A program made the translations under genes and the position numbers. The notes below the pieces were generated by a model. The model was not told the DNA's origin. It made no database searches and saw only the letters and a list, made by a program, of their open reading frames with translations. A stretch of DNA of 32,000 nucleotides. Origin: Trichodesmium erythraeum IMS101 (GTDB lineage Bacteria > Cyanobacteriota > Cyanobacteriia > Cyanobacteriales > Microcoleaceae). Positions 1 through 32,000 of this stretch are shown here, piece after piece. Where the stretch lies: contig NC_008312.1 of NCBI RefSeq assembly GCF_000014265.1, positions 3,450,001 through 3,482,000 on the forward strand, written 5' to 3'. Position 1 is the first letter of the stretch; each line of letters begins with the position of its first letter.

Positions 1-1476
1 CTATGTAATAATAATATTATTGAAGGAGAACTAGCTGAATGGAGAAGTATTAATGGATTTTATAAATTAACAACAGAAAACAATTGGCAAAGCACAAATT
101 ATGCACCACAACCAAACACCGATCCAATAATTTATGCCCTTGATTTTTTACAGACGCAATTACAAAATCAAGCCAGGAAAAACATAGACCAGCAATACAC
201 CTATATTCTACCAGACTGGTCAAAACTCATAGAACCAACTTTTTATTTAACTACCCGCAAACTCAAAGAATTAGTCCTCGCGATCGCACAAACAAAACCC
301 AGACCCAGAATGAACTTAATAATAGTAGGTTCTGATTGGTCAATTCCTACAAGTTTGCGTAATTATATTCACATATTAGACCTGCCCCTACCCATTGGAG
401 AAGAACTTTATCAAAATATCTTTAAACTTGCTGTTACTAAATACAATTTAGCAGAAAATAGAGCCAAAGACCTTGCAGAAAAAGCTCAAGGAATGAACTT
501 TCAAGCAGTAGCACAAACCGCAAAATTAATCACAACAAAAAAGCTGTGGCAACAACCAGAAGAAGCTTCCAAACTATTATTAGAAGTCAAAAAACAAGAA
601 ATTGAAAAAATCGGCATCTTAGATTATTACGAACCACTAGGAGAAGGACTCCAAGAAGTTGGTGGTTTAGAAAACATCAAAACTTGGGTCAAAGAACGTT
701 ATCCTTGGTTTGAACAAGATGCAGACCCAGATATGCGCCCCCGCGCTCTTTTACTTGAAGGGTTTCCTGGATGTGGAAAATCTTTTATTGCCAGAGCGAT
801 CGCTATTGAATGGCGCGTTCCTCAAATTAACTTTGAAATTAGCAGATTACAATCTCAATGGGTAGGGGAGTCCGAAAGCAATACATATCAAGCTCTCAGA
901 GCAATTGAAGCTTCCGCTCCCAACATTCTATTTATGGATGAAATCGAAAAAGCTTTTGCAGGAGTTGGTGGTGATAGTAGCGGTACTACTACCCGACAGT
1001 TTGGCACATTCCTAACTTGGCTTAATGACCACAAAGAACCAATTTTTTTTATTGCTACATCCAATGATCGTTCCATGCTACCACCAGAAATATTTCGTGC
1101 AGGGCGTTTTGATGAAACTTTTATTGTTATGCCTCCCACAACTAAAGAACGCTACGAAATTATTCAGAAACGAATCAAAGCTCGTCAACTCAAGCCAATT
1201 TCTGATTCACTTTTAGAATATTTAGTAAAAAACACTCTCGGATTTTCAGGAGCTGAACTTGATAAATTAGTTAAAGAAACCAAAATTTTAACTGGACTTA
1301 ATCAAGAACCAACTGAAACTAATTGGCAAAAAGCTCTGAATAAAATTAATCCACAATATAAAAATCCTAGAATGAAAGAGCTTTTAAAGTCTTACATAAA
1401 TTTAATTGTAGAAGGTAATGTACAATCAGCATCCGAAGTTGAAGAAGGCTTTTTTGAGGAACTATTATCAGAATAA
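1..1476 (+). CDS. AAA+ family ATPase (classic AAA module), 5' end probably outside the window
   Basis: Track ORF 310..1476 has Walker A GFPGCGKSF, Walker B ILFMDEIEK and the FRAGRFDE second-region-of-homology string typical of classic AAA modules. Frame 1 has no stop codon between base 1 and the ATG at 310 (LCNNNIIEGELAEWRS...KPRPRM). The CDS therefore very likely starts left of the window, and 310 is only the first in-window ATG. Confidence 0.85.
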   Translation, partial: LCNNNIIEGELAEWRSINGFYKLTTENNWQSTNYAPQPNTDPIIYALDFLQTQLQNQARKNIDQQYTYILPDWSKLIEPTFYLTTRKLKELVLAIAQTKPRPRMNLIIVGSDWSIPTSLRNYIHILDLPLPIGEELYQNIFKLAVTKYNLAENRAKDLAEKAQGMNFQAVAQTAKLITTKKLWQQPEEASKLLLEVKKQEIEKIGILDYYEPLGEGLQEVGGLENIKTWVKERYPWFEQDADPDMRPRALLLEGFPGCGKSFIARAIAIEWRVPQINFEISRLQSQWVGESESNTYQALRAIEASAPNILFMDEIEKAFAGVGGDSSGTTTRQFGTFLTWLNDHKEPIFFIATSNDRSMLPPEIFRAGRFDETFIVMPPTTKERYEIIQKRIKARQLKPISDSLLEYLVKNTLGFSGAELDKLVKETKILTGLNQEPTETNWQKALNKINPQYKNPRMKELLKSYINLIVEGNVQSASEVEEGFFEELLSE

Positions 1477-1581
1477 TATTACCCAAAAATTGGGTCTCTA
1501 TTATCTCACCCATAAGCGGGCGACTGTTTAGTTGTTTTTTTGAAATATATCTGTTATAATAATAGTTAATATTAACAAAAA

Positions 1582-1680
1582 ATGCCATTGAGCGAGAAAA
1601 CTTATGAATGTATTACTTGTGATTTGACTATAGACAGAGACTTTAATGCTGATATCAACGAGCAAAAAGTATATGAATAA
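1582..1680 (+). mobile_element. Relic of the 3' end of an IS200/IS605-family tnpB (OrfB) gene
   Basis: Translation is MPLSEKTYECITCDLTIDRDFNADINEQKVYE*. The Y-x-C-x-x-C-x4-DRD-x-NA-x-x-N string matches the C-terminal zinc-finger / RuvC-III end of TnpB proteins. Only about 32 codons remain and nothing TnpB-like lies upstream. Confidence 0.6.
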
Positions 1681-1852
1681 GTAGTTTTAGCTAACTTAGG
1701 ATTTTGTGGCCTGGGTCTTATATCAGTTACAGACTGTGCTTAGTGGCATCAGCGTGAAATATTGAAGCTAGCTCTCAAGCTTATGCAATTCCTGCATAGG
1801 TAAATTTGGGAAAGCTTAATAGAACCGATATCAAGTTACAAAGATTATAAAA

Positions 1853-2887
1853 ATGGAAATAGGAATTGCTATATTTGGTGCAGGTCGTTGGGGAGTTCAC
1901 TTAGTTCGTAATTTTCTCAATCATCCTCATTCTCGTGTTATTGCTATAGTAGATCCTCATGCAGAACACTTACAAGTAATTCAAAAACGCTTGCAATTGG
2001 ACAAAGATATAGCCTTAGTAGAAGATTGGATAGAAGCTTTAGAGTTACCAGGAATCTCAGCAGTCGCGATCGCCACACCAGCATCTACTCACTATGAGAT
2101 TATTAGTGCTGCTCTCAAAAGAGGTTATCACGTTTTTTCCGAAAAACCTTTAACCCTTGAGTATTCTGAGTCTATTGCACTATGCAAATTAGCAGACAAA
2201 AAAAAATTGCAACTATTTGTCGATCATACTTATTTATTTAATCCGGTCATAGAAACTGGCAAAACTATAGTTAATCAAGGTAAATTAGGAGAATTACGCT
2301 ACGGATATGCGACTCGAACTCATATTGAACCTGTTCGCTCAGATGTTGATGCTCTCTGGGACTTAGCAATTCATGATATTTGTATTTTTAATAGCTGGTT
2401 ACAGGAAACACCAGTCGAAGTAGAAGCAAATGGTACAATTTGGCTTCCTCAAAAACCCCCACAATCAGATTTAGTTATGGCTAAACTGATTTATCCTAGT
2501 GGTTTTCAAGCTTTTTTACATCTTTGTTGGCTAAACCCTGATAAACAACGTCGTTTAGGAGTAGTAGGTAGTCAAGGAACATTAATTTTTGATGAAACCT
2601 CAGAAACTCAACCTTTAGTTATTCAGCATGGTCATTTAGAATATTTGAGCAGTCGTTGGAAAGCAGTAGATGTTGTTCCGGAGGTTATAAGCATCAAAAA
2701 AGCTGAACCTTTGGCTCAAGTGTGCCATGAATTTTTAAATTGTATTTTGACGAATACTACTTCAAAAATTTCTTCCGGTTGGGTAGGTGCTAAATTAGTA
2801 GAAATTCTCTGTGCTTTGAATAATTCTCTTCAGCAACAAGGAAAAGCAATTCGATGTGACCAAGCTTACAGCGGATTTTATAATTAG
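1853..2887 (+). CDS. Gfo/Idh/MocA family NAD(P)-dependent oxidoreductase
   Basis: 344-aa ORF with ATG start. It has an N-terminal Rossmann motif FGAGRWG, the conserved FSEKPL motif about 95 aa in, and the size and layout typical of the family. Confidence 0.8.
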   Translation: MEIGIAIFGAGRWGVHLVRNFLNHPHSRVIAIVDPHAEHLQVIQKRLQLDKDIALVEDWIEALELPGISAVAIATPASTHYEIISAALKRGYHVFSEKPLTLEYSESIALCKLADKKKLQLFVDHTYLFNPVIETGKTIVNQGKLGELRYGYATRTHIEPVRSDVDALWDLAIHDICIFNSWLQETPVEVEANGTIWLPQKPPQSDLVMAKLIYPSGFQAFLHLCWLNPDKQRRLGVVGSQGTLIFDETSETQPLVIQHGHLEYLSSRWKAVDVVPEVISIKKAEPLAQVCHEFLNCILTNTTSKISSGWVGAKLVEILCALNNSLQQQGKAIRCDQAYSGFYN

Positions 2888-3419
2888 ATTAAGTACTTGG
2901 ACAAAATTAATTTAACATTTTTCAGAGAGTGGGTAGTAGGAAGTCGGGAGAAAGGGAAAAACATATTTGATCAGTAGATCAAAAATAATTTCGCTTACCT
3001 ACTTTGAGACTATTTGTCAAGTTAAGATTAAGACAGGTAGAGTGTTTAATATTATTGAGTTGCCGCGGAAAGTTAATAGTTGGCTCTCTTGAATATATGT
3101 TGCCTCCTAACCTATCCTACTGGAGTGACGCCCCTAAAAATGTAGGTTCTATAAGAATGAAGTGAAATTCAACAATGGCTCTGTTGTTGTTGGGTTACCC
3201 TGATAGAGTATTATTACGTTCGATGCTACCTAACCTAGATTTATTAAACCATTATAGCTGTGTCGGTCTGCTACTAGACTGATAGACCTTTACTAGGTTT
3301 GAATAAATTTTCAATGTCAAAAACTCAAACTATTCTTAGGACATTGGTCAAATTAAAATTATTGACAAGCCATGTAATATTAGGAAAACAAAAAAACTAA
3401 TTGCTATTAATTCATCCTT

Positions 3420-5543
3420 TTAATTCAATTTAATTTCTGTTGAAATATCCTGTTTTTTCTCCAATGATAATCTTTCCTGAATTGGTATAGTAATATAAAC
3501 TGTAGTTCCTCGCCCTATACCTTCACTATAGAGATGAATATTACCATTCATCATTTCCACCAGTCCGCGAGCCATAGCTAATCCTAATCCATTTCCACCA
3601 AATTTACGAGTTTTTGTACCATCTACCATAACAAAAGGCTGAAATAATTTATCCTGTTCTTCTGGATCAATACCAATTCCTGTATCTTGAATAGTAACTA
3701 AAACTTGATTAACTTTATGAGTATGAGCATTAACTAAATTATTCTGATTTTCAGAAAAAATACATTGATTATATTTTCTACAAATAGAGATATCAATATT
3801 TCCTTTTTCTGTAAACTTAATAGCATTACTAATAACATTTTCAAAAACCTTCTGTAACTCTTTTTTGTCAACATAAACAAGTATTTTTTCTTCAGAAGCA
3901 TTTAGTTTTAAAACCAAAGATTTTTGTTCAAGATCGTATCTAAATATATCCACAGTTTCTTCTAATAACTTGATGATATTGATATTCTCAAATGTCATAT
4001 ATAAATTTCTTGCATCAATTTTACGAATATCCAGGATATCATCAATAATTCTTAGCAAATGAATAGCTGAATCATTAGCTTGTTTCAAGAACTGTATTTC
4101 TTCTTCCCTAGTATCACAAAAACCATCATAAATTATTTGCAGTGAACCAATAATACCATTAAGTGGAGTTCTTAACTCATGGGAAATATTAGCTAAAAAT
4201 TCACTTTTTAACTGGTTAGCAACCTGAGCTTCTTTAGAAGCTACTTCTATTTTATCAGCCCACCTATTTAGCCTTTCTACCATCTTCTGTAATGAAACTG
4301 CTAGTTGATTAAACTCAGGAATTTTTAGATCTTGAGGTACTTTACTGGGAGCATTTAAATCATTTAAAGTAATAGCATAATCTCGGAGTTTCTTCAAAGG
4401 AATAGCTAAATCACGAGCCAAAAAAATACTTGCTATGATACTAGCACCAAGTAAAAATAAAATTAGAATAATTAGAACCTTTTGAACTTCTCTAAGACCA
4501 GATAAAGCAAAATCTATAGGTGTAATTGCTAAAACAACCCACACTTTATCATTATCTCTATCTATAGGGCTAGGAATAGCAACATACCCTGCTAAAAATT
4601 CATTATCTTCTGATAATTTAAGTCTTAACAATTTAGGCAATATCTCTTTTAGTTTATCAATAATTTCTCTGAAAGTATTTTTACTTCTATCACTTCCCTG
4701 ATTTTTACTCAGAATATCTGTTTCCTCAATAGAAAATATATGGGCAAAATGTTTTTGACCTTCCTCTGCCTTTTTCATAATACTTTCTAGTTTCTTTGCA
4801 GTCTGTGTGTCTGACAATTCAGAAATCCTACGCCCTAGTTTCCTAGAATCTAGACTAGCTAATATCCTGTACTCGGGGACATTAATTACTACAGTTGAAC
4901 CTGTAAATGAGCCTCTTTCTCTATTTGTTGGCATTGGTAAAGCTGACTTAATACTTAAGGCATATCGCAATTTTCTTTCGCCAGCTTCACTAACATACAC
5001 TGGTACACTCCAAACTAAGCTAACTTGTGTTTTTTGATTTACTTTCTGACCATTTGATTCGCTATCTGCGCTTAACAGTTCTAGGATGCTGTAACTCACA
5101 TAAATATTATACTTGTCCCTAAAAAGTTGTTTTTGCTGTTGAGGCCATATATTTTCCGGTAAAGAATCTATTCTTTCAGTACCACAAGTATTCGCGACGA
5201 TCTCCTCAGTCCGTAAGTTACTCAATTGAACGCAACTTATCTGAGTAGATAACATTTCGTCTAACCGTTTAATATAACTTTGATGCTCTTCAACTGTACC
5301 AGATTCAAGTACATAGCTTTCACTCGCACTAACTAGACTTGACTTTAGTGATGTTGCCCATTGTTGAAGATATTCCGCTTTTCTATCTGCACTTTCTTTA
5401 AGGTTTTGACGAGCAGTGTTTAGAAAAGTAGAACGTGCTTGTCTGTAAATTATATACTGACCCAATACTAGTCCTGATATCGTAAGTAGTAAAATTCGCG
5501 ACAATAGAATCCTATTAAAAGAGGATTGAAATTTCTTAATCAT
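3420..5543 (-). CDS. Membrane-bound sensor histidine kinase (large extracytoplasmic sensor region, HAMP-like linker, HisKA, HATPase_c)
   Basis: 707 aa with ATG start. H-box SHELRTPLN. The ATP-lid region reads IQDTGIGIDPEEQDKLFQPF and GGNGLGLAMARGLVEMMNG. Two hydrophobic segments (near aa 12-32 and aa 355-378) flank a sensor region of about 320 aa. No cognate response regulator is adjacent. Confidence 0.9.
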   Translation of the reverse strand: MIKKFQSSFNRILLSRILLLTISGLVLGQYIIYRQARSTFLNTARQNLKESADRKAEYLQQWATSLKSSLVSASESYVLESGTVEEHQSYIKRLDEMLSTQISCVQLSNLRTEEIVANTCGTERIDSLPENIWPQQQKQLFRDKYNIYVSYSILELLSADSESNGQKVNQKTQVSLVWSVPVYVSEAGERKLRYALSIKSALPMPTNRERGSFTGSTVVINVPEYRILASLDSRKLGRRISELSDTQTAKKLESIMKKAEEGQKHFAHIFSIEETDILSKNQGSDRSKNTFREIIDKLKEILPKLLRLKLSEDNEFLAGYVAIPSPIDRDNDKVWVVLAITPIDFALSGLREVQKVLIILILFLLGASIIASIFLARDLAIPLKKLRDYAITLNDLNAPSKVPQDLKIPEFNQLAVSLQKMVERLNRWADKIEVASKEAQVANQLKSEFLANISHELRTPLNGIIGSLQIIYDGFCDTREEEIQFLKQANDSAIHLLRIIDDILDIRKIDARNLYMTFENINIIKLLEETVDIFRYDLEQKSLVLKLNASEEKILVYVDKKELQKVFENVISNAIKFTEKGNIDISICRKYNQCIFSENQNNLVNAHTHKVNQVLVTIQDTGIGIDPEEQDKLFQPFVMVDGTKTRKFGGNGLGLAMARGLVEMMNGNIHLYSEGIGRGTTVYITIPIQERLSLEKKQDISTEIKLN

Positions 5544-6311
5544 AGCATTTTTTTACCGAAAATTTTGTTCTAGAGTAAAGCCTGAAAACGACGATAGGTA
5601 GTTGTGTAAAATTAGTGATTTGTGCAGTCGGACTTTTCGCGCTGAAAGGAGTTTACTGATCAATATCACTATATTAACTGCATCTACGGGACTACGGGAG
5701 AATTTAATGTTGTAGCGCTAGAAATTAGATTTGTCTCAATACCTAGACGAGAGAGAAAAGACAAGAAACTAAATTATTAGCCAAAATTATACCAAGGGTC
5801 AAAAAAAAGAATCTGTTTGAATAATTAAGTGTGATTCAACAACTTTATAGGGGATATTTCTTTGACAAAAGAAGTAATTTACGAATAAAATATAATCTTG
5901 AACCAATTCATTCCTTGACTTCTGACTTCTAATAAAAAGCCTAGTTATTTGCAGTAAATTTTTATTACACCTGGTATAAATACCCTGTAGTCGGGAAAAA
6001 AATTAATTATAAAATATTTTTCTGAAAAAAAAGTTGATTTCATAACTATAATAAACCACAATTAGCTTCTAAAACAAAGATAAAATTTTCACAAATCAAA
6101 CTCTAAATAAACTACATGAACATTAGATGTATCATAAAATCTGTTTAGGCTTATTTAGAAAAAGTCACCTGTGAAGAGTTTAAAAATACCAAAGAAGCAG
6201 AAAATACTTTTATTAAAAGTAGAATTTATTGCTATAATAATATATTTTTATTTTAAACATCTTTATTAACTTTAAATTGAAGTAGTTCAGAATTCTTATC
6301 TTTTATAGTAA

Positions 6312-6385
6312 TTTTCCACATAGATTCCACAGTATTTCCACAAAGAACTTCAATGTTTTCCACAGGTTAAACAGAGTTTTCCACA
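6312..6385 (+). promoter_or_regulatory. Array of five same-orientation DnaA-box-like 9-mers (candidate oriC element or DnaA-regulated site)
   Basis: The boxes are TTTTCCACA at 6312-6320, GATTCCACA at 6323-6331, ATTTCCACA at 6334-6342, TTTTCCACA at 6356-6364 and TTTTCCACA at 6377-6385. Start-to-start spacing is 11, 11, 22 and 21 bp. TTTTCCACA is the cyanobacterial variant of the DnaA box. An 80-nt stretch just upstream (6201-6280) has only 9 G/C by my count. Confidence 0.5.
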
Positions 6386-6682
6386 GAGTTCAACGACATG
6401 ATAATACTCTTGTAACTAAATTGGGGATTTTGTTCACTCACAGGTAAATAAATTAATATTGGCCAATATTAGTAAAGTTTTGTAACAAAAAATGCTATGA
6501 AACATTTATTATTTCGTAAATATTTTATTTCTAGAAAGCAAGTTGTAATATTTCTCAATATTGACAAACCTACCCCCTCTTAATGCACAATGATGCGACA
6601 TCAGTAGTTCAAAGTTAGTGGTTCATGGCCACAACTAAGGACTATAGAGAAAAAAAATATACACAGAGCCTTACTTATAAAC

Positions 6683-6907
6683 ATGAATGTAACTGTTAGT
6701 ATTCTGGCCGAAATTCCTGAAGCACTGCACGAATCATTGAAAATCTACTTAGAAAATCACTCAGACTGGGATCAAGACCGGGTGTTTTCAGCAGCTTTAT
6801 CACTATTCTTGTTACAAAATGGAGATAGCGGTACACCAGAAACATCTCCCTATTATCGACAAGCTGCTAGAGTTTATCTAGAAACCCTTTTCCAAAATCA
6901 TTTATAA
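6683..6907 (+). CDS. Small conserved-looking cyanobacterial hypothetical protein (resembles the DUF2811 family, from memory)
   Basis: 74-aa ORF with ATG start. The string ILAEIPEALHESLKIYLENHSDWDQDRVFSAALSLFLLQNG resembles small cyanobacteria-specific proteins I recall as DUF2811. This is unverified. Confidence 0.5.
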   Translation: MNVTVSILAEIPEALHESLKIYLENHSDWDQDRVFSAALSLFLLQNGDSGTPETSPYYRQAARVYLETLFQNHL

Positions 6908-7033
6908 CAGAAGCTAAAAGTTAAACTCCTAGTACGGACTAAATTTGAAGGTTTGGGAATCTCAATCCCGCCCTGGGGACTATTATATAAACAACATCGT
7001 GAAAAATAGTATGCTAAATATATTTAAGAACAA

Positions 7034-8482
7034 ATGACTGAAATATTAGATGTCTTAGTCGTGGGTGCAGGTATCAGTGGCTTGAGTTTAGCCCATAAAC
7101 TGACAAAATTAAGTAATAATTCACCCTTGAAAATTTTAGTTGCTGAGAGCCAAAACCGAGTCGGGGGTAATATCACGACAGTTTCTCAAGGAGAATTTCT
7201 TTGGGAAGAAGGTCCTAATAGTTTTTCTCCCACCCCTGAGCTTTTAAAGTTGGCTGTAGATGTTGGCCTCAAAGAGGATTTGATTTTTGCAGACCGTAAG
7301 TTACCTCGTTATGTTTATTGGAATGGTCAATTACTACCAGTACCAATGAGCCCAAAGGCAATGTTACAGTCTCAACTACTGAGTAATACTGGAAAGTTAC
7401 GCGCTTTAGTTGGTGCTTTGGGTTTTGTTCCACCTGTTGTTGGTATGGATCTATCTCAGGAAGGGGGAGAAGAAACTGTATCCCAATTTTTCCAAAGACA
7501 TCTTGGTAAAGAGGTAATGGAACGATTAGTTGAACCTTTTGTTTCTGGTGTTTACGCTGGAGACCCTAGTCAACTTAGTGCTACTGCTGCTTTTTCTAAA
7601 GTGGCTCGAATGGCTGACCTTGGTGGTGGACTTTTGGCTGGTGCTGTTTTGTCTGCTCAAAGAAACCCTAAGTCAAAGGCTGCTGCTAATTCTAATATTC
7701 CTAAAACTAAACCTGGAGAGTTGGGTTCTTTCCGACGTGGTTTGGAGGTATTGCCAAAAGCGATCGCTACTTATTTAGGACAAGCAGTCAAGCTCAATTG
7801 GTCTCTCGTGGGTCTTCGTCCGACAGAAAAACAGACTTATATAGCAGAATTTTCGACTCCCAATGGTTCTCAGCAAATAGAAACTCGTACCATTGCCCTC
7901 TCCAGCCCTGCTTATGCCTGTGCTAAATTATTTAGACCTTTACTTCCTGAAATTGCTGGTACTCTTGATGAATTCTATTATCCTACTGTTGCCTGTGTAG
8001 TTTTGGCATATCCTGTTTCTTCTATCAAGGCCAAGATAGATGGCTTTGGTAATTTGATTCCTAGAGGTCAAGGCATTCGGACTCTTGGTACTATTTGGTC
8101 TTCTGCTTTATTTTCTGGTAGAACACCTCTTGGATGGCAAATTTTTACTAATTATATTGGTGGTGCAACAGACCCAGAAATTTCTCACTTAGATAGTGAA
8201 GCCATCGTTGCACAAGTTCATCAAGACCTTTGTCAAACTCTATTAAACCAGAATCCTGAAAAACCAAAAGTTCTGGCAGTACATATATGGTCTCGTGCTA
8301 TTCCTCAGTATAATTTAGGTTATAGTTCTAGGCTGGCTCAGATTAATCATGGCTTAAAATCTTGGCCTGGAGTATATCTATGTAGTAATTATATTGGTGG
8401 TGTGGCTCTGGGAGATTGTGTTCGTCGTAGTATAGAAGTAGCGACTGATATTTATTCGGGTATGGGGTTTGGGGAGCTTTAA
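7034..8482 (+). CDS. hemY: Protoporphyrinogen IX oxidase, HemY/PPOX (FAD-dependent) type
   Basis: 482 aa. N-terminal FAD dinucleotide fold VLVVGAGISGLSLA. The block GGNITTVSQGEFLWEEGPNSFSPTPELL closely resembles plant and bacterial PPOX (GGNI..-..-.LWEEGPNSF). Length fits the family. Confidence 0.8.
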   Translation: MTEILDVLVVGAGISGLSLAHKLTKLSNNSPLKILVAESQNRVGGNITTVSQGEFLWEEGPNSFSPTPELLKLAVDVGLKEDLIFADRKLPRYVYWNGQLLPVPMSPKAMLQSQLLSNTGKLRALVGALGFVPPVVGMDLSQEGGEETVSQFFQRHLGKEVMERLVEPFVSGVYAGDPSQLSATAAFSKVARMADLGGGLLAGAVLSAQRNPKSKAAANSNIPKTKPGELGSFRRGLEVLPKAIATYLGQAVKLNWSLVGLRPTEKQTYIAEFSTPNGSQQIETRTIALSSPAYACAKLFRPLLPEIAGTLDEFYYPTVACVVLAYPVSSIKAKIDGFGNLIPRGQGIRTLGTIWSSALFSGRTPLGWQIFTNYIGGATDPEISHLDSEAIVAQVHQDLCQTLLNQNPEKPKVLAVHIWSRAIPQYNLGYSSRLAQINHGLKSWPGVYLCSNYIGGVALGDCVRRSIEVATDIYSGMGFGEL

Positions 8483-8494
8483 CACCCCCCTTGT

Positions 8495-8821
8495 TTAAGG
8501 CTGGGGATAAATCGACTCCCGAAGAGATAAAATAGACAGCTCAATTTTGTTTATTTTGTCATCTTTACAAAGGAGATTTGTATCCCTTTGCTGATATTTG
8601 CAAAGTTTAATGCTATTTGTACTAGGTAAGTTGACATCTAATACTACTAAGTCTGGGGAAAACTTATTGAATAACTCTAGGGCTAGAGTGCCATTTCTAG
8701 GAGGCTCTACTTAAAGGTATACTACACACCTCTCTATCTCCCATTCGATTAAACTCAGAGCGAGAATACTTTTGGTGAAAATTTTTGACGAAACAATCAC
8801 ATCAGCTTGTACTAAAAATCC
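8495..8821 (-). pseudogene. Decayed response-regulator receiver (REC) domain relic
   Basis: Minus-strand translation is GFLVQADVIVSSKIFTKSILALSLIEWEIERCVVYL*VEPPRNGTLALELFNKFSPDLVVLDVNLPSTNSIKLCKYQQRDTNLLCKDDKINKIELSILSLRESIYPQP*. NG.LALELF....PDLVVLDV.LP is the REC core around the phospho-acceptor Asp. There is an in-frame stop at 8711-8713 and no start codon (a TAG lies immediately upstream at 8822-8824). The conserved T and K positions are lost and there is no output domain. Confidence 0.45.
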
Positions 8822-9205
8822 CTAATTTATTTTATAGAAAGTTCTCTTTATTCTTCTTTTTTTCCTATAAACTCTTCCTTTTGTGCCTCTTTCCCATAAT
8901 ATGGAAGAGGATATAAGTAAATAATAAAAATTGAATTATCTTGAGATTATTGTTTATAGGTATTTTGGTGACAAGTTGATTTAAATTTAACGAAAGATTT
9001 CTGTTTTCCTCTATATTTTGGGTATTAACTATTTACTTAGTATAGCAACTCAAATACTTTGATATATAAAATAATATACTTAGCTTATTTAATCATCATA
9101 AAAATAGTTGACTCACATTCAGTTTTATTCAGTCCTAGTTGAAAAAAATTATCCTATTTTATGGATGGAATTTTTAACAGGAATAAGAGTTTTATTATGG
9201 TAATT

Positions 9206-11368
9206 CTAGGGCGAGTGCGATGACAACATCACTAAAATTTTAGGTAATAAATTACTTGGGATTTTAGAAAGAGCTAAATTTTGCCCTTGTATTCCATACT
9301 TATTGTAGAAGGTACGAATAATTCTGAGAATATAATTTACACTAACTTGTTCTTCTTGCATTTTGTTAACATTAGTCTGGGGTTGATCACCATAACCTAG
9401 TAAGTGATGATCTAAAGCTGCTTCTAAATTACTGATTTGACTTTTTTTGTCTAATGTGGTATTGCTAATTGTTGCTATTTGATAGTAGGCAAGTCCAATA
9501 TTATGATGAGTGGCCAATAGGTCGAAAGTAAGTTGAGAAGGAGAAAAATGTTGAGCGATACTTACAGCTTGAGAATAAGCAGCGATCGCTTCATGGAAAA
9601 TTTGAGCGCGAATTTGATTTTCCTCAAATTGGTTAGCCAGATGCCAATAGGCAGTACCTAAGTTATTTTGTGTCGCAGCATAAGCAAGAGGAAAAGCTTC
9701 TCGAGTACGATACTTCAATGCGAGTAAATAGGCATCAATAGCTTTGAGAATTAGATTCTCTGATACTTCTGTCTGAAATTGAGCTAAGTTCCAATAAGCT
9801 ATACCTAAATTATTTTGAATCATTGCATAGTTAATTGGTTCAATTTCTGGCGTAAAGTAATCTATAGCTTCCTCATAAGTAGAAATTGCTCCTTGTAAAT
9901 GCTCAATATCTTGAGTATATTGAGCCAAGTTCCAATAAGCTGCTCCTAAATTATTGAGAGTAGAAGCATAATCTCTAGGAGCAGCTACTTTATCTAGATA
10001 AAAGATAGCTTCCTGATAAGCTCTCAGGGCTCTTTCCCAATTCTGTTGTGGTTGCTGATAAGTAGCTAAATCAGCGTAAGCTAAACCTAAGTTTTTTTGT
10101 AATCTAGCATAAGTGTATTTTTGAAACGAATTAATTTCCCCCATAGCCACTTGATAAAGAACGATACTTCGCTCCAAATAAACTAATAAATCAGACTTGC
10201 TAGACTTGATTTGACGAGATAACATCCAGTATAAAGTACCAAGGTCATTAAAAATGTCTTGAATAGGAATTTGGTATCTAGAAAACTGACTCACATTTTC
10301 TGTATCTTCAGATGTCAACTCAATAACCATCTCATAAGCACGAATGGCAATAATTAGACTTTGCTCTGAGACTTCCCCGGCTAAAATGAGATCGCGATAA
10401 AAATCCCCCAATGTTTGATAAGCTATAACTAACTCTGGAGATGGATATTGATTAGTTTTCAACTCCTGAATTTCTTTAAGGATTTGAAACTGTTGCTTTT
10501 TCAGGGATGTTTTTACCTCTTGAGACTTTCTCGAAATTTCTGCCCATACTAAACTTGCTAGTTCAACTAATTCTAATTCTGGCTGTGGAAGATTTTTTTT
10601 GTGTGGACTTAAGTTAATAGTTAACTCTGACAGTTTTTCTATAGCCGGGGAAAGAAAATAACCTTGAGAATTTTTTGATTCGTAAGATTTTTGTTCGAGT
10701 GCCATCAATGGCCTTGCTATGTTTATGGAAGGTTGGCTAGTTATTGATGGCAAGAAAGATTGAGGTTTTACCTTGTTTGAAAATAATGATTTTTTTTGTC
10801 TAGGAGTTACTGGGGTAGGTTCTCCCTCAAATTCAAATATACCTGTGTGCCAATTCCAAAATTCTGGTGCTGACTGTTTGATAGTATTTAGCCAAGGTTT
10901 AGTCACCCAAAGTAAGATACTAGATTCTAATTTGGATAAATTTTTTTCGATTTTTTTGAGATTGCTAATAAATGACCATTGAACTGCTGAAGGTTGTTTG
11001 GTTAAGTTCTCTACTCCAATAATTTGAAATCCCAAGATTTGATATTCTTCTATTTTTTTAAATTCAGGATTAAGTGCAAACCATTGATTAATCTGAGTTA
11101 CTGGATTAGGATTACTTAGGTTTAAATTTAGAGTAACAAATAATATATTTTGATTGTTATTTATTTTGTTTTTTGATTGTTCTTCCCTGTCATCAATAGT
11201 ATTTGTTAGGTCGGCTTCTAACTTTTCAACTAAGCTAATTTTTAGCTGTTGGTGATCACATACAGCTATAAAAATTTGGCGACGTAGATTTAAGGATAGA
11301 GCTTGTTTTAAGCGTTGATAGATTTGCCGATTCAATCTAGAAATTGTTGGGGCATGAATGTCTATCAC
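9206..11368 (-). CDS. Tetratricopeptide-repeat (TPR) protein with an N-terminal region of about 300 aa and unknown function
   Basis: 720 aa. The C-terminal half contains at least 6 repeats of the type NNLGAAYWNLAQY / NNLGIAYWNLAQF / NNLGTAYWHLA / KNLGLAYADLATY, each followed by A..AY.EA, which is the TPR signature. The codon at 11368 is GTG, so the exact start is uncertain. Confidence 0.8.
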   Translation of the reverse strand: MIDIHAPTISRLNRQIYQRLKQALSLNLRRQIFIAVCDHQQLKISLVEKLEADLTNTIDDREEQSKNKINNNQNILFVTLNLNLSNPNPVTQINQWFALNPEFKKIEEYQILGFQIIGVENLTKQPSAVQWSFISNLKKIEKNLSKLESSILLWVTKPWLNTIKQSAPEFWNWHTGIFEFEGEPTPVTPRQKKSLFSNKVKPQSFLPSITSQPSINIARPLMALEQKSYESKNSQGYFLSPAIEKLSELTINLSPHKKNLPQPELELVELASLVWAEISRKSQEVKTSLKKQQFQILKEIQELKTNQYPSPELVIAYQTLGDFYRDLILAGEVSEQSLIIAIRAYEMVIELTSEDTENVSQFSRYQIPIQDIFNDLGTLYWMLSRQIKSSKSDLLVYLERSIVLYQVAMGEINSFQKYTYARLQKNLGLAYADLATYQQPQQNWERALRAYQEAIFYLDKVAAPRDYASTLNNLGAAYWNLAQYTQDIEHLQGAISTYEEAIDYFTPEIEPINYAMIQNNLGIAYWNLAQFQTEVSENLILKAIDAYLLALKYRTREAFPLAYAATQNNLGTAYWHLANQFEENQIRAQIFHEAIAAYSQAVSIAQHFSPSQLTFDLLATHHNIGLAYYQIATISNTTLDKKSQISNLEAALDHHLLGYGDQPQTNVNKMQEEQVSVNYILRIIRTFYNKYGIQGQNLALSKIPSNLLPKILVMLSSHSP

Positions 11369-12169
11369 AGTTTTCTTAAGGGGATAGGTAAATTTAAATA
11401 ATGTTGACTTGATTTTATGATAAAAAGTTAAGTATTATCTTAATTTTAACTAAGTTATTTAGTTATAGTCAATTATTTTATACCATCTTCTACTCTAACT
11501 ACCCAGAATCAGAAATTTCATAATAAATCAGAGTTTTTTTTACATTACCTAATCATACTTCTAGGACATTCGGTAGTTGATGAAGTACAGTAGCAGTAAT
11601 TTCAAGAGGAGTTTAATAGTTATTGAAGTATCAAATTAATGTTTTATTTTGTTCGGCAAATCTACACCTCATAAATCAAATCAGATTACTTTTGTAAAAT
11701 ATAATAAACAATAAATATTAAATATAAATATCCCTTGCCTTTTTAATTGAAAAAATTTAAAATTACTATATTAAAGGTTGTTTTTTTCTATCGTAAAGTT
11801 GATTATTAGAGTATTCGCTATTAAACAAAAACTAGACCCCCGAAAATTCAAGAACCTAGTTCAGTTTCAGTTATAAACGATTCCTAAAAATAATAAAAGA
11901 CTTTGATCAAGACTTTAGTTATTAATTAATAAGCAAACTTCAGCAATATTTTTAATCATTCTAGGAAAACATATCGCAGATAAAATTTACAACGTGGAAT
12001 AGTCAAACTTTTGTATTATAGGCATCCTGCCCGCTAAATATTATATACATCGCGAACAACATCCCTGCTATATCTTAATTTCTAAGAACCTTAAGCATGA
12101 TCCCTACTATCAATAGAAAAGTAGGGATTAGAGATACTTTTAATATTTTGTGTTATTTATAGAAAAAAT

Positions 12170-12343
12170 CTAAGCTGATACAGAAAAAGCCACAAACACT
12201 AAACTAACTATTAAGAAAGTTCCTAAAGCTCCTAAGATTAGATAAAGCTTTTGTTGGTTTTGATCTGGAGCTTCTGCTTGATAAACTTTTGGCTCTTGAG
12301 CAAAATTATTTAAACGTCCACCTTCTTCTGTTGTATATGGCAT
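12170..12343 (-). CDS. 57-aa single-pass membrane protein, Psb34 / ssl1498-family-like (PSII-assembly-associated, light-harvesting-like)
   Basis: This ORF is below the track's length cut-off. My translation is MPYTTEEGGRLNNFAQEPKVYQAEAPDQNQQKLYLILGALGTFLIVSLVFVAFSVSA*. The N-terminal EEGGRLNNFA.EPK.Y motif followed by one C-terminal TM helix is what I recall for the ssl1498/Psb34 family. It lies 85 bp downstream of thiG on the same strand. Confidence 0.55.
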   Translation of the reverse strand: MPYTTEEGGRLNNFAQEPKVYQAEAPDQNQQKLYLILGALGTFLIVSLVFVAFSVSA

Positions 12344-12428
12344 AACCCAAAGTCCCTATTTCTTTATTATTTCTTAACTATTACTTAGCCTAACAGAAAT
12401 TCGGAGAATATGAGAATATAAGAAATTA

Positions 12429-13268
12429 TTATTCTGAAGTAGTTGTATTAATCTTTCCAGTTACAGGAGAAGAAGGAGTAGCATAACTTTTTTTCGGTAT
12501 TCTGCCAGCTAGATAAGCTAAACGTCCTGATTCTGTGGCCATTCCCATAGCTTTTGCCATGATGGGCGGATTTTTGGCTAAAGCGATCGCTGAATTAATT
12601 AGTAAAGCATCAGCTCCCATTTCCATTGCTTGAGTTGCTTCACTGGGAGTTCCGATACCGGCATCTATTACCACAGGAACAGTAGAATTGTCAATAATTA
12701 TGGAAATATTGGCTGCATTTTGTATTCCCTGGCCTGAGCCTATGGGTGAACCCAAAGGCATAACTGTAGAACAACCAGCCTCCTCAAGTCTTTTAGCTAG
12801 AAGTGGGTCAGCATTAATATAAGGTAATACAGCAAAACCTTCTTTAATTAACTGTTCTGCGGCTTGTAGAGTTCCGATAGGGTCTGGCAGTAAATATTTA
12901 GAGTCAGGAATAACTTCTAGTTTGACAAAATTATTATCTTCTTGGCCTAACAACTTTGCCATTTCTCTACCCAACCTGGCTACTCTTACTGCATCTTCAG
13001 CAGTTTGACAACCAGCAGTATTAGGCAACATCCAGACTTTTTGCCAGTCTATAGCTTCTGCTAACCCTTTATGGCCAGGAGCTTGAGTTTGTACTCGTCG
13101 TACTGCTACAGTGATAATTTCACATTTACTAGCCTCTATACTTTGCTGCATTGTCTCAATAGTCGGATACTTGCCTGTGCCTGTCATCAGACGAGAGGTA
13201 AACTTTTTACCGGCAATAATTAGAGGTTTTTCTAGAGTTTCTGTAGTTAATTTTTCAACTGTTTGCAT
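12429..13268 (-). CDS. thiG: Thiazole synthase ThiG
   Basis: 279 aa with ATG start. Diagnostic blocks are [78 protein letters not shown] and [30 protein letters not shown]. Confidence 0.95.
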
Positions 13269-13806
13269 TGTTTAATTTTGATGTTTATAACTATAGCAGT
13301 CCTAAATATTATGTCTAATAACTGAACTTCTTAAAAATATCTCCAACTCCTGTTCCTTCTGCTTCCTATATCTTGCTTTAAAGCAGCCCCAATTTTTTAT
13401 TTTCGAGGTAGGACTGATGTAATAATTCATAGTAAATACTAGAACACTCACCGATTAAATGATTATGTGTATATCATAAATTTATTCCATCACCAACAAG
13501 TATCAACTACTTGGGAAATGCTCAAAAAAATATGATTTTAACTTATTTTTCAGCTTTCATTAATTAGATTAAATTAGATTATGATATTTTTCATTTTGAG
13601 CTTTATTGAAATTTTCTTAATGTTATAAAGCAAGTCATATTTTTGCAGGTGTTAAGAGATTAGGAATAACTAAAAAAGCATTTAGTATGAAAAATTTAAA
13701 TTGACGTTTTATTTTTTCTCTTGATAGTGTTTAACCTGTTAAATATTCATATATTTTTTCATTATTTTGTAGTAATTAATTATTAAGCATCAAAAAATAA
13801 GGAAAA

Positions 13807-14216
13807 AGTAGGAAGTAAGCCGGGTTCTGTTCTCTCAACTCAAACAAGCTTTGAGGGCAGTTATCTATCTGGGATGCCTGTTACCAGACACCTCTTGCGG
13901 TACACCAAACATTACAAATAAATCTATAATGCAATGGAACCGGAAAAAGACCAACCATTGTTCCTTCGACCTTGCTCCCCGCCGGGGTTTACCGAGCCAG
14001 TATCTCACGACACTGCTGGTGCGCTCTTACCGCACCTTTGCACCCTTACCTGAAGTGACTAAACAATAATAATTAATCTACTTTGGCGGTATTTTTCTGT
14101 GGCACTATCCTCACGATCACTCGCACTGGGCGTTATCCAGCAGGCTTGGTCTTTTGGGAGCCCGGACTTTCCTCAGACCCTAAATAAGTATTGAGTCCGC
14201 AACTGCCTCTTCTACT
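13807..14216 (-). ncRNA. rnpB: RNase P RNA (bacterial type A, cyanobacterial form)
   Basis: The reverse complement contains the universal P4 strands GAGGAAAGUCCGGGCUCCCAAAAGACC (near 14150-14180) and ACAGAACCCGGCUUAC (near 13815-13832). It also contains GCUGGAUAACGCCCAGUGCGAGUGAUCGUGAGGAUAGUGCCACAGAAA, GGUAAGGGUGCAAAGGUGCGGUAAGAGCGCACCAGC and CUCGGUAAACCCCGGCGGGGAGCAAGGU, all hallmark RNase P RNA blocks. The ends are set by P1 pairing (AGUAGAAG / CUUCCUACU) and are good to about +/-5 nt. Confidence 0.95.
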
Positions 14217-14416
14217 TTTTCCTATTTAAATTATTGTATCACAGGAGTGAGGCAAATACCCTACATTTAATCTAGTTATTGAATGAGATATTTATAACTA
14301 AAGGATTAAATTCATCCCTAAAAAATCCAAATTACAAGGTGATGAAACTACCACTAATTTTTCGTAAAAACATGGATAATTAATCCTACTCCTAATCTTT
14401 CCTATTCTCTATTCGT

Positions 14417-15613
14417 ATGAAAACAAAAAATATACTTTTTTTAAGTAATGGTCATGGAGAAGATGCCCATAATTGTCAAATTATTAAAGCTTTTACAAAA
14501 ATTTCTCCAGATACAAATATATCAGCTTTACCTATTGTTGGTGTTGGTAATAGTTATGAAAATTTGAATATACCAATTATTGGTCCTCGAGTAAATATGC
14601 CATCAGGAGGATTTTTATATCTCAGTCCTTTATTATTATTTGAAGATTTGGGAAAAGGTTTAATTAGTTTAACTTGGCAGAAGTTACAAACTATTTGGAC
14701 ATTTGCGAAAAACTGTGATTTAATTATGGCTACTGGAGATATTGTAGTGGCAGCTATGGCTTATTCGACAAGGCTTCCTTATATGATATTTCTTTCGGCT
14801 GATTCTAGTTATTATGAAGGTCGGATTAATTTGGGTTTAATATTGCCAAAGTTACTTCATAATTCTCGATGTTTAAAGGTTTTTGCTAGGGATGCTTTGA
14901 CGGCTAAAGATTTAAAAAGACAAGGAGTTACAAAAACAGAATTTGTTGGTACTCCAGTGATGGATAATTTAATTTCAACTGGAAAAAATTTACGGCTTAA
15001 AACGGAATTGTTTACTATTGCTATTTTGCCTGGTTCTCGGTTGCCGGAAGCTGGTAAAAATTTATGTTTGCTGTTGAAACTGGTTAGAGAAATTGTCAAA
15101 GTTATGGGAGTAAATGTTTGTCAGTTTCGAGCTGCAATTGTTCCTATTTTAATGTTTGAATTAGAGGCGATCGCTATTTCTGAAGGTTGGGAATGTCAAG
15201 GAAGTAAGCTAACATTTTTTACTCAGGAATATACAATAGAAGTAATTTGTTATGAGGATGCTTTTGCAGATATTTTACAACATTCAAGTTTGGTAATTGG
15301 TATGGCTGGAACTGCAATAGAACAAGCTGTGGGTTTAGGCAAACCTGTAATTACTATTCCTGGTGAAGGTCCTTCATTTACCTATCGTTTTGCGGAAGCT
15401 CAAACTAGACTTTTAGGTTCTTCTGTACAGGTTATTGGTAAAAGAATGGCTAATAGTTTTATTCTCCAAGAAGCAGCTAGAAAAGTTAAAGAAATTTTGG
15501 CAGATGAAGAGTATTTACAAAGTTGCATTAATAATGGTTTAGAAAGGATGGGGAAGCCTGGTGCTAGTGAAAAAATAGCTAATTATCTTGTTAAGTATCT
15601 GAGTTCAGACTAA
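14417..15613 (+). CDS. Lipid-A-disaccharide-synthase-related (LpxB-like, GT-B fold) protein
   Basis: 398 aa with ATG start. The N-terminal FLSNGHGEDAHN motif and the C-terminal GMAGTAIEQAVGLGKPVI glycosyltransferase-like nucleotide-sugar loop match my memory of the cyanobacterial 'lipid-A-disaccharide synthase-related protein' family. This is unverified. Confidence 0.6.
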   Translation: MKTKNILFLSNGHGEDAHNCQIIKAFTKISPDTNISALPIVGVGNSYENLNIPIIGPRVNMPSGGFLYLSPLLLFEDLGKGLISLTWQKLQTIWTFAKNCDLIMATGDIVVAAMAYSTRLPYMIFLSADSSYYEGRINLGLILPKLLHNSRCLKVFARDALTAKDLKRQGVTKTEFVGTPVMDNLISTGKNLRLKTELFTIAILPGSRLPEAGKNLCLLLKLVREIVKVMGVNVCQFRAAIVPILMFELEAIAISEGWECQGSKLTFFTQEYTIEVICYEDAFADILQHSSLVIGMAGTAIEQAVGLGKPVITIPGEGPSFTYRFAEAQTRLLGSSVQVIGKRMANSFILQEAARKVKEILADEEYLQSCINNGLERMGKPGASEKIANYLVKYLSSD

Positions 15614-15878
15614 GTTTATAGGGTGAATTACTAAGTTGATATTAAGATGGCTAGAGTATTTAATATTGATGGTTTTGGGAGGGGGATTTTCAGGTTTTGC
15701 TTTCTGATGATTCAGTTAAGTATTGTGGCTTTTTGATGTGGCTAATATCTAAAACTTATTCTGGACGAAAAATTCTGGGTGACAAAAAAATTAATAGGGA
15801 GAATAAAGGGCTTTGAATTATATTTTTTAATATTTTTAATGGCATAAGTAGATACACAAGATTAATTTAATAAGGTTG

Positions 15879-16922
15879 CTAGAAACGACAAATTGATTCT
15901 GGTTGTATAGGACAGGTTTTTTGAGTAAGTGGGTTATTTCGCAGATGTAGAGATTTTAATTTTGCTAGAGTTGATAAGGAGCTAATATCTGTTATTTTGT
16001 TGCGACTTAAGTCTAATAAGGTAAGGTCGTTTAAGGTTGATAAAGAATCTACTTTTGTAATTTGATTGAAAACTAGGAGAAGAGATTTGAGGTGATTTAA
16101 ATTAGAGAGGTTTGAGATTTCTTTGATGTAGTTATCGCTGAGGCTAAGGTAAGTTAGGTTGGTAAGATTAGAAAGAGATGAAATATGGCTTATTTGATTT
16201 CGATATAGATATAGGTTTGTGAGGTTTGTTAGGCTCGAGAGTGGGGAAAGTTCCTTGATATTATTATCATTAAGATATAGGTGGGTTAAGTTGGTTAGAT
16301 TTCTTAAAGGTTTGATGTTTTTGATGTGGTTTACTCCAAGATTTAGTCGAGTTAATTGAGTTAGGTTGGATAGGGAAGATATATCTTCTATTTGATTAAA
16401 AATTAGGTTGAGATGAGTTAGTTTGCCTAAGTTGGATAAGGAGGATAAATTTTTGATTTTATTATCGTTGATACTAAGGTGAGTTAGGTTGGTTAATTGA
16501 GATAGGTCAGCAATATTTATGATTCTATTATTATCTAAATATAAATGAGTTAGTTTTTGGAGTTTAGAGAGGGGGAAGAGTTCTGAAATTTCATTGTTAT
16601 TCAGAGATAGTTGAGTGATATTTTTGAGGGTAGATATTGGGAGAATATTTCTAATCTGATTATTATTTAGGGAAAAATAGGAGAGTTGGGAAAGTTTTTC
16701 TTCTGCTTCAATACAATTTTGAGTTTTTACTTTTTGCAAAATAATTTTAATTGTGTATTGGGCACTGGGAGAAATATTGCTTTGATTTAAACACCATTCT
16801 CTAAAGGTGGAAAATTTTTCTGGGGAGATGGGGCTGGCATTTACAGAGTTTTGTTTTAAGAGTATTGTTGAGCAAATATAAATGCTAAAAAAGATGGTTT
16901 TTAGGTTTTTTAATGTTAACAT
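15879..16922 (-). CDS. Secreted leucine-rich-repeat (internalin-like LRR) protein
   Basis: 347 aa with ATG start and a hydrophobic N-terminal signal-like segment (IFFSIYICSTILL). About 12 consecutive 22-residue repeats follow the pattern LS.LTNLT.L.L..N.I..I.. Confidence 0.85.
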   Translation of the reverse strand: MLTLKNLKTIFFSIYICSTILLKQNSVNASPISPEKFSTFREWCLNQSNISPSAQYTIKIILQKVKTQNCIEAEEKLSQLSYFSLNNNQIRNILPISTLKNITQLSLNNNEISELFPLSKLQKLTHLYLDNNRIINIADLSQLTNLTHLSINDNKIKNLSSLSNLGKLTHLNLIFNQIEDISSLSNLTQLTRLNLGVNHIKNIKPLRNLTNLTHLYLNDNNIKELSPLSSLTNLTNLYLYRNQISHISSLSNLTNLTYLSLSDNYIKEISNLSNLNHLKSLLLVFNQITKVDSLSTLNDLTLLDLSRNKITDISSLSTLAKLKSLHLRNNPLTQKTCPIQPESICRF

Positions 16923-17630
16923 TCGTACCTCACATACTTGACATTTGCTGTCGTGCTAAGGCTGAAAACAACAATGCTATTCTTGATTAAACTTCAATTT
17001 AAGTCAGGTTTTTACTAAATTGATAACACTTTCTTATTCAGTTTTTTAGTAGGTTTTGTTACATAATCAATCAAGATAGTTTGAGATAATATAATCATAT
17101 TTTTATAATTTTGTTTGACAAATGAAAACTTTTAGTGTAGGTTAATAATATAGTTTAATTAGTTTTAAACAATCTTAGGGCATAAGTATTCAGCACTGTA
17201 TTTAGTTAGCTCAAGCTCTCTTCCTAGTCGTGTTGGGATAAAAGATGTATGAAAGTAATAAGTTACTAAGTAATAAGTTACTAAGCTGAACTAATCATCT
17301 TTTTCCTGCCGGGCTTTAAATTCTTCTTCTTGGGTTATTAATGTTTCTTTTCCTTCTAGCTGATGGCTGACTCTGAAGGGCTGAATGCTTACCTTAAGAC
17401 TAATAACAGGATTTGGTATGGTATACTTTCCCTTCACCCAGACTTACTAATATCCATAAATGACCAATTGAATTGTCTCTACAAATTAGTCGCTCCCTGG
17501 AACAATATTTATGTAATATTTTTTTTCAGTAAATCTTTATACAGAATATTTAATTTTTGTAAATATGTATTTACGAATACAGAAATAAGTGAAATAATAA
17601 TATTGTCACTATTCAGGAGGGTTGAGTTCC

Positions 17631-17837
17631 ATGGAATTTGAGAATTATCAGAGTAGATCTGTTTTAGACCGGGTTACCGCTAGCTTTTTTGTAGCCTTTA
17701 CTATGTTCATAGTTAGTTACACTGCAACACGGGTTTATCTAAGCCACTCATCGGAAATAAATATTCAAACACGATCAGATGTCATACCCCATCCGGGTTC
17801 GTTGTGGAGCGACTTGGGTAAGGGACTTGGGCAGTAA
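17631..17837 (+). CDS. 68-aa hypothetical single-pass membrane protein
   Basis: The track ORF starts at a TTG at 17622. An ATG at 17631 sits 10 nt after a strong AGGAGG (17615-17620), giving MEFENYQSRSVLDRVTASFFVAFTMFIVSYTATRVYL... with one TM helix. A decayed paralogous copy lies about 870 bp downstream. Confidence 0.5.
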   Translation: MEFENYQSRSVLDRVTASFFVAFTMFIVSYTATRVYLSHSSEINIQTRSDVIPHPGSLWSDLGKGLGQ

Positions 17838-17865
17838 ATAACTTGAATATTGCAAAAAGTCTTTG

Positions 17866-17921
17866 AAATAGAATAGGCGATCGCTTTTTTTTGGTAATAG
17901 GAGCGATCGCCTATTCTATTT
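17866..17921. repeat. Perfect 20-bp inverted repeat centred on two HIP1 sites (possible terminator or palindromic element)
   Basis: AAATAGAATAGGCGATCGCT (17866-17885) is the exact reverse complement of AGCGATCGCCTATTCTATTT (17902-17921), with a 16-nt loop. It lies 28 nt after the stop of the 68-aa ORF. No canonical U-tract follows the stem. Confidence 0.5.
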
Positions 17922-18233
17922 AAATATCAAACTAATAGAAAAGCTTAGGACTTAGGCACCACTAACTATATACCTAGAATTATGTGTAATTATATCTCTA
18001 CTACTCAAACATACCAGTATATTTTTTTGTTCGTAAACTAACCCTATTTAAAATTTGTATTGCTCAAAAGAGTTTTACCTAAGACCTTGACTTTTAAAGC
18101 GGAATATCTTAACAAAGTTACTCCAGCAGAGCCGTCACAAAAATAACTAATGTAGACTGTGCTACAGAATAAATCTCAATAAATTGAGATAATTTCATAA
18201 AATATTAATAATTTAATTAATAAGGTAATAAGT

Positions 18234-18392
18234 ATGAGCACCTTTAACTTAGTTAGTTTAGCATTTCCAGCTATCTTAGGAATAATAACGGGAATTGGTC
18301 ATGGAATACTTGCCCATCATATAGACTTACCAATGTCCATAGCTGAACAATTTAAGTTGTCTGAAAAAATTAATAGCTCCTGGGAAAAATAA
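18234..18392 (+). CDS. Possible 52-aa hydrophobic peptide (hypothetical)
   Basis: ATG-initiated ORF below the track cut-off: MSTFNLVSLAFPAILGIITGIGHGILAHHIDLPMSIAEQFKLSEKINSSWEK*. It has one hydrophobic segment, no clear Shine-Dalgarno and no family I recognise. Confidence 0.2.
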   Translation: MSTFNLVSLAFPAILGIITGIGHGILAHHIDLPMSIAEQFKLSEKINSSWEK

Positions 18393-18506
18393 GTTTTGGG
18401 AAAATATTTAATATTGATCTATAAAAAATAGAAATGATAACTGAAATCTTAAGTGATAAAAGACTAGATTATAGTTAGTTCAATAGATAGATGGATATCT
18501 AGTCAT

Positions 18507-18710
18507 ATGCAATTTCATAGTTCTCAAAAGATATTTATTTTCAAGTATTTTATGGCCAGCTTTCCCGTAGCTTTTGTAATTTTTGTATGAAGTTATACAT
18601 CAACACGGGCAACAAGGATTTATTAAAATAAGTTATCACAGGTAAACTTTCAGGTAGGATCGGATGTGAAACCCTATCCAGCTTCGTTGTGGATAGACTT
18701 GAGTAGTAAA
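18507..18710 (+). pseudogene. Decayed duplicate of the 17631..17837 small-protein gene
   Basis: Nucleotide similarity to copy 1 is visible by eye, for example ...CAACACGGG..., ...GGATGTGAAACCCTATCCAGCTTCGTTGTGGA... versus ...AGATGTCATACCCCATCCGGGTTCGTTGTGGA..., and ...TAAATAA(A/C)TTGAATATT..AAAAAGTCTTTGA.ATAG. Premature stops interrupt the frame (MQFHSSQKIFIFKYFMASFPVAFVIFV*). It is followed by its own HIP1 hairpin, AGGCGATCGCT 18747-18757 / AGCGATCGCCT 18774-18784. Confidence 0.5.
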
Positions 18711-18867
18711 TAAATTGAATATTAAAAAAAGTCTTTGAGATAGTTGAGGCGATCGCTTTTTTTGGTGATAGGTAGCGATCGCCTAGATCATCATTCTATC
18801 TATACAAATTTTTTGAATATAAAACCAGTGGAAAAGACTAGGACTGACGCACCATTATAAAAAACTA

Positions 18868-19581
18868 CTACTCTACTCTTCCATATCTGGCCACAACTTT
18901 ACCTTGATCATTAGTTAACCAAGCCCACATTTGGTCGCCTAGGGAAAAATGCCACCATTCCTGTGGATGCTGTTGAAACCCCCCAAATATCATGACTTCT
19001 GCTAATAATTGTCGATGTTGATGATATTTTTGAGCTTCTTCATTCTGGAGCTCTAAAAAATGTTTGGGATAGGAGCGAGGGGATAATTCATCAATGGGAG
19101 AGCCCATATTAATGATTTTGCCATTGGCATCAACTAAGGTGACATCTACAGCAGCACCAGTGCTATGAGGTGGTGGTGTCCTAGGATCTGAATTGGGAGT
19201 TGCCCAAAACTGATAAACTAGCTCTAAAATTTCTTGGCGTTTTACTTCGGTTAAAGACGGACTATCTAATGTTAAACCATGAGCTTTTACTGTTTCTGTA
19301 AAAGTATAATCTACCATAAATTTTTGTATGATAATAGGGCGATAAGCATCAAATATTTGGATTTGCCAACTGGGATAATTTTGTTGTAATTTTGTTTGAG
19401 CTGTTATTAAGCTATCTAATACTTTTTGACGTAAAAAATAAGGTGATTTTGTTTGAGAAAGATGATAGGGAGCACCTAGTTTTTGATAGGGATGAGGTGA
19501 TTCTATGGCAAATAATTCTAAGGGAATTGGAACTAAGGGCTCGTTACATTCTTGAATTTTAATTTTTTGGTAAGGTTTCAT
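18868..19581 (-). CDS. D-alanyl-D-alanine dipeptidase, VanX/DdpX (peptidase M15D) family
   Basis: 237 aa with ATG start. Zinc and catalytic motifs are in the right order: FDAYRP, PPPHSTGAAVDVTL (S.H..G.A.D) and QEWWHF (EWWH). Confidence 0.8.
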   Translation of the reverse strand: MKPYQKIKIQECNEPLVPIPLELFAIESPHPYQKLGAPYHLSQTKSPYFLRQKVLDSLITAQTKLQQNYPSWQIQIFDAYRPIIIQKFMVDYTFTETVKAHGLTLDSPSLTEVKRQEILELVYQFWATPNSDPRTPPPHSTGAAVDVTLVDANGKIINMGSPIDELSPRSYPKHFLELQNEEAQKYHQHRQLLAEVMIFGGFQQHPQEWWHFSLGDQMWAWLTNDQGKVVARYGRVE

Positions 19582-20114
19582 GTTAGTTATGAGTTATTAA
19601 GTATTATTTATGAGTTATTATTTGTTAGTTATTGATTCATAATTTACGGATATTTTAAATATATATAAATATATTTTGAATCAGACTAAAAATTCTATAA
19701 TTTGTAACTATTATAGAGGCTTTTTATGTAAAAAAAAACTATGAAGATAAATCCTCAAAGTAACTGTATTTTTATATATAGTAGGAATAACAGTTATTGA
19801 CTTTGACTGGTGTATATAATACTAGTTATCAACAAATTTTATGCTCTACTTAGGTAAAACTTCAGTTATTAAGTAATTAACAGAAATAGGATAACCTTTT
19901 TTACAAGATTAATGCTTTAAAATTTTGTTAATTGTTATCATTAAATGTTTTTATTTGGTTATTTCTATGGTTAGGCTTATAAGTGAGTTCCCTACTTCGT
20001 AAAAATGGAAGTTTATGATAAATTGTCATTTTATATGGGTTGGTAAATCCTATTAATTTCCTGTATACTTCTTTAAATATAATATGAAGGTTATATCTAA
20101 AAGGTAAAATATAA

Positions 20115-20741
20115 ATGAAAAAAATAATGGTTTTTTCTTTGGCTATTGTCCGGAAAATATATAAAGATAAAAGTTACAAGTGGCGTCAAGTTTATATAAT
20201 TTTCAACTGTTTGGTAGTTTTGATATTTTTTGGGGAAGGAATTACAGGAGGTCGAGATTTACTTAAGGTTTCTCTGAGTTGGCAACAGAAATATTTATAT
20301 AATTGTGATTGGCAAAATCAAGTTTGCTTAGACTCAAAATCTCAATCAAAATCTCCTGAAGTTCTTGTTGCTTCTATCTCAAATTATCCGACTTTGGTAC
20401 AGGCAAATCAGGTTTTGGCTTCGGGGAAATTTGTAACTGTTACTCGAGGAGAAAATACAAAAGGTAGGGCGGAAATTATTCGGGTGGGAGGTAAAACTCA
20501 AGTGCGGTTAGGAGAAAATTTTTCTACTATGGTTGGTCCGGCAGTAAAATTAGTTTTGCATAAACAAAGTCGTCCGGAAAGTTATACGGGAGAGAATTAT
20601 GTACCCTTGGGAGATTTAAAAAGTTTTACGGGGGAGCAAGTTTATAATATTCCAGAGGGAATAAGTTGGCAAGATTTCCCTAATGTTGTGGTTTGGTGCG
20701 AAAGATTTGATGTGACTTTTGGCTCGGCAAAGCTTAATTAG
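20115..20741 (+). CDS. DM13-domain protein with an N-terminal membrane segment
   Basis: 208 aa with ATG start and an in-frame TAA immediately upstream. The C-terminal ~110 aa (GKFVTV..GENTKGRAEIIRVGGKTQVRLGENFSTMVGPAVKLVL....YVPLGDLKSFTGEQVYNIPEGISWQDFPNVVVWCERFDVTFGSAKL) fit the DM13 pattern (nF.t..GP.l.v.L ... LG.L....G.Q.Y.iP ... v.iWC..f.v.Fg.A.L). Confidence 0.7.
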   Translation: MKKIMVFSLAIVRKIYKDKSYKWRQVYIIFNCLVVLIFFGEGITGGRDLLKVSLSWQQKYLYNCDWQNQVCLDSKSQSKSPEVLVASISNYPTLVQANQVLASGKFVTVTRGENTKGRAEIIRVGGKTQVRLGENFSTMVGPAVKLVLHKQSRPESYTGENYVPLGDLKSFTGEQVYNIPEGISWQDFPNVVVWCERFDVTFGSAKLN

Positions 20742-20811
20742 GGTTTGTTGAAAAAGTCTTTTTTAAAAGTATTTTTTAGGAGTAGGATACTTACCCAAAA
20801 GAGGAAGTTTC

Positions 20812-20837
20812 TAGGGACTTTTTATGTAAAGTCCCTA
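20812..20837. terminator. 10-bp stem hairpin between convergent genes (candidate shared terminator)
   Basis: TAGGGACTTT (20812-20821) pairs with AAAGTCCCTA (20828-20837) across a 6-nt loop. It lies 71 nt after the DM13 stop and about 250 nt after the WD40 stop. On the minus-strand reading it is followed by a partly U-rich tract. Confidence 0.3.
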
Positions 20838-21090
20838 CAGTTAAAAGGAAGGTCGAATTAGGTCGGAGATAGTTGGGTATATTTGTTCTTTTATTTTTGG
20901 TAAATTACTGTATTAAATGCTTTGGCTTCTGAATAATACAGCATATTTTGGCTGTATGAGTACGGTATGTGCGGGCATCTTGTTCCCGTGGCTGTGCCTG
21001 ATAATAACGGAAAGCCCTGTATAGTTCTCTCGATCATTATGGGATGGGGATGGGCAAATACCAGAAAGCTTCTACAATATAGGTTCTTAT

Positions 21091-22485
21091 TTAGTTTTCC
21101 CAACCTCTCCAAGGACTCACCTCAAGTACTCCTGTTGGTGTCATTACTGTTTTGAATAGTGCAAAAGACTTTTGATGACTCCCATGAGCATCAGAACTAT
21201 TGAGCAATTTTGGTAAAGGTGTTTGTTGAAAATAATCTCTTGCTGATCTATTTATGGGTTCTAAACTGAGGATGACACCATTATTATTAACTGTGGCCTG
21301 ATAAACTAAGTTCTCAGACCATGTTGGAGTCTGTTGCCAGCTTTGATTAATTTGATGATATAATATTTGGTTTAACTCTTCTAATTTTTGTGTATCAATA
21401 ATTTCTGAGATGAAGATTTTATCTGCTTCTTCCTTGACGACAGGTCGAAAAGTAGTATTCTGTAACTGTTGAGTATTTAAGTTAGATAAACACCACAATT
21501 TAATGTTCCTGTCAGTACTACCACTCACAAGGGTTTGACCATCTGGGGTAAATTTTAAAGACCAAACTGCTTGAGAATGGCCTGTAAATGTTTCTAGTAA
21601 TTTTCCTGTCTCTACTTGCCACAGATGAATTTTGCTGTCATAACTACTACCAGCAACAATTTTGCTATCAGGACTAAAGTCGACGGATAAAACTGCTTGA
21701 TCATGGTTTTCTAAAGTACTGTGAAGTTGGCCTTTTTCTATCTCCCATAGCTTAACTTTCTGGTCTTGGCTGCCACTAGCAAGAATTTTGCCGTCAGGAC
21801 TAAAGGCGATCGCCCAAATTGTCTTGGTATGTGCTGCAAAGGAGTGGAGTTCTTTACCTGTATTTAATTCCCAAGTTTTGATGTTTCCTTTCTTACATCC
21901 ACTAGCAAGTATCTCTCCATCAGGACTAAAAGCTAGAGCAATTATAGGGTATGGCTGTTTAATTTTCATCTTAAGGGAACCGGTTTTGAGGTTCCATATT
22001 TTAATGACACCATTATAACTACCACTCGCCAGGGTCTGACCATCCTTACTCATTGCTATGGCTTTCACATCGTCGGCATGACTTTTAAGGGTCTGGATAA
22101 ATTTTCCATTTGTAATATTCCAAAGTTTAATGTCGTTATCCCAACTACCACTGATAATAAATTTTCCATCGGGACTGATAACAAGGGACTCAATGGCATC
22201 TGCATGGGCATTGATGGTATGAAATAGTTGACCGTTTGTTAAGTTCCAAACCTTAATTTTACCATCATGACTGCTACTTGTTAAGGTTTTTCCGTCAGCA
22301 CTAATGGCAACTGCATAAATTGGTGTTTTATGTCCGGAAAGGGTGACGGAGGCTTGAGTTTTTGCTTTCAATTCGGTTAATATTGATAGCGATCGCCACA
22401 ACCATAGTCCACTAATAGCTGTTACTATCATTATGGAATATTTCCAAAGCTTTGGTTGGTTTAGTATAAGTTTAAGTTCAGTCAT
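21091..22485 (-). CDS. WD40-repeat protein with an N-terminal membrane anchor and an uncharacterised C-terminal domain of about 130 aa
   Basis: 464 aa with ATG start. A TM segment (YSIMIVTAISGLWLW) is followed by seven WD repeats of the form H...I.A.A.SPDG..LASGS.D..IKLW.L, and then a non-repetitive tail. Confidence 0.85.
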   Translation of the reverse strand: MTELKLILNQPKLWKYSIMIVTAISGLWLWRSLSILTELKAKTQASVTLSGHKTPIYAVAISADGKTLTSSSHDGKIKVWNLTNGQLFHTINAHADAIESLVISPDGKFIISGSWDNDIKLWNITNGKFIQTLKSHADDVKAIAMSKDGQTLASGSYNGVIKIWNLKTGSLKMKIKQPYPIIALAFSPDGEILASGCKKGNIKTWELNTGKELHSFAAHTKTIWAIAFSPDGKILASGSQDQKVKLWEIEKGQLHSTLENHDQAVLSVDFSPDSKIVAGSSYDSKIHLWQVETGKLLETFTGHSQAVWSLKFTPDGQTLVSGSTDRNIKLWCLSNLNTQQLQNTTFRPVVKEEADKIFISEIIDTQKLEELNQILYHQINQSWQQTPTWSENLVYQATVNNNGVILSLEPINRSARDYFQQTPLPKLLNSSDAHGSHQKSFALFKTVMTPTGVLEVSPWRGWEN

Positions 22486-22645
22486 TGTTATCTTTTGGAA
22501 AAGCTTGAAATTACTGTTTACTATTTATTGATTTCTTTAATGATATTGCTACAGCATTTGTATGATTTTTTTTTTTAGCAAGTAGCTTTTTGTTAACAAG
22601 AAGGGAAGTAATGTAGATAGTAAATATTTAGAATTTATATCTATA

Positions 22646-23185
22646 TTATGCAATAGTGGTTTCGTTTTTGCTTTTAGTTTTTGCCCATTTTTTTCTCCAC
22701 TCTAGAATTTTTCTAATAATAAATAAAATTGTTATGCTTGTAATTCCTAACATTGCTAATGGGGTAATATAGCTCCAATGACCCTGCATTTTGTCTATGA
22801 CGTGCCAGAGTAAAAGAAACATTGCTAAATAAGTCATTTGATGTAGTTTCTTCCAATTCTTTTTCATTATTTTGATACTCCAATTATTGGAGGTTATTGT
22901 TAGTAGTGCAAAAATAATGAAGCTGGCGACTCCGGTATATGATATCAAGTATGTTTGAAGATTAAAAAAATCAAAGTATCTCTTGATAATTAGTAACCGT
23001 GCATGAGCAACAGTAAAGAAAAAAGTAACTATGCCTATTTGACGACGATATTTGAATAAGAATTTAAGAAATCTTGTTTTTTTTGTTCCTGGAAAAACAA
23101 TTTTTAAAGTTGTGGGAAGTAATGTTGCAATATAGAAAATTAGTGCTAACAAACCTAAGCAGTTAGCAACTGGTGCGCTATCCAA
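22646..23185 (-). CDS. Ferric-reductase-like / MsrQ(YedZ)-like haem-binding transmembrane protein
   Basis: 179 aa with about 5 predicted TM helices. Conserved-looking His residues sit in helices (TVAHARLL, LLLWHVIDK), as in YedZ/MsrQ-type domains. The codon at 23185 is TTG, so the start is uncertain. Confidence 0.45.
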   Translation of the reverse strand: MDSAPVANCLGLLALIFYIATLLPTTLKIVFPGTKKTRFLKFLFKYRRQIGIVTFFFTVAHARLLIIKRYFDFFNLQTYLISYTGVASFIIFALLTITSNNWSIKIMKKNWKKLHQMTYLAMFLLLWHVIDKMQGHWSYITPLAMLGITSITILFIIRKILEWRKKWAKTKSKNETTIA

Positions 23186-23877
23186 AACAGACTCTCCTGT
23201 GTTTAATTATTAAACTATATTGGAAGCAAATAAAAACTAAAGCTGCTCCAAAATTTATTCTTTAATTTTTCAGATTGAGTTTAAATAGCTTCAAAAAGAC
23301 TTTAATTTTTCAAAAACATAGCTTTTAGCTAAAAAAGTACCTAAATTTAATAATTATATTTATTGATACTTTTGGATTTATGTTCATTAGTATAAGTAAT
23401 TTTTATATTTTTTTAATAACATCACTATACAAGTTTTCATAAAAACTATTAGCTATCATAACATTTTGAAACAATTATTGTTTCTAAAGTGGTTAGGGGT
23501 AGCTTCCTCTATCTCCTAAAGAAGTCTTTTAATTACTTGGACGTAATATTTGTAGGACTAACGCAGTATATTAAGTTATAGAATCAATCTCTTTAATAAA
23601 TAATATCAATTTTGGGGGGAAAACATCAAGATTTAAGAATTTCTTACTGTATCTAGGCCGTTCATTCTAGATACGTTAGTGTTGCCTAAGTTTTGATGAT
23701 TTAACCATAGGTTTTTTGATAGTTGATAATTCTATCATTTGATTACTTTAGCTTTTTGTCATTTGTCACAATTATAAGACAAGTGACATTATGAGATAAA
23801 AAATCGATACGCCTAGAGGTGGAAACTAAGGGTAAAGAAACACAGGGTAAAGGGCAAAAGGGGAAAAGAGAAAAGGG

Positions 23878-26800
23878 TTAGAGAGTTCTCCCGCCATCGC
23901 AGACAAGACGAAAACCAGAATTGATGATGTGGACGTCGCGCCTAAGACCGTCGGTGCGAACCGCAGAACGGCAAATATCAGGACTGTTGTTCCAAGAACC
24001 GCCCCGCAGCGGTGAGCGTTGTTTGTCTCCATTTAGCCAAGTGCTGCCGTCTATAGGAGCATTTCGATAATTATCATGCCATTCATCACCACACCATTCC
24101 CAAACGTTTCCGTGCATATCATATAACCCAAAACCATTGGCTGAAAACTGACCTACAGGAGTTGTTTGCTTTCTATGTTCTCCTTTTGGCTCATCCGCAT
24201 AAGTCACTGACGCATTATAATTAGCTAACTCTCCTGTGATCGTTTCTCCACAGCTAAAAGGTGGATAACTTTCTCCCTTTCCTAGGCCTAAAGCTTTTCT
24301 CTGTGCTCGACAAGCATATTCCCATTCCGCTTCACTGGGTAGTCTATAATTCCTTCCTGTTAATTTCGATAGTCTTTTACAAAATTCTACAGCTTTGTAC
24401 CAACTCACGGCCTCAACTGGTCTCTGCCATCTATCTATACCTTGGTATGGTTTTTTGAAATAAGATGGCTCTGGGTTTAGGTCTAATTCTACTTTTAAGT
24501 CTGTTCGAGAAGCGATCGCTCTCCACTGTCCTTGAGTAACCGGATATTTGCCCATAAAAAAGGGAGAAACAGTCACATTATGCTGGGGGCGTTCTGTATC
24601 TCTGTTAAGTTTTTCACTTTCAGGAGAACCCATGGTAAAAGTACCACCAAGAATAGCTACCATTTCTAGTTCTAACTGTTGCGCAATAGTTTCCCTAAAA
24701 TATCGAGCAAACTTAGTATCTTGCTTAATAATTTTTCCTCCTCGGTCAACTGTTGGCGTTGTATATTCATAGTGAAAAACCTCAAGGTCGGAGGGAAATG
24801 AAACCCCTTCTCTTTTTAAACTCCCAACAAAAGTTTTCCTGACAGAACACAATACACGAAAACCAGTATTGTTGAAACGGCTGTAGCTCATATTGATCTC
24901 AGAGCAATACGCAGAAAGGGACTTATCAGGACGGCTGCTCCAAGAACCTCCGCGGAGGGGTGAACGGTTTTTATTTCCATCTAGCCAAACACTTCCATCT
25001 ACAGGAGCACCATTATAGTTTTCATGCCATTCATCACCACACCACTCCCTTACGTTTCCGTGCATATCATATAACCCAAAACCATTGGCTGAAAATTTAC
25101 CTACAGGAGTTGTTTGCTCTCTATATTCTCCTTTTGGTTCATCGGCATAAGTCACTGACGCATCATAATTAGCTAGCTCTCCTGTGATCGTTTCTCCACA
25201 GCTAAAAGGTGGATAACTTGCTCCCTTTCCTAGGTCTAAAACTTCTGTCTCTGCTCGACAAGCATATTCCCATTCTGCTTCACTGGGTAGTCTATAATTC
25301 CTTCCTGTTAGTTTTGATAGTCTTTGACAAAATTCTACAGCTTCGTAGCAATTCACGTTTTCAACTGGTCTCTGCCATCTATCTATACCTTGGTATGGTT
25401 CTTTAAAAGTAGATGGCTCTGGGTTTAGGTCTAACTCTACTTTTAAGTCGGTTCGGGAAGCGATCGCTCTCCACTGTCCTTGAGTAACCGGATATTTCCC
25501 CATAAAAAAGGGAGAAACAGTCACATTATGTTGGGGGCGTTCTCTATCCGTACTACCTTTTTCACTTTCAGGAGAACCCATAGTAAAAGTACCACCAGGA
25601 ATAGCCACCATTTCCAAATTAATACCATCCGCAAGAAATTCCCTGAAATAAGGAGCGATATAAGCTGTTGTGTTGATCACTTCCCCCCGTCGGTTAACTG
25701 TGGGCGTTTTATAAGCAAAAACTTGATTTTCTTTAGGAAGTTTTTTCCCCTTATAAGCAAAAACTTGATTTTCTAACTTAGGAAGTTTTTTCCCCTCAAC
25801 ATTCTCAGAAATTTCATTTTGAGACCTTTCTATTTCCCGAGCAAAATCAGCATAAGGTCCTCCTAATCTTTTTAAAACTTTAGTTGCAACCGTAGCAAAA
25901 TATTTAACATCTAAATCTAAAACATTCCTCTCAGTTTTTAACCTTTCCAACTCATCAGGTTTTTTCAATAAAGCCAAAAATTCTCGAGGACTATTCCCCA
26001 GTCTATTAGCAAAATCCTGAGAAATCATAGTAATAATTTCCTGAGCATTCTTTCTCGGACTATCCTTCAGCAAAATATCTCTAATTTCCTCATCAATAAA
26101 CTGATATTGAACCTGATCAAAATCAATATCAGGAGTAATCAAAGATTGAGGTTTAAGAATATTACCGAGAAATACCTCAGCCACATGAACCTGTTGAGAA
26201 TCTCTCAGAAAATTCTTTTGAATTGACCGTACAATAGGTAAATTAATCACTGGTGCAGCAGAAAGATACTCAGCTAACTTTTGTGCTGTTTTTGAAGAAC
26301 TCATCTTAAAATTATACAGCCGTTTTTCACCTGTTAAATTTGCTCTTTCTTGGTCTGAGACTGTTTGATTCTGGTCTAGTTTTAATAAAGAAGAAAAAAC
26401 AAAACCACCAGCACCAATAATTCCTTTTCCTACCACCATTTCGCTCCAAGTTTCTATTAGTTCTGGTTCCAAACTAAATACAGGAACTTTGATTCCAGTT
26501 TGTAAATTATCATTACTCCCAAAAAAAACTTCCCTAACCAATAAATTAGAATTAGGAACCCTAGGCTGTAAACAATCCAATTGTACCATTGCCCCTAAAC
26601 TCAGAGCCGTTCTTAACCACAAACGTCGAGGTAAAACTTGGATAATTGCCACAATATTGTACTTTCCCCAATTTTTTAAGAGAGAAAAAAACTGACCATT
26701 ACGCCAAATCTTGCTAACACAATCACTAACTACTAAAATCAAACGACGACCAGTAGGATCGATAAGTTTTTGAGGATAAAAAAGATGATGAGAATAAGGA

Positions 26801-27468
26801 TTTTGTTTAATCCCTTGTTTAAGGCAAATTTTTCCCTTTGTGTCTGTCAAAATTCTCCAAGTTTTTACATTCCGAAAAATACCATAACGTTTGAATAATT
26901 GTTGTAATTCTTGAATATTTTTATCCCAAAAAATCATAGAATCACTTTGGTCAACCACTAAAGCCAAATCAAACTGAAGTTCCAGAGGATATTTGAGAAT
27001 AGGAACACAAAGTCCTTCTAATTGAGCAATATTTTCAACTGTAGCTTTTTCATCTAATAAAACTGCTTTACCATAAGAAATATATTCCATTAGAGGACGA
27101 AAAGCGCTAGCAATTTTCAAAGGGTGACGCAGTGAAGAAACATCAGGAGCTTTTATGGATAAATCACTTTTATTAGAAGAAGTAGAATTAGTTTTAGGAG
27201 TAACTTCAGCGTAGGAATTATTTTCAGGAATTTTCGGATAAAAACTATCTTGAAATTGTGTAGTAGAAGATCTTGTAGAAGATATTGTAGTATTTACTTT
27301 TTCACCTGTAGTTATTTGATTTTTAGAGGGTATTTTTTTATCAACTGAAGAGGGATATTGACGCCGCATTGCCAACCAAAGATTTTCGGCAATTTCTGTA
27401 CCTGTTAGTTTTAACTCTTTTTCTAATAGTCTAATTAAATTATCAAATTTATCAGTTTTTTTAGTCAT
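23878..27468 (-). CDS. vWA-domain protein (SAV_2336-like N-terminal helix + vWA) fused to two tandem FGE-sulfatase (SUMF1/PvdO-type) domains
   Basis: 1196 aa with ATG start. The N-terminus reads TEIAENLWLAMRR and is followed by an S/T-rich linker. The vWA region reads LLDEKATVENIAQ...FDLALVVDQSDSMIFW...RRLILVVSDCVSKIW...VAIIQVLPRRLW, with MIDAS DxSxS = DQSDS at 26938-26952. Two FGE-sulfatase modules (aa ~586-876 and ~902-1192) carry MVAIPGGTFTMGSP, RPQHNVTVSPFFMGKYPVTQGQW, YRLPSEAEWEYACRA, GLYDMHGNV(W/R)EWC and RGGSW. Confidence 0.85.
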   Translation of the reverse strand: MTKKTDKFDNLIRLLEKELKLTGTEIAENLWLAMRRQYPSSVDKKIPSKNQITTGEKVNTTISSTRSSTTQFQDSFYPKIPENNSYAEVTPKTNSTSSNKSDLSIKAPDVSSLRHPLKIASAFRPLMEYISYGKAVLLDEKATVENIAQLEGLCVPILKYPLELQFDLALVVDQSDSMIFWDKNIQELQQLFKRYGIFRNVKTWRILTDTKGKICLKQGIKQNPYSHHLFYPQKLIDPTGRRLILVVSDCVSKIWRNGQFFSLLKNWGKYNIVAIIQVLPRRLWLRTALSLGAMVQLDCLQPRVPNSNLLVREVFFGSNDNLQTGIKVPVFSLEPELIETWSEMVVGKGIIGAGGFVFSSLLKLDQNQTVSDQERANLTGEKRLYNFKMSSSKTAQKLAEYLSAAPVINLPIVRSIQKNFLRDSQQVHVAEVFLGNILKPQSLITPDIDFDQVQYQFIDEEIRDILLKDSPRKNAQEIITMISQDFANRLGNSPREFLALLKKPDELERLKTERNVLDLDVKYFATVATKVLKRLGGPYADFAREIERSQNEISENVEGKKLPKLENQVFAYKGKKLPKENQVFAYKTPTVNRRGEVINTTAYIAPYFREFLADGINLEMVAIPGGTFTMGSPESEKGSTDRERPQHNVTVSPFFMGKYPVTQGQWRAIASRTDLKVELDLNPEPSTFKEPYQGIDRWQRPVENVNCYEAVEFCQRLSKLTGRNYRLPSEAEWEYACRAETEVLDLGKGASYPPFSCGETITGELANYDASVTYADEPKGEYREQTTPVGKFSANGFGLYDMHGNVREWCGDEWHENYNGAPVDGSVWLDGNKNRSPLRGGSWSSRPDKSLSAYCSEINMSYSRFNNTGFRVLCSVRKTFVGSLKREGVSFPSDLEVFHYEYTTPTVDRGGKIIKQDTKFARYFRETIAQQLELEMVAILGGTFTMGSPESEKLNRDTERPQHNVTVSPFFMGKYPVTQGQWRAIASRTDLKVELDLNPEPSYFKKPYQGIDRWQRPVEAVSWYKAVEFCKRLSKLTGRNYRLPSEAEWEYACRAQRKALGLGKGESYPPFSCGETITGELANYNASVTYADEPKGEHRKQTTPVGQFSANGFGLYDMHGNVWEWCGDEWHDNYRNAPIDGSTWLNGDKQRSPLRGGSWNNSPDICRSAVRTDGLRRDVHIINSGFRLVCDGGRTL
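23893..25713 (-). repeat. In-frame 948-bp (316-codon) tandem duplication of the FGE-sulfatase module inside the vWA gene
   Basis: Module 1 spans 24841-25713 and module 2 spans 23893-24765. Long identical runs include the 41-residue QHNVTVSPFFMGKYPVTQGQWRAIASRTDLKVELDLNPEPS. The antisense track ORFs at 24261 and 25209 (MDNFLPFLGLKL / MDNLLPFLGLKL) are exactly 948 bp apart. Confidence 0.9.
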
Positions 27469-27479
27469 ATTTATTAAAC

Positions 27480-27593
27480 GTAGGTTGGGCTAACGTACGA
27501 CAACCAACATAACTAAATTATATCAATAAAATACACTCAACATTACCAAAATTATCCTGATGTTTGACTTCAGTGTCGTTCTGCCCAACCTAC
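27480..27593. repeat. 11-bp inverted repeat bracketing most of the moxR-vWA intergenic spacer
   Basis: GTAGGTTGGGC (27480-27490) and GCCCAACCTAC (27583-27593) are exact reverse complements, 92 nt apart. They lie inside the 144-bp gap between the two genes. Confidence 0.6.
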
Positions 27594-27612
27594 ATTACTA
27601 TTGACATTGTTA

Positions 27613-28758
27613 TCAAAATTCATCCGTAGTTGATAAACCCTTCAATAATAAAGCTTGTAAGTCATCAGTAAAAGCTTCTGGACTAAGGTTATTGCGAATA
27701 TAAATAGCATTCAATAACTGATCCGTTGCCCGTTCCTGTTCGTCCTTTTCCAAAAAAGCTTCAATAAGTTCCTCAGTTGTTGTCTTCAAACTTTCACCTT
27801 GTTCCTCATCCTGAAAATGAGCCTTAATAATAGTTTGAAGAGCTGCCGCACCCGGGTCTGGCATTCTTATTCGGAGACAGCGGCGCACAAAAGCCGGAGG
27901 AAAGTCCCGTTCCCCATTACTAGTCATAATTACAATAGGAAAACTAGAACAATGAACTCTTCCCCCTATAATAGAAGCTTTGATACCCGCATCTTCCGTC
28001 CGCACTTTTACTTTTGTTGGTTGATCATTTTCAGAACTTTTTTCAGACCTATCAGCCCAACGGACCAACTCAGGAATTTCAAACCTTCCCTCCTCAAATA
28101 AGTGAAGCAAATCATTCGGCAAATTAATATCACTTTTATCTATCTCATCAATTAATAATACTCTCGGATATAAAGAAGGTAAAAAAGCTGTTCCTACCGG
28201 GCCCAAAGTGACATATTGGCCAATATTTTGTAAGTTCTCCCTATTTAACTGAGAATCTTGTAACCGAGCGATCGCATCATAACGATAAAGTCCATCGACC
28301 AAATTAGAACGAGCTGTAATGGGCCAATTCAATACGGGCCCTAATTTTAATTCCTGTGCGATCGCATAAGCCAAGGAAGTTTTACCCGAACCAGGGTTTC
28401 CTGTGACCAAAAGAGGCCGTCGTAAATATATTGCAGCATTTACGGCATCAACAACATTAACAAGTGGTTTTTGACCATCATCTTCCTCAGTTATTTCTGA
28501 GGAATAAACACGAAATTTTTCACCCTTTTCTCTACCCCTTTTATTATCATCAGACTCAGCTAAAATTTGAATATTTTGCCAATCTTTTTCCAGTTGTTTT
28601 TTTAATTCAGAATCTTTTTCTATCTCTTGAAATTTTCGCCAAGGGGGAGGATCAGGAAGGTCAGCAATATTAACATTATGTGTATTTCCATCACCATAGA
28701 AAAAAAGCCAGGCTTGTTGATTTTCCATCATATTATTTTGGGGATAAATTTTTACCAC
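27613..28758 (-). CDS. MoxR-like AAA+ ATPase (partner of the vWA protein)
   Basis: 381 aa. Walker A GNPGSGKTSLA (28378-28401 covers GNPGSGKT) and Walker B VLLIDEIDK (28135-28161). There is an N-terminal extension with PDPPPWRKF. The start is a GTG at 28758, preceded by AAGGAG with a 6-nt spacer. The gene begins 37 bp after the stop of the upstream gene. Confidence 0.8.
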   Translation of the reverse strand: MVKIYPQNNMMENQQAWLFFYGDGNTHNVNIADLPDPPPWRKFQEIEKDSELKKQLEKDWQNIQILAESDDNKRGREKGEKFRVYSSEITEEDDGQKPLVNVVDAVNAAIYLRRPLLVTGNPGSGKTSLAYAIAQELKLGPVLNWPITARSNLVDGLYRYDAIARLQDSQLNRENLQNIGQYVTLGPVGTAFLPSLYPRVLLIDEIDKSDINLPNDLLHLFEEGRFEIPELVRWADRSEKSSENDQPTKVKVRTEDAGIKASIIGGRVHCSSFPIVIMTSNGERDFPPAFVRRCLRIRMPDPGAAALQTIIKAHFQDEEQGESLKTTTEELIEAFLEKDEQERATDQLLNAIYIRNNLSPEAFTDDLQALLLKGLSTTDEF

Positions 28759-28795
28759 TGCTTTCTCCTTTTTTAAGAACTAATTATTTAGTTGA

Positions 28796-30325
28796 TTAAA
28801 ATTGATTAAAAGCAGGAATGTTGATTGGTTTGCGGTCATTACAATCACATAAAATTCTTAAATGGTAACCTAAAGATTCTGTTTTAGAACTATCAGCAAT
28901 AGCCAGGTCTGTTTTACGAATATCAAAAATTTGTGTATATAATTGATTAACATCTGACAAATTTTCTAATTCTATTAAATGATTGAGCTTATCTATTAAA
29001 GATTGATAATGGGAATCATTTAAATTATCCCTTTGATTTTTCCTTTTTATCCATAGACATAAAGGAACTCCCTTTTCTAAAATAACTTCAAATAAATTAA
29101 ATGCTTTATTATTTCCTTTAGGTAAACCACAGGATATTTTCAGGATAATTTTATCCTCTAATTTATTTCCTAGCTGTTTTCTTTTTTGTGGGTTAGACAA
29201 GAATTCATTTAATTTATCTTCCACTTCAAAAGCTAAAATATTATTTGATATAACTGGTTTTTTCTCCATAATTTTCCAGTTTTTTTTGCAACAGTTTAGC
29301 CAACTAGTTTTACCTGGTTGTAATCGTTCTAAAGAGCGTAAAATTACAGGATATTCTTCACAAATAGCTTTTTGTTTTGCTTTTAAAGCACTAGGAATTT
29401 TAAACTCAAAATCTTTAATAAAAAGTTCTCTCTTTAAAAATAGCTCAAGTTTTAAATCATAAGTTTTATTTTGTTGCACTAGTTTACGCAAATATACCTC
29501 TTGAACCTGCTCAATGAATTTATAAATAATATTAGGAATTTGCTTTTCTGAATATCCATTTTCCTCAAAATCTTCTTTCTTCAGCTCAACTTGAATATTT
29601 TTAGTATGACCCCAGTTTTCAATAAACTCACCTTGAACATTAAATGTTTTTTTATGATTTTTAATCTGACTTCCCATAGGAAAAATAGTTATCAAAAGAT
29701 AGCTTTGGAGATCAGATGGTTTGTCTTTTTTATCAGGAATATTTATATCTGAGCAATTTGTTTCTATCCATTTTCTCAATCTTTGCTTGAGATAATCTCT
29801 AATATCTTCAGCATTCAAAATTTTAACTAAATATTGTTCTACAAAATCTATGAACTTTGGATCATAGTAAAAATAAAAACTATCTCTATCACTAAAAAGC
29901 AAACCATTACCATTTTTTTCAGTTTTTTCAGTTTCTTCAGTTAACTCTAATAAATGCTCTTCTAATTTATCTATATTTTCAAAGTCCCCAAAAAAAATCC
30001 CAAAATTTTGGTTTTCTGAAAAAATTTTTTTTAGTAAAAAAATAAGAGTAGAAAGTTGTGAATATGTTTGGTAAAGTTCTTCAATTAATGGATAGTCCTC
30101 ACTAACAATTTTAACAAAATCAACAATAAGTTCTGTATTATTTAGCTCAATGATTAAATTAATCAACCTTGTATGATAGGTATCTCCTTTAATTTTATTA
30201 TAAAAATTAGCTCCAAATTTCTCTGGATATTCAGAAAATATACTTGTCAGTTTATCCTCACTTAATACCTTTTCAATCTCTTCACGAAATTTGATTCTTT
30301 GCTTATCAGTAAATTTCATTTGCAA
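28796..30325 (-). CDS. EAD-like (Death-like effector-associated domain) N-terminal module fused to a VMAP-like (vWA-MoxR-associated protein) body
   Basis: 509 aa. The first ~77 aa are about 85-90% identical to the upstream 85-aa ORFs. The remainder is K/E/I/L-rich with no catalytic motif I recognise. The segment LELFLKRELFIKDFEFKIP...EEYPVILRSLERL resembles, from memory, the VMAP C-terminal domain core. Its position directly upstream of the MoxR and vWA genes fits the family. The track start at 30325 is TTG; an ATG lies 6 nt downstream at 30319. Confidence 0.6.
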   Translation of the reverse strand: MQMKFTDKQRIKFREEIEKVLSEDKLTSIFSEYPEKFGANFYNKIKGDTYHTRLINLIIELNNTELIVDFVKIVSEDYPLIEELYQTYSQLSTLIFLLKKIFSENQNFGIFFGDFENIDKLEEHLLELTEETEKTEKNGNGLLFSDRDSFYFYYDPKFIDFVEQYLVKILNAEDIRDYLKQRLRKWIETNCSDINIPDKKDKPSDLQSYLLITIFPMGSQIKNHKKTFNVQGEFIENWGHTKNIQVELKKEDFEENGYSEKQIPNIIYKFIEQVQEVYLRKLVQQNKTYDLKLELFLKRELFIKDFEFKIPSALKAKQKAICEEYPVILRSLERLQPGKTSWLNCCKKNWKIMEKKPVISNNILAFEVEDKLNEFLSNPQKRKQLGNKLEDKIILKISCGLPKGNNKAFNLFEVILEKGVPLCLWIKRKNQRDNLNDSHYQSLIDKLNHLIELENLSDVNQLYTQIFDIRKTDLAIADSSKTESLGYHLRILCDCNDRKPINIPAFNQF

Positions 30326-30354
30326 TGTACTTACATTACTATTTTATCTACTAT

Positions 30355-30612
30355 TTATAAATCTTGAGCAAAATTATGATACTCATACCTAACAACTTTA
30401 ATAAAATCAAAAATAAGTTCTCTATTATTTAGCTCAATGATTAAATTAATCAACCTTGTACGATAGTCACCTCCTGGAATTTGATTATAAAAATTAGCTC
30501 CAAATTTCTCTGGATATTCAGAAAATATACTTGTCAGTTTATCCTCACTTAATACCCTTTCAATCTCTTCACGAAATTTGATTCTTTGCTTATCAGTAAA
30601 TTTCATTTGCAA
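30355..30612 (-). CDS. Stand-alone EAD-like module, array unit A (allele ...GANFYNQIPGGDY...)
   Basis: 85-codon ORF. The track start is TTG and the ATG 6 nt downstream (30606) would give 83 aa. The helical pattern FTDKQRIKFREEIERVLSEDKLTSIF...RTRLINLIIELNNRELIFDFIKVV fits the EAD1-like L..Q...L...L...F....L..ml....L.......(loop)....v..Li.....g....L layout. Confidence 0.6.
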   Translation of the reverse strand: MQMKFTDKQRIKFREEIERVLSEDKLTSIFSEYPEKFGANFYNQIPGGDYRTRLINLIIELNNRELIFDFIKVVRYEYHNFAQDL

Positions 30613-30641
30613 TGTACTTACATTACTATTTTATCTACTAT

Positions 30642-30899
30642 TTATAAATCTTGAGCAAAATTATGATACTCATACCTAACAACTTTAATAAAATCAAAAA
30701 TAAGTTCTCTATTATTTAGCTCAATGATTAAATTAATCAACCTTGTACGATAGTTATCTCCAGAAATTTGATTATAAAAATTATCTCCAAATTTCTCTGG
30801 ATATTCAGAAAATATACTTGTCAGTTTATCCTCACTTAATACCCTTTCAATCTCTTCACGAAATTTGATTCTTTGCTTATCAGTAAATTTCATTTGCAA
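30642..30899 (-). CDS. Stand-alone EAD-like module, array unit B (allele ...GDNFYNQISGDNY...)
   Basis: Starts exactly 287 bp from unit A. It is identical to unit A except for the 11-nt patch at 30754-30764 and the A/D codon at 30784. Confidence 0.6.
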   Translation of the reverse strand: MQMKFTDKQRIKFREEIERVLSEDKLTSIFSEYPEKFGDNFYNQISGDNYRTRLINLIIELNNRELIFDFIKVVRYEYHNFAQDL

Positions 30900-30928
30900 T
30901 GTACTTACATTACTATTTTATCTACTAT

Positions 30929-31186
30929 TTATAAATCTTGAGCAAAATTATGATACTCATACCTAACAACTTTAATAAAATCAAAAATAAGTTCTCTATT
31001 ATTTAGCTCAATGATTAAATTAATCAACCTTGTACGATAGTCACCTCCTGGAATTTGATTATAAAAATTATCTCCAAATTTCTCTGGATATTCAGAAAAT
31101 ATACTTGTCAGTTTATCCTCACTTAATACCCTTTCAATCTCTTCACGAAATTTGATTCTTTGCTTATCAGTAAATTTCATTTGCAA
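30929..31186 (-). CDS. Stand-alone EAD-like module, array unit C (allele ...GDNFYNQIPGGDY...)
   Basis: Starts exactly 287 bp from unit B, with the same ORF structure. Confidence 0.6.
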   Translation of the reverse strand: MQMKFTDKQRIKFREEIERVLSEDKLTSIFSEYPEKFGDNFYNQIPGGDYRTRLINLIIELNNRELIFDFIKVVRYEYHNFAQDL

Positions 31187-31215
31187 TGTACTTACATTAC
31201 TATTTTATCTACTAT

Positions 31216-31473
31216 TTATAAATCTTGAGCAAAATTATGATACTCATACCTAACAACTTTAATAAAATCAAAAATAAGTTCTCTATTATTGAGCTCAATG
31301 ATTAAATTAATCAACCTTGTACGATAGTCACCTCCTGGAATTTGATTATAAAAATTATCTCCAAATTTCTCTGGATATTCAGAAAATATACTTGTCAGTT
31401 TATCCTCACTTAATACCCTTTCAATCTCTTCACGAAATTTGATTCTTTGCTTATCAGTAAATTTCATTTGCAA
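31216..31473 (-). CDS. Stand-alone EAD-like module, array unit D (protein identical to unit C)
   Basis: Starts exactly 287 bp from unit C. It differs from unit C only by a synonymous T-to-G change at 31291. Confidence 0.6.
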   Translation of the reverse strand: MQMKFTDKQRIKFREEIERVLSEDKLTSIFSEYPEKFGDNFYNQIPGGDYRTRLINLIIELNNRELIFDFIKVVRYEYHNFAQDL

Positions 31474-31502
31474 TGTACTTACATTACTATTTTATCTACT
31501 AT

Positions 31503-31760
31503 TTATAAATCTTGAGCAAAATTATGATACTCATACCTAACAACTTTAATAAAATCAAAAATAAGTTCTCTATTATTGAGCTCAATGATTAAATTAATCA
31601 ACCTTGTACGATAGTTATTTCCAGAAATTTGATTATAAAAATTATCTCCAAATTTCTCTGGATATTCAGAAAATATACTTGTCAGTTTATCCTCACTTAA
31701 TACCCTTTCAATCTCTTCACGAAATTTGATTCTTTGCTTATCAGTAAATTTCATTTGCAA
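31503..31760 (-). CDS. Stand-alone EAD-like module, array unit E (allele ...GDNFYNQISGNNY...)
   Basis: Starts exactly 287 bp from unit D. The patch at 31615-31625 carries a third allele. Confidence 0.6.
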   Translation of the reverse strand: MQMKFTDKQRIKFREEIERVLSEDKLTSIFSEYPEKFGDNFYNQISGNNYRTRLINLIIELNNRELIFDFIKVVRYEYHNFAQDL

Positions 31761-31789
31761 TGTACTTACATTACTATTTTATCTACTAT

Positions 31790-32000
31790 TTATAAATCTT
31801 GAGCAAAATTATGATACTCATACCTAACAACTTTAATAAAATCAAAAATAAGTTCTCTATTATTTAGCTCAATGATTAAATTAATCAACCTTGTACGATA
31901 GTCACCTCCTGGAATTTGATTATAAAAATTATCTCCAAATTTCTCTGGATATTCAGAAAATATACTTGTCAGTTTATCCTCACTTAATACCCTTTCAATC
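31790..32000 (-). CDS. Stand-alone EAD-like module, array unit F (5' end cut by the window edge)
   Basis: The stop codon at 31790-31792 is exactly 287 bp from unit E's. The sequence through 32000 matches unit C, and the ORF continues past the window end. Confidence 0.55.
   Translation of the reverse strand, partial: IERVLSEDKLTSIFSEYPEKFGDNFYNQIPGGDYRTRLINLIIELNNRELIFDFIKVVRYEYHNFAQDL

Follow-up and report, generated by a model that had tools for sequence, protein, structure and literature searches.

A VMAP-type vWA-MoxR ternary system in Trichodesmium erythraeum IMS101 with adjoining EAD-only genes and a hypervariable FGE domain

Three genes of a VMAP-type system

The window analyzed here is a 32,000-nucleotide stretch of DNA from Trichodesmium erythraeum IMS101. 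It carries three co-directional minus-strand open reading frames (ORFs), at the coordinates given by the preliminary description, that encode a VMAP protein, an AAA+ ATPase, and a protein with one vWA and two FGE domains (Table 1). The spacers of 37 bp (28759-28795) between the VMAP and ATPase genes and 144 bp (27469-27612) between the ATPase and vWA genes were likewise borne out by the ORF coordinates.

Table 1. Features of the locus, in coordinates of the window
Feature	Position	Strand	Details
vWA-helical linker-2 x FGE (CLec-type) protein	23878..27468	-	Tery_2228 by numbering, ABG51457; 1196 aa
N-helix of Tery_2228	27361-27459	-	ENLWLAMRR present; disordered S/T linker then
vWA of Tery_2228	~26389-27141	-	MIDAS D173-x-S175-x-S177 ... 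D249
Helical vWA-L of Tery_2228	~25795-26331	-	
FGE1 of Tery_2228	~24850-25614	-	Pfam FGE-sulfatase
VR1, equivalent region of FGE1	24853..24942	-	VR-like relative to VR2
FGE2 of Tery_2228	~23902-24666	-	Pfam FGE-sulfatase
VR2, hypervariable 3' region of FGE2	23905..23994	-	DGR-type mutation spectrum
MoxR-like AAA+ ATPase	27613..28758	-	Tery_2229 by numbering; Pfam AAA 4.9e-8, AAA_5 2.1e-7
VMAP gene	28796..30325	-	Pfam matches; product identical to Tery_2230
VMAP-C	28844-29563	-	Pfam PF20028 3.6e-15, 56.9 bits, above cut-off
VMAP-M12	29645-30052	-	Pfam PF20015 2.3e-92, 306.6 bits, above cut-off
EAD6-like adaptor, VMAP N terminus	~30089-30319	-	Pfam PF19958 0.0042, below cut-off
287-bp tandem array, runs past window end	30102..32000	-	TRF period 287, 97% matches, score 3623
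EAD-only copy 5	30355..30612	-	Tery_2231; variants G-A-N and PGGD
EAD-only copy 4	30642..30899	-	Tery_2232; loop SGDN
EAD-only copy 3	30929..31186	-	Tery_2233 by gene order; loop PGGD
EAD-only copy 2	31216..31473	-	Tery_2234 by gene order; loop PGGD
EAD-only copy 1	31503..31760	-	Tery_2235; 85 aa from TTG, 83 aa from ATG; loop SGNN
Partial array unit, cut by window end	31761..32000	-	EAD coding 31790-32000 plus 29-nt spacer

The VMAP ORF gives 509 aa when counted from a TTG; the ATG at 30319, which is likely the start codon, gives 507 aa and exactly the Tery_2230 protein. A profile check on this protein matched both VMAP-M12 and VMAP-C above the Pfam cut-offs, and an EAD6-like match at the N terminus did not reach its cut-off. 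As sequence matches, VMAP-M12 and the NCBIfam profile SAV_2336_NTERM, which matches Tery_2228 at 1.9e-114 (383 bits), are far beyond chance.

The ATPase (381 aa, GTG start) begins with an MVK... N terminus that is kept in orthologues, some of them with an ATG start, and is 83 to 91% identical to them with its motifs invariant. All the ATPase motifs named in the preliminary description are present, namely Walker A (GNPGSGKT, 120-127), Walker B (VLLIDEIDK, 200-208), and PDPPPWRKF; by eye, there is also a sensor-1 TSN at 279-281 and an arginine pair at 292-293. The N-terminal motifs WxhapG (W17LFFYG22) and PsWRxa (P38PWRKF43), which are unique to the MoxR proteins of ternary systems (Kaur et al. 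2020), are both invariant in six orthologues. The proposed MoxR type was upheld by these motifs and by AAA_5, matched above its cut-off, but the Pfam AAA_3 profile gave no match. Searches of PDB sequences with the ATPase matched the P-loop region alone. Membership in the MoxR-like ATPases of ternary systems is supported at the level of sequence.

In the 1196-aa protein, the ENLWLAMRR helix, the S/T linker, the DQSDS MIDAS (173-177), and two FGE-sulfatase domains were all found as described (Pfam 2.3e-113, two stretches). The MIDAS residues are conserved in the alignment of 28 sequences, with D173 in 27, S175 in 23, and S/T177 and D249 in all. An AF2 model (pLDDT 76.8) has the N-helix, a disordered linker, an alpha/beta domain, and a helical domain. 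Foldseek with this model returned as best PDB match the vWA of NorD, which partners the MoxR ATPase NorQ, and then CMG2/ANTXR vWA domains, at E = 5e-3 and with PRTase folds interleaved among the matches, numerically weak support for a vWA fold in the model. The two FGE cores are ~95% identical and diverge over the last ~100 nt, and a KKLPK..NQVFAYK peptide is repeated ahead of FGE1. Among 120 N-terminal homologues listed, none exceeds 961 aa. Vallota-Eastman et al. (2020) entered Tery_2228 as a CLec paralogue and not as a remote variable protein.

The order VMAP-ATPase-vWA is retained in each of the 10 related loci whose length allows the comparison, and the genes are linked as anticipated. 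These loci come from Trichodesmium (L006-L009, L012, L018, and L020, all MAG or metagenome contigs), Okeania (L004 and L005), an Okeania-like MAG (L015), and a cyanobacterial MAG (L003). The ORFs of the Okeania locus L005 are split.

With the VMAP-M12 and VMAP-C domains, the ATPase N-terminal motifs, the MIDAS, and the kept gene order, the trio is confirmed as a VMAP-type vWA-MoxR ternary system of the cyanobacterial FGS subtype of Kaur, Burroughs, Iyer, and Aravind (2020, eLife 9:e52696), as had been proposed. It shares with their FGS/DGR subtype the gene order, a tripartite VMAP (EAD, VMAP-M12, VMAP-C), the WxhapG/PsWRxa ATPase, a vWA with helical extensions and disordered linker, a C-terminal FGS, a paired EAD on a CHAT signaling peptidase next door, and a filamentous host. 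It differs in having two FGE domains in tandem, of which one bears a live and the other a frozen variable region, and in the five adaptor-only genes of IMS101. The class is predicted to be a bacterial immune or cell-death system and is already catalogued, not new; cyanobacterial fusions of vWA to FGS, mostly DGR linked, were described before (Kaur et al. 2020). No experimental study of VMAP-type systems was found in the literature searched, which agrees with the preliminary description for VMAP-type members, and no PADLOC model matches the VMAP or vWA protein. What goes beyond that description is the putative coupling to CHAT via the EAD, the amplified EAD-only array, and the hypervariable 3' region of FGE2.

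Variable regions of the two FGE domains

Between IMS101 and the near-identical Trichodesmium sp. ALOHA_ZT_67, VR2 differs at 21 of 90 nt, distributed 12/9/0 over the three codon positions, and the 27-nt tail that follows, containing TGCGATGGCGGGAG, differs at 0 of 27; this invariant tail is a candidate IMH. An unrelated DGR target (L014) has the same scaffold and 3' element as VR2. VR1 is almost frozen, with 1 nt different from ALOHA_ZT_67 and 3 aa from MAG_R01, and is without the 3' GC-rich element. The C-terminal variable region of FGE2 bears the signature of a diversity-generating retroelement (DGR). It resembles the variable proteins of known DGRs with a C-type-lectin/FGE fold (Bordetella phage Mtd, Treponema TvpA, and the T. 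erythraeum DGR) in the GGSW...CRSA...GFRV scaffold, in variability that spares the third codon position, and in a conserved GC-rich element directly after the VR; it differs in its fusion partner, a vWA module instead of a kinase or surface protein.

Divergence from ALOHA_ZT_67 is 5.9% in the FGE2 body and 23% in VR2, and since FGE2 has diverged over its whole length, replacement of alleles or paralogues contributes besides DGR action. In the VMAP body, which is 1.9% divergent, 18 of the 24 differences fall at the first or second codon position; the ATPase is 0.9% divergent, mostly at third positions. Such fast divergence of VMAP and putative sensor is typical of conflict-type evolution.

As a further difference from the published subtype, the window, which takes in 24 kb of DNA downstream of the operon and 1.7 kb of array on its upstream side, holds neither a template repeat nor a reverse transcriptase; a metagenome scan gave another VR alone. 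IMS101 has DGRs with remote FGE-domain targets, and the T. erythraeum DGR has 12 remote targets (Pfreundt et al. 2014); the main IMS101 DGR reverse transcriptase is pseudogenized. Kaur et al. (2020) link about 80% of the VMAP systems of cyanobacteria to DGRs.

The CHAT partner and the EAD-only array

The preliminary description called the trio a complete three-gene operon; the three genes are real, but a CHAT-EAD partner and an EAD-only array upstream were overlooked. Six loci (L001, L003, L012, L015, L018, and L021) encode a CHAT protein with this EAD at its C terminus, and in the syntenic L012, L018, and L021 the CHAT gene lies directly upstream. Elsewhere, the EAD is joined to CHAT and FGE and, by eye, to TIR and GUN4-like domains, and C-terminal domains are swapped in modular fashion between relatives. 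Further EAD copies fused to effector or signaling domains are the published EAD principle. We infer that the ternary system is wired to a CHAT (caspase-like) protease via a small EAD6-like adaptor, within a larger unit that probably reads [311-aa unknown], CHAT protease with C-terminal EAD, n x EAD-only, EAD-VMAP, MoxR-like ATPase, and vWA-linker-FGE1-FGE2.

The VMAP N-terminal module recurs upstream of its gene as the 287-bp tandem array, with at least 6.6 units that differ by at most 7 nt. Each unit consists of the CHAT-VMAP intergenic spacer, a VMAP-type start, a CHAT-type EAD body, and a stop, and the spacer is identical to that of the array-free L001. Five intact EAD-only proteins (Tery_2231-2235) are thereby encoded at the CHAT-VMAP junction. 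The product of copy 1 is identical to P0001/P0026, the 83-aa product of copy 2 also occurs between CHAT and VMAP on TARA scaffolds, and that of copy 5 is found unchanged in ALOHA_ZT_67 (L012). Compared with the tail of unit 1, the partial unit has 6 differences in 240 nt; it is either a further EAD-only copy or, because a CHAT gene ending in the same EAD adjoins upstream in L012, L018, and L021, the C-terminal EAD of an upstream CHAT protease gene.

In array-free relatives, the CHAT and VMAP EADs are 266 to 305 bp apart and 70 to 79% identical. The array units combine CHAT-type with VMAP-type patches in mosaic fashion, and in IMS101 the VMAP EAD and the array EAD share 85.5% identity, against 54 to 65% for such pairs elsewhere. 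Apparently, the five genes arose by unequal recombination between adjacent paralogous EAD-coding segments.

The chances are about even that the EAD-only copies, in a genome rich in repeats and partly in decay, are a selectively neutral by-product of this recombination with no regulatory role, in a system that may be degenerating in Trichodesmium. The units are 97 to 100% identical and hence recent; the same junction carries an 897-bp duplication in L015 and an internal CHAT deletion in L002, rearrangements in other lineages that are independent of the IMS101 array; CHAT is pseudogenized in L006 and L023, which hints at decay in a sister lineage; and ~60% of the IMS101 genome is coding, with the main DGR reverse transcriptase a pseudogene, as noted above. 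Against this, an intact EAD-only ORF lies between CHAT and VMAP in many independent ocean assemblies, including the gap-free L021 with a complete CHAT, each unit retains the start, stop, and spacer inherited from functional genes, and the VMAP, ATPase, and vWA core genes are intact and under constraint.

If expressed, the EAD-only products may instead act as competitors of CHAT-EAD at the VMAP adaptor, which would raise the activation threshold. Animal COPs and POPs are CARD-only and Pyrin-only proteins next to caspase-1. The EAD-only genes are alike in coding for adaptor-only proteins, made by tandem duplication beside a caspase-family protease, that copy its recruitment domain, and the likeness predicts competition for homotypic interaction. 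The EAD model gave no significant match in the PDB, with CARD TM-scores of 0.48 to 0.53 at E-values >7.

Predicted working of the system

Taken as a whole, the locus is quite probably best explained as a VMAP-type ternary conflict system that forms one module of the larger operon-like unit and works as follows. The FGE2 domain, with its C-type-lectin fold, would be the variable receptor that binds an invader-derived molecule, and a DGR at another genomic site would rewrite the ligand-binding tip. The ligand signal would pass to the vWA, through MIDAS-dependent peptide capture, and to a hexameric MoxR-like ATPase that would use ATP to remodel the vWA-VMAP complex, setting a threshold. The remodeled VMAP may then expose or oligomerize its N-terminal EAD and recruit CHAT by homotypic EAD-EAD contact and proximity activation, and the predicted outcome is proteolysis, with the infected cell of the filament ceasing to grow or dying.

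NorQ/NorD, CbbQ/CbbO, and RavA/ViaA likewise pair an AAA+ ATPase with a MIDAS-containing vWA, but they mature or insert metals into specific enzymes, whereas the IMS101 pair is accompanied by a third component, VMAP, and its architecture is variable and of conflict type. A precedent comes from the Esr MoxR-vWA pathways of Actinomycetales (2026 preprint, bioRxiv 10.64898/2026.09.08.750141), an experimental case of a sensor acting through MoxR/vWA on an output, in which the pair stands downstream of a sequence-divergent sensor. Esr differs in its beta-propeller-type surface sensor, kinase/FHA relay, and Esx output and is without VMAP, EAD, or FGE.

The wiring could also run the other way, as in the model of the family-defining paper (Kaur et al. 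2020): the VMAP middle region would sense the invader, MoxR-vWA would set the threshold, and the recruited peptidase would cut the vWA protein, freeing "neutralizing" FGE effectors to bind the invader. The VMAP body is fast as well, by the codon positions given above, and the disordered linker and the repeated peptide before FGE1 are possible cleavage sites. We nevertheless find this order of events doubtful, as a DGR-rewritten hypervariable lectin-fold tip is receptor-like in every characterized DGR system, and Dore et al. favor a sensor role on the same grounds. Still less probable is an endogenous signaling or programmed-cell-death (PCD) module (e.g., for bloom collapse or stress) without anti-invader defense, in which the DGR tunes a regulatory receptor: Vallota-Eastman et al. 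read DGR-diversified cyanobacterial CLec paralogues as regulatory-pathway tuning, PCD-like mechanisms are described for Trichodesmium (Pfreundt et al.), and the experimentally studied Esr relative signals to a secretion system, but fast VMAP and sensor evolution, C-terminal domain swapping, and DGR coupling are typical of conflict systems.

The core genes and their conservation

We rate two features of this system as new: the amplification of adaptor-only genes upstream of VMAP, and a putative double sensor of which one half is live and the other frozen. The three-gene core itself is a known quantity, a member of the published VMAP-type vWA-MoxR class, and the genome of Trichodesmium erythraeum IMS101, to which the window belongs, stands in the organism table of Kaur et al. 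2020. The three minus-strand ORFs, separated by spacers of 37 and 144 bp, were found exactly where the preliminary description had placed them, as was every protein motif it quoted. The ATG-initiated VMAP product of 507 aa is identical to Tery_2230, and the small ORFs upstream of it are identical to Tery_2231 to Tery_2235. Accession order makes the ATPase Tery_2229 and the large protein Tery_2228 (ABG51457).

Features of the window, with nucleotide differences between IMS101 and Trichodesmium sp. ALOHA_ZT_67 where compared
Feature	Position	Strand	Size	Differing nt	Differences at codon positions 1/2/3
388-aa classical AAA ATPase ORF	310-1476	+	388 aa		
RNase P RNA	13800-14219	-			
Positive GC skew	15000-17000				
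Leucine-rich-repeat protein gene	15879-16922	-			
Stretch with imperfect duplication	16923-18867		1.9 kb		
Duplication copies, first pair	17049-17111/18152-18214				
Duplication copies, second pair	17724-17913/18609-18785				
vWA-FGE ORF	23878-27468	-	1196 aa		
vWA to FGE1				17/2639	3/4/10
FGE2 body				49/835	15/15/19
VR2 (3' part of FGE2)	23905-23994	-		21/90	12/9/0
Tail after VR2			27 nt	0/27	
42-bp tandem repeat	25709-25796		2 copies		
ATPase ORF	27613-28758	-	381 aa	10/1146	1/2/7
VMAP ORF	28796-30325	-	509 aa		
Adaptor-only array	30102-32000		6.6 units		

The 5'-to-3' order VMAP, MoxR, vWA seen in IMS101 is kept in all related loci whose length allows it to be read (a count given as 10), and the genes are thus linked in relatives, as the preliminary description required. 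The order-bearing loci come from Trichodesmium MAGs and TARA/ENA contigs (L006 to L009, L012, L018, and L020), from Okeania (L004 and L005), from an Okeania-like MAG (L015), and from an unclassified cyanobacterial MAG (L003). The VMAP gene of L005 is split into short ORFs, with the same gene order, and the related locus L001 shows VMAP and the ATPase followed by a cut ORF.

The literature searched does not mention Tery_2228 to Tery_2236, and it agrees with the earlier statement that no VMAP-type member has been characterized experimentally; Esr, a MoxR-vWA pathway of the beta-propeller type, has been studied experimentally (preprint). No PADLOC-DB 2.0 model matches VMAP, the vWA protein, or the adaptor domain (EAD), and the ATPase matches IetA, TRIP13, and others at the P-loop level only. 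Promoter and terminator scans in the A+T-rich DNA of the window performed no better than on shuffled sequence.

The 509-aa protein, for which the preliminary description had predicted VMAP or EAD profile matches, matched PF20015 VMAP-M12 over residues 92 to 227 (306.6 bits, 2.3e-92) and PF20028 VMAP-C over residues 255 to 494 (56.9 bits, 3.6e-15), both above the Pfam cutoff of 27, and on these profiles it is assigned as VMAP. A profile of 449 positions run against 1.84 billion proteins gave 319 matches at an E value of ≤1e-3; it was meant for the EAD and became a whole-VMAP profile via sequence weighting, and the number thus counts the spread of VMAP, not the frequency of EAD-only proteins.

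The reading of the 381-aa protein as a MoxR-type ATPase stood in part. In its favor, the protein matches AAA (33.9 bits) and AAA_5 (31.5 bits) above the Pfam cutoff, and it carries W17-L-F-F-Y-G22 and P38-P-W-R-K-F43, in which all residues except K42 are invariant among 6 orthologues from three genera. These two are the N-terminal motifs WxhapG and PsWRxa, which according to Kaur et al. are present in no other MoxR. Against it, Pfam gave no AAA_3 match. PDB sequence and profile searches returned P-loop matches only (RuvBL and TRIP13), which are uninformative on MoxR membership. The ATPase is under strong constraint, being 83 to 91% identical between genera where VMAP is only ∼60% identical.

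Residues 23 to 491 of the 1,196-aa protein match NCBIfam SAV_2336_NTERM (1.9e-114), and the C terminus consists of two FGE-sulfatase domains (Pfam, 2.3e-113). An AlphaFold model built with 28 homologues (pLDDT 76.8) contains an N-terminal helical hairpin (helices within 4 to 36), a disordered S/T-rich linker (35 to 109), an alpha/beta domain (110 to 360), and a helical domain (380 to 558), which is the counterpart of the vWA-L linker in Kaur et al. 2021. Foldseek with the vWA model gave NorD, the vWA partner of the MoxR ATPase NorQ, as the best match, followed by the vWA domains of CMG2/ANTXR and CLCA1, at E values of only 5e-3 to 5e-2 and with PRTase folds interleaved among the vWA matches. 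When the vWA, N-terminal, and linker segments were run separately against Pfam at an E value of 10, no model matched, VWA included. The MIDAS residues are well kept among the 28 homologues: D173 in 27, S175 in 23, and S/T177 and D249 in all 28. The N-terminal helix reads E25-x2-[DE]28-x2-W31, with A27 and W31 invariant, which is no more than an approximate fit to the published [DE]xxx[DE]xxxa.

The same N-terminal module is widespread in filamentous cyanobacteria, mostly fused to one FGE but also to caspase, GUN4, small GTPase, sigma-70, REC, CHAT, or kinase domains, and in L003 and L015 the protein ends in REC, caspase, and FGE. Kaur et al. described such C-terminal variability, with FGS last in cyanobacteria. 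The double-FGE form is unusual, because none of the 120 listed relatives of the N-terminal module exceeds 961 aa. Within the vWA gene, a 42-bp tandem repeat (93% matches) gives two copies of the peptide KKLPK(L)ENQVFAYK in the linker immediately ahead of FGE1; duplication or exchange of FGE modules may have its boundary here.

A shared adaptor domain and an array of adaptor-only genes

The preliminary description had called the three genes a complete operon. The three genes are as described, but the system reaches further upstream, to a CHAT (caspase-like) protease with its own EAD and to an array of EAD-only genes. Beyond position 32000, syntenic MAG and TARA contigs stood in for the IMS101 sequence. 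A CHAT gene lies directly upstream of VMAP in L001, L003, L012, L015, L018, and L021 (Pfam CHAT, 4.7e-20 to 4.7e-21), and a His motif (FIGHG) and a Cys motif (QACETG) of the catalytic-dyad kind are visible by eye. The last ∼80 CHAT residues form the same helical domain as the VMAP N terminus, ending in ...YEY(H/Y)NFAQDL*, and the pairing of a VMAP N-terminal EAD with a CHAT C-terminal EAD is thus present in these loci. It corresponds to what Kaur et al. termed the EAD principle, in which one copy is on a core component and the other on an adjacent signaling peptidase; they place EAD6 in a class said to recruit signaling components. In other genomes this EAD occurs in fusions with CHAT and FGE and, by eye, with TIR and GUN4-like domains.

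Profile matches to EAD6 (PF19958) were 17.7 bits for VMAP (N-terminal 75 residues) and 16.0 bits for the EAD-only proteins, both below the cutoff of 27; the L003 VMAP matches EAD1 (20.5 bits) instead, and two proteins with the handles P0008 and P0199 have weak precomputed EAD6 matches. AlphaFold models the EAD confidently as an all-helical bundle (pLDDT 91.2). In a Foldseek search of the PDB, the model had no significant neighbor and no match with an E value below 1; CARDs gave the highest TM-scores (0.48 to 0.53), but at E values of 7 to 10, and the six-helix death fold (CARD/DD/PYD) was not recovered in this comparison.

Between VMAP and the end of the window lies a tandem array with a period of 287 bp and 97% matches. 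Five of its units are complete and contain one intact ORF of 83/85 aa apiece; a partial unit lies at the window edge. A unit is made up of the intergenic spacer between CHAT and VMAP, a start of VMAP type (MKFTDKQRIKF), and an EAD body of CHAT type together with its stop codon; the spacer is identical to the one in the array-free locus L001. Differences between units amount to ≤7 nt and fall mostly in a single patch of 10 nt, where the loop encoded is either of VMAP type (SGNN/SGDN) or of CHAT type (PGGD). Relatives without an array already have an imperfect direct repeat of the two EAD-coding segments, 266 to 305 bp apart and 70 to 79% identical over 150 nt, and this offers unequal crossing-over a ready substrate. 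Taken together, these comparisons strongly indicate that the array arose by recombination between paralogous EAD segments. In IMS101 the EADs of VMAP and of the array share 85.5% identity, where CHAT/VMAP EAD pairs elsewhere are 54 to 65% identical, and ALOHA_ZT_67 and the TARA scaffold L021 keep the older VMAP-type EAD; the VMAP adaptor of IMS101 has therefore been largely overwritten by conversion. The passages of Kaur et al. 2020 and Kaur et al. 2021 found by term search mention no adaptor-only genes or arrays.

An assembly artifact was rejected as the source of the array. The units carry three ordered haplotypes, and the genome record gives every copy its own gene annotation. Independent assemblies either contain an EAD-only gene or break exactly at this place: L012, L020, and L022 have a 100-N gap at the array position, and drafts stop within the EAD. 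In the gap-free L021, a complete CHAT is followed by one EAD-only gene and then by VMAP. A store of silent cassettes for variation of the antigenic type is contradicted by the near identity of the units.

The same junction is rearranged in other relatives. In L006 to L011, CHAT is a fragmented pseudogene of which the C-terminal EAD remains as a 90-aa ORF; at L006:1500-2551, in a second Trichodesmium lineage, stops and deletions break CHAT and leave the 90-aa EAD ORF intact. Members of the CHAT-remnant EAD clusters occur on tens of contigs each. L023 has a CHAT remnant followed by an 83-aa EAD-only unit, and L002 has an internal deletion in CHAT. At L015:3133-4600 (GCA_010692535.1), a perfect 897-bp tandem duplication has produced, upstream of an intact VMAP, a 286-aa chimera in which the first 200 residues of VMAP (EAD and VMAP-M12) are joined to a CHAT-type linker and an EAD; a scaffold gap there suggests further copies. 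The simple CHAT-VMAP arrangement is found in L001, L003, L004, and L005, and L018 and L019 also assemble in this form, with a collapsed repeat possible.

An ORF of ∼311 aa always precedes CHAT (L012, at 7642-8577; L001; L003 to L005; L015; L018; and L020 to L022). It has no Pfam match even at an E value of 1 and may be a fifth component of the system. ORFs of the same length as the 388-aa classical AAA ATPase of the window are located a few kilobases upstream of CHAT in L003 and L004, and these may be orthologues displaced by rearrangement in Trichodesmium.

Variation at the FGE2 tip

IMS101 and ALOHA_ZT_67 are 99 to 100% identical over ∼10 kb except in the VMAP EAD and FGE2. The FGE2 tip, designated VR2, is hypervariable at the strain level, and its variation lies on a GGSW..CRSA..GFRV scaffold. 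In diversity-generating retroelements (DGRs), adenine mutagenesis of AAY codons leads to variation at codon positions 1 and 2 only, a spectrum that the VR2 differences fit. The 3' element of VR2 is TGCGATGGCGGGAG; L014, an unrelated DGR target, shares with VR2 both the scaffold and the 3' element TGCGATGGCGG[GA]AG. At L014:1792-2298 and 1501-1722 (minus strand), from another cyanobacterium, lie an FGE-domain gene with a variable region whose 3' element TGCGATGGCGGAAG is common with VR2 and, after it, a 73-aa ORF with the look of an Avd-type four-helix bundle by eye; the two seem to be part of a DGR cassette.

The equivalent region of FGE1 (VR1) differs from VR2 in the same manner, is almost invariant between strains, and is without the VR2 3' element. 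We read VR1 as a probable former DGR target that lost its homing signal.

No reverse transcriptase (RT) or template repeat (TR) was found in the window, and a metagenome scan with a pattern fixed at the invariant VR2 positions recovered one contig, with another variable region and no TR. Pfreundt et al. reported an IMS101 TR at 2632789r, a pseudogenized RT (Tery_1728/1729), and at least 12 remote FGE targets, and the literature gives Tery_1035 as a second RT. Of the two TRs of IMS101, one is downstream of Tery_1728/1729 and the other near Tery_1035. In Vallota-Eastman et al., ABG51457 is given twice as a CLec paralogue and not as a remote variable protein. The assignment of VR2 as a putative DGR target rests on the mutation spectrum and on the statement of Kaur et al. 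that ∼80% of cyanobacterial VMAP systems are DGR linked. The divergence of the FGE2 body over its whole length points to allele or paralogue replacement as well.

Possible wiring and other features of the window

Few predicted immune or cell death machines of prokaryotes are as elaborate as the VMAP ternary systems. In the mechanism proposed here, FGE2 would serve as a variable receptor, following the model of Dore et al., and the vWA/MoxR pair would turn binding into an ATP-gated remodeling of VMAP, following Kaur et al. The VMAP EAD would then recruit and activate the CHAT protease, and the EAD-only proteins, if made, would compete for the contact between the VMAP EAD and CHAT. The wiring may also be different, with VMAP-M as the sensor and FGE released as a neutralizing effector.

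Tery_2231 to Tery_2235 could be functional adaptor-only regulators that occupy the VMAP EAD and titrate CHAT recruitment, with copy number setting the threshold of filament suicide; we hold this tentatively and consider it on balance doubtful. The CARD-only and Pyrin-only inhibitors of animal inflammasomes arose by tandem duplication beside the protease gene. If the proposal is true, the array would be their bacterial counterpart, reached by the same route, and, if the adaptor-only proteins act as decoys, bacterial and animal caspase recruitment would be parallel in their negative regulators too. The CHAT/VMAP adaptor junction would also be a recombination hotspot at which lineages could retune or disarm the system fast.

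Nature has supplied a set of adaptor-layer "mutants": loci with an intact CHAT and either no or a single adaptor-only gene, IMS101 with five such genes, loci in which CHAT is a pseudogene but the adaptor is kept, and the VMAP-EAD chimera of the Okeania-like MAG. The live and frozen hypervariable tips within one protein add a built-in contrast. The proposed roles of FGE/CLec as sensor and of competable homotypic EAD binding are therefore testable, in a nitrogen-fixing host that can be cultured, matters ecologically, and already has transcriptome maps.

Trichodesmium has many ncRNA genes. A bacterial class A RNase P RNA is present at full length in the window (255 bits). The stretch at 16923-18867 has no ORF of ≥100 aa and contains an imperfect duplication of ∼0.9 to 1.1 kb, with copies 71 to 82% identical, and palindromic hairpins of GCGATCGC (HIP1). 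Rfam gave only subthreshold chance matches there, and the copies are possibly duplicated ncRNA genes. A very strong positive GC skew (0.38 to 0.51) runs over the leucine-rich-repeat protein gene.

Follow-up and report, generated by a model that had tools for sequence, protein, structure and literature searches.

A row of small genes that encode an EAD adaptor module lies upstream of a VMAP gene in Trichodesmium erythraeum IMS101, which raises the question of how such a row arose and what its products would do to the system around it. We addressed this question in a stretch of 32,000 nucleotides (contig NC_008312.1, positions 3,450,001 to 3,482,000), called the window here, and in related contigs and lineages, given below by L numbers.

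Tandem Repeats Finder detected a single array in the window at 30102-32000 with a period of 287, 6.6 copies, 97% matches, 0 indels and a score of 3623, which bears out the 287-bp tandem array claimed in an earlier note on this DNA. Array and ORFs are located on the minus strand. Since each unit ends with a stop codon, this is, as that note held, an array of genes and not one repeat protein. Five ORFs of 85 aa with a TTG start (258 nt including the stop) are found at 30355-30612, 30642-30899, 30929-31186, 31216-31473 and 31503-31760. The claim of a 258-nt ORF with its own start in each unit holds for these five, but the likelier start is an ATG two codons past the TTG, giving 83 aa and used by RefSeq and metagenome gene calls. 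The IMS101 reference genome thus contains five intact solo EAD6 ORFs, Tery_2231 to Tery_2235 (83/85 aa). The leader of 29 nt, described before as identical in each unit, indeed shows no variable position in the unit alignment (columns 1-29); it also stands 5' of the 509-aa VMAP gene, and its matches start at 31789, 31502, 31215, 30928, 30641 and 30354. Together with TTGCAA it forms a 35-nt stop-to-ATG junction (30320-30354, minus strand; identical copies at 30607-30641, 30894-30928, 31181-31215, 31468-31502 and 31755-31789), a spacing kept across Trichodesmium lineages and in L025.

Over the whole array 7 of 287 columns are variable, five of them in a patch at columns 165-174 (30468-30477, minus strand, in coordinates of the first unit; TTG-frame codons 46-49, in the loop ahead of the fourth long helix). 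The five units encode four distinct protein variants differing at four residue positions, and every neighbouring pair of units can be told apart in the alignment. Starting from the VMAP gene and all on the minus strand, u1 (Tery_2231, 30355-30606) has Ala39 like the VMAP head, and its type also adjoins VMAP in a GBR MAG; u2 (Tery_2232, 30642-30893) shows the loop variant SGDN, an allele also present in CHAT tails of other lineages; u3 (Tery_2233, 30929-31180) is of the consensus type and identical over 252/252 nt to solos in TARA and other contigs; u4 (Tery_2234, 31216-31467) encodes the same protein as u3 with one synonymous difference at unit column 212; and u5 (Tery_2235, ABG51464, 31503-31754; 83 aa from the ATG) shows the loop variant SGNN. 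An identical, indistinguishable unit of the u3 type could be mis-counted by one or more.

The earlier note had counted at least six EAD-only genes and, as the array runs off the window edge, had left the true copy number open. We rejected the sixth unit (31790-32000) as an EAD-only gene. It agrees at 211/211 nt with the CHAT tail in the near-identical contig L010, whose 467-aa CHAT protein is exactly ABG51465.1, that is IMS101 Tery_2236, which is flanked by Tery_2235 (the fifth solo) and Tery_2237. The stretch is the 3' end of this gene on the minus strand (C-terminal EAD6 plus stop), cut at the window edge, and the solos number five in the IMS101 reference assembly. The 467-aa protein is caspase-like and matches Pfam CHAT with E 7.5e-22. 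Its ORF is intact and the motifs HFIGHG and QACETG are visible, consistent at the level of sequence with a caspase-type His/Cys dyad. The impression that the VMAP EAD had only bare EADs to pair with was therefore produced by the cut at the window edge; the EAD-effector fusion sought to the right of it was found one gene past the edge as CHAT-EAD6. EAD6 is present at the N-terminus of Tery_2230 and at the C-terminus of Tery_2236, with the same operon position of both genes in all lineages; because Tery_2236 carries the same module, the VMAP adaptor has an enzyme-bearing partner. This agrees with the EAD definition of Kaur et al. 2020, with one copy on a core component and another on a signalling or effector enzyme of a nearby gene. 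According to these authors, EAD6 brings peptidases and other signalling components to VMAP (PMC7159879).

The operon reads CHAT-EAD6 (Tery_2236), the five solos (Tery_2235 to Tery_2231), EAD6-VMAP (Tery_2230), MoxR and a putative vWA-FGSx2, and is a canonical cyanobacterial VMAP-type vWA-MoxR ternary conflict system. The VMAP gene (Tery_2230, ABG51459.1; 28796-30319, minus strand) encodes an N-terminal EAD6 at about codons 1-76 (30092-30319), followed by VMAP-M12 (PF20015, E 2.3e-92) and VMAP-C (PF20028, E 3.6e-15), which makes the gene first called VMAP-like a true VMAP. The MoxR-type AAA+ ATPase 37 nt downstream (27613-28758, minus strand) matches Pfam AAA with 33.9 bits and AAA_5 with 31.5 bits, both over their cut-offs, these being general AAA models and not MoxR-specific. 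A vWA-component-like protein (23878-27468, minus strand) combines a SAV_2336 N-terminal domain (NCBIfam NF041121, SAV_2336_NTERM, 383 bits) with two FGS/FGE-sulfatase effector domains (FGE-sulfatase, E 2.3e-113, two stretches); a Pfam VWA match was not found in it. That FGE carries no EAD had been regarded as odd, but the VMAP systems of cyanobacteria normally have their FGS effector joined straight to the vWA component (PMC7159879), and because of this fusion it needs no EAD. Between strains the VMAP body shows 21 nonsynonymous vs 1 synonymous differences, and MoxR has a dN/dS of 0.2. The intact CHAT ORF, the substitution patterns of VMAP and MoxR, the missing array terminator and the conserved 35-nt coupling spacer suggest that the system is live, and the T. 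erythraeum locus is under active diversifying selection rather than in decay.

EAD6 (PF19958) is the sole Pfam family matched by the repeated module, spanning model positions 2-71/72 of 75. The scores of the window units and of the VMAP head, 16-22.9 bits (E 1e-4 to 0.014), lie below the gathering threshold of 27 bits; the assignment of the earlier note is backed by stronger homologues, as EAD6 was found at E<=0.01 in 18/25 alignable homologous modules (best E 1.4e-28). The full-length CHAT homologues P0043 and P0060 have precomputed EAD6 plus CHAT matches, and a solo-like ORF of L025 has a weak precomputed EAD6 match. Homologous modules matched the Pfam families EAD6, EAD1 and EAD7 only, no catalytic Pfam family matched the module, and the solos carry no further domain, in line with the lack of an effector domain that had been noted. 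The AlphaFold2 model (pLDDT 94.2, pTM 0.84) places helices at 5-18, 21-30, 32-35, 48-61 and 65-75, in agreement with the small, non-enzymatic and largely all-alpha domain by which Kaur et al. define an EAD. With four long helices and one or two short ones, it does not demonstrate the six-helix Death-like fold. Foldseek gave no match to the PDB at E<=0.001 (best E 3.8); the top TM-scores were those of the Apaf-1 CARD (0.55/0.50), the CARD-like DR6 (0.51) and the NLRP14 PYD (0.37), all at E>5. A profile search of PDB sequences for Death-fold homology returned annexin only (E 0.025). The module is EAD6-like, all-helical and only weakly CARD-like. Kaur et al. name bDLDs only, not EAD6, as Death-like homologues, and propose that homotypic EAD contacts couple components (PMC7159879); EAD-EAD binding is a prediction in the literature.

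The earlier description made the unit a copy of the leader and of ~77 codons from the start of the 509-aa gene. This is correct for leader and start, whereas the last 8 codons and the stop derive from the CHAT tail; in other strains the whole body from about codon 15 does so. The alignments show a chimera that begins like the VMAP gene, with its leader, start codon and ~15 codons, and continues with the EAD body and stop of the CHAT tail. In L002 the solo cannot be told from the VMAP head in alignment columns 1-76, and from about column 66 through the stop it is the same as the CHAT tail. The shared TTTCGTGAAGA at unit columns 66-76 (30566-30576, minus strand) is the putative crossover interval, with VMAP head upstream and CHAT tail downstream, and recurs in all units. 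Because the unit joins the head of the VMAP gene to the tail of the CHAT gene, we infer that the units were made by unequal crossover between tail-to-head EAD6 paralogues 287 bp apart. An unequal homologous exchange between the C-terminal EAD6 of CHAT and the N-terminal EAD6 of VMAP created the chimeric unit. Later exchanges changed copy number, carried small patches of alleles from unit to unit and, in the T. erythraeum lineage, overwrote the EAD of the VMAP gene itself. We regard this anatomy and origin of the array as very likely.

Traces of the last step, which the earlier note had suggested as gene conversion into the VMAP N-terminus, are visible. The IMS101 VMAP head shares 90.9% identity with its own solos and only 74-76% with the TARA heads, while the VMAP bodies are 98% identical, and over unit columns 77-262 the head is of the tail/solo type. 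CHAT tail and VMAP head are about 70% identical in L002, L009 and L025 and 84% in L008. We take the VMAP EAD of IMS101 to have been overwritten by tail-type sequence; the remaining differences are nonsynonymous only. Among the units, u2 and u5 carry a variant loop allele that also occurs in the CHAT tails of L004 and L009, and the linked 5-column patch is shuffled, matching alleles of other lineages. The variable columns (C/A, C/T, A/T, G/A, G/A, G/A, A/C) match paralogue alleles. A target of a diversity-generating retroelement (DGR) was also considered and rejected, as the differences are not adenine-specific and the window showed no repeat resembling a DGR template. The locus shows how neighbouring EADs keep their likeness: copies arranged tail to head exchange sequence by crossover and conversion.

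This junction varies among related lineages: some have no solo and some one or more, and scaffold gaps, a possible fusion and a duplication occur as well, variation that supports the crossover origin. In L008 CHAT tail and VMAP head are adjacent and in L009 the CHAT tail is directly followed by a truncated VMAP, both without a solo; the lack of solos counts against the explanation as a whole. In L004 a solo persists next to a CHAT gene that has decayed, which is not predicted for a decoy directed purely against CHAT. L011/L022 have a possible 889-aa CHAT-VMAP fusion (465+507-83), and L025 carries an independent 897-bp duplication.

As to function, co-transcription and translation of the units are to be expected because they have an inherited VMAP translation start and CHAT stop and lie between operon genes, with no terminator found inside the array. 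The product would be a free EAD6 identical to the docking domain of the peptidase. It should compete with CHAT-EAD6 for the EAD6 of VMAP and thereby dampen activation or raise its threshold, with solo copy number as a dial adjustable by recombination. We consider such a competitive decoy the likeliest effect of the solos, with a neutral by-product as its main rival. The explanation as a whole, crossover-born chimeric units acting as decoys, seems to us probable; that the decoy effect is both real and selected we put forward tentatively, at somewhat less than an even chance.

If the solos were neutral, they would be junk ORFs of unequal crossover in a repeat-rich genome, tolerated, unselected and without regulatory role. 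Intact ORFs say nothing about selection, as integrity follows automatically from the chimeric build and the copies are very young (<=7/287 differences). The absence of solos, the possible fusion and the messy 897-bp duplication in relatives fit a recombination hotspot, the Tery IDs were not found in searchable full texts or one proteome supplement, and the IMS101 genome is only about 60% coding (PMC4143802). Against this, many strains have one or more solos that are identical over 252/252 nt where the VMAP body differs by 2-15%, the T. erythraeum locus is under diversifying selection, and a free copy of a docking domain, if translated, can hardly be inert. We judge neutrality a real possibility that nevertheless falls short of probable. 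Far less credible is that the reference assembly blew up one or zero solo into five, even though near-identical strains assembled from short reads have 0 or 1 solo (L010, L002) and no independent contig with at least two solos was found, a copy number above one being documented in the IMS101 reference only. An assembler loop would yield identical copies, whereas here each adjacent pair is distinguishable. In L010 and L012 the only differences to the window lie inside the repeats, and their "VMAP head" has the bases found in most solos, as collapse predicts. Four scaffolded assemblies have 100-N gaps within the repeat, Logan contigs end at its border, and both boundaries recur elsewhere, the CHAT-tail edge as well as the u1/VMAP junction (1 mismatch in 1,629 nt in an independent MAG).

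The solos might also serve as a donor cassette bank, storing EAD variants for conversion into the EADs of VMAP or CHAT to diversify or match the pair. The replaced columns 77-262 of the VMAP head, the shuffled patch with alleles shared between lineages and the general likeness of adjacent EADs (PMC7159879) would agree with this. We nevertheless think it unlikely: four protein variants over five units, differing at four positions, make a very poor bank, the CHAT tail alone suffices as donor, with conversion also in L008 in the absence of solos, the result is homogenisation and not diversification, and the variation is not DGR-like. A slightly more doubtful proposal is that free EAD6 acts as a filament-forming or bridging amplifier, co-polymerising with the EADs of CHAT and VMAP and raising peptidase recruitment. 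Death-fold domains can polymerise (PMC7159879) and the best though weak structural likeness is to CARDs, but this likeness is not significant, the helices are not the canonical six, and known adaptor-only proteins of animals are inhibitors (PMC3775265).

The operon resembles the VMAP systems of Kaur et al. (PMC7159879) in its EAD-tagged caspase-superfamily peptidase, EAD-VMAP with VMAP-M12 and VMAP-C, MoxR AAA+ and putative vWA-FGS in the same order, in having the EAD class said to recruit signalling components, and in adjacent EADs being most similar. It differs by five extra ORFs of unfused EAD; the text of PMC7159879 contains neither "solo" nor "EAD-only", and its section 30 covers fused EADs only. 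Like the members of the Death-like superfamily (CARD, DD, DED, PYD; bDLD1-3), EAD6 is an adaptor that is small and all-helical, with a homotypic role predicted for it, and its top TM-scores are to CARD; in contrast, it has no significant structural or sequence match, and its model has four long helices and one or two short ones. The preferred decoy has its closest parallel in the human CARD-only proteins COP/CARD16, INCA/CARD17 and ICEBERG/CARD18, decoys that are adjacent to caspase-1 and arose by duplication (PMC3775265). COP is 97% identical to the CARD of caspase-1 (PMC3775265). Both sets are young, adaptor-domain-only, locally duplicated and next to the caspase-type protease gene copied: the 83-aa solo is the EAD alone, its body is the CHAT tail, to which it is identical, and the ORFs lie directly downstream of CHAT. 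The parallel is one of analogy, and inhibition, shown for the COPs, is a prediction for the EAD6 solos. The CARD-only genes came from duplication and truncation of a protease gene; the EAD6 copies sit within an operon and stem from a crossover between the adaptors of two genes. Tandem gene amplification and concerted evolution via unequal crossing-over are a general mechanism. The locus agrees with it in its fixed period, chimeric junction, strain differences in copy number, patchy conversion tracts and putative reciprocal deletion product (the fusion), and differs in that the repeat straddles a gene boundary, each unit rebuilding a small ORF from two genes.

Tandem Repeats Finder reported one strong array in the window, located at 30102–32000 with a period of 287, 6.6 copies, 97% matches and no indels (score 3623). 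On the minus strand we found five complete ORFs of 85 aa (TTG start, 258 nt including the stop codon) spaced exactly 287 nt apart, which consist of an EAD6 module only and are called solos u1 to u5 here. The 29-nt spacer between the units is without variation and also precedes the 509-aa gene, so that the coordinates, period, ORFs and leader described in the earlier note are borne out. RefSeq and the metagenome gene callers use an ATG two codons past the TTG, resulting in a solo product of 83 aa. The sixth copy of the array is cut by the window edge at position 32000.

This sixth copy had been taken for a further EAD-only unit. The IMS101 genome is a single record of 7,750,108 bp in which the unit matches Tery_2235, and exact-sequence lookup identified the VMAP gene as Tery_2230 (ABG51459), the five solos as Tery_2231–2235 (ABG51460–64, with 2233 identical to 2234 as u3 is to u4), the next gene as Tery_2236 (ABG51465, CHAT-EAD6) and the one beyond as Tery_2237 (ABG51466), a 311-aa protein with no assigned function. 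In metagenome contigs (TARA, Lee et al. scaffolds, Logan, MAGs) a CHAT peptidase gene is located directly upstream of the locus, and the last ~75 residues of its product are the solo module, ending in ...YEYHNFAQDL and the stop codon. The last 211 nt of the window are identical to the CHAT tail of these contigs, and their CHAT-EAD protein of 467 aa matches ABG51465.1 (Tery_2236) exactly. The supposed sixth unit therefore belongs to a caspase-like peptidase as its C-terminal adaptor, and five solos are present in the IMS101 reference. The ORF of Tery_2236 is intact (Pfam CHAT, E 7.5e-22) and its CHAT sequence contains HFIGHG and QACETG, consistent with a His/Cys dyad of the caspase type.

Tery_2230 (509 aa) matches VMAP-M12 (E 2.3e-92) and VMAP-C (E 3.6e-15) and is followed by a MoxR-type AAA+ ATPase and a 1196-aa protein with a SAV_2336 N-terminal domain and two FGE-sulfatase (FGS) domains. 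Within the window the VMAP EAD seemed to have only bare EADs to pair with; its enzyme-bearing partner is CHAT-EAD6 Tery_2236 just past the edge, and the puzzle of an adaptor lacking an effector partner arose because the window boundary cut the CHAT gene. Tery_2237 (6034–6966 in the related contig L010) lies 37 nt upstream of CHAT in every Trichodesmium locus reaching that far, and a 309-aa ORF occupies the equivalent position in the more distant locus L025 (GCA_010692535.1). The protein has no Pfam match and may be a further component of the system. Clustering of proteins at 90% identity merged CHAT peptidases (465–467 aa) with VMAPs (507–509 aa), apparently owing to the shared EAD, which could mislead automated annotation.

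EAD6 is the sole Pfam family matched by the module. The alignment runs end to end, with the copies of the window below the gathering threshold, and of the 25 homologous modules that could be aligned, 18 match at E<=0.01 (best E 1.4e-28); full-length CHAT homologues have precomputed matches to both EAD6 and CHAT. A profile search of 1.84 billion representatives returned only 66 relatives, in which the module is found at the N-terminus of a VMAP-sized protein, at a CHAT-like C-terminus or in short ORFs and fragments. The earlier note proposed structure prediction to confirm a six-helix Death-like fold. The AlphaFold2 model is all-helical (pLDDT 94.2, pTM 0.84) with four long helices and one or two short ones. 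Foldseek against the PDB gave nothing significant, the best TM-scores being 0.50–0.55 to CARD domains, and a profile-to-PDB sequence search found no Death-fold protein, only an annexin at E 0.025. "Death-like" is therefore to be read as a resemblance and not as demonstrated membership.

According to Kaur et al. 2020 (PMC7159879), the N-terminus of a VMAP bears an EAD or else a peptidase, which is of the trypsin or of the caspase superfamily. EAD6 mainly recruits signaling components, as do EAD2 and EAD9, and the FGS effector of cyanobacteria is usually fused straight to the vWA component. The operon, consisting of CHAT-EAD6, EAD6-VMAP, MoxR and a presumed vWA-FGS protein, fits this scheme. FGS domains without an EAD had also been considered odd, but being fused to the presumed vWA component they need none (PMC7159879), and with the canonical arrangement both oddities vanish. 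The system class and EAD6 are already known and the IMS101 solo genes are so far annotated as hypothetical proteins; the two Aravind-group papers searched, PMC7159879 among them, contain no description of tandem EAD-only ORFs, their chimeric origin or conversion between adjacent EADs.

The two FGS repeats of the 1196-aa protein are ~90–91% identical over 707 nt, and their C-terminal segments (window 23881–24078 and 24829–25023) only ~73%, differing most in the zone that usually holds the variable region of diversity-generating retroelements (DGRs). A DGR template repeat was not found in the window, within which a DGR reading of the FGS domains is unsupported; a DGR at another place in the genome may target the segments. 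The vWA-FGS linker contains a 42-nt tandem duplication (window 25709–25796, 2.0 copies, 93% matches) encoding KKLPK(L)ENQVFAYK twice.

We compared five lineages by nucleotide alignment of their CHAT tails, VMAP heads and solos, tail and head denoting the C-terminal EAD6 of CHAT and the N-terminal EAD6 of VMAP. In the related locus L002 the solo equals the VMAP head in alignment columns 1–76 (leader, start codon and ~15 codons) and the CHAT tail from column ~66 through the stop codon; TTTCGTGAAGA is common to both parents in the overlap. The unit had been described as a copy of the leader and first part of the 509-aa gene, which holds for leader and start, the body from column ~66 to the stop being that of the CHAT tail. 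As judged from this alignment, the solo is the product of an unequal homologous crossover between tail-to-head paralogous segments 287 bp apart.

Other lineages show further states of the same junction. In L008 (Trichodesmium MAG_R03) the tail adjoins the head with zero solos, L009 (MAG_R02) retains no more than a remnant of the tail together with a truncated VMAP and a split MoxR, and L004 has a decayed CHAT with divergent tail, then a solo. The system is decaying in these lineages (L008 196–761; L009 8709–11027; L004 1–1147): CHAT is in fragments or riddled with stops, VMAP is cut to 295 aa and MoxR is present as two ORFs. In two contigs (L011 7294–9963 and L022 7355–10024) CHAT and VMAP are fused in frame to one ORF of 889 aa (465+507-83), and the switch point falls within a stretch of 38 nt that tail and head have in common. 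Because k=31 graphs branch in such a stretch, the fusion is ambiguous between a reciprocal deletion giving a fused peptidase-VMAP and an artefact of the Logan k-mer graph. L025, with a CHAT 84% identical at the DNA level, carries an independent 897-bp tandem duplication at the same boundary (3198–4321; copies 100% identical), which creates a chimeric 286-aa ORF of EAD, ~200 aa of VMAP-M12 and CHAT-tail EAD, so that each end carries an adaptor. In a further head/tail copy this assembly has a scaffold gap. Taken together, these variants mark the CHAT/VMAP junction as a recurrent recombination hotspot. A scan of genome contigs with VMAP found only two related MAG loci.

By the same sequence comparison, the array has exchanged sequence with the CHAT and VMAP EAD6 segments after it arose. 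The VMAP body of IMS101 is 98% identical to that of the TARA strains and the head only 74–76%, whereas in IMS101 the head shares 90.9% identity with the solos of the same genome; between tail and head the identity is ~70% in L002, L009 and L025 and 84% in L008. This contrast indicates that the IMS101 VMAP EAD was overwritten by tail/solo-type sequence in unit columns 77–262. The IMS101-type head recurs in an independent T. erythraeum MAG of Great Barrier Reef origin, where 1,629 nt contain 1 mismatch and a u1-type solo lies upstream. Variation among the six copies is limited to 7 of 287 columns, at unit columns 145 and 212 and within 165–174. Five of these make up a single linked patch within the loop that precedes the fourth long helix, and the alternative allele of the patch is also that of L004 and L009 in their CHAT tails. 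This points to patchy conversion and not to new mutation; the pattern of variation is not DGR-like, and DGR-type diversification of the patch is unsupported within the window.

The leftover differences between IMS101 head and solo comprise 13 nonsynonymous and 0 synonymous changes in 72 codons. All other EAD pairs showed dN/dS values of 0.41–0.77 with many synonymous changes. By our own binomial estimate 0 of 13 synonymous changes has P ~0.01 at dN/dS ~0.56 and ~0.065 under neutrality, so as a signal beyond chance the difference is suggestive only. The dN/dS among solos rests on about four independent events, too few to interpret. Comparing IMS101 with the TARA locus L001, the VMAP body (window 28796–30088) showed 21 nonsynonymous changes and 1 synonymous change (dN/dS ~4.9), and the adjacent MoxR gene a dN/dS of 0.2. 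This pattern fits a diversifying sensor domain, and the T. erythraeum locus is under diversifying pressure and not decaying.

The units sit between two operon genes that are otherwise parted by a conserved 35-nt spacer from CHAT stop to VMAP ATG (window 30320–30354 and copies; L008 762–796; L009 8964–8998; L025 3162–3197). The spacer is near-invariant among Trichodesmium lineages with a difference of 10–30% in the coding flanks, and its length is kept in L025; translational coupling or a regulatory constraint may account for this. Promoter and terminator scans gave nothing above chance, with no terminator within the array, and Rfam gave no match. Given the position inside the operon, the VMAP translation start and the missing terminator, the solos should be co-expressed with the operon, with five solo ORFs per CHAT and VMAP gene.

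An array in a single genome might also stem from assembly, and an independent contig resolving two or more solos was not found. JGI metagenomes gave 0 matches to the three-leader pattern (at least 2 solos), as also to the single-leader pattern, so this null carries no information, and exact lookups of the variant units u2 and u5 returned no contigs. A cyclic unitig (287+72 = 359 nt) was rejected as proof of tandem solos and shows only at least one, because a single solo gives the same graph cycle. The IMS101 genome was finished by Sanger sequencing. However, the units are non-identical and each neighboring pair can be told apart. Logan contigs 100% identical to the window end at 30144–30165, where repeat identity starts (a further one, L019, begins deeper in the VMAP gene at 29956), and four scaffolded assemblies have a 100-N gap at one same point inside the EAD. 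In L010 and L012 the mismatches to the window are confined to repeats, all 31–34 of them falling in 24148–25456 (FGS pair) and 30174–30270 (EAD copies), and their "VMAP head" has majority solo-type bases as expected from collapse; assemblies of this kind are thus chimeric between paralogous repeats. An artefact is therefore unlikely. All short-read assemblies examined that reach or cross the repeat are chimeric, mis-assembled or interrupted by a gap, so MAG-based surveys will miss such arrays.

As to function, a free solo, being identical to the docking domain of the peptidase, should compete with CHAT-EAD6 for the VMAP EAD6. Such competition would raise the threshold or dampen signaling, and recombination would adjust the copy number. 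By analogy we infer that the solos may be decoys for CHAT docking. The main rival is that they are neutral by-products of the recombination: the integrity of the solo ORFs is automatic, the copies are young, some lineages have no solos, and Tery_2230–2236 are neither mentioned in searchable paper texts nor matched in one proteome supplement. The tryptic peptides of the solo product (~10 kDa) all occur in CHAT or VMAP as well. A donor cassette bank or filament-forming amplifiers are less likely roles.

In a wider reading, which we consider rather improbable, matching adaptors placed tail-to-head on neighboring genes would form a built-in recombination device. Conversion would keep the homotypic adaptor pair co-evolving, split EAD-coupled and fused peptidase-VMAP architectures would interconvert, and adaptor-only proteins of variable copy number would titrate peptidase docking. 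If true, a colony-forming cyanobacterium would possess a heritable and quickly adjustable death or immunity threshold, reached by the same route as the primate CARD-only proteins.

To our knowledge there is no earlier prokaryotic case of adaptor-only proteins regulating a caspase-like immune or death module. If the solos are made and bind, they would be the first, with a dosage changeable by simple recombination, and the parallel between bacterial conflict systems and animal inflammasome or apoptosome regulation would reach beyond the parts list and include the regulatory logic.

Function aside, Kaur et al. (PMC7159879) observe that an EAD has its closest relative in the adjacent EAD, and crossover and conversion of tail-to-head copies offer a concrete mechanism for this similarity; the locus also suggests how fused architectures and EAD-coupled ones could pass into each other. 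The finding combines a clear evolutionary mechanism with a testable parallel. Human CARD-only proteins are encoded adjacent to caspase-1, were duplicated from it, match its CARD with up to 97% identity and act as decoys (PMC3775265), and by this analogy they would be the closest functional counterpart of the solos.

Follow-up and report, generated by a model that had tools for sequence, protein, structure and literature searches.

Gene content of the locus

The window, by which we mean the whole analysed stretch of 32,000 nucleotides from the marine cyanobacterium Trichodesmium erythraeum IMS101, harbours a vWA-MoxR-VMAP conflict operon, in which the VMAP gene adjoins those of a MoxR AAA+ ATPase and a vWA-type component, the arrangement of VMAP ternary systems (vWA-MoxR subsystem 1). 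A tandem array sits in this operon, for which Tandem Repeats Finder gave a period of 287 bp and 6.6 copies at 30102-32000 with 97% matches and 0 indels. The units are not repeats within one gene but complete co-oriented genes on the minus strand, separated by a 35-bp spacer and each encoding an EAD6-like adaptor domain of 83 amino acids and five helices. The following features were located.

23878-27468, minus strand: vWA-type component (NF041121, PF03781)
27613-28758, minus strand: MoxR-type AAA+ ATPase (Pfam AAA, AAA_5)
28796-30325, minus strand: EAD-VMAP gene, Tery_2230; N-terminal EAD, then VMAP-M12 and VMAP-C
30092-30319, minus strand: EAD of the EAD-VMAP gene; KGDT patch, Ala37, weak EAD6 match
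30209-30211, minus strand: codon 37 of the VMAP copy, Ala
30320-30354, minus strand: 35-bp spacer from stop codon to next ATG, repeated between all units
30355-30606, minus strand: solo EAD gene, unit A, Tery_2231 (from the ORF list); Ala37, PGGD, t
30466-30477, minus strand: patch, codons 44-47, of unit A (sequence comparison, codon table)
30753-30764, 31040-31051, 31327-31338, 31614-31625, 31901-31912 and, in the VMAP copy, 30179-30190, minus strand: equivalents of the patch (codon table)
30478-30495, minus strand: codons 38-43, an 18-nt block reading AAT TTT TAT AAT CAA ATT (codon table)
30496-30498, minus strand: codon 37; unit A has GCT (Ala), units B to F have GAT (Asp)
30642-30893, minus strand: solo EAD gene, unit B, Tery_2232; Asp37, SGDN, t
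30929-31180, minus strand: solo EAD gene, unit C, Tery_2233; Asp37, PGGD, t
31216-31467, minus strand: solo EAD gene, unit D, Tery_2234; Asp37, PGGD, g
31503-31754, minus strand: solo EAD gene, unit E, Tery_2235; Asp37, SGNN, g
31790-32000, minus strand: unit F, cut by the window end; Asp37, PGGD, t

The N-terminal region of the vWA-type protein matched SAV_2336_NTERM (NCBIfam NF041121, 1.9e-114) and contains the sequence DQSDS, a MIDAS-like motif; behind it lie two FGE-sulfatase (FGS) domains (PF03781, 2.3e-113, two stretches). None of the Pfam vWA models matched in the N-terminal region, and the basis of the vWA assignment is NF041121 together with the DQSDS motif. The EAD-VMAP protein matched PF20015 (2.3e-92) and PF20028 (3.6e-15). 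Exact protein look-ups name Tery_2230-2235 and Tery_2237. For unit A, whose protein has 83 aa counted from the ATG or 85 aa from a TTG at 30612, the look-up returned WP_044136703 and ABG51460, and unit C is identical to a solo EAD on seven environmental contigs. A single locus tag lies between Tery_2235 and Tery_2237, a gene of 311 aa. By synteny and the order of locus tags, unit F most probably represents the EAD at the C-terminus of the CHAT protease encoded by Tery_2236, and the last 69 residues of this presumed CHAT EAD are visible in the window. No terminator-like sites were found in the array.

Unit B scored 20.3-20.4 bits (E = 5.9e-4) against EAD6 (PF19958) over profile positions 2-71 of 75, and the VMAP copy 17.7 bits, compared to a Pfam gathering score of 27 bits. 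Nevertheless, EAD6 was matched by 15 of the 27 family members at E ≤ 0.01, with a best value of 4.3e-7, and by these profile scores we read the window EADs as a divergent EAD6 subfamily rather than as non-members. The subfamily is small (60 representatives at 50% identity). Almost all close relatives that were retrieved come from Trichodesmium. The AlphaFold2 model is small and all-alpha, in agreement with EADs in general, which are non-enzymatic domains of this type (Kaur et al. 2020), and has five helices (mean pLDDT 94.3, pTM 0.84), one of which spans four residues; a standard Death-fold is a six-helix bundle. Foldseek revealed no match to this model below E = 1 in the PDB. The best TM-scores were all obtained with CARDs (2dbh 0.56, 2p1h 0.53, 6n1h 0.51), at E-values above 4.

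Sequence variation within the array

Base-by-base comparison of the units revealed seven variable sites among 287 positions, five of them inside 10 nt. Relative to unit B, unit A differs at 30468, 30470, 30475, 30477 and 30497, unit C at 31042, 31044, 31049 and 31051, unit D at the same four patch sites as unit C and additionally at 31291, unit E at 31578 and 31619, and the partial unit F at the four patch sites only. The patch is translated as QIPGGDY, QISGDNY or QISGNNY, and as KIKGDTY in the VMAP-fused copy. Unit E carries the patch of unit B with one G-to-A change on the coding strand (plus-strand position 31619). The T/G site is synonymous (Leu59, CTA/CTC); its g form, CTC, appears as G on the plus strand at 31291 in unit D and is shared by unit E (31578). 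Position 30497 exchanges Asp for Ala at codon 37. The same Ala is present in the VMAP-fused copy (30210), which the initial annotation did not mention. Its description of 287-bp units differing mostly in one patch proved exact to the base; the three patch alleles, the KIKGDTY reading and the two further polymorphic sites, synonymous T/G and Ala/Asp, agree with our translations and the seven-site comparison. Apart from the variants listed, the solo units are identical even at synonymous sites, all five solo open reading frames are intact, and the spacers are unchanged.

Counted singly, the sites are clustered far beyond chance: at least five of seven fell into some 10-nt span in 10 of 200,000 permutations. 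Counted as events, of which there are four (the swap of a four-base haplotype, a single point change inside the patch and two changes outside it), two of the four lie within 10 nt, and the clustering is weaker and not significant (P ~0.33). The mosaic arrangement of markers proposed earlier is real. All four combinations of patch type (P/S) and synonymous site (t/g) are present among the units, which implies that in the 38 nt separating them either recombination has had a breakpoint or a mutation has recurred.

Position of the patch in the adaptor domain

As the initial annotation had suspected, the patch lies between helices: in the AlphaFold2 model residues 44-47 and residue 37 belong to a loop (36-47) between H32-35 and H48-61, i.e. 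helices 3 and 4. Positions 37, 44, 46 and 47 belong to the most variable of the family (column entropies 2.19, 2.44, 2.08 and 2.25), codon 37 is the most substituted position of all, and the columns F35, F39, Y40, N41, I43 and G45 around them are invariant. Residues 44-47 occur as 19 four-residue haplotypes among 46 sequences, the highest number of any four-residue window. Positions 2, 6, 66 and 74 are equally variable. A crude parsimony estimate of dN/dS, the check that had been suggested for diversifying selection, gave 0.71 for the four patch codons and 0.50 for the rest (Fisher P = 0.52); the value for the patch is not above 1. The pairings of CHAT- and VMAP-EAD patches follow no simple rule (PGGD with KGDT, SGDN or PGND).

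Synteny and origin of the array

On related contigs the gene order is the 311-aa gene, a CHAT protease gene with C-terminal EAD, one or more solo EAD genes, EAD-VMAP, MoxR and vWA-2xFGS. The first part of this order, from the 311-aa gene through CHAT-EAD to the EAD genes, was seen in L002, L013, L024 and L025; CHAT-EAD lies directly upstream in these four contigs, and EAD-VMAP lies in the window itself. In L002 the CHAT protein (PF12770) ends in an EAD that is identical to the solo EAD beyond residue 9, and its gene is followed by a 35-bp spacer, the solo gene, a second 35-bp spacer and EAD-VMAP. In the more distant loci L009-L012, CHAT-EAD adjoins EAD-VMAP without a solo gene. Solo EAD genes are found again in no fewer than three haplotype backgrounds and at a second locus (L002, L013, L020), and the adjacent EADs of another locus carry SGSS, DGKT and HGNT. 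EAD copies of adjacent genes are each other's closest relatives.

The first 27 nt of the solo gene are VMAP-type and the remainder is CHAT-type, with the same 35-bp spacer behind every copy. A VMAP-type 5′ end joined to a CHAT-type 3′ end is what unequal crossing-over between the partner EADs would give. The array would thus have been born from unequal crossing-over of two partner EAD segments with the junction at gene nt 28-41, and would then have expanded, its near-identity being kept by recent amplification and gene conversion.

Homogenisation and age of the patch alleles

The VMAP-EAD of IMS101 shares 82% identity with the solo EADs, compared to 51-57% for the VMAP-EADs of five wild T. erythraeum-like contigs (L001, L002, L003, L005, L006). 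Likeness within the genome is higher than between genomes and copies have exchanged sequence; the array evolves in concert. Together with the identity at synonymous sites and the four-gamete pattern, this bears out the proposed homogenisation by recombination or gene conversion. In the homogenised VMAP copy, 13 differences to unit C are found in gene nt 1-218, seven of them within nt 124-146 (P ~0.004). Its KGDT codons (AAA, ACC, CAT) are unique among the copies, so the patch was not entirely free of new substitutions. The near-identical strain GBRTRLIN201 (99.99% identity over 8.6 kb) likewise has an Ala37/PGGD unit beside a KGDT VMAP-EAD.

The 4-5 substitutions that the initial annotation counted between patch alleles do not represent separate, fresh changes maintained by selection. 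The patch of unit B, TCT GGA GAT AAC, is nucleotide-identical to that of the diverged VMAP-EADs of the same five wild contigs and one synonymous base away from CHAT-type EADs of other Trichodesmium (L004, L008, L014), and PGGD is the CHAT-type allele. By these matches the patch variants are old alleles from sister genes, not fresh mutations. A patch shared with diverged paralogues points to an old haplotype, either retained or carried over in a conversion tract not exceeding 33 nt, and import of the SGDN patch and ancestral retention through repeated homogenisation fit the sequences equally well. No SGDN donor is left in IMS101 within the 32,000-nt window, and the exact-sequence look-up returned the SGDN and SGNN solo alleles from IMS101 only.

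According to this, the clustered differences would go back to a single haplotype, imported or retained. The tract exchanged, at most 33 nt long, would be bounded upstream by the 18-nt block (codons 38-43) and downstream ahead of codon 49; SGNN would have arisen from SGDN by one further G-to-A change, and at least one additional exchange would have taken place between the patch and the synonymous site. Most EAD copies of Trichodesmium, all candidate SGDN and PGGD donors among them, have this block unaltered, and a few carry a change at codon 41 or 42; the block is likely to serve as upstream anchor for short conversion tracts. A length of 33 nt is short for a conversion tract and counts against conversion.

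Alternative explanations of the patch variation

Positive or balancing selection could create and maintain the loop variation against continuous homogenisation, because the loop would set binding specificity. The haplotype richness of the patch, the hypervariable positions amid invariant neighbours, the concentration of differences and unique codons around the patch of the VMAP copy, and the fact that partner EADs of one locus usually differ at the patch all fit this. However, SGDN and PGGD match old paralogues base for base, the G-to-A change of unit E is the one demonstrably new change within the array, the dN/dS of the patch is not significantly higher than elsewhere, the clustering is not significant by events, and positions outside the loop vary as much. 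Short-tract gene conversion thus explains the clustering better than diversifying selection in place, and we regard the selective account as unlikely. This account is the reading of the initial annotation, which our analysis supports in part. Neutrality deserves more weight, although we still think it rather unlikely: the array would be a young product of unequal crossing-over between two direct repeats, irrelevant to selection, and the patch a meaningless leftover of exchanges with diverged copies in a loop tolerating any small polar residue. Identity at synonymous sites suggests a very recent array, all patch residues (S, P, G, D, N, T, K) favour turns or N-caps, dN/dS is about 0.5 throughout the family with the patch no different, and the locus decays elsewhere in Trichodesmium, where the CHAT body was lost with a 90-aa EAD remnant left (L014-L019) or the VMAP gene is truncated and MoxR frameshifted (L008). 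On the other hand, all five solo reading frames and their spacers have stayed intact, solo EADs recur in several backgrounds and at a second locus, and the variable positions lie inside the most conserved, confidently modelled motif rather than in a disordered linker.

The patch alleles or their order might stem from wrong assembly or erroneous sequencing of a 1.9-kb near-identical array. Indeed, short-read assemblies merge or interrupt this locus: L024 joins CHAT straight to a chimeric VMAP gene, L026 was called as an 889-aa CHAT-VMAP fusion, and runs of N occur in L001, L025 and L027. The restriction of the SGDN and SGNN solo alleles to IMS101 would agree with such an origin. Random errors would not yield exact natural alleles found elsewhere, though, and Ala37/PGGD with KGDT was confirmed in the independent strain GBRTRLIN201. 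The IMS101 genome is a finished one, in which single reads can link markers 287 nt apart. We consider an artefact very unlikely. Targeted hypermutation of the loop by a diversity-generating retroelement (DGR) or a similar system appears more remote still. At six of the seven variable sites, one allele has adenine on the coding strand, and DGRs are reported to target a class of domains that includes the FGS domains of the operon (bioRxiv 10.1101/2023.09.22.558884). Nevertheless, a Pfam scan of the 17 largest open reading frames of the window gave no match to a reverse transcriptase, and a template repeat was looked for and not found. In addition, variable regions are far longer than the 10-nt patch, the changes include C/T and T/A, which lack adenine specificity, paralogues carry exactly the same alleles, unlike the outcome of random mutagenesis, and an adenine excess is expected from an AT-rich genome.

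Putative function and comparison with known systems

The loop would be part of a putative EAD-EAD contact surface, and a role in binding specificity is plausible. The array would provide isoforms that consist of the adaptor alone and whose loops are CHAT-like or VMAP-like. Such isoforms could co-assemble with the VMAP-CHAT complex, bridge it or cap it, thereby setting the threshold of protease activation. This functional proposal is tentative, a possibility to which we give somewhat less than even weight. The evolutionary parts of our explanation, both observed and inferred, appear highly likely, and the explanation as a whole, comprising crossing-over origin, conversion and loop function, reasonably probable.

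Concerted evolution with exchange of mini-cassettes is known from the pilE/pilS pilin variation of Neisseria. As in that system, short variable segments lie between conserved flanks and gene conversion yields mosaics of pre-existing alleles. In contrast, the array has no store of silent cassettes and no dedicated recombination-initiating element, comprises three alleles only and shows no sign of programmed or frequent switching.

The closest relatives are VMAP ternary systems with pairs of EAD6 (PF19958), a domain assigned to the recruitment of signalling components; homotypic EAD-EAD binding is a prediction (Kaur et al. 2020, PMC7159879). The IMS101 locus resembles them in having a small all-helical domain with one copy on VMAP and one on a caspase-like signalling peptidase (CHAT), the product of a neighbouring gene, and in that neighbouring copies are mutually closest relatives. 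It differs by the five EAD-only genes in tandem between two fused copies, and its proteins stay under the Pfam cut-off (20.4 vs. 27 bits). Genes for an EAD alone, or arrays of such genes, are not mentioned in Kaur et al. (2020) as far as we found.

In animals, CARD-only genes adjoin caspase-1, and whether their products polymerise or cap is determined by one or two residue changes (PMC3775265, PMC7830601). COP/CARD16, INCA/CARD17, ICEBERG/CARD18 and POP1 are encoded beside caspase-1 or ASC and have 53-97% identity to the adaptor domain of the protease (PMC3775265, PMC7830601). The array shares with these CARD-only and PYD-only genes the local duplication of an adaptor domain next to the gene for a caspase-type protease. 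Unlike the array, which is known from sequence and whose copies are nearly identical, they encode eukaryotic six-helix Death-fold proteins of experimentally shown function, and the fold match of the array EAD to CARDs is weak (TM 0.5-0.56, E-value above 4). It is a doubtful idea that the array is the bacterial counterpart of these inflammasome regulators, with residues 37, 44, 46 and 47 deciding whether an assembly is extended, bridged or capped. If so, EAD-only proteins would be duplicates of the adaptor domain common to a caspase-like CHAT protease and its VMAP platform, and copy number together with the loop allele would tune the protease threshold, and perhaps cell death, in a bloom-forming filamentous cyanobacterium.

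The EAD repeat array and its variable sites

A single tandem array was reported by Tandem Repeats Finder, extending over 30102-32000 with a period of 287, 6.6 copies, 97% matches and no indels. Each unit comprises a complete 252-nt gene and a 35-nt spacer on the minus strand, and the genes were identified by exact-sequence look-up as Tery_2231 to Tery_2235 of Trichodesmium erythraeum IMS101. Base-by-base comparison of the 287-bp units (A to F, the last one partial) yielded exactly the variable sites listed in the initial annotation, including four linked differences that distinguish unit B from units A, C, D and F:

30468, 30470, 30475 and 30477 (plus-strand coordinates): patch differences of unit A versus unit B
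31619: patch site specific for unit E
31291 and 31578: T/G site, with G in units D and E
30497: G in unit A alone

The patch (codons 44-47) is translated as part of QIPGGDY, QISGDNY or QISGNNY in the units; in the copy fused to VMAP, the equivalent stretch reads KIKGDTY. Of the seven variable sites, five lie within 10 nt, which was equalled in 10 of 200,000 random placements. If events are counted instead, the array shows roughly four changes, of which two affect the patch, and clustering of this degree is unremarkable by chance (P ~0.33). The mosaic arrangement of markers proposed initially was recovered: patch type (P/S) and synonymous site (t/g) are present in all four combinations. Thus, a breakpoint or a recurrent mutation must lie within the 38 nt separating the two.

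An RNA gene or a regulatory repeat was considered for the array and ruled out by Rfam, terminator, promoter and plus-strand ORF scans. No Rfam match at E ≤0.1 was obtained in 27000-32000, the array contains neither terminator-like sites nor plus-strand ORFs of at least 60 aa, and promoter-like matches within it were at chance level. The solo genes, with no terminators between them, are probably co-transcribed with the operon. Their neighbours, likewise on the minus strand, include a gene for a MoxR-type AAA+ ATPase and Tery_2230, which encodes an EAD-VMAP protein (VMAP-M12 E = 2.3e-92, VMAP-C 3.6e-15). A further gene encodes a protein with two FGE-sulfatase domains:

23878-27468, minus strand: vWA-2xFGE-sulfatase protein, 1196 aa, N-terminal SAV_2336_NTERM (1.9e-114), then two FGE-sulfatase domains

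The locus is a VMAP ternary system of the type set out by Kaur et al. 2020 (PMC7159879).

The 83-aa solo product matched Pfam EAD6 over its full length with 20.4 bits, under the curated cut-off of 27, and EAD6 was matched by 15 of 27 relatives (best E-value 4.3e-7). Since an exhaustive profile search yielded just 60 representative relatives, the solo EADs belong to a small, divergent EAD6 subfamily. Two proteins from the profile search with several matched stretches were rejected as EAD arrays: by eye, P0082 (13 stretches) is an FN3-like repeat protein and P0103 (6 stretches) a low-complexity repeat protein. As neither looks EAD-like, both were left out of the EAD array count. Concerted evolution is a known phenomenon, as are VMAP systems and pairs of EADs. 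No description of EAD-only gene arrays was found in two papers of the Aravind group, and a literature search found no mention of the locus tags Tery_2230-2236.

Origin of the array

The same locus is present on environmental contigs. On one of these, L002, a 311-aa gene is followed by a CHAT protease gene, a 35-bp spacer, one solo EAD, a second 35-bp spacer and EAD-VMAP. The C-terminal 74 residues of this CHAT protease (465 aa, PF12770) are identical to those of the solo EAD. At the DNA level the solo gene differs from the CHAT-EAD within its first 27 nt only, and it is identical to the VMAP-EAD of L002 over its first 41 nt and divergent beyond. According to these matches, the solo gene combines a VMAP-type 5′ end with a CHAT-type rest, the junction lying within nt 28-41. 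Judged from its sequence, such a hybrid is what unequal crossing-over between the EAD segments of the CHAT and VMAP genes would be expected to yield. In the distant loci L009-L012, CHAT-EAD is followed by EAD-VMAP without a solo gene.

The window ends inside unit F. Tery_2235 and Tery_2237 are separated by a single locus tag, Tery_2236, so that unit F most probably represents the EAD at the C terminus of the CHAT protease encoded in IMS101. On this assignment the EAD would be present in seven copies: one fused to CHAT, one fused to VMAP and five encoded by free-standing genes. A scan of genome contigs for the array returned only Trichodesmium MAG_R02, and exact look-ups of the SGNN protein encoded by unit E gave no record.

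The 311-aa protein of L002 (7595-8530) is encoded directly upstream of the CHAT gene and is the equivalent of Tery_2237, which lies past the right end of the window. This gene is kept directly upstream of CHAT in all loci examined, including the distant L010. Its product, for which Pfam, NCBIfam and PADLOC give no match, may be an unrecognised system component.

Homogenisation and source of the patch alleles

The VMAP-EAD of IMS101 is 82% identical to the solo EADs, whereas the orthologous VMAP-EADs of L001, L002, L003, L005 and L006 reach 51-57%. The VMAP copy of the IMS101 lineage has thus been overwritten by solo/CHAT-type sequence to about nt 218 of the gene, which supports the homogenisation of units suggested by the initial annotation. 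Over these 218 nt, 13 sites distinguish the VMAP copy from unit C, and seven of them are in nt 124-146 around the patch (P ~0.004). The Ala37 codon of unit A is also found in the adjacent VMAP copy. Both the Ala37 marker and the KGDT patch of the VMAP copy recur in GBRTRLIN201, an independent strain (99.99% identical over 8.6 kb), and are therefore not sequencing errors. The codons AAA, ACC and CAT of the KGDT allele are absent from every other copy, so some new change in the loop has happened.

A codon table of all copies revealed that the unit B patch (SGDN; TCT GGA GAT AAC) is identical to that in the diverged VMAP-EADs on L001, L002 and L003, and that a single synonymous substitution separates it from the CHAT-type EAD patch of other Trichodesmium (L004, L008, L014) and of L013. 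PGGD, encoded by CCA GGA GGT GAC, is shared by the T. erythraeum CHAT-EAD and the common solo EAD, and it occurs with other codons in the CHAT-EAD of L010, which is just 59% identical. On this codon evidence, the patch alleles are old. As the alleles match other copies, the four linked changes that set unit B apart from unit C count as a single haplotype rather than as separate mutations. Codons 38-43, the 18 nt on the upstream side of the patch, do not vary among the candidate donors and are unchanged in most Trichodesmium copies. Compared to an L002-type donor, the first mismatches on either side of the patch are in codon 37 and at position 1 of codon 49, so that an imported tract would span 33 nt at most. 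Unit E carries the unit B patch with one G-to-A change, together with the synonymous marker of unit D. A degenerate DNA pattern scan of JGI metagenomes for SGDN or SGNN solo alleles gave no match, and a protein-based scan returned the distant loci L009-L012 only.

The initial annotation had regarded the patch variation as maintained or diversifying. Since the unit B patch is shared base for base with diverged VMAP-EADs, this view is replaced by exchange of pre-existing alleles. Targeted hypermutation, for example by a DGR, was rejected as well: there is no template repeat, non-adenine changes occur, the alleles are common to paralogues, and no reverse transcriptase was matched among the window ORFs scanned.

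Structure and evolution of the loop

An AlphaFold2 model built on a 27-sequence alignment (mean pLDDT 94.3, pTM 0.84) comprises helices at residues 5-18, 21-30, 32-35, 48-61 and 65-75. Residue 37 and residues 44-47 are predicted to lie within a well-ordered loop, the latter just ahead of helix 4, in agreement with the inter-helix position assigned initially. In a non-redundant set, entropies at positions 37, 44, 46 and 47 were 2.19, 2.44, 2.08 and 2.25, and F35, F39, Y40, N41, I43 and G45 were invariant. Exposure of the loop is suggested solely by this alternation of invariant hydrophobic with variable polar residues.

With 19 haplotypes among 46 sequences, residues 44-47 constitute the most variable four-residue window, barely above the next ones (18, 18, 17). 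By a parsimony count on 26 DNA sequences, the patch underwent 9.0 non-synonymous changes per codon versus 3.7 elsewhere. The corresponding dN/dS values were 0.71 and 0.50 (Fisher P = 0.52), a crude count because recombination breaks the single-tree assumption. Positions 2, 6, 66 and 74 are as fast as the patch positions. As dN/dS is not distinct and other positions are equally fast, these data demonstrate fast evolution, not positive selection. The count gave no significant signal of positive selection for the patch, and the diversifying loop proposed initially gained no backing from dN/dS.

Foldseek against the PDB gave nothing significant; the best TM-scores (0.51-0.56) belonged to non-significant matches to CARD domains, which are weakly consistent with a Death-like adaptor. 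A profile of the EAD family (alignment A3) produced borderline matches to annexin V repeats among PDB sequences (E ~0.004-0.01, query positions 16-62). Annexin repeats, too, consist of five helices and are about 70 residues long. No single stretch passes alone, and annexin V identity was rejected as a borderline profile match without support from Foldseek.

Related loci, collapsed assemblies and other repeats

In short-read assemblies this locus turns up as false CHAT-VMAP fusions or as direct junctions that do not exist, which is a practical lesson. Because the EAD array is collapsed in them, public MAGs are unreliable here as regards copy number and some of the 'fusion' architectures. On contig L024 (12120-12634) the CHAT-EAD is joined straight to a VMAP gene whose EAD has the solo-type PGGD patch, on L026 (7355-10024) an 889-aa CHAT-VMAP fusion protein is called, and runs of N break the assemblies of L001 (~9860-9995) and, as 100-N gaps, those of L025 and L027.

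The system is decaying in some Trichodesmium lineages. L014-L019, from other Trichodesmium lineages, have lost the CHAT body (e.g. L014 2279-4134), and a 90-aa ORF upstream of EAD-VMAP corresponds to the CHAT C-terminal EAD alone (SGDN). On L008 (8709-11027) the VMAP gene is cut short, at 295 aa, and a frameshift interrupts MoxR. Trichodesmium also has a second locus, paralogous to this system (L020/L021, 1716-6443), which encodes a NucA-type endonuclease, a CHAT-EAD (SGSS), an EAD1-containing protein with the same C-terminal EAD (DGKT), a solo EAD (HGNT) and another EAD gene. Its three readable patches are three different alleles; the fourth gene ends before the patch.

Within the window, the two FGE-sulfatase domains (23884-24183 and 24832-25131, minus strand) share 90-95% DNA identity over about 500 nt, falling to 65-74% in the final ~200 nt of each, around 'RGGSW NN...'. 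DGR variable regions sit at this end of the domain in the FGE-sulfatase fold class. No reverse transcriptase or template repeat was seen in the window. A 90-nt direct repeat (17824-17913 and 18696-18785, 82% identity) flanks the region upstream of a D-Ala-D-Ala dipeptidase gene, with two cyanobacterial HIP1-type palindromes (GCGATCGC) in each copy.

Possible function of the solo EADs

In the proposal of Kaur et al. (PMC7159879), like-with-like binding of EADs would connect effectors or signalling enzymes with the core system, and EAD6 would serve to recruit signalling peptidases. In such a scheme the EAD common to both would bring the CHAT protease to VMAP, and the solo genes would add free adaptor domains with either a CHAT-type loop (PGGD) or the loop of wild VMAP-EADs (SGDN/SGNN).

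The locus is a natural experiment on the predicted like-with-like EAD coupling of effectors to bacterial conflict systems. It unites EADs on a caspase-like protease, on a VMAP platform and in five free-standing genes, and the units are near-identical apart from four loop residues. Three loop alleles are enough to ask whether the loop governs partner choice. As the solo genes are few and small, a role of adaptor-only proteins in regulating protease activation can be approached by deletion or addition. In addition, the locus gives a direct view of how bacterial adaptor-only genes can originate, presumably by unequal crossing-over between two partner domains.

The closest functional precedent for the solo EADs are the CARD-only proteins beside caspase-1, which arose from local duplication of the caspase CARD and in which one or two residue changes settle between co-polymerisation and filament capping (PMC3775265, PMC7830601). 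We regard it as possible rather than probable that solo EADs act like these proteins and that the loop sets partner preference, the role of specificity determinant given to it initially. About equally likely is a neutral origin, in which the array would be a young by-product carrying remnants of exchange tracts. The putative origin of the solo EADs by unequal crossing-over between partner domains parallels that of the CARD-only genes beside caspase-1.
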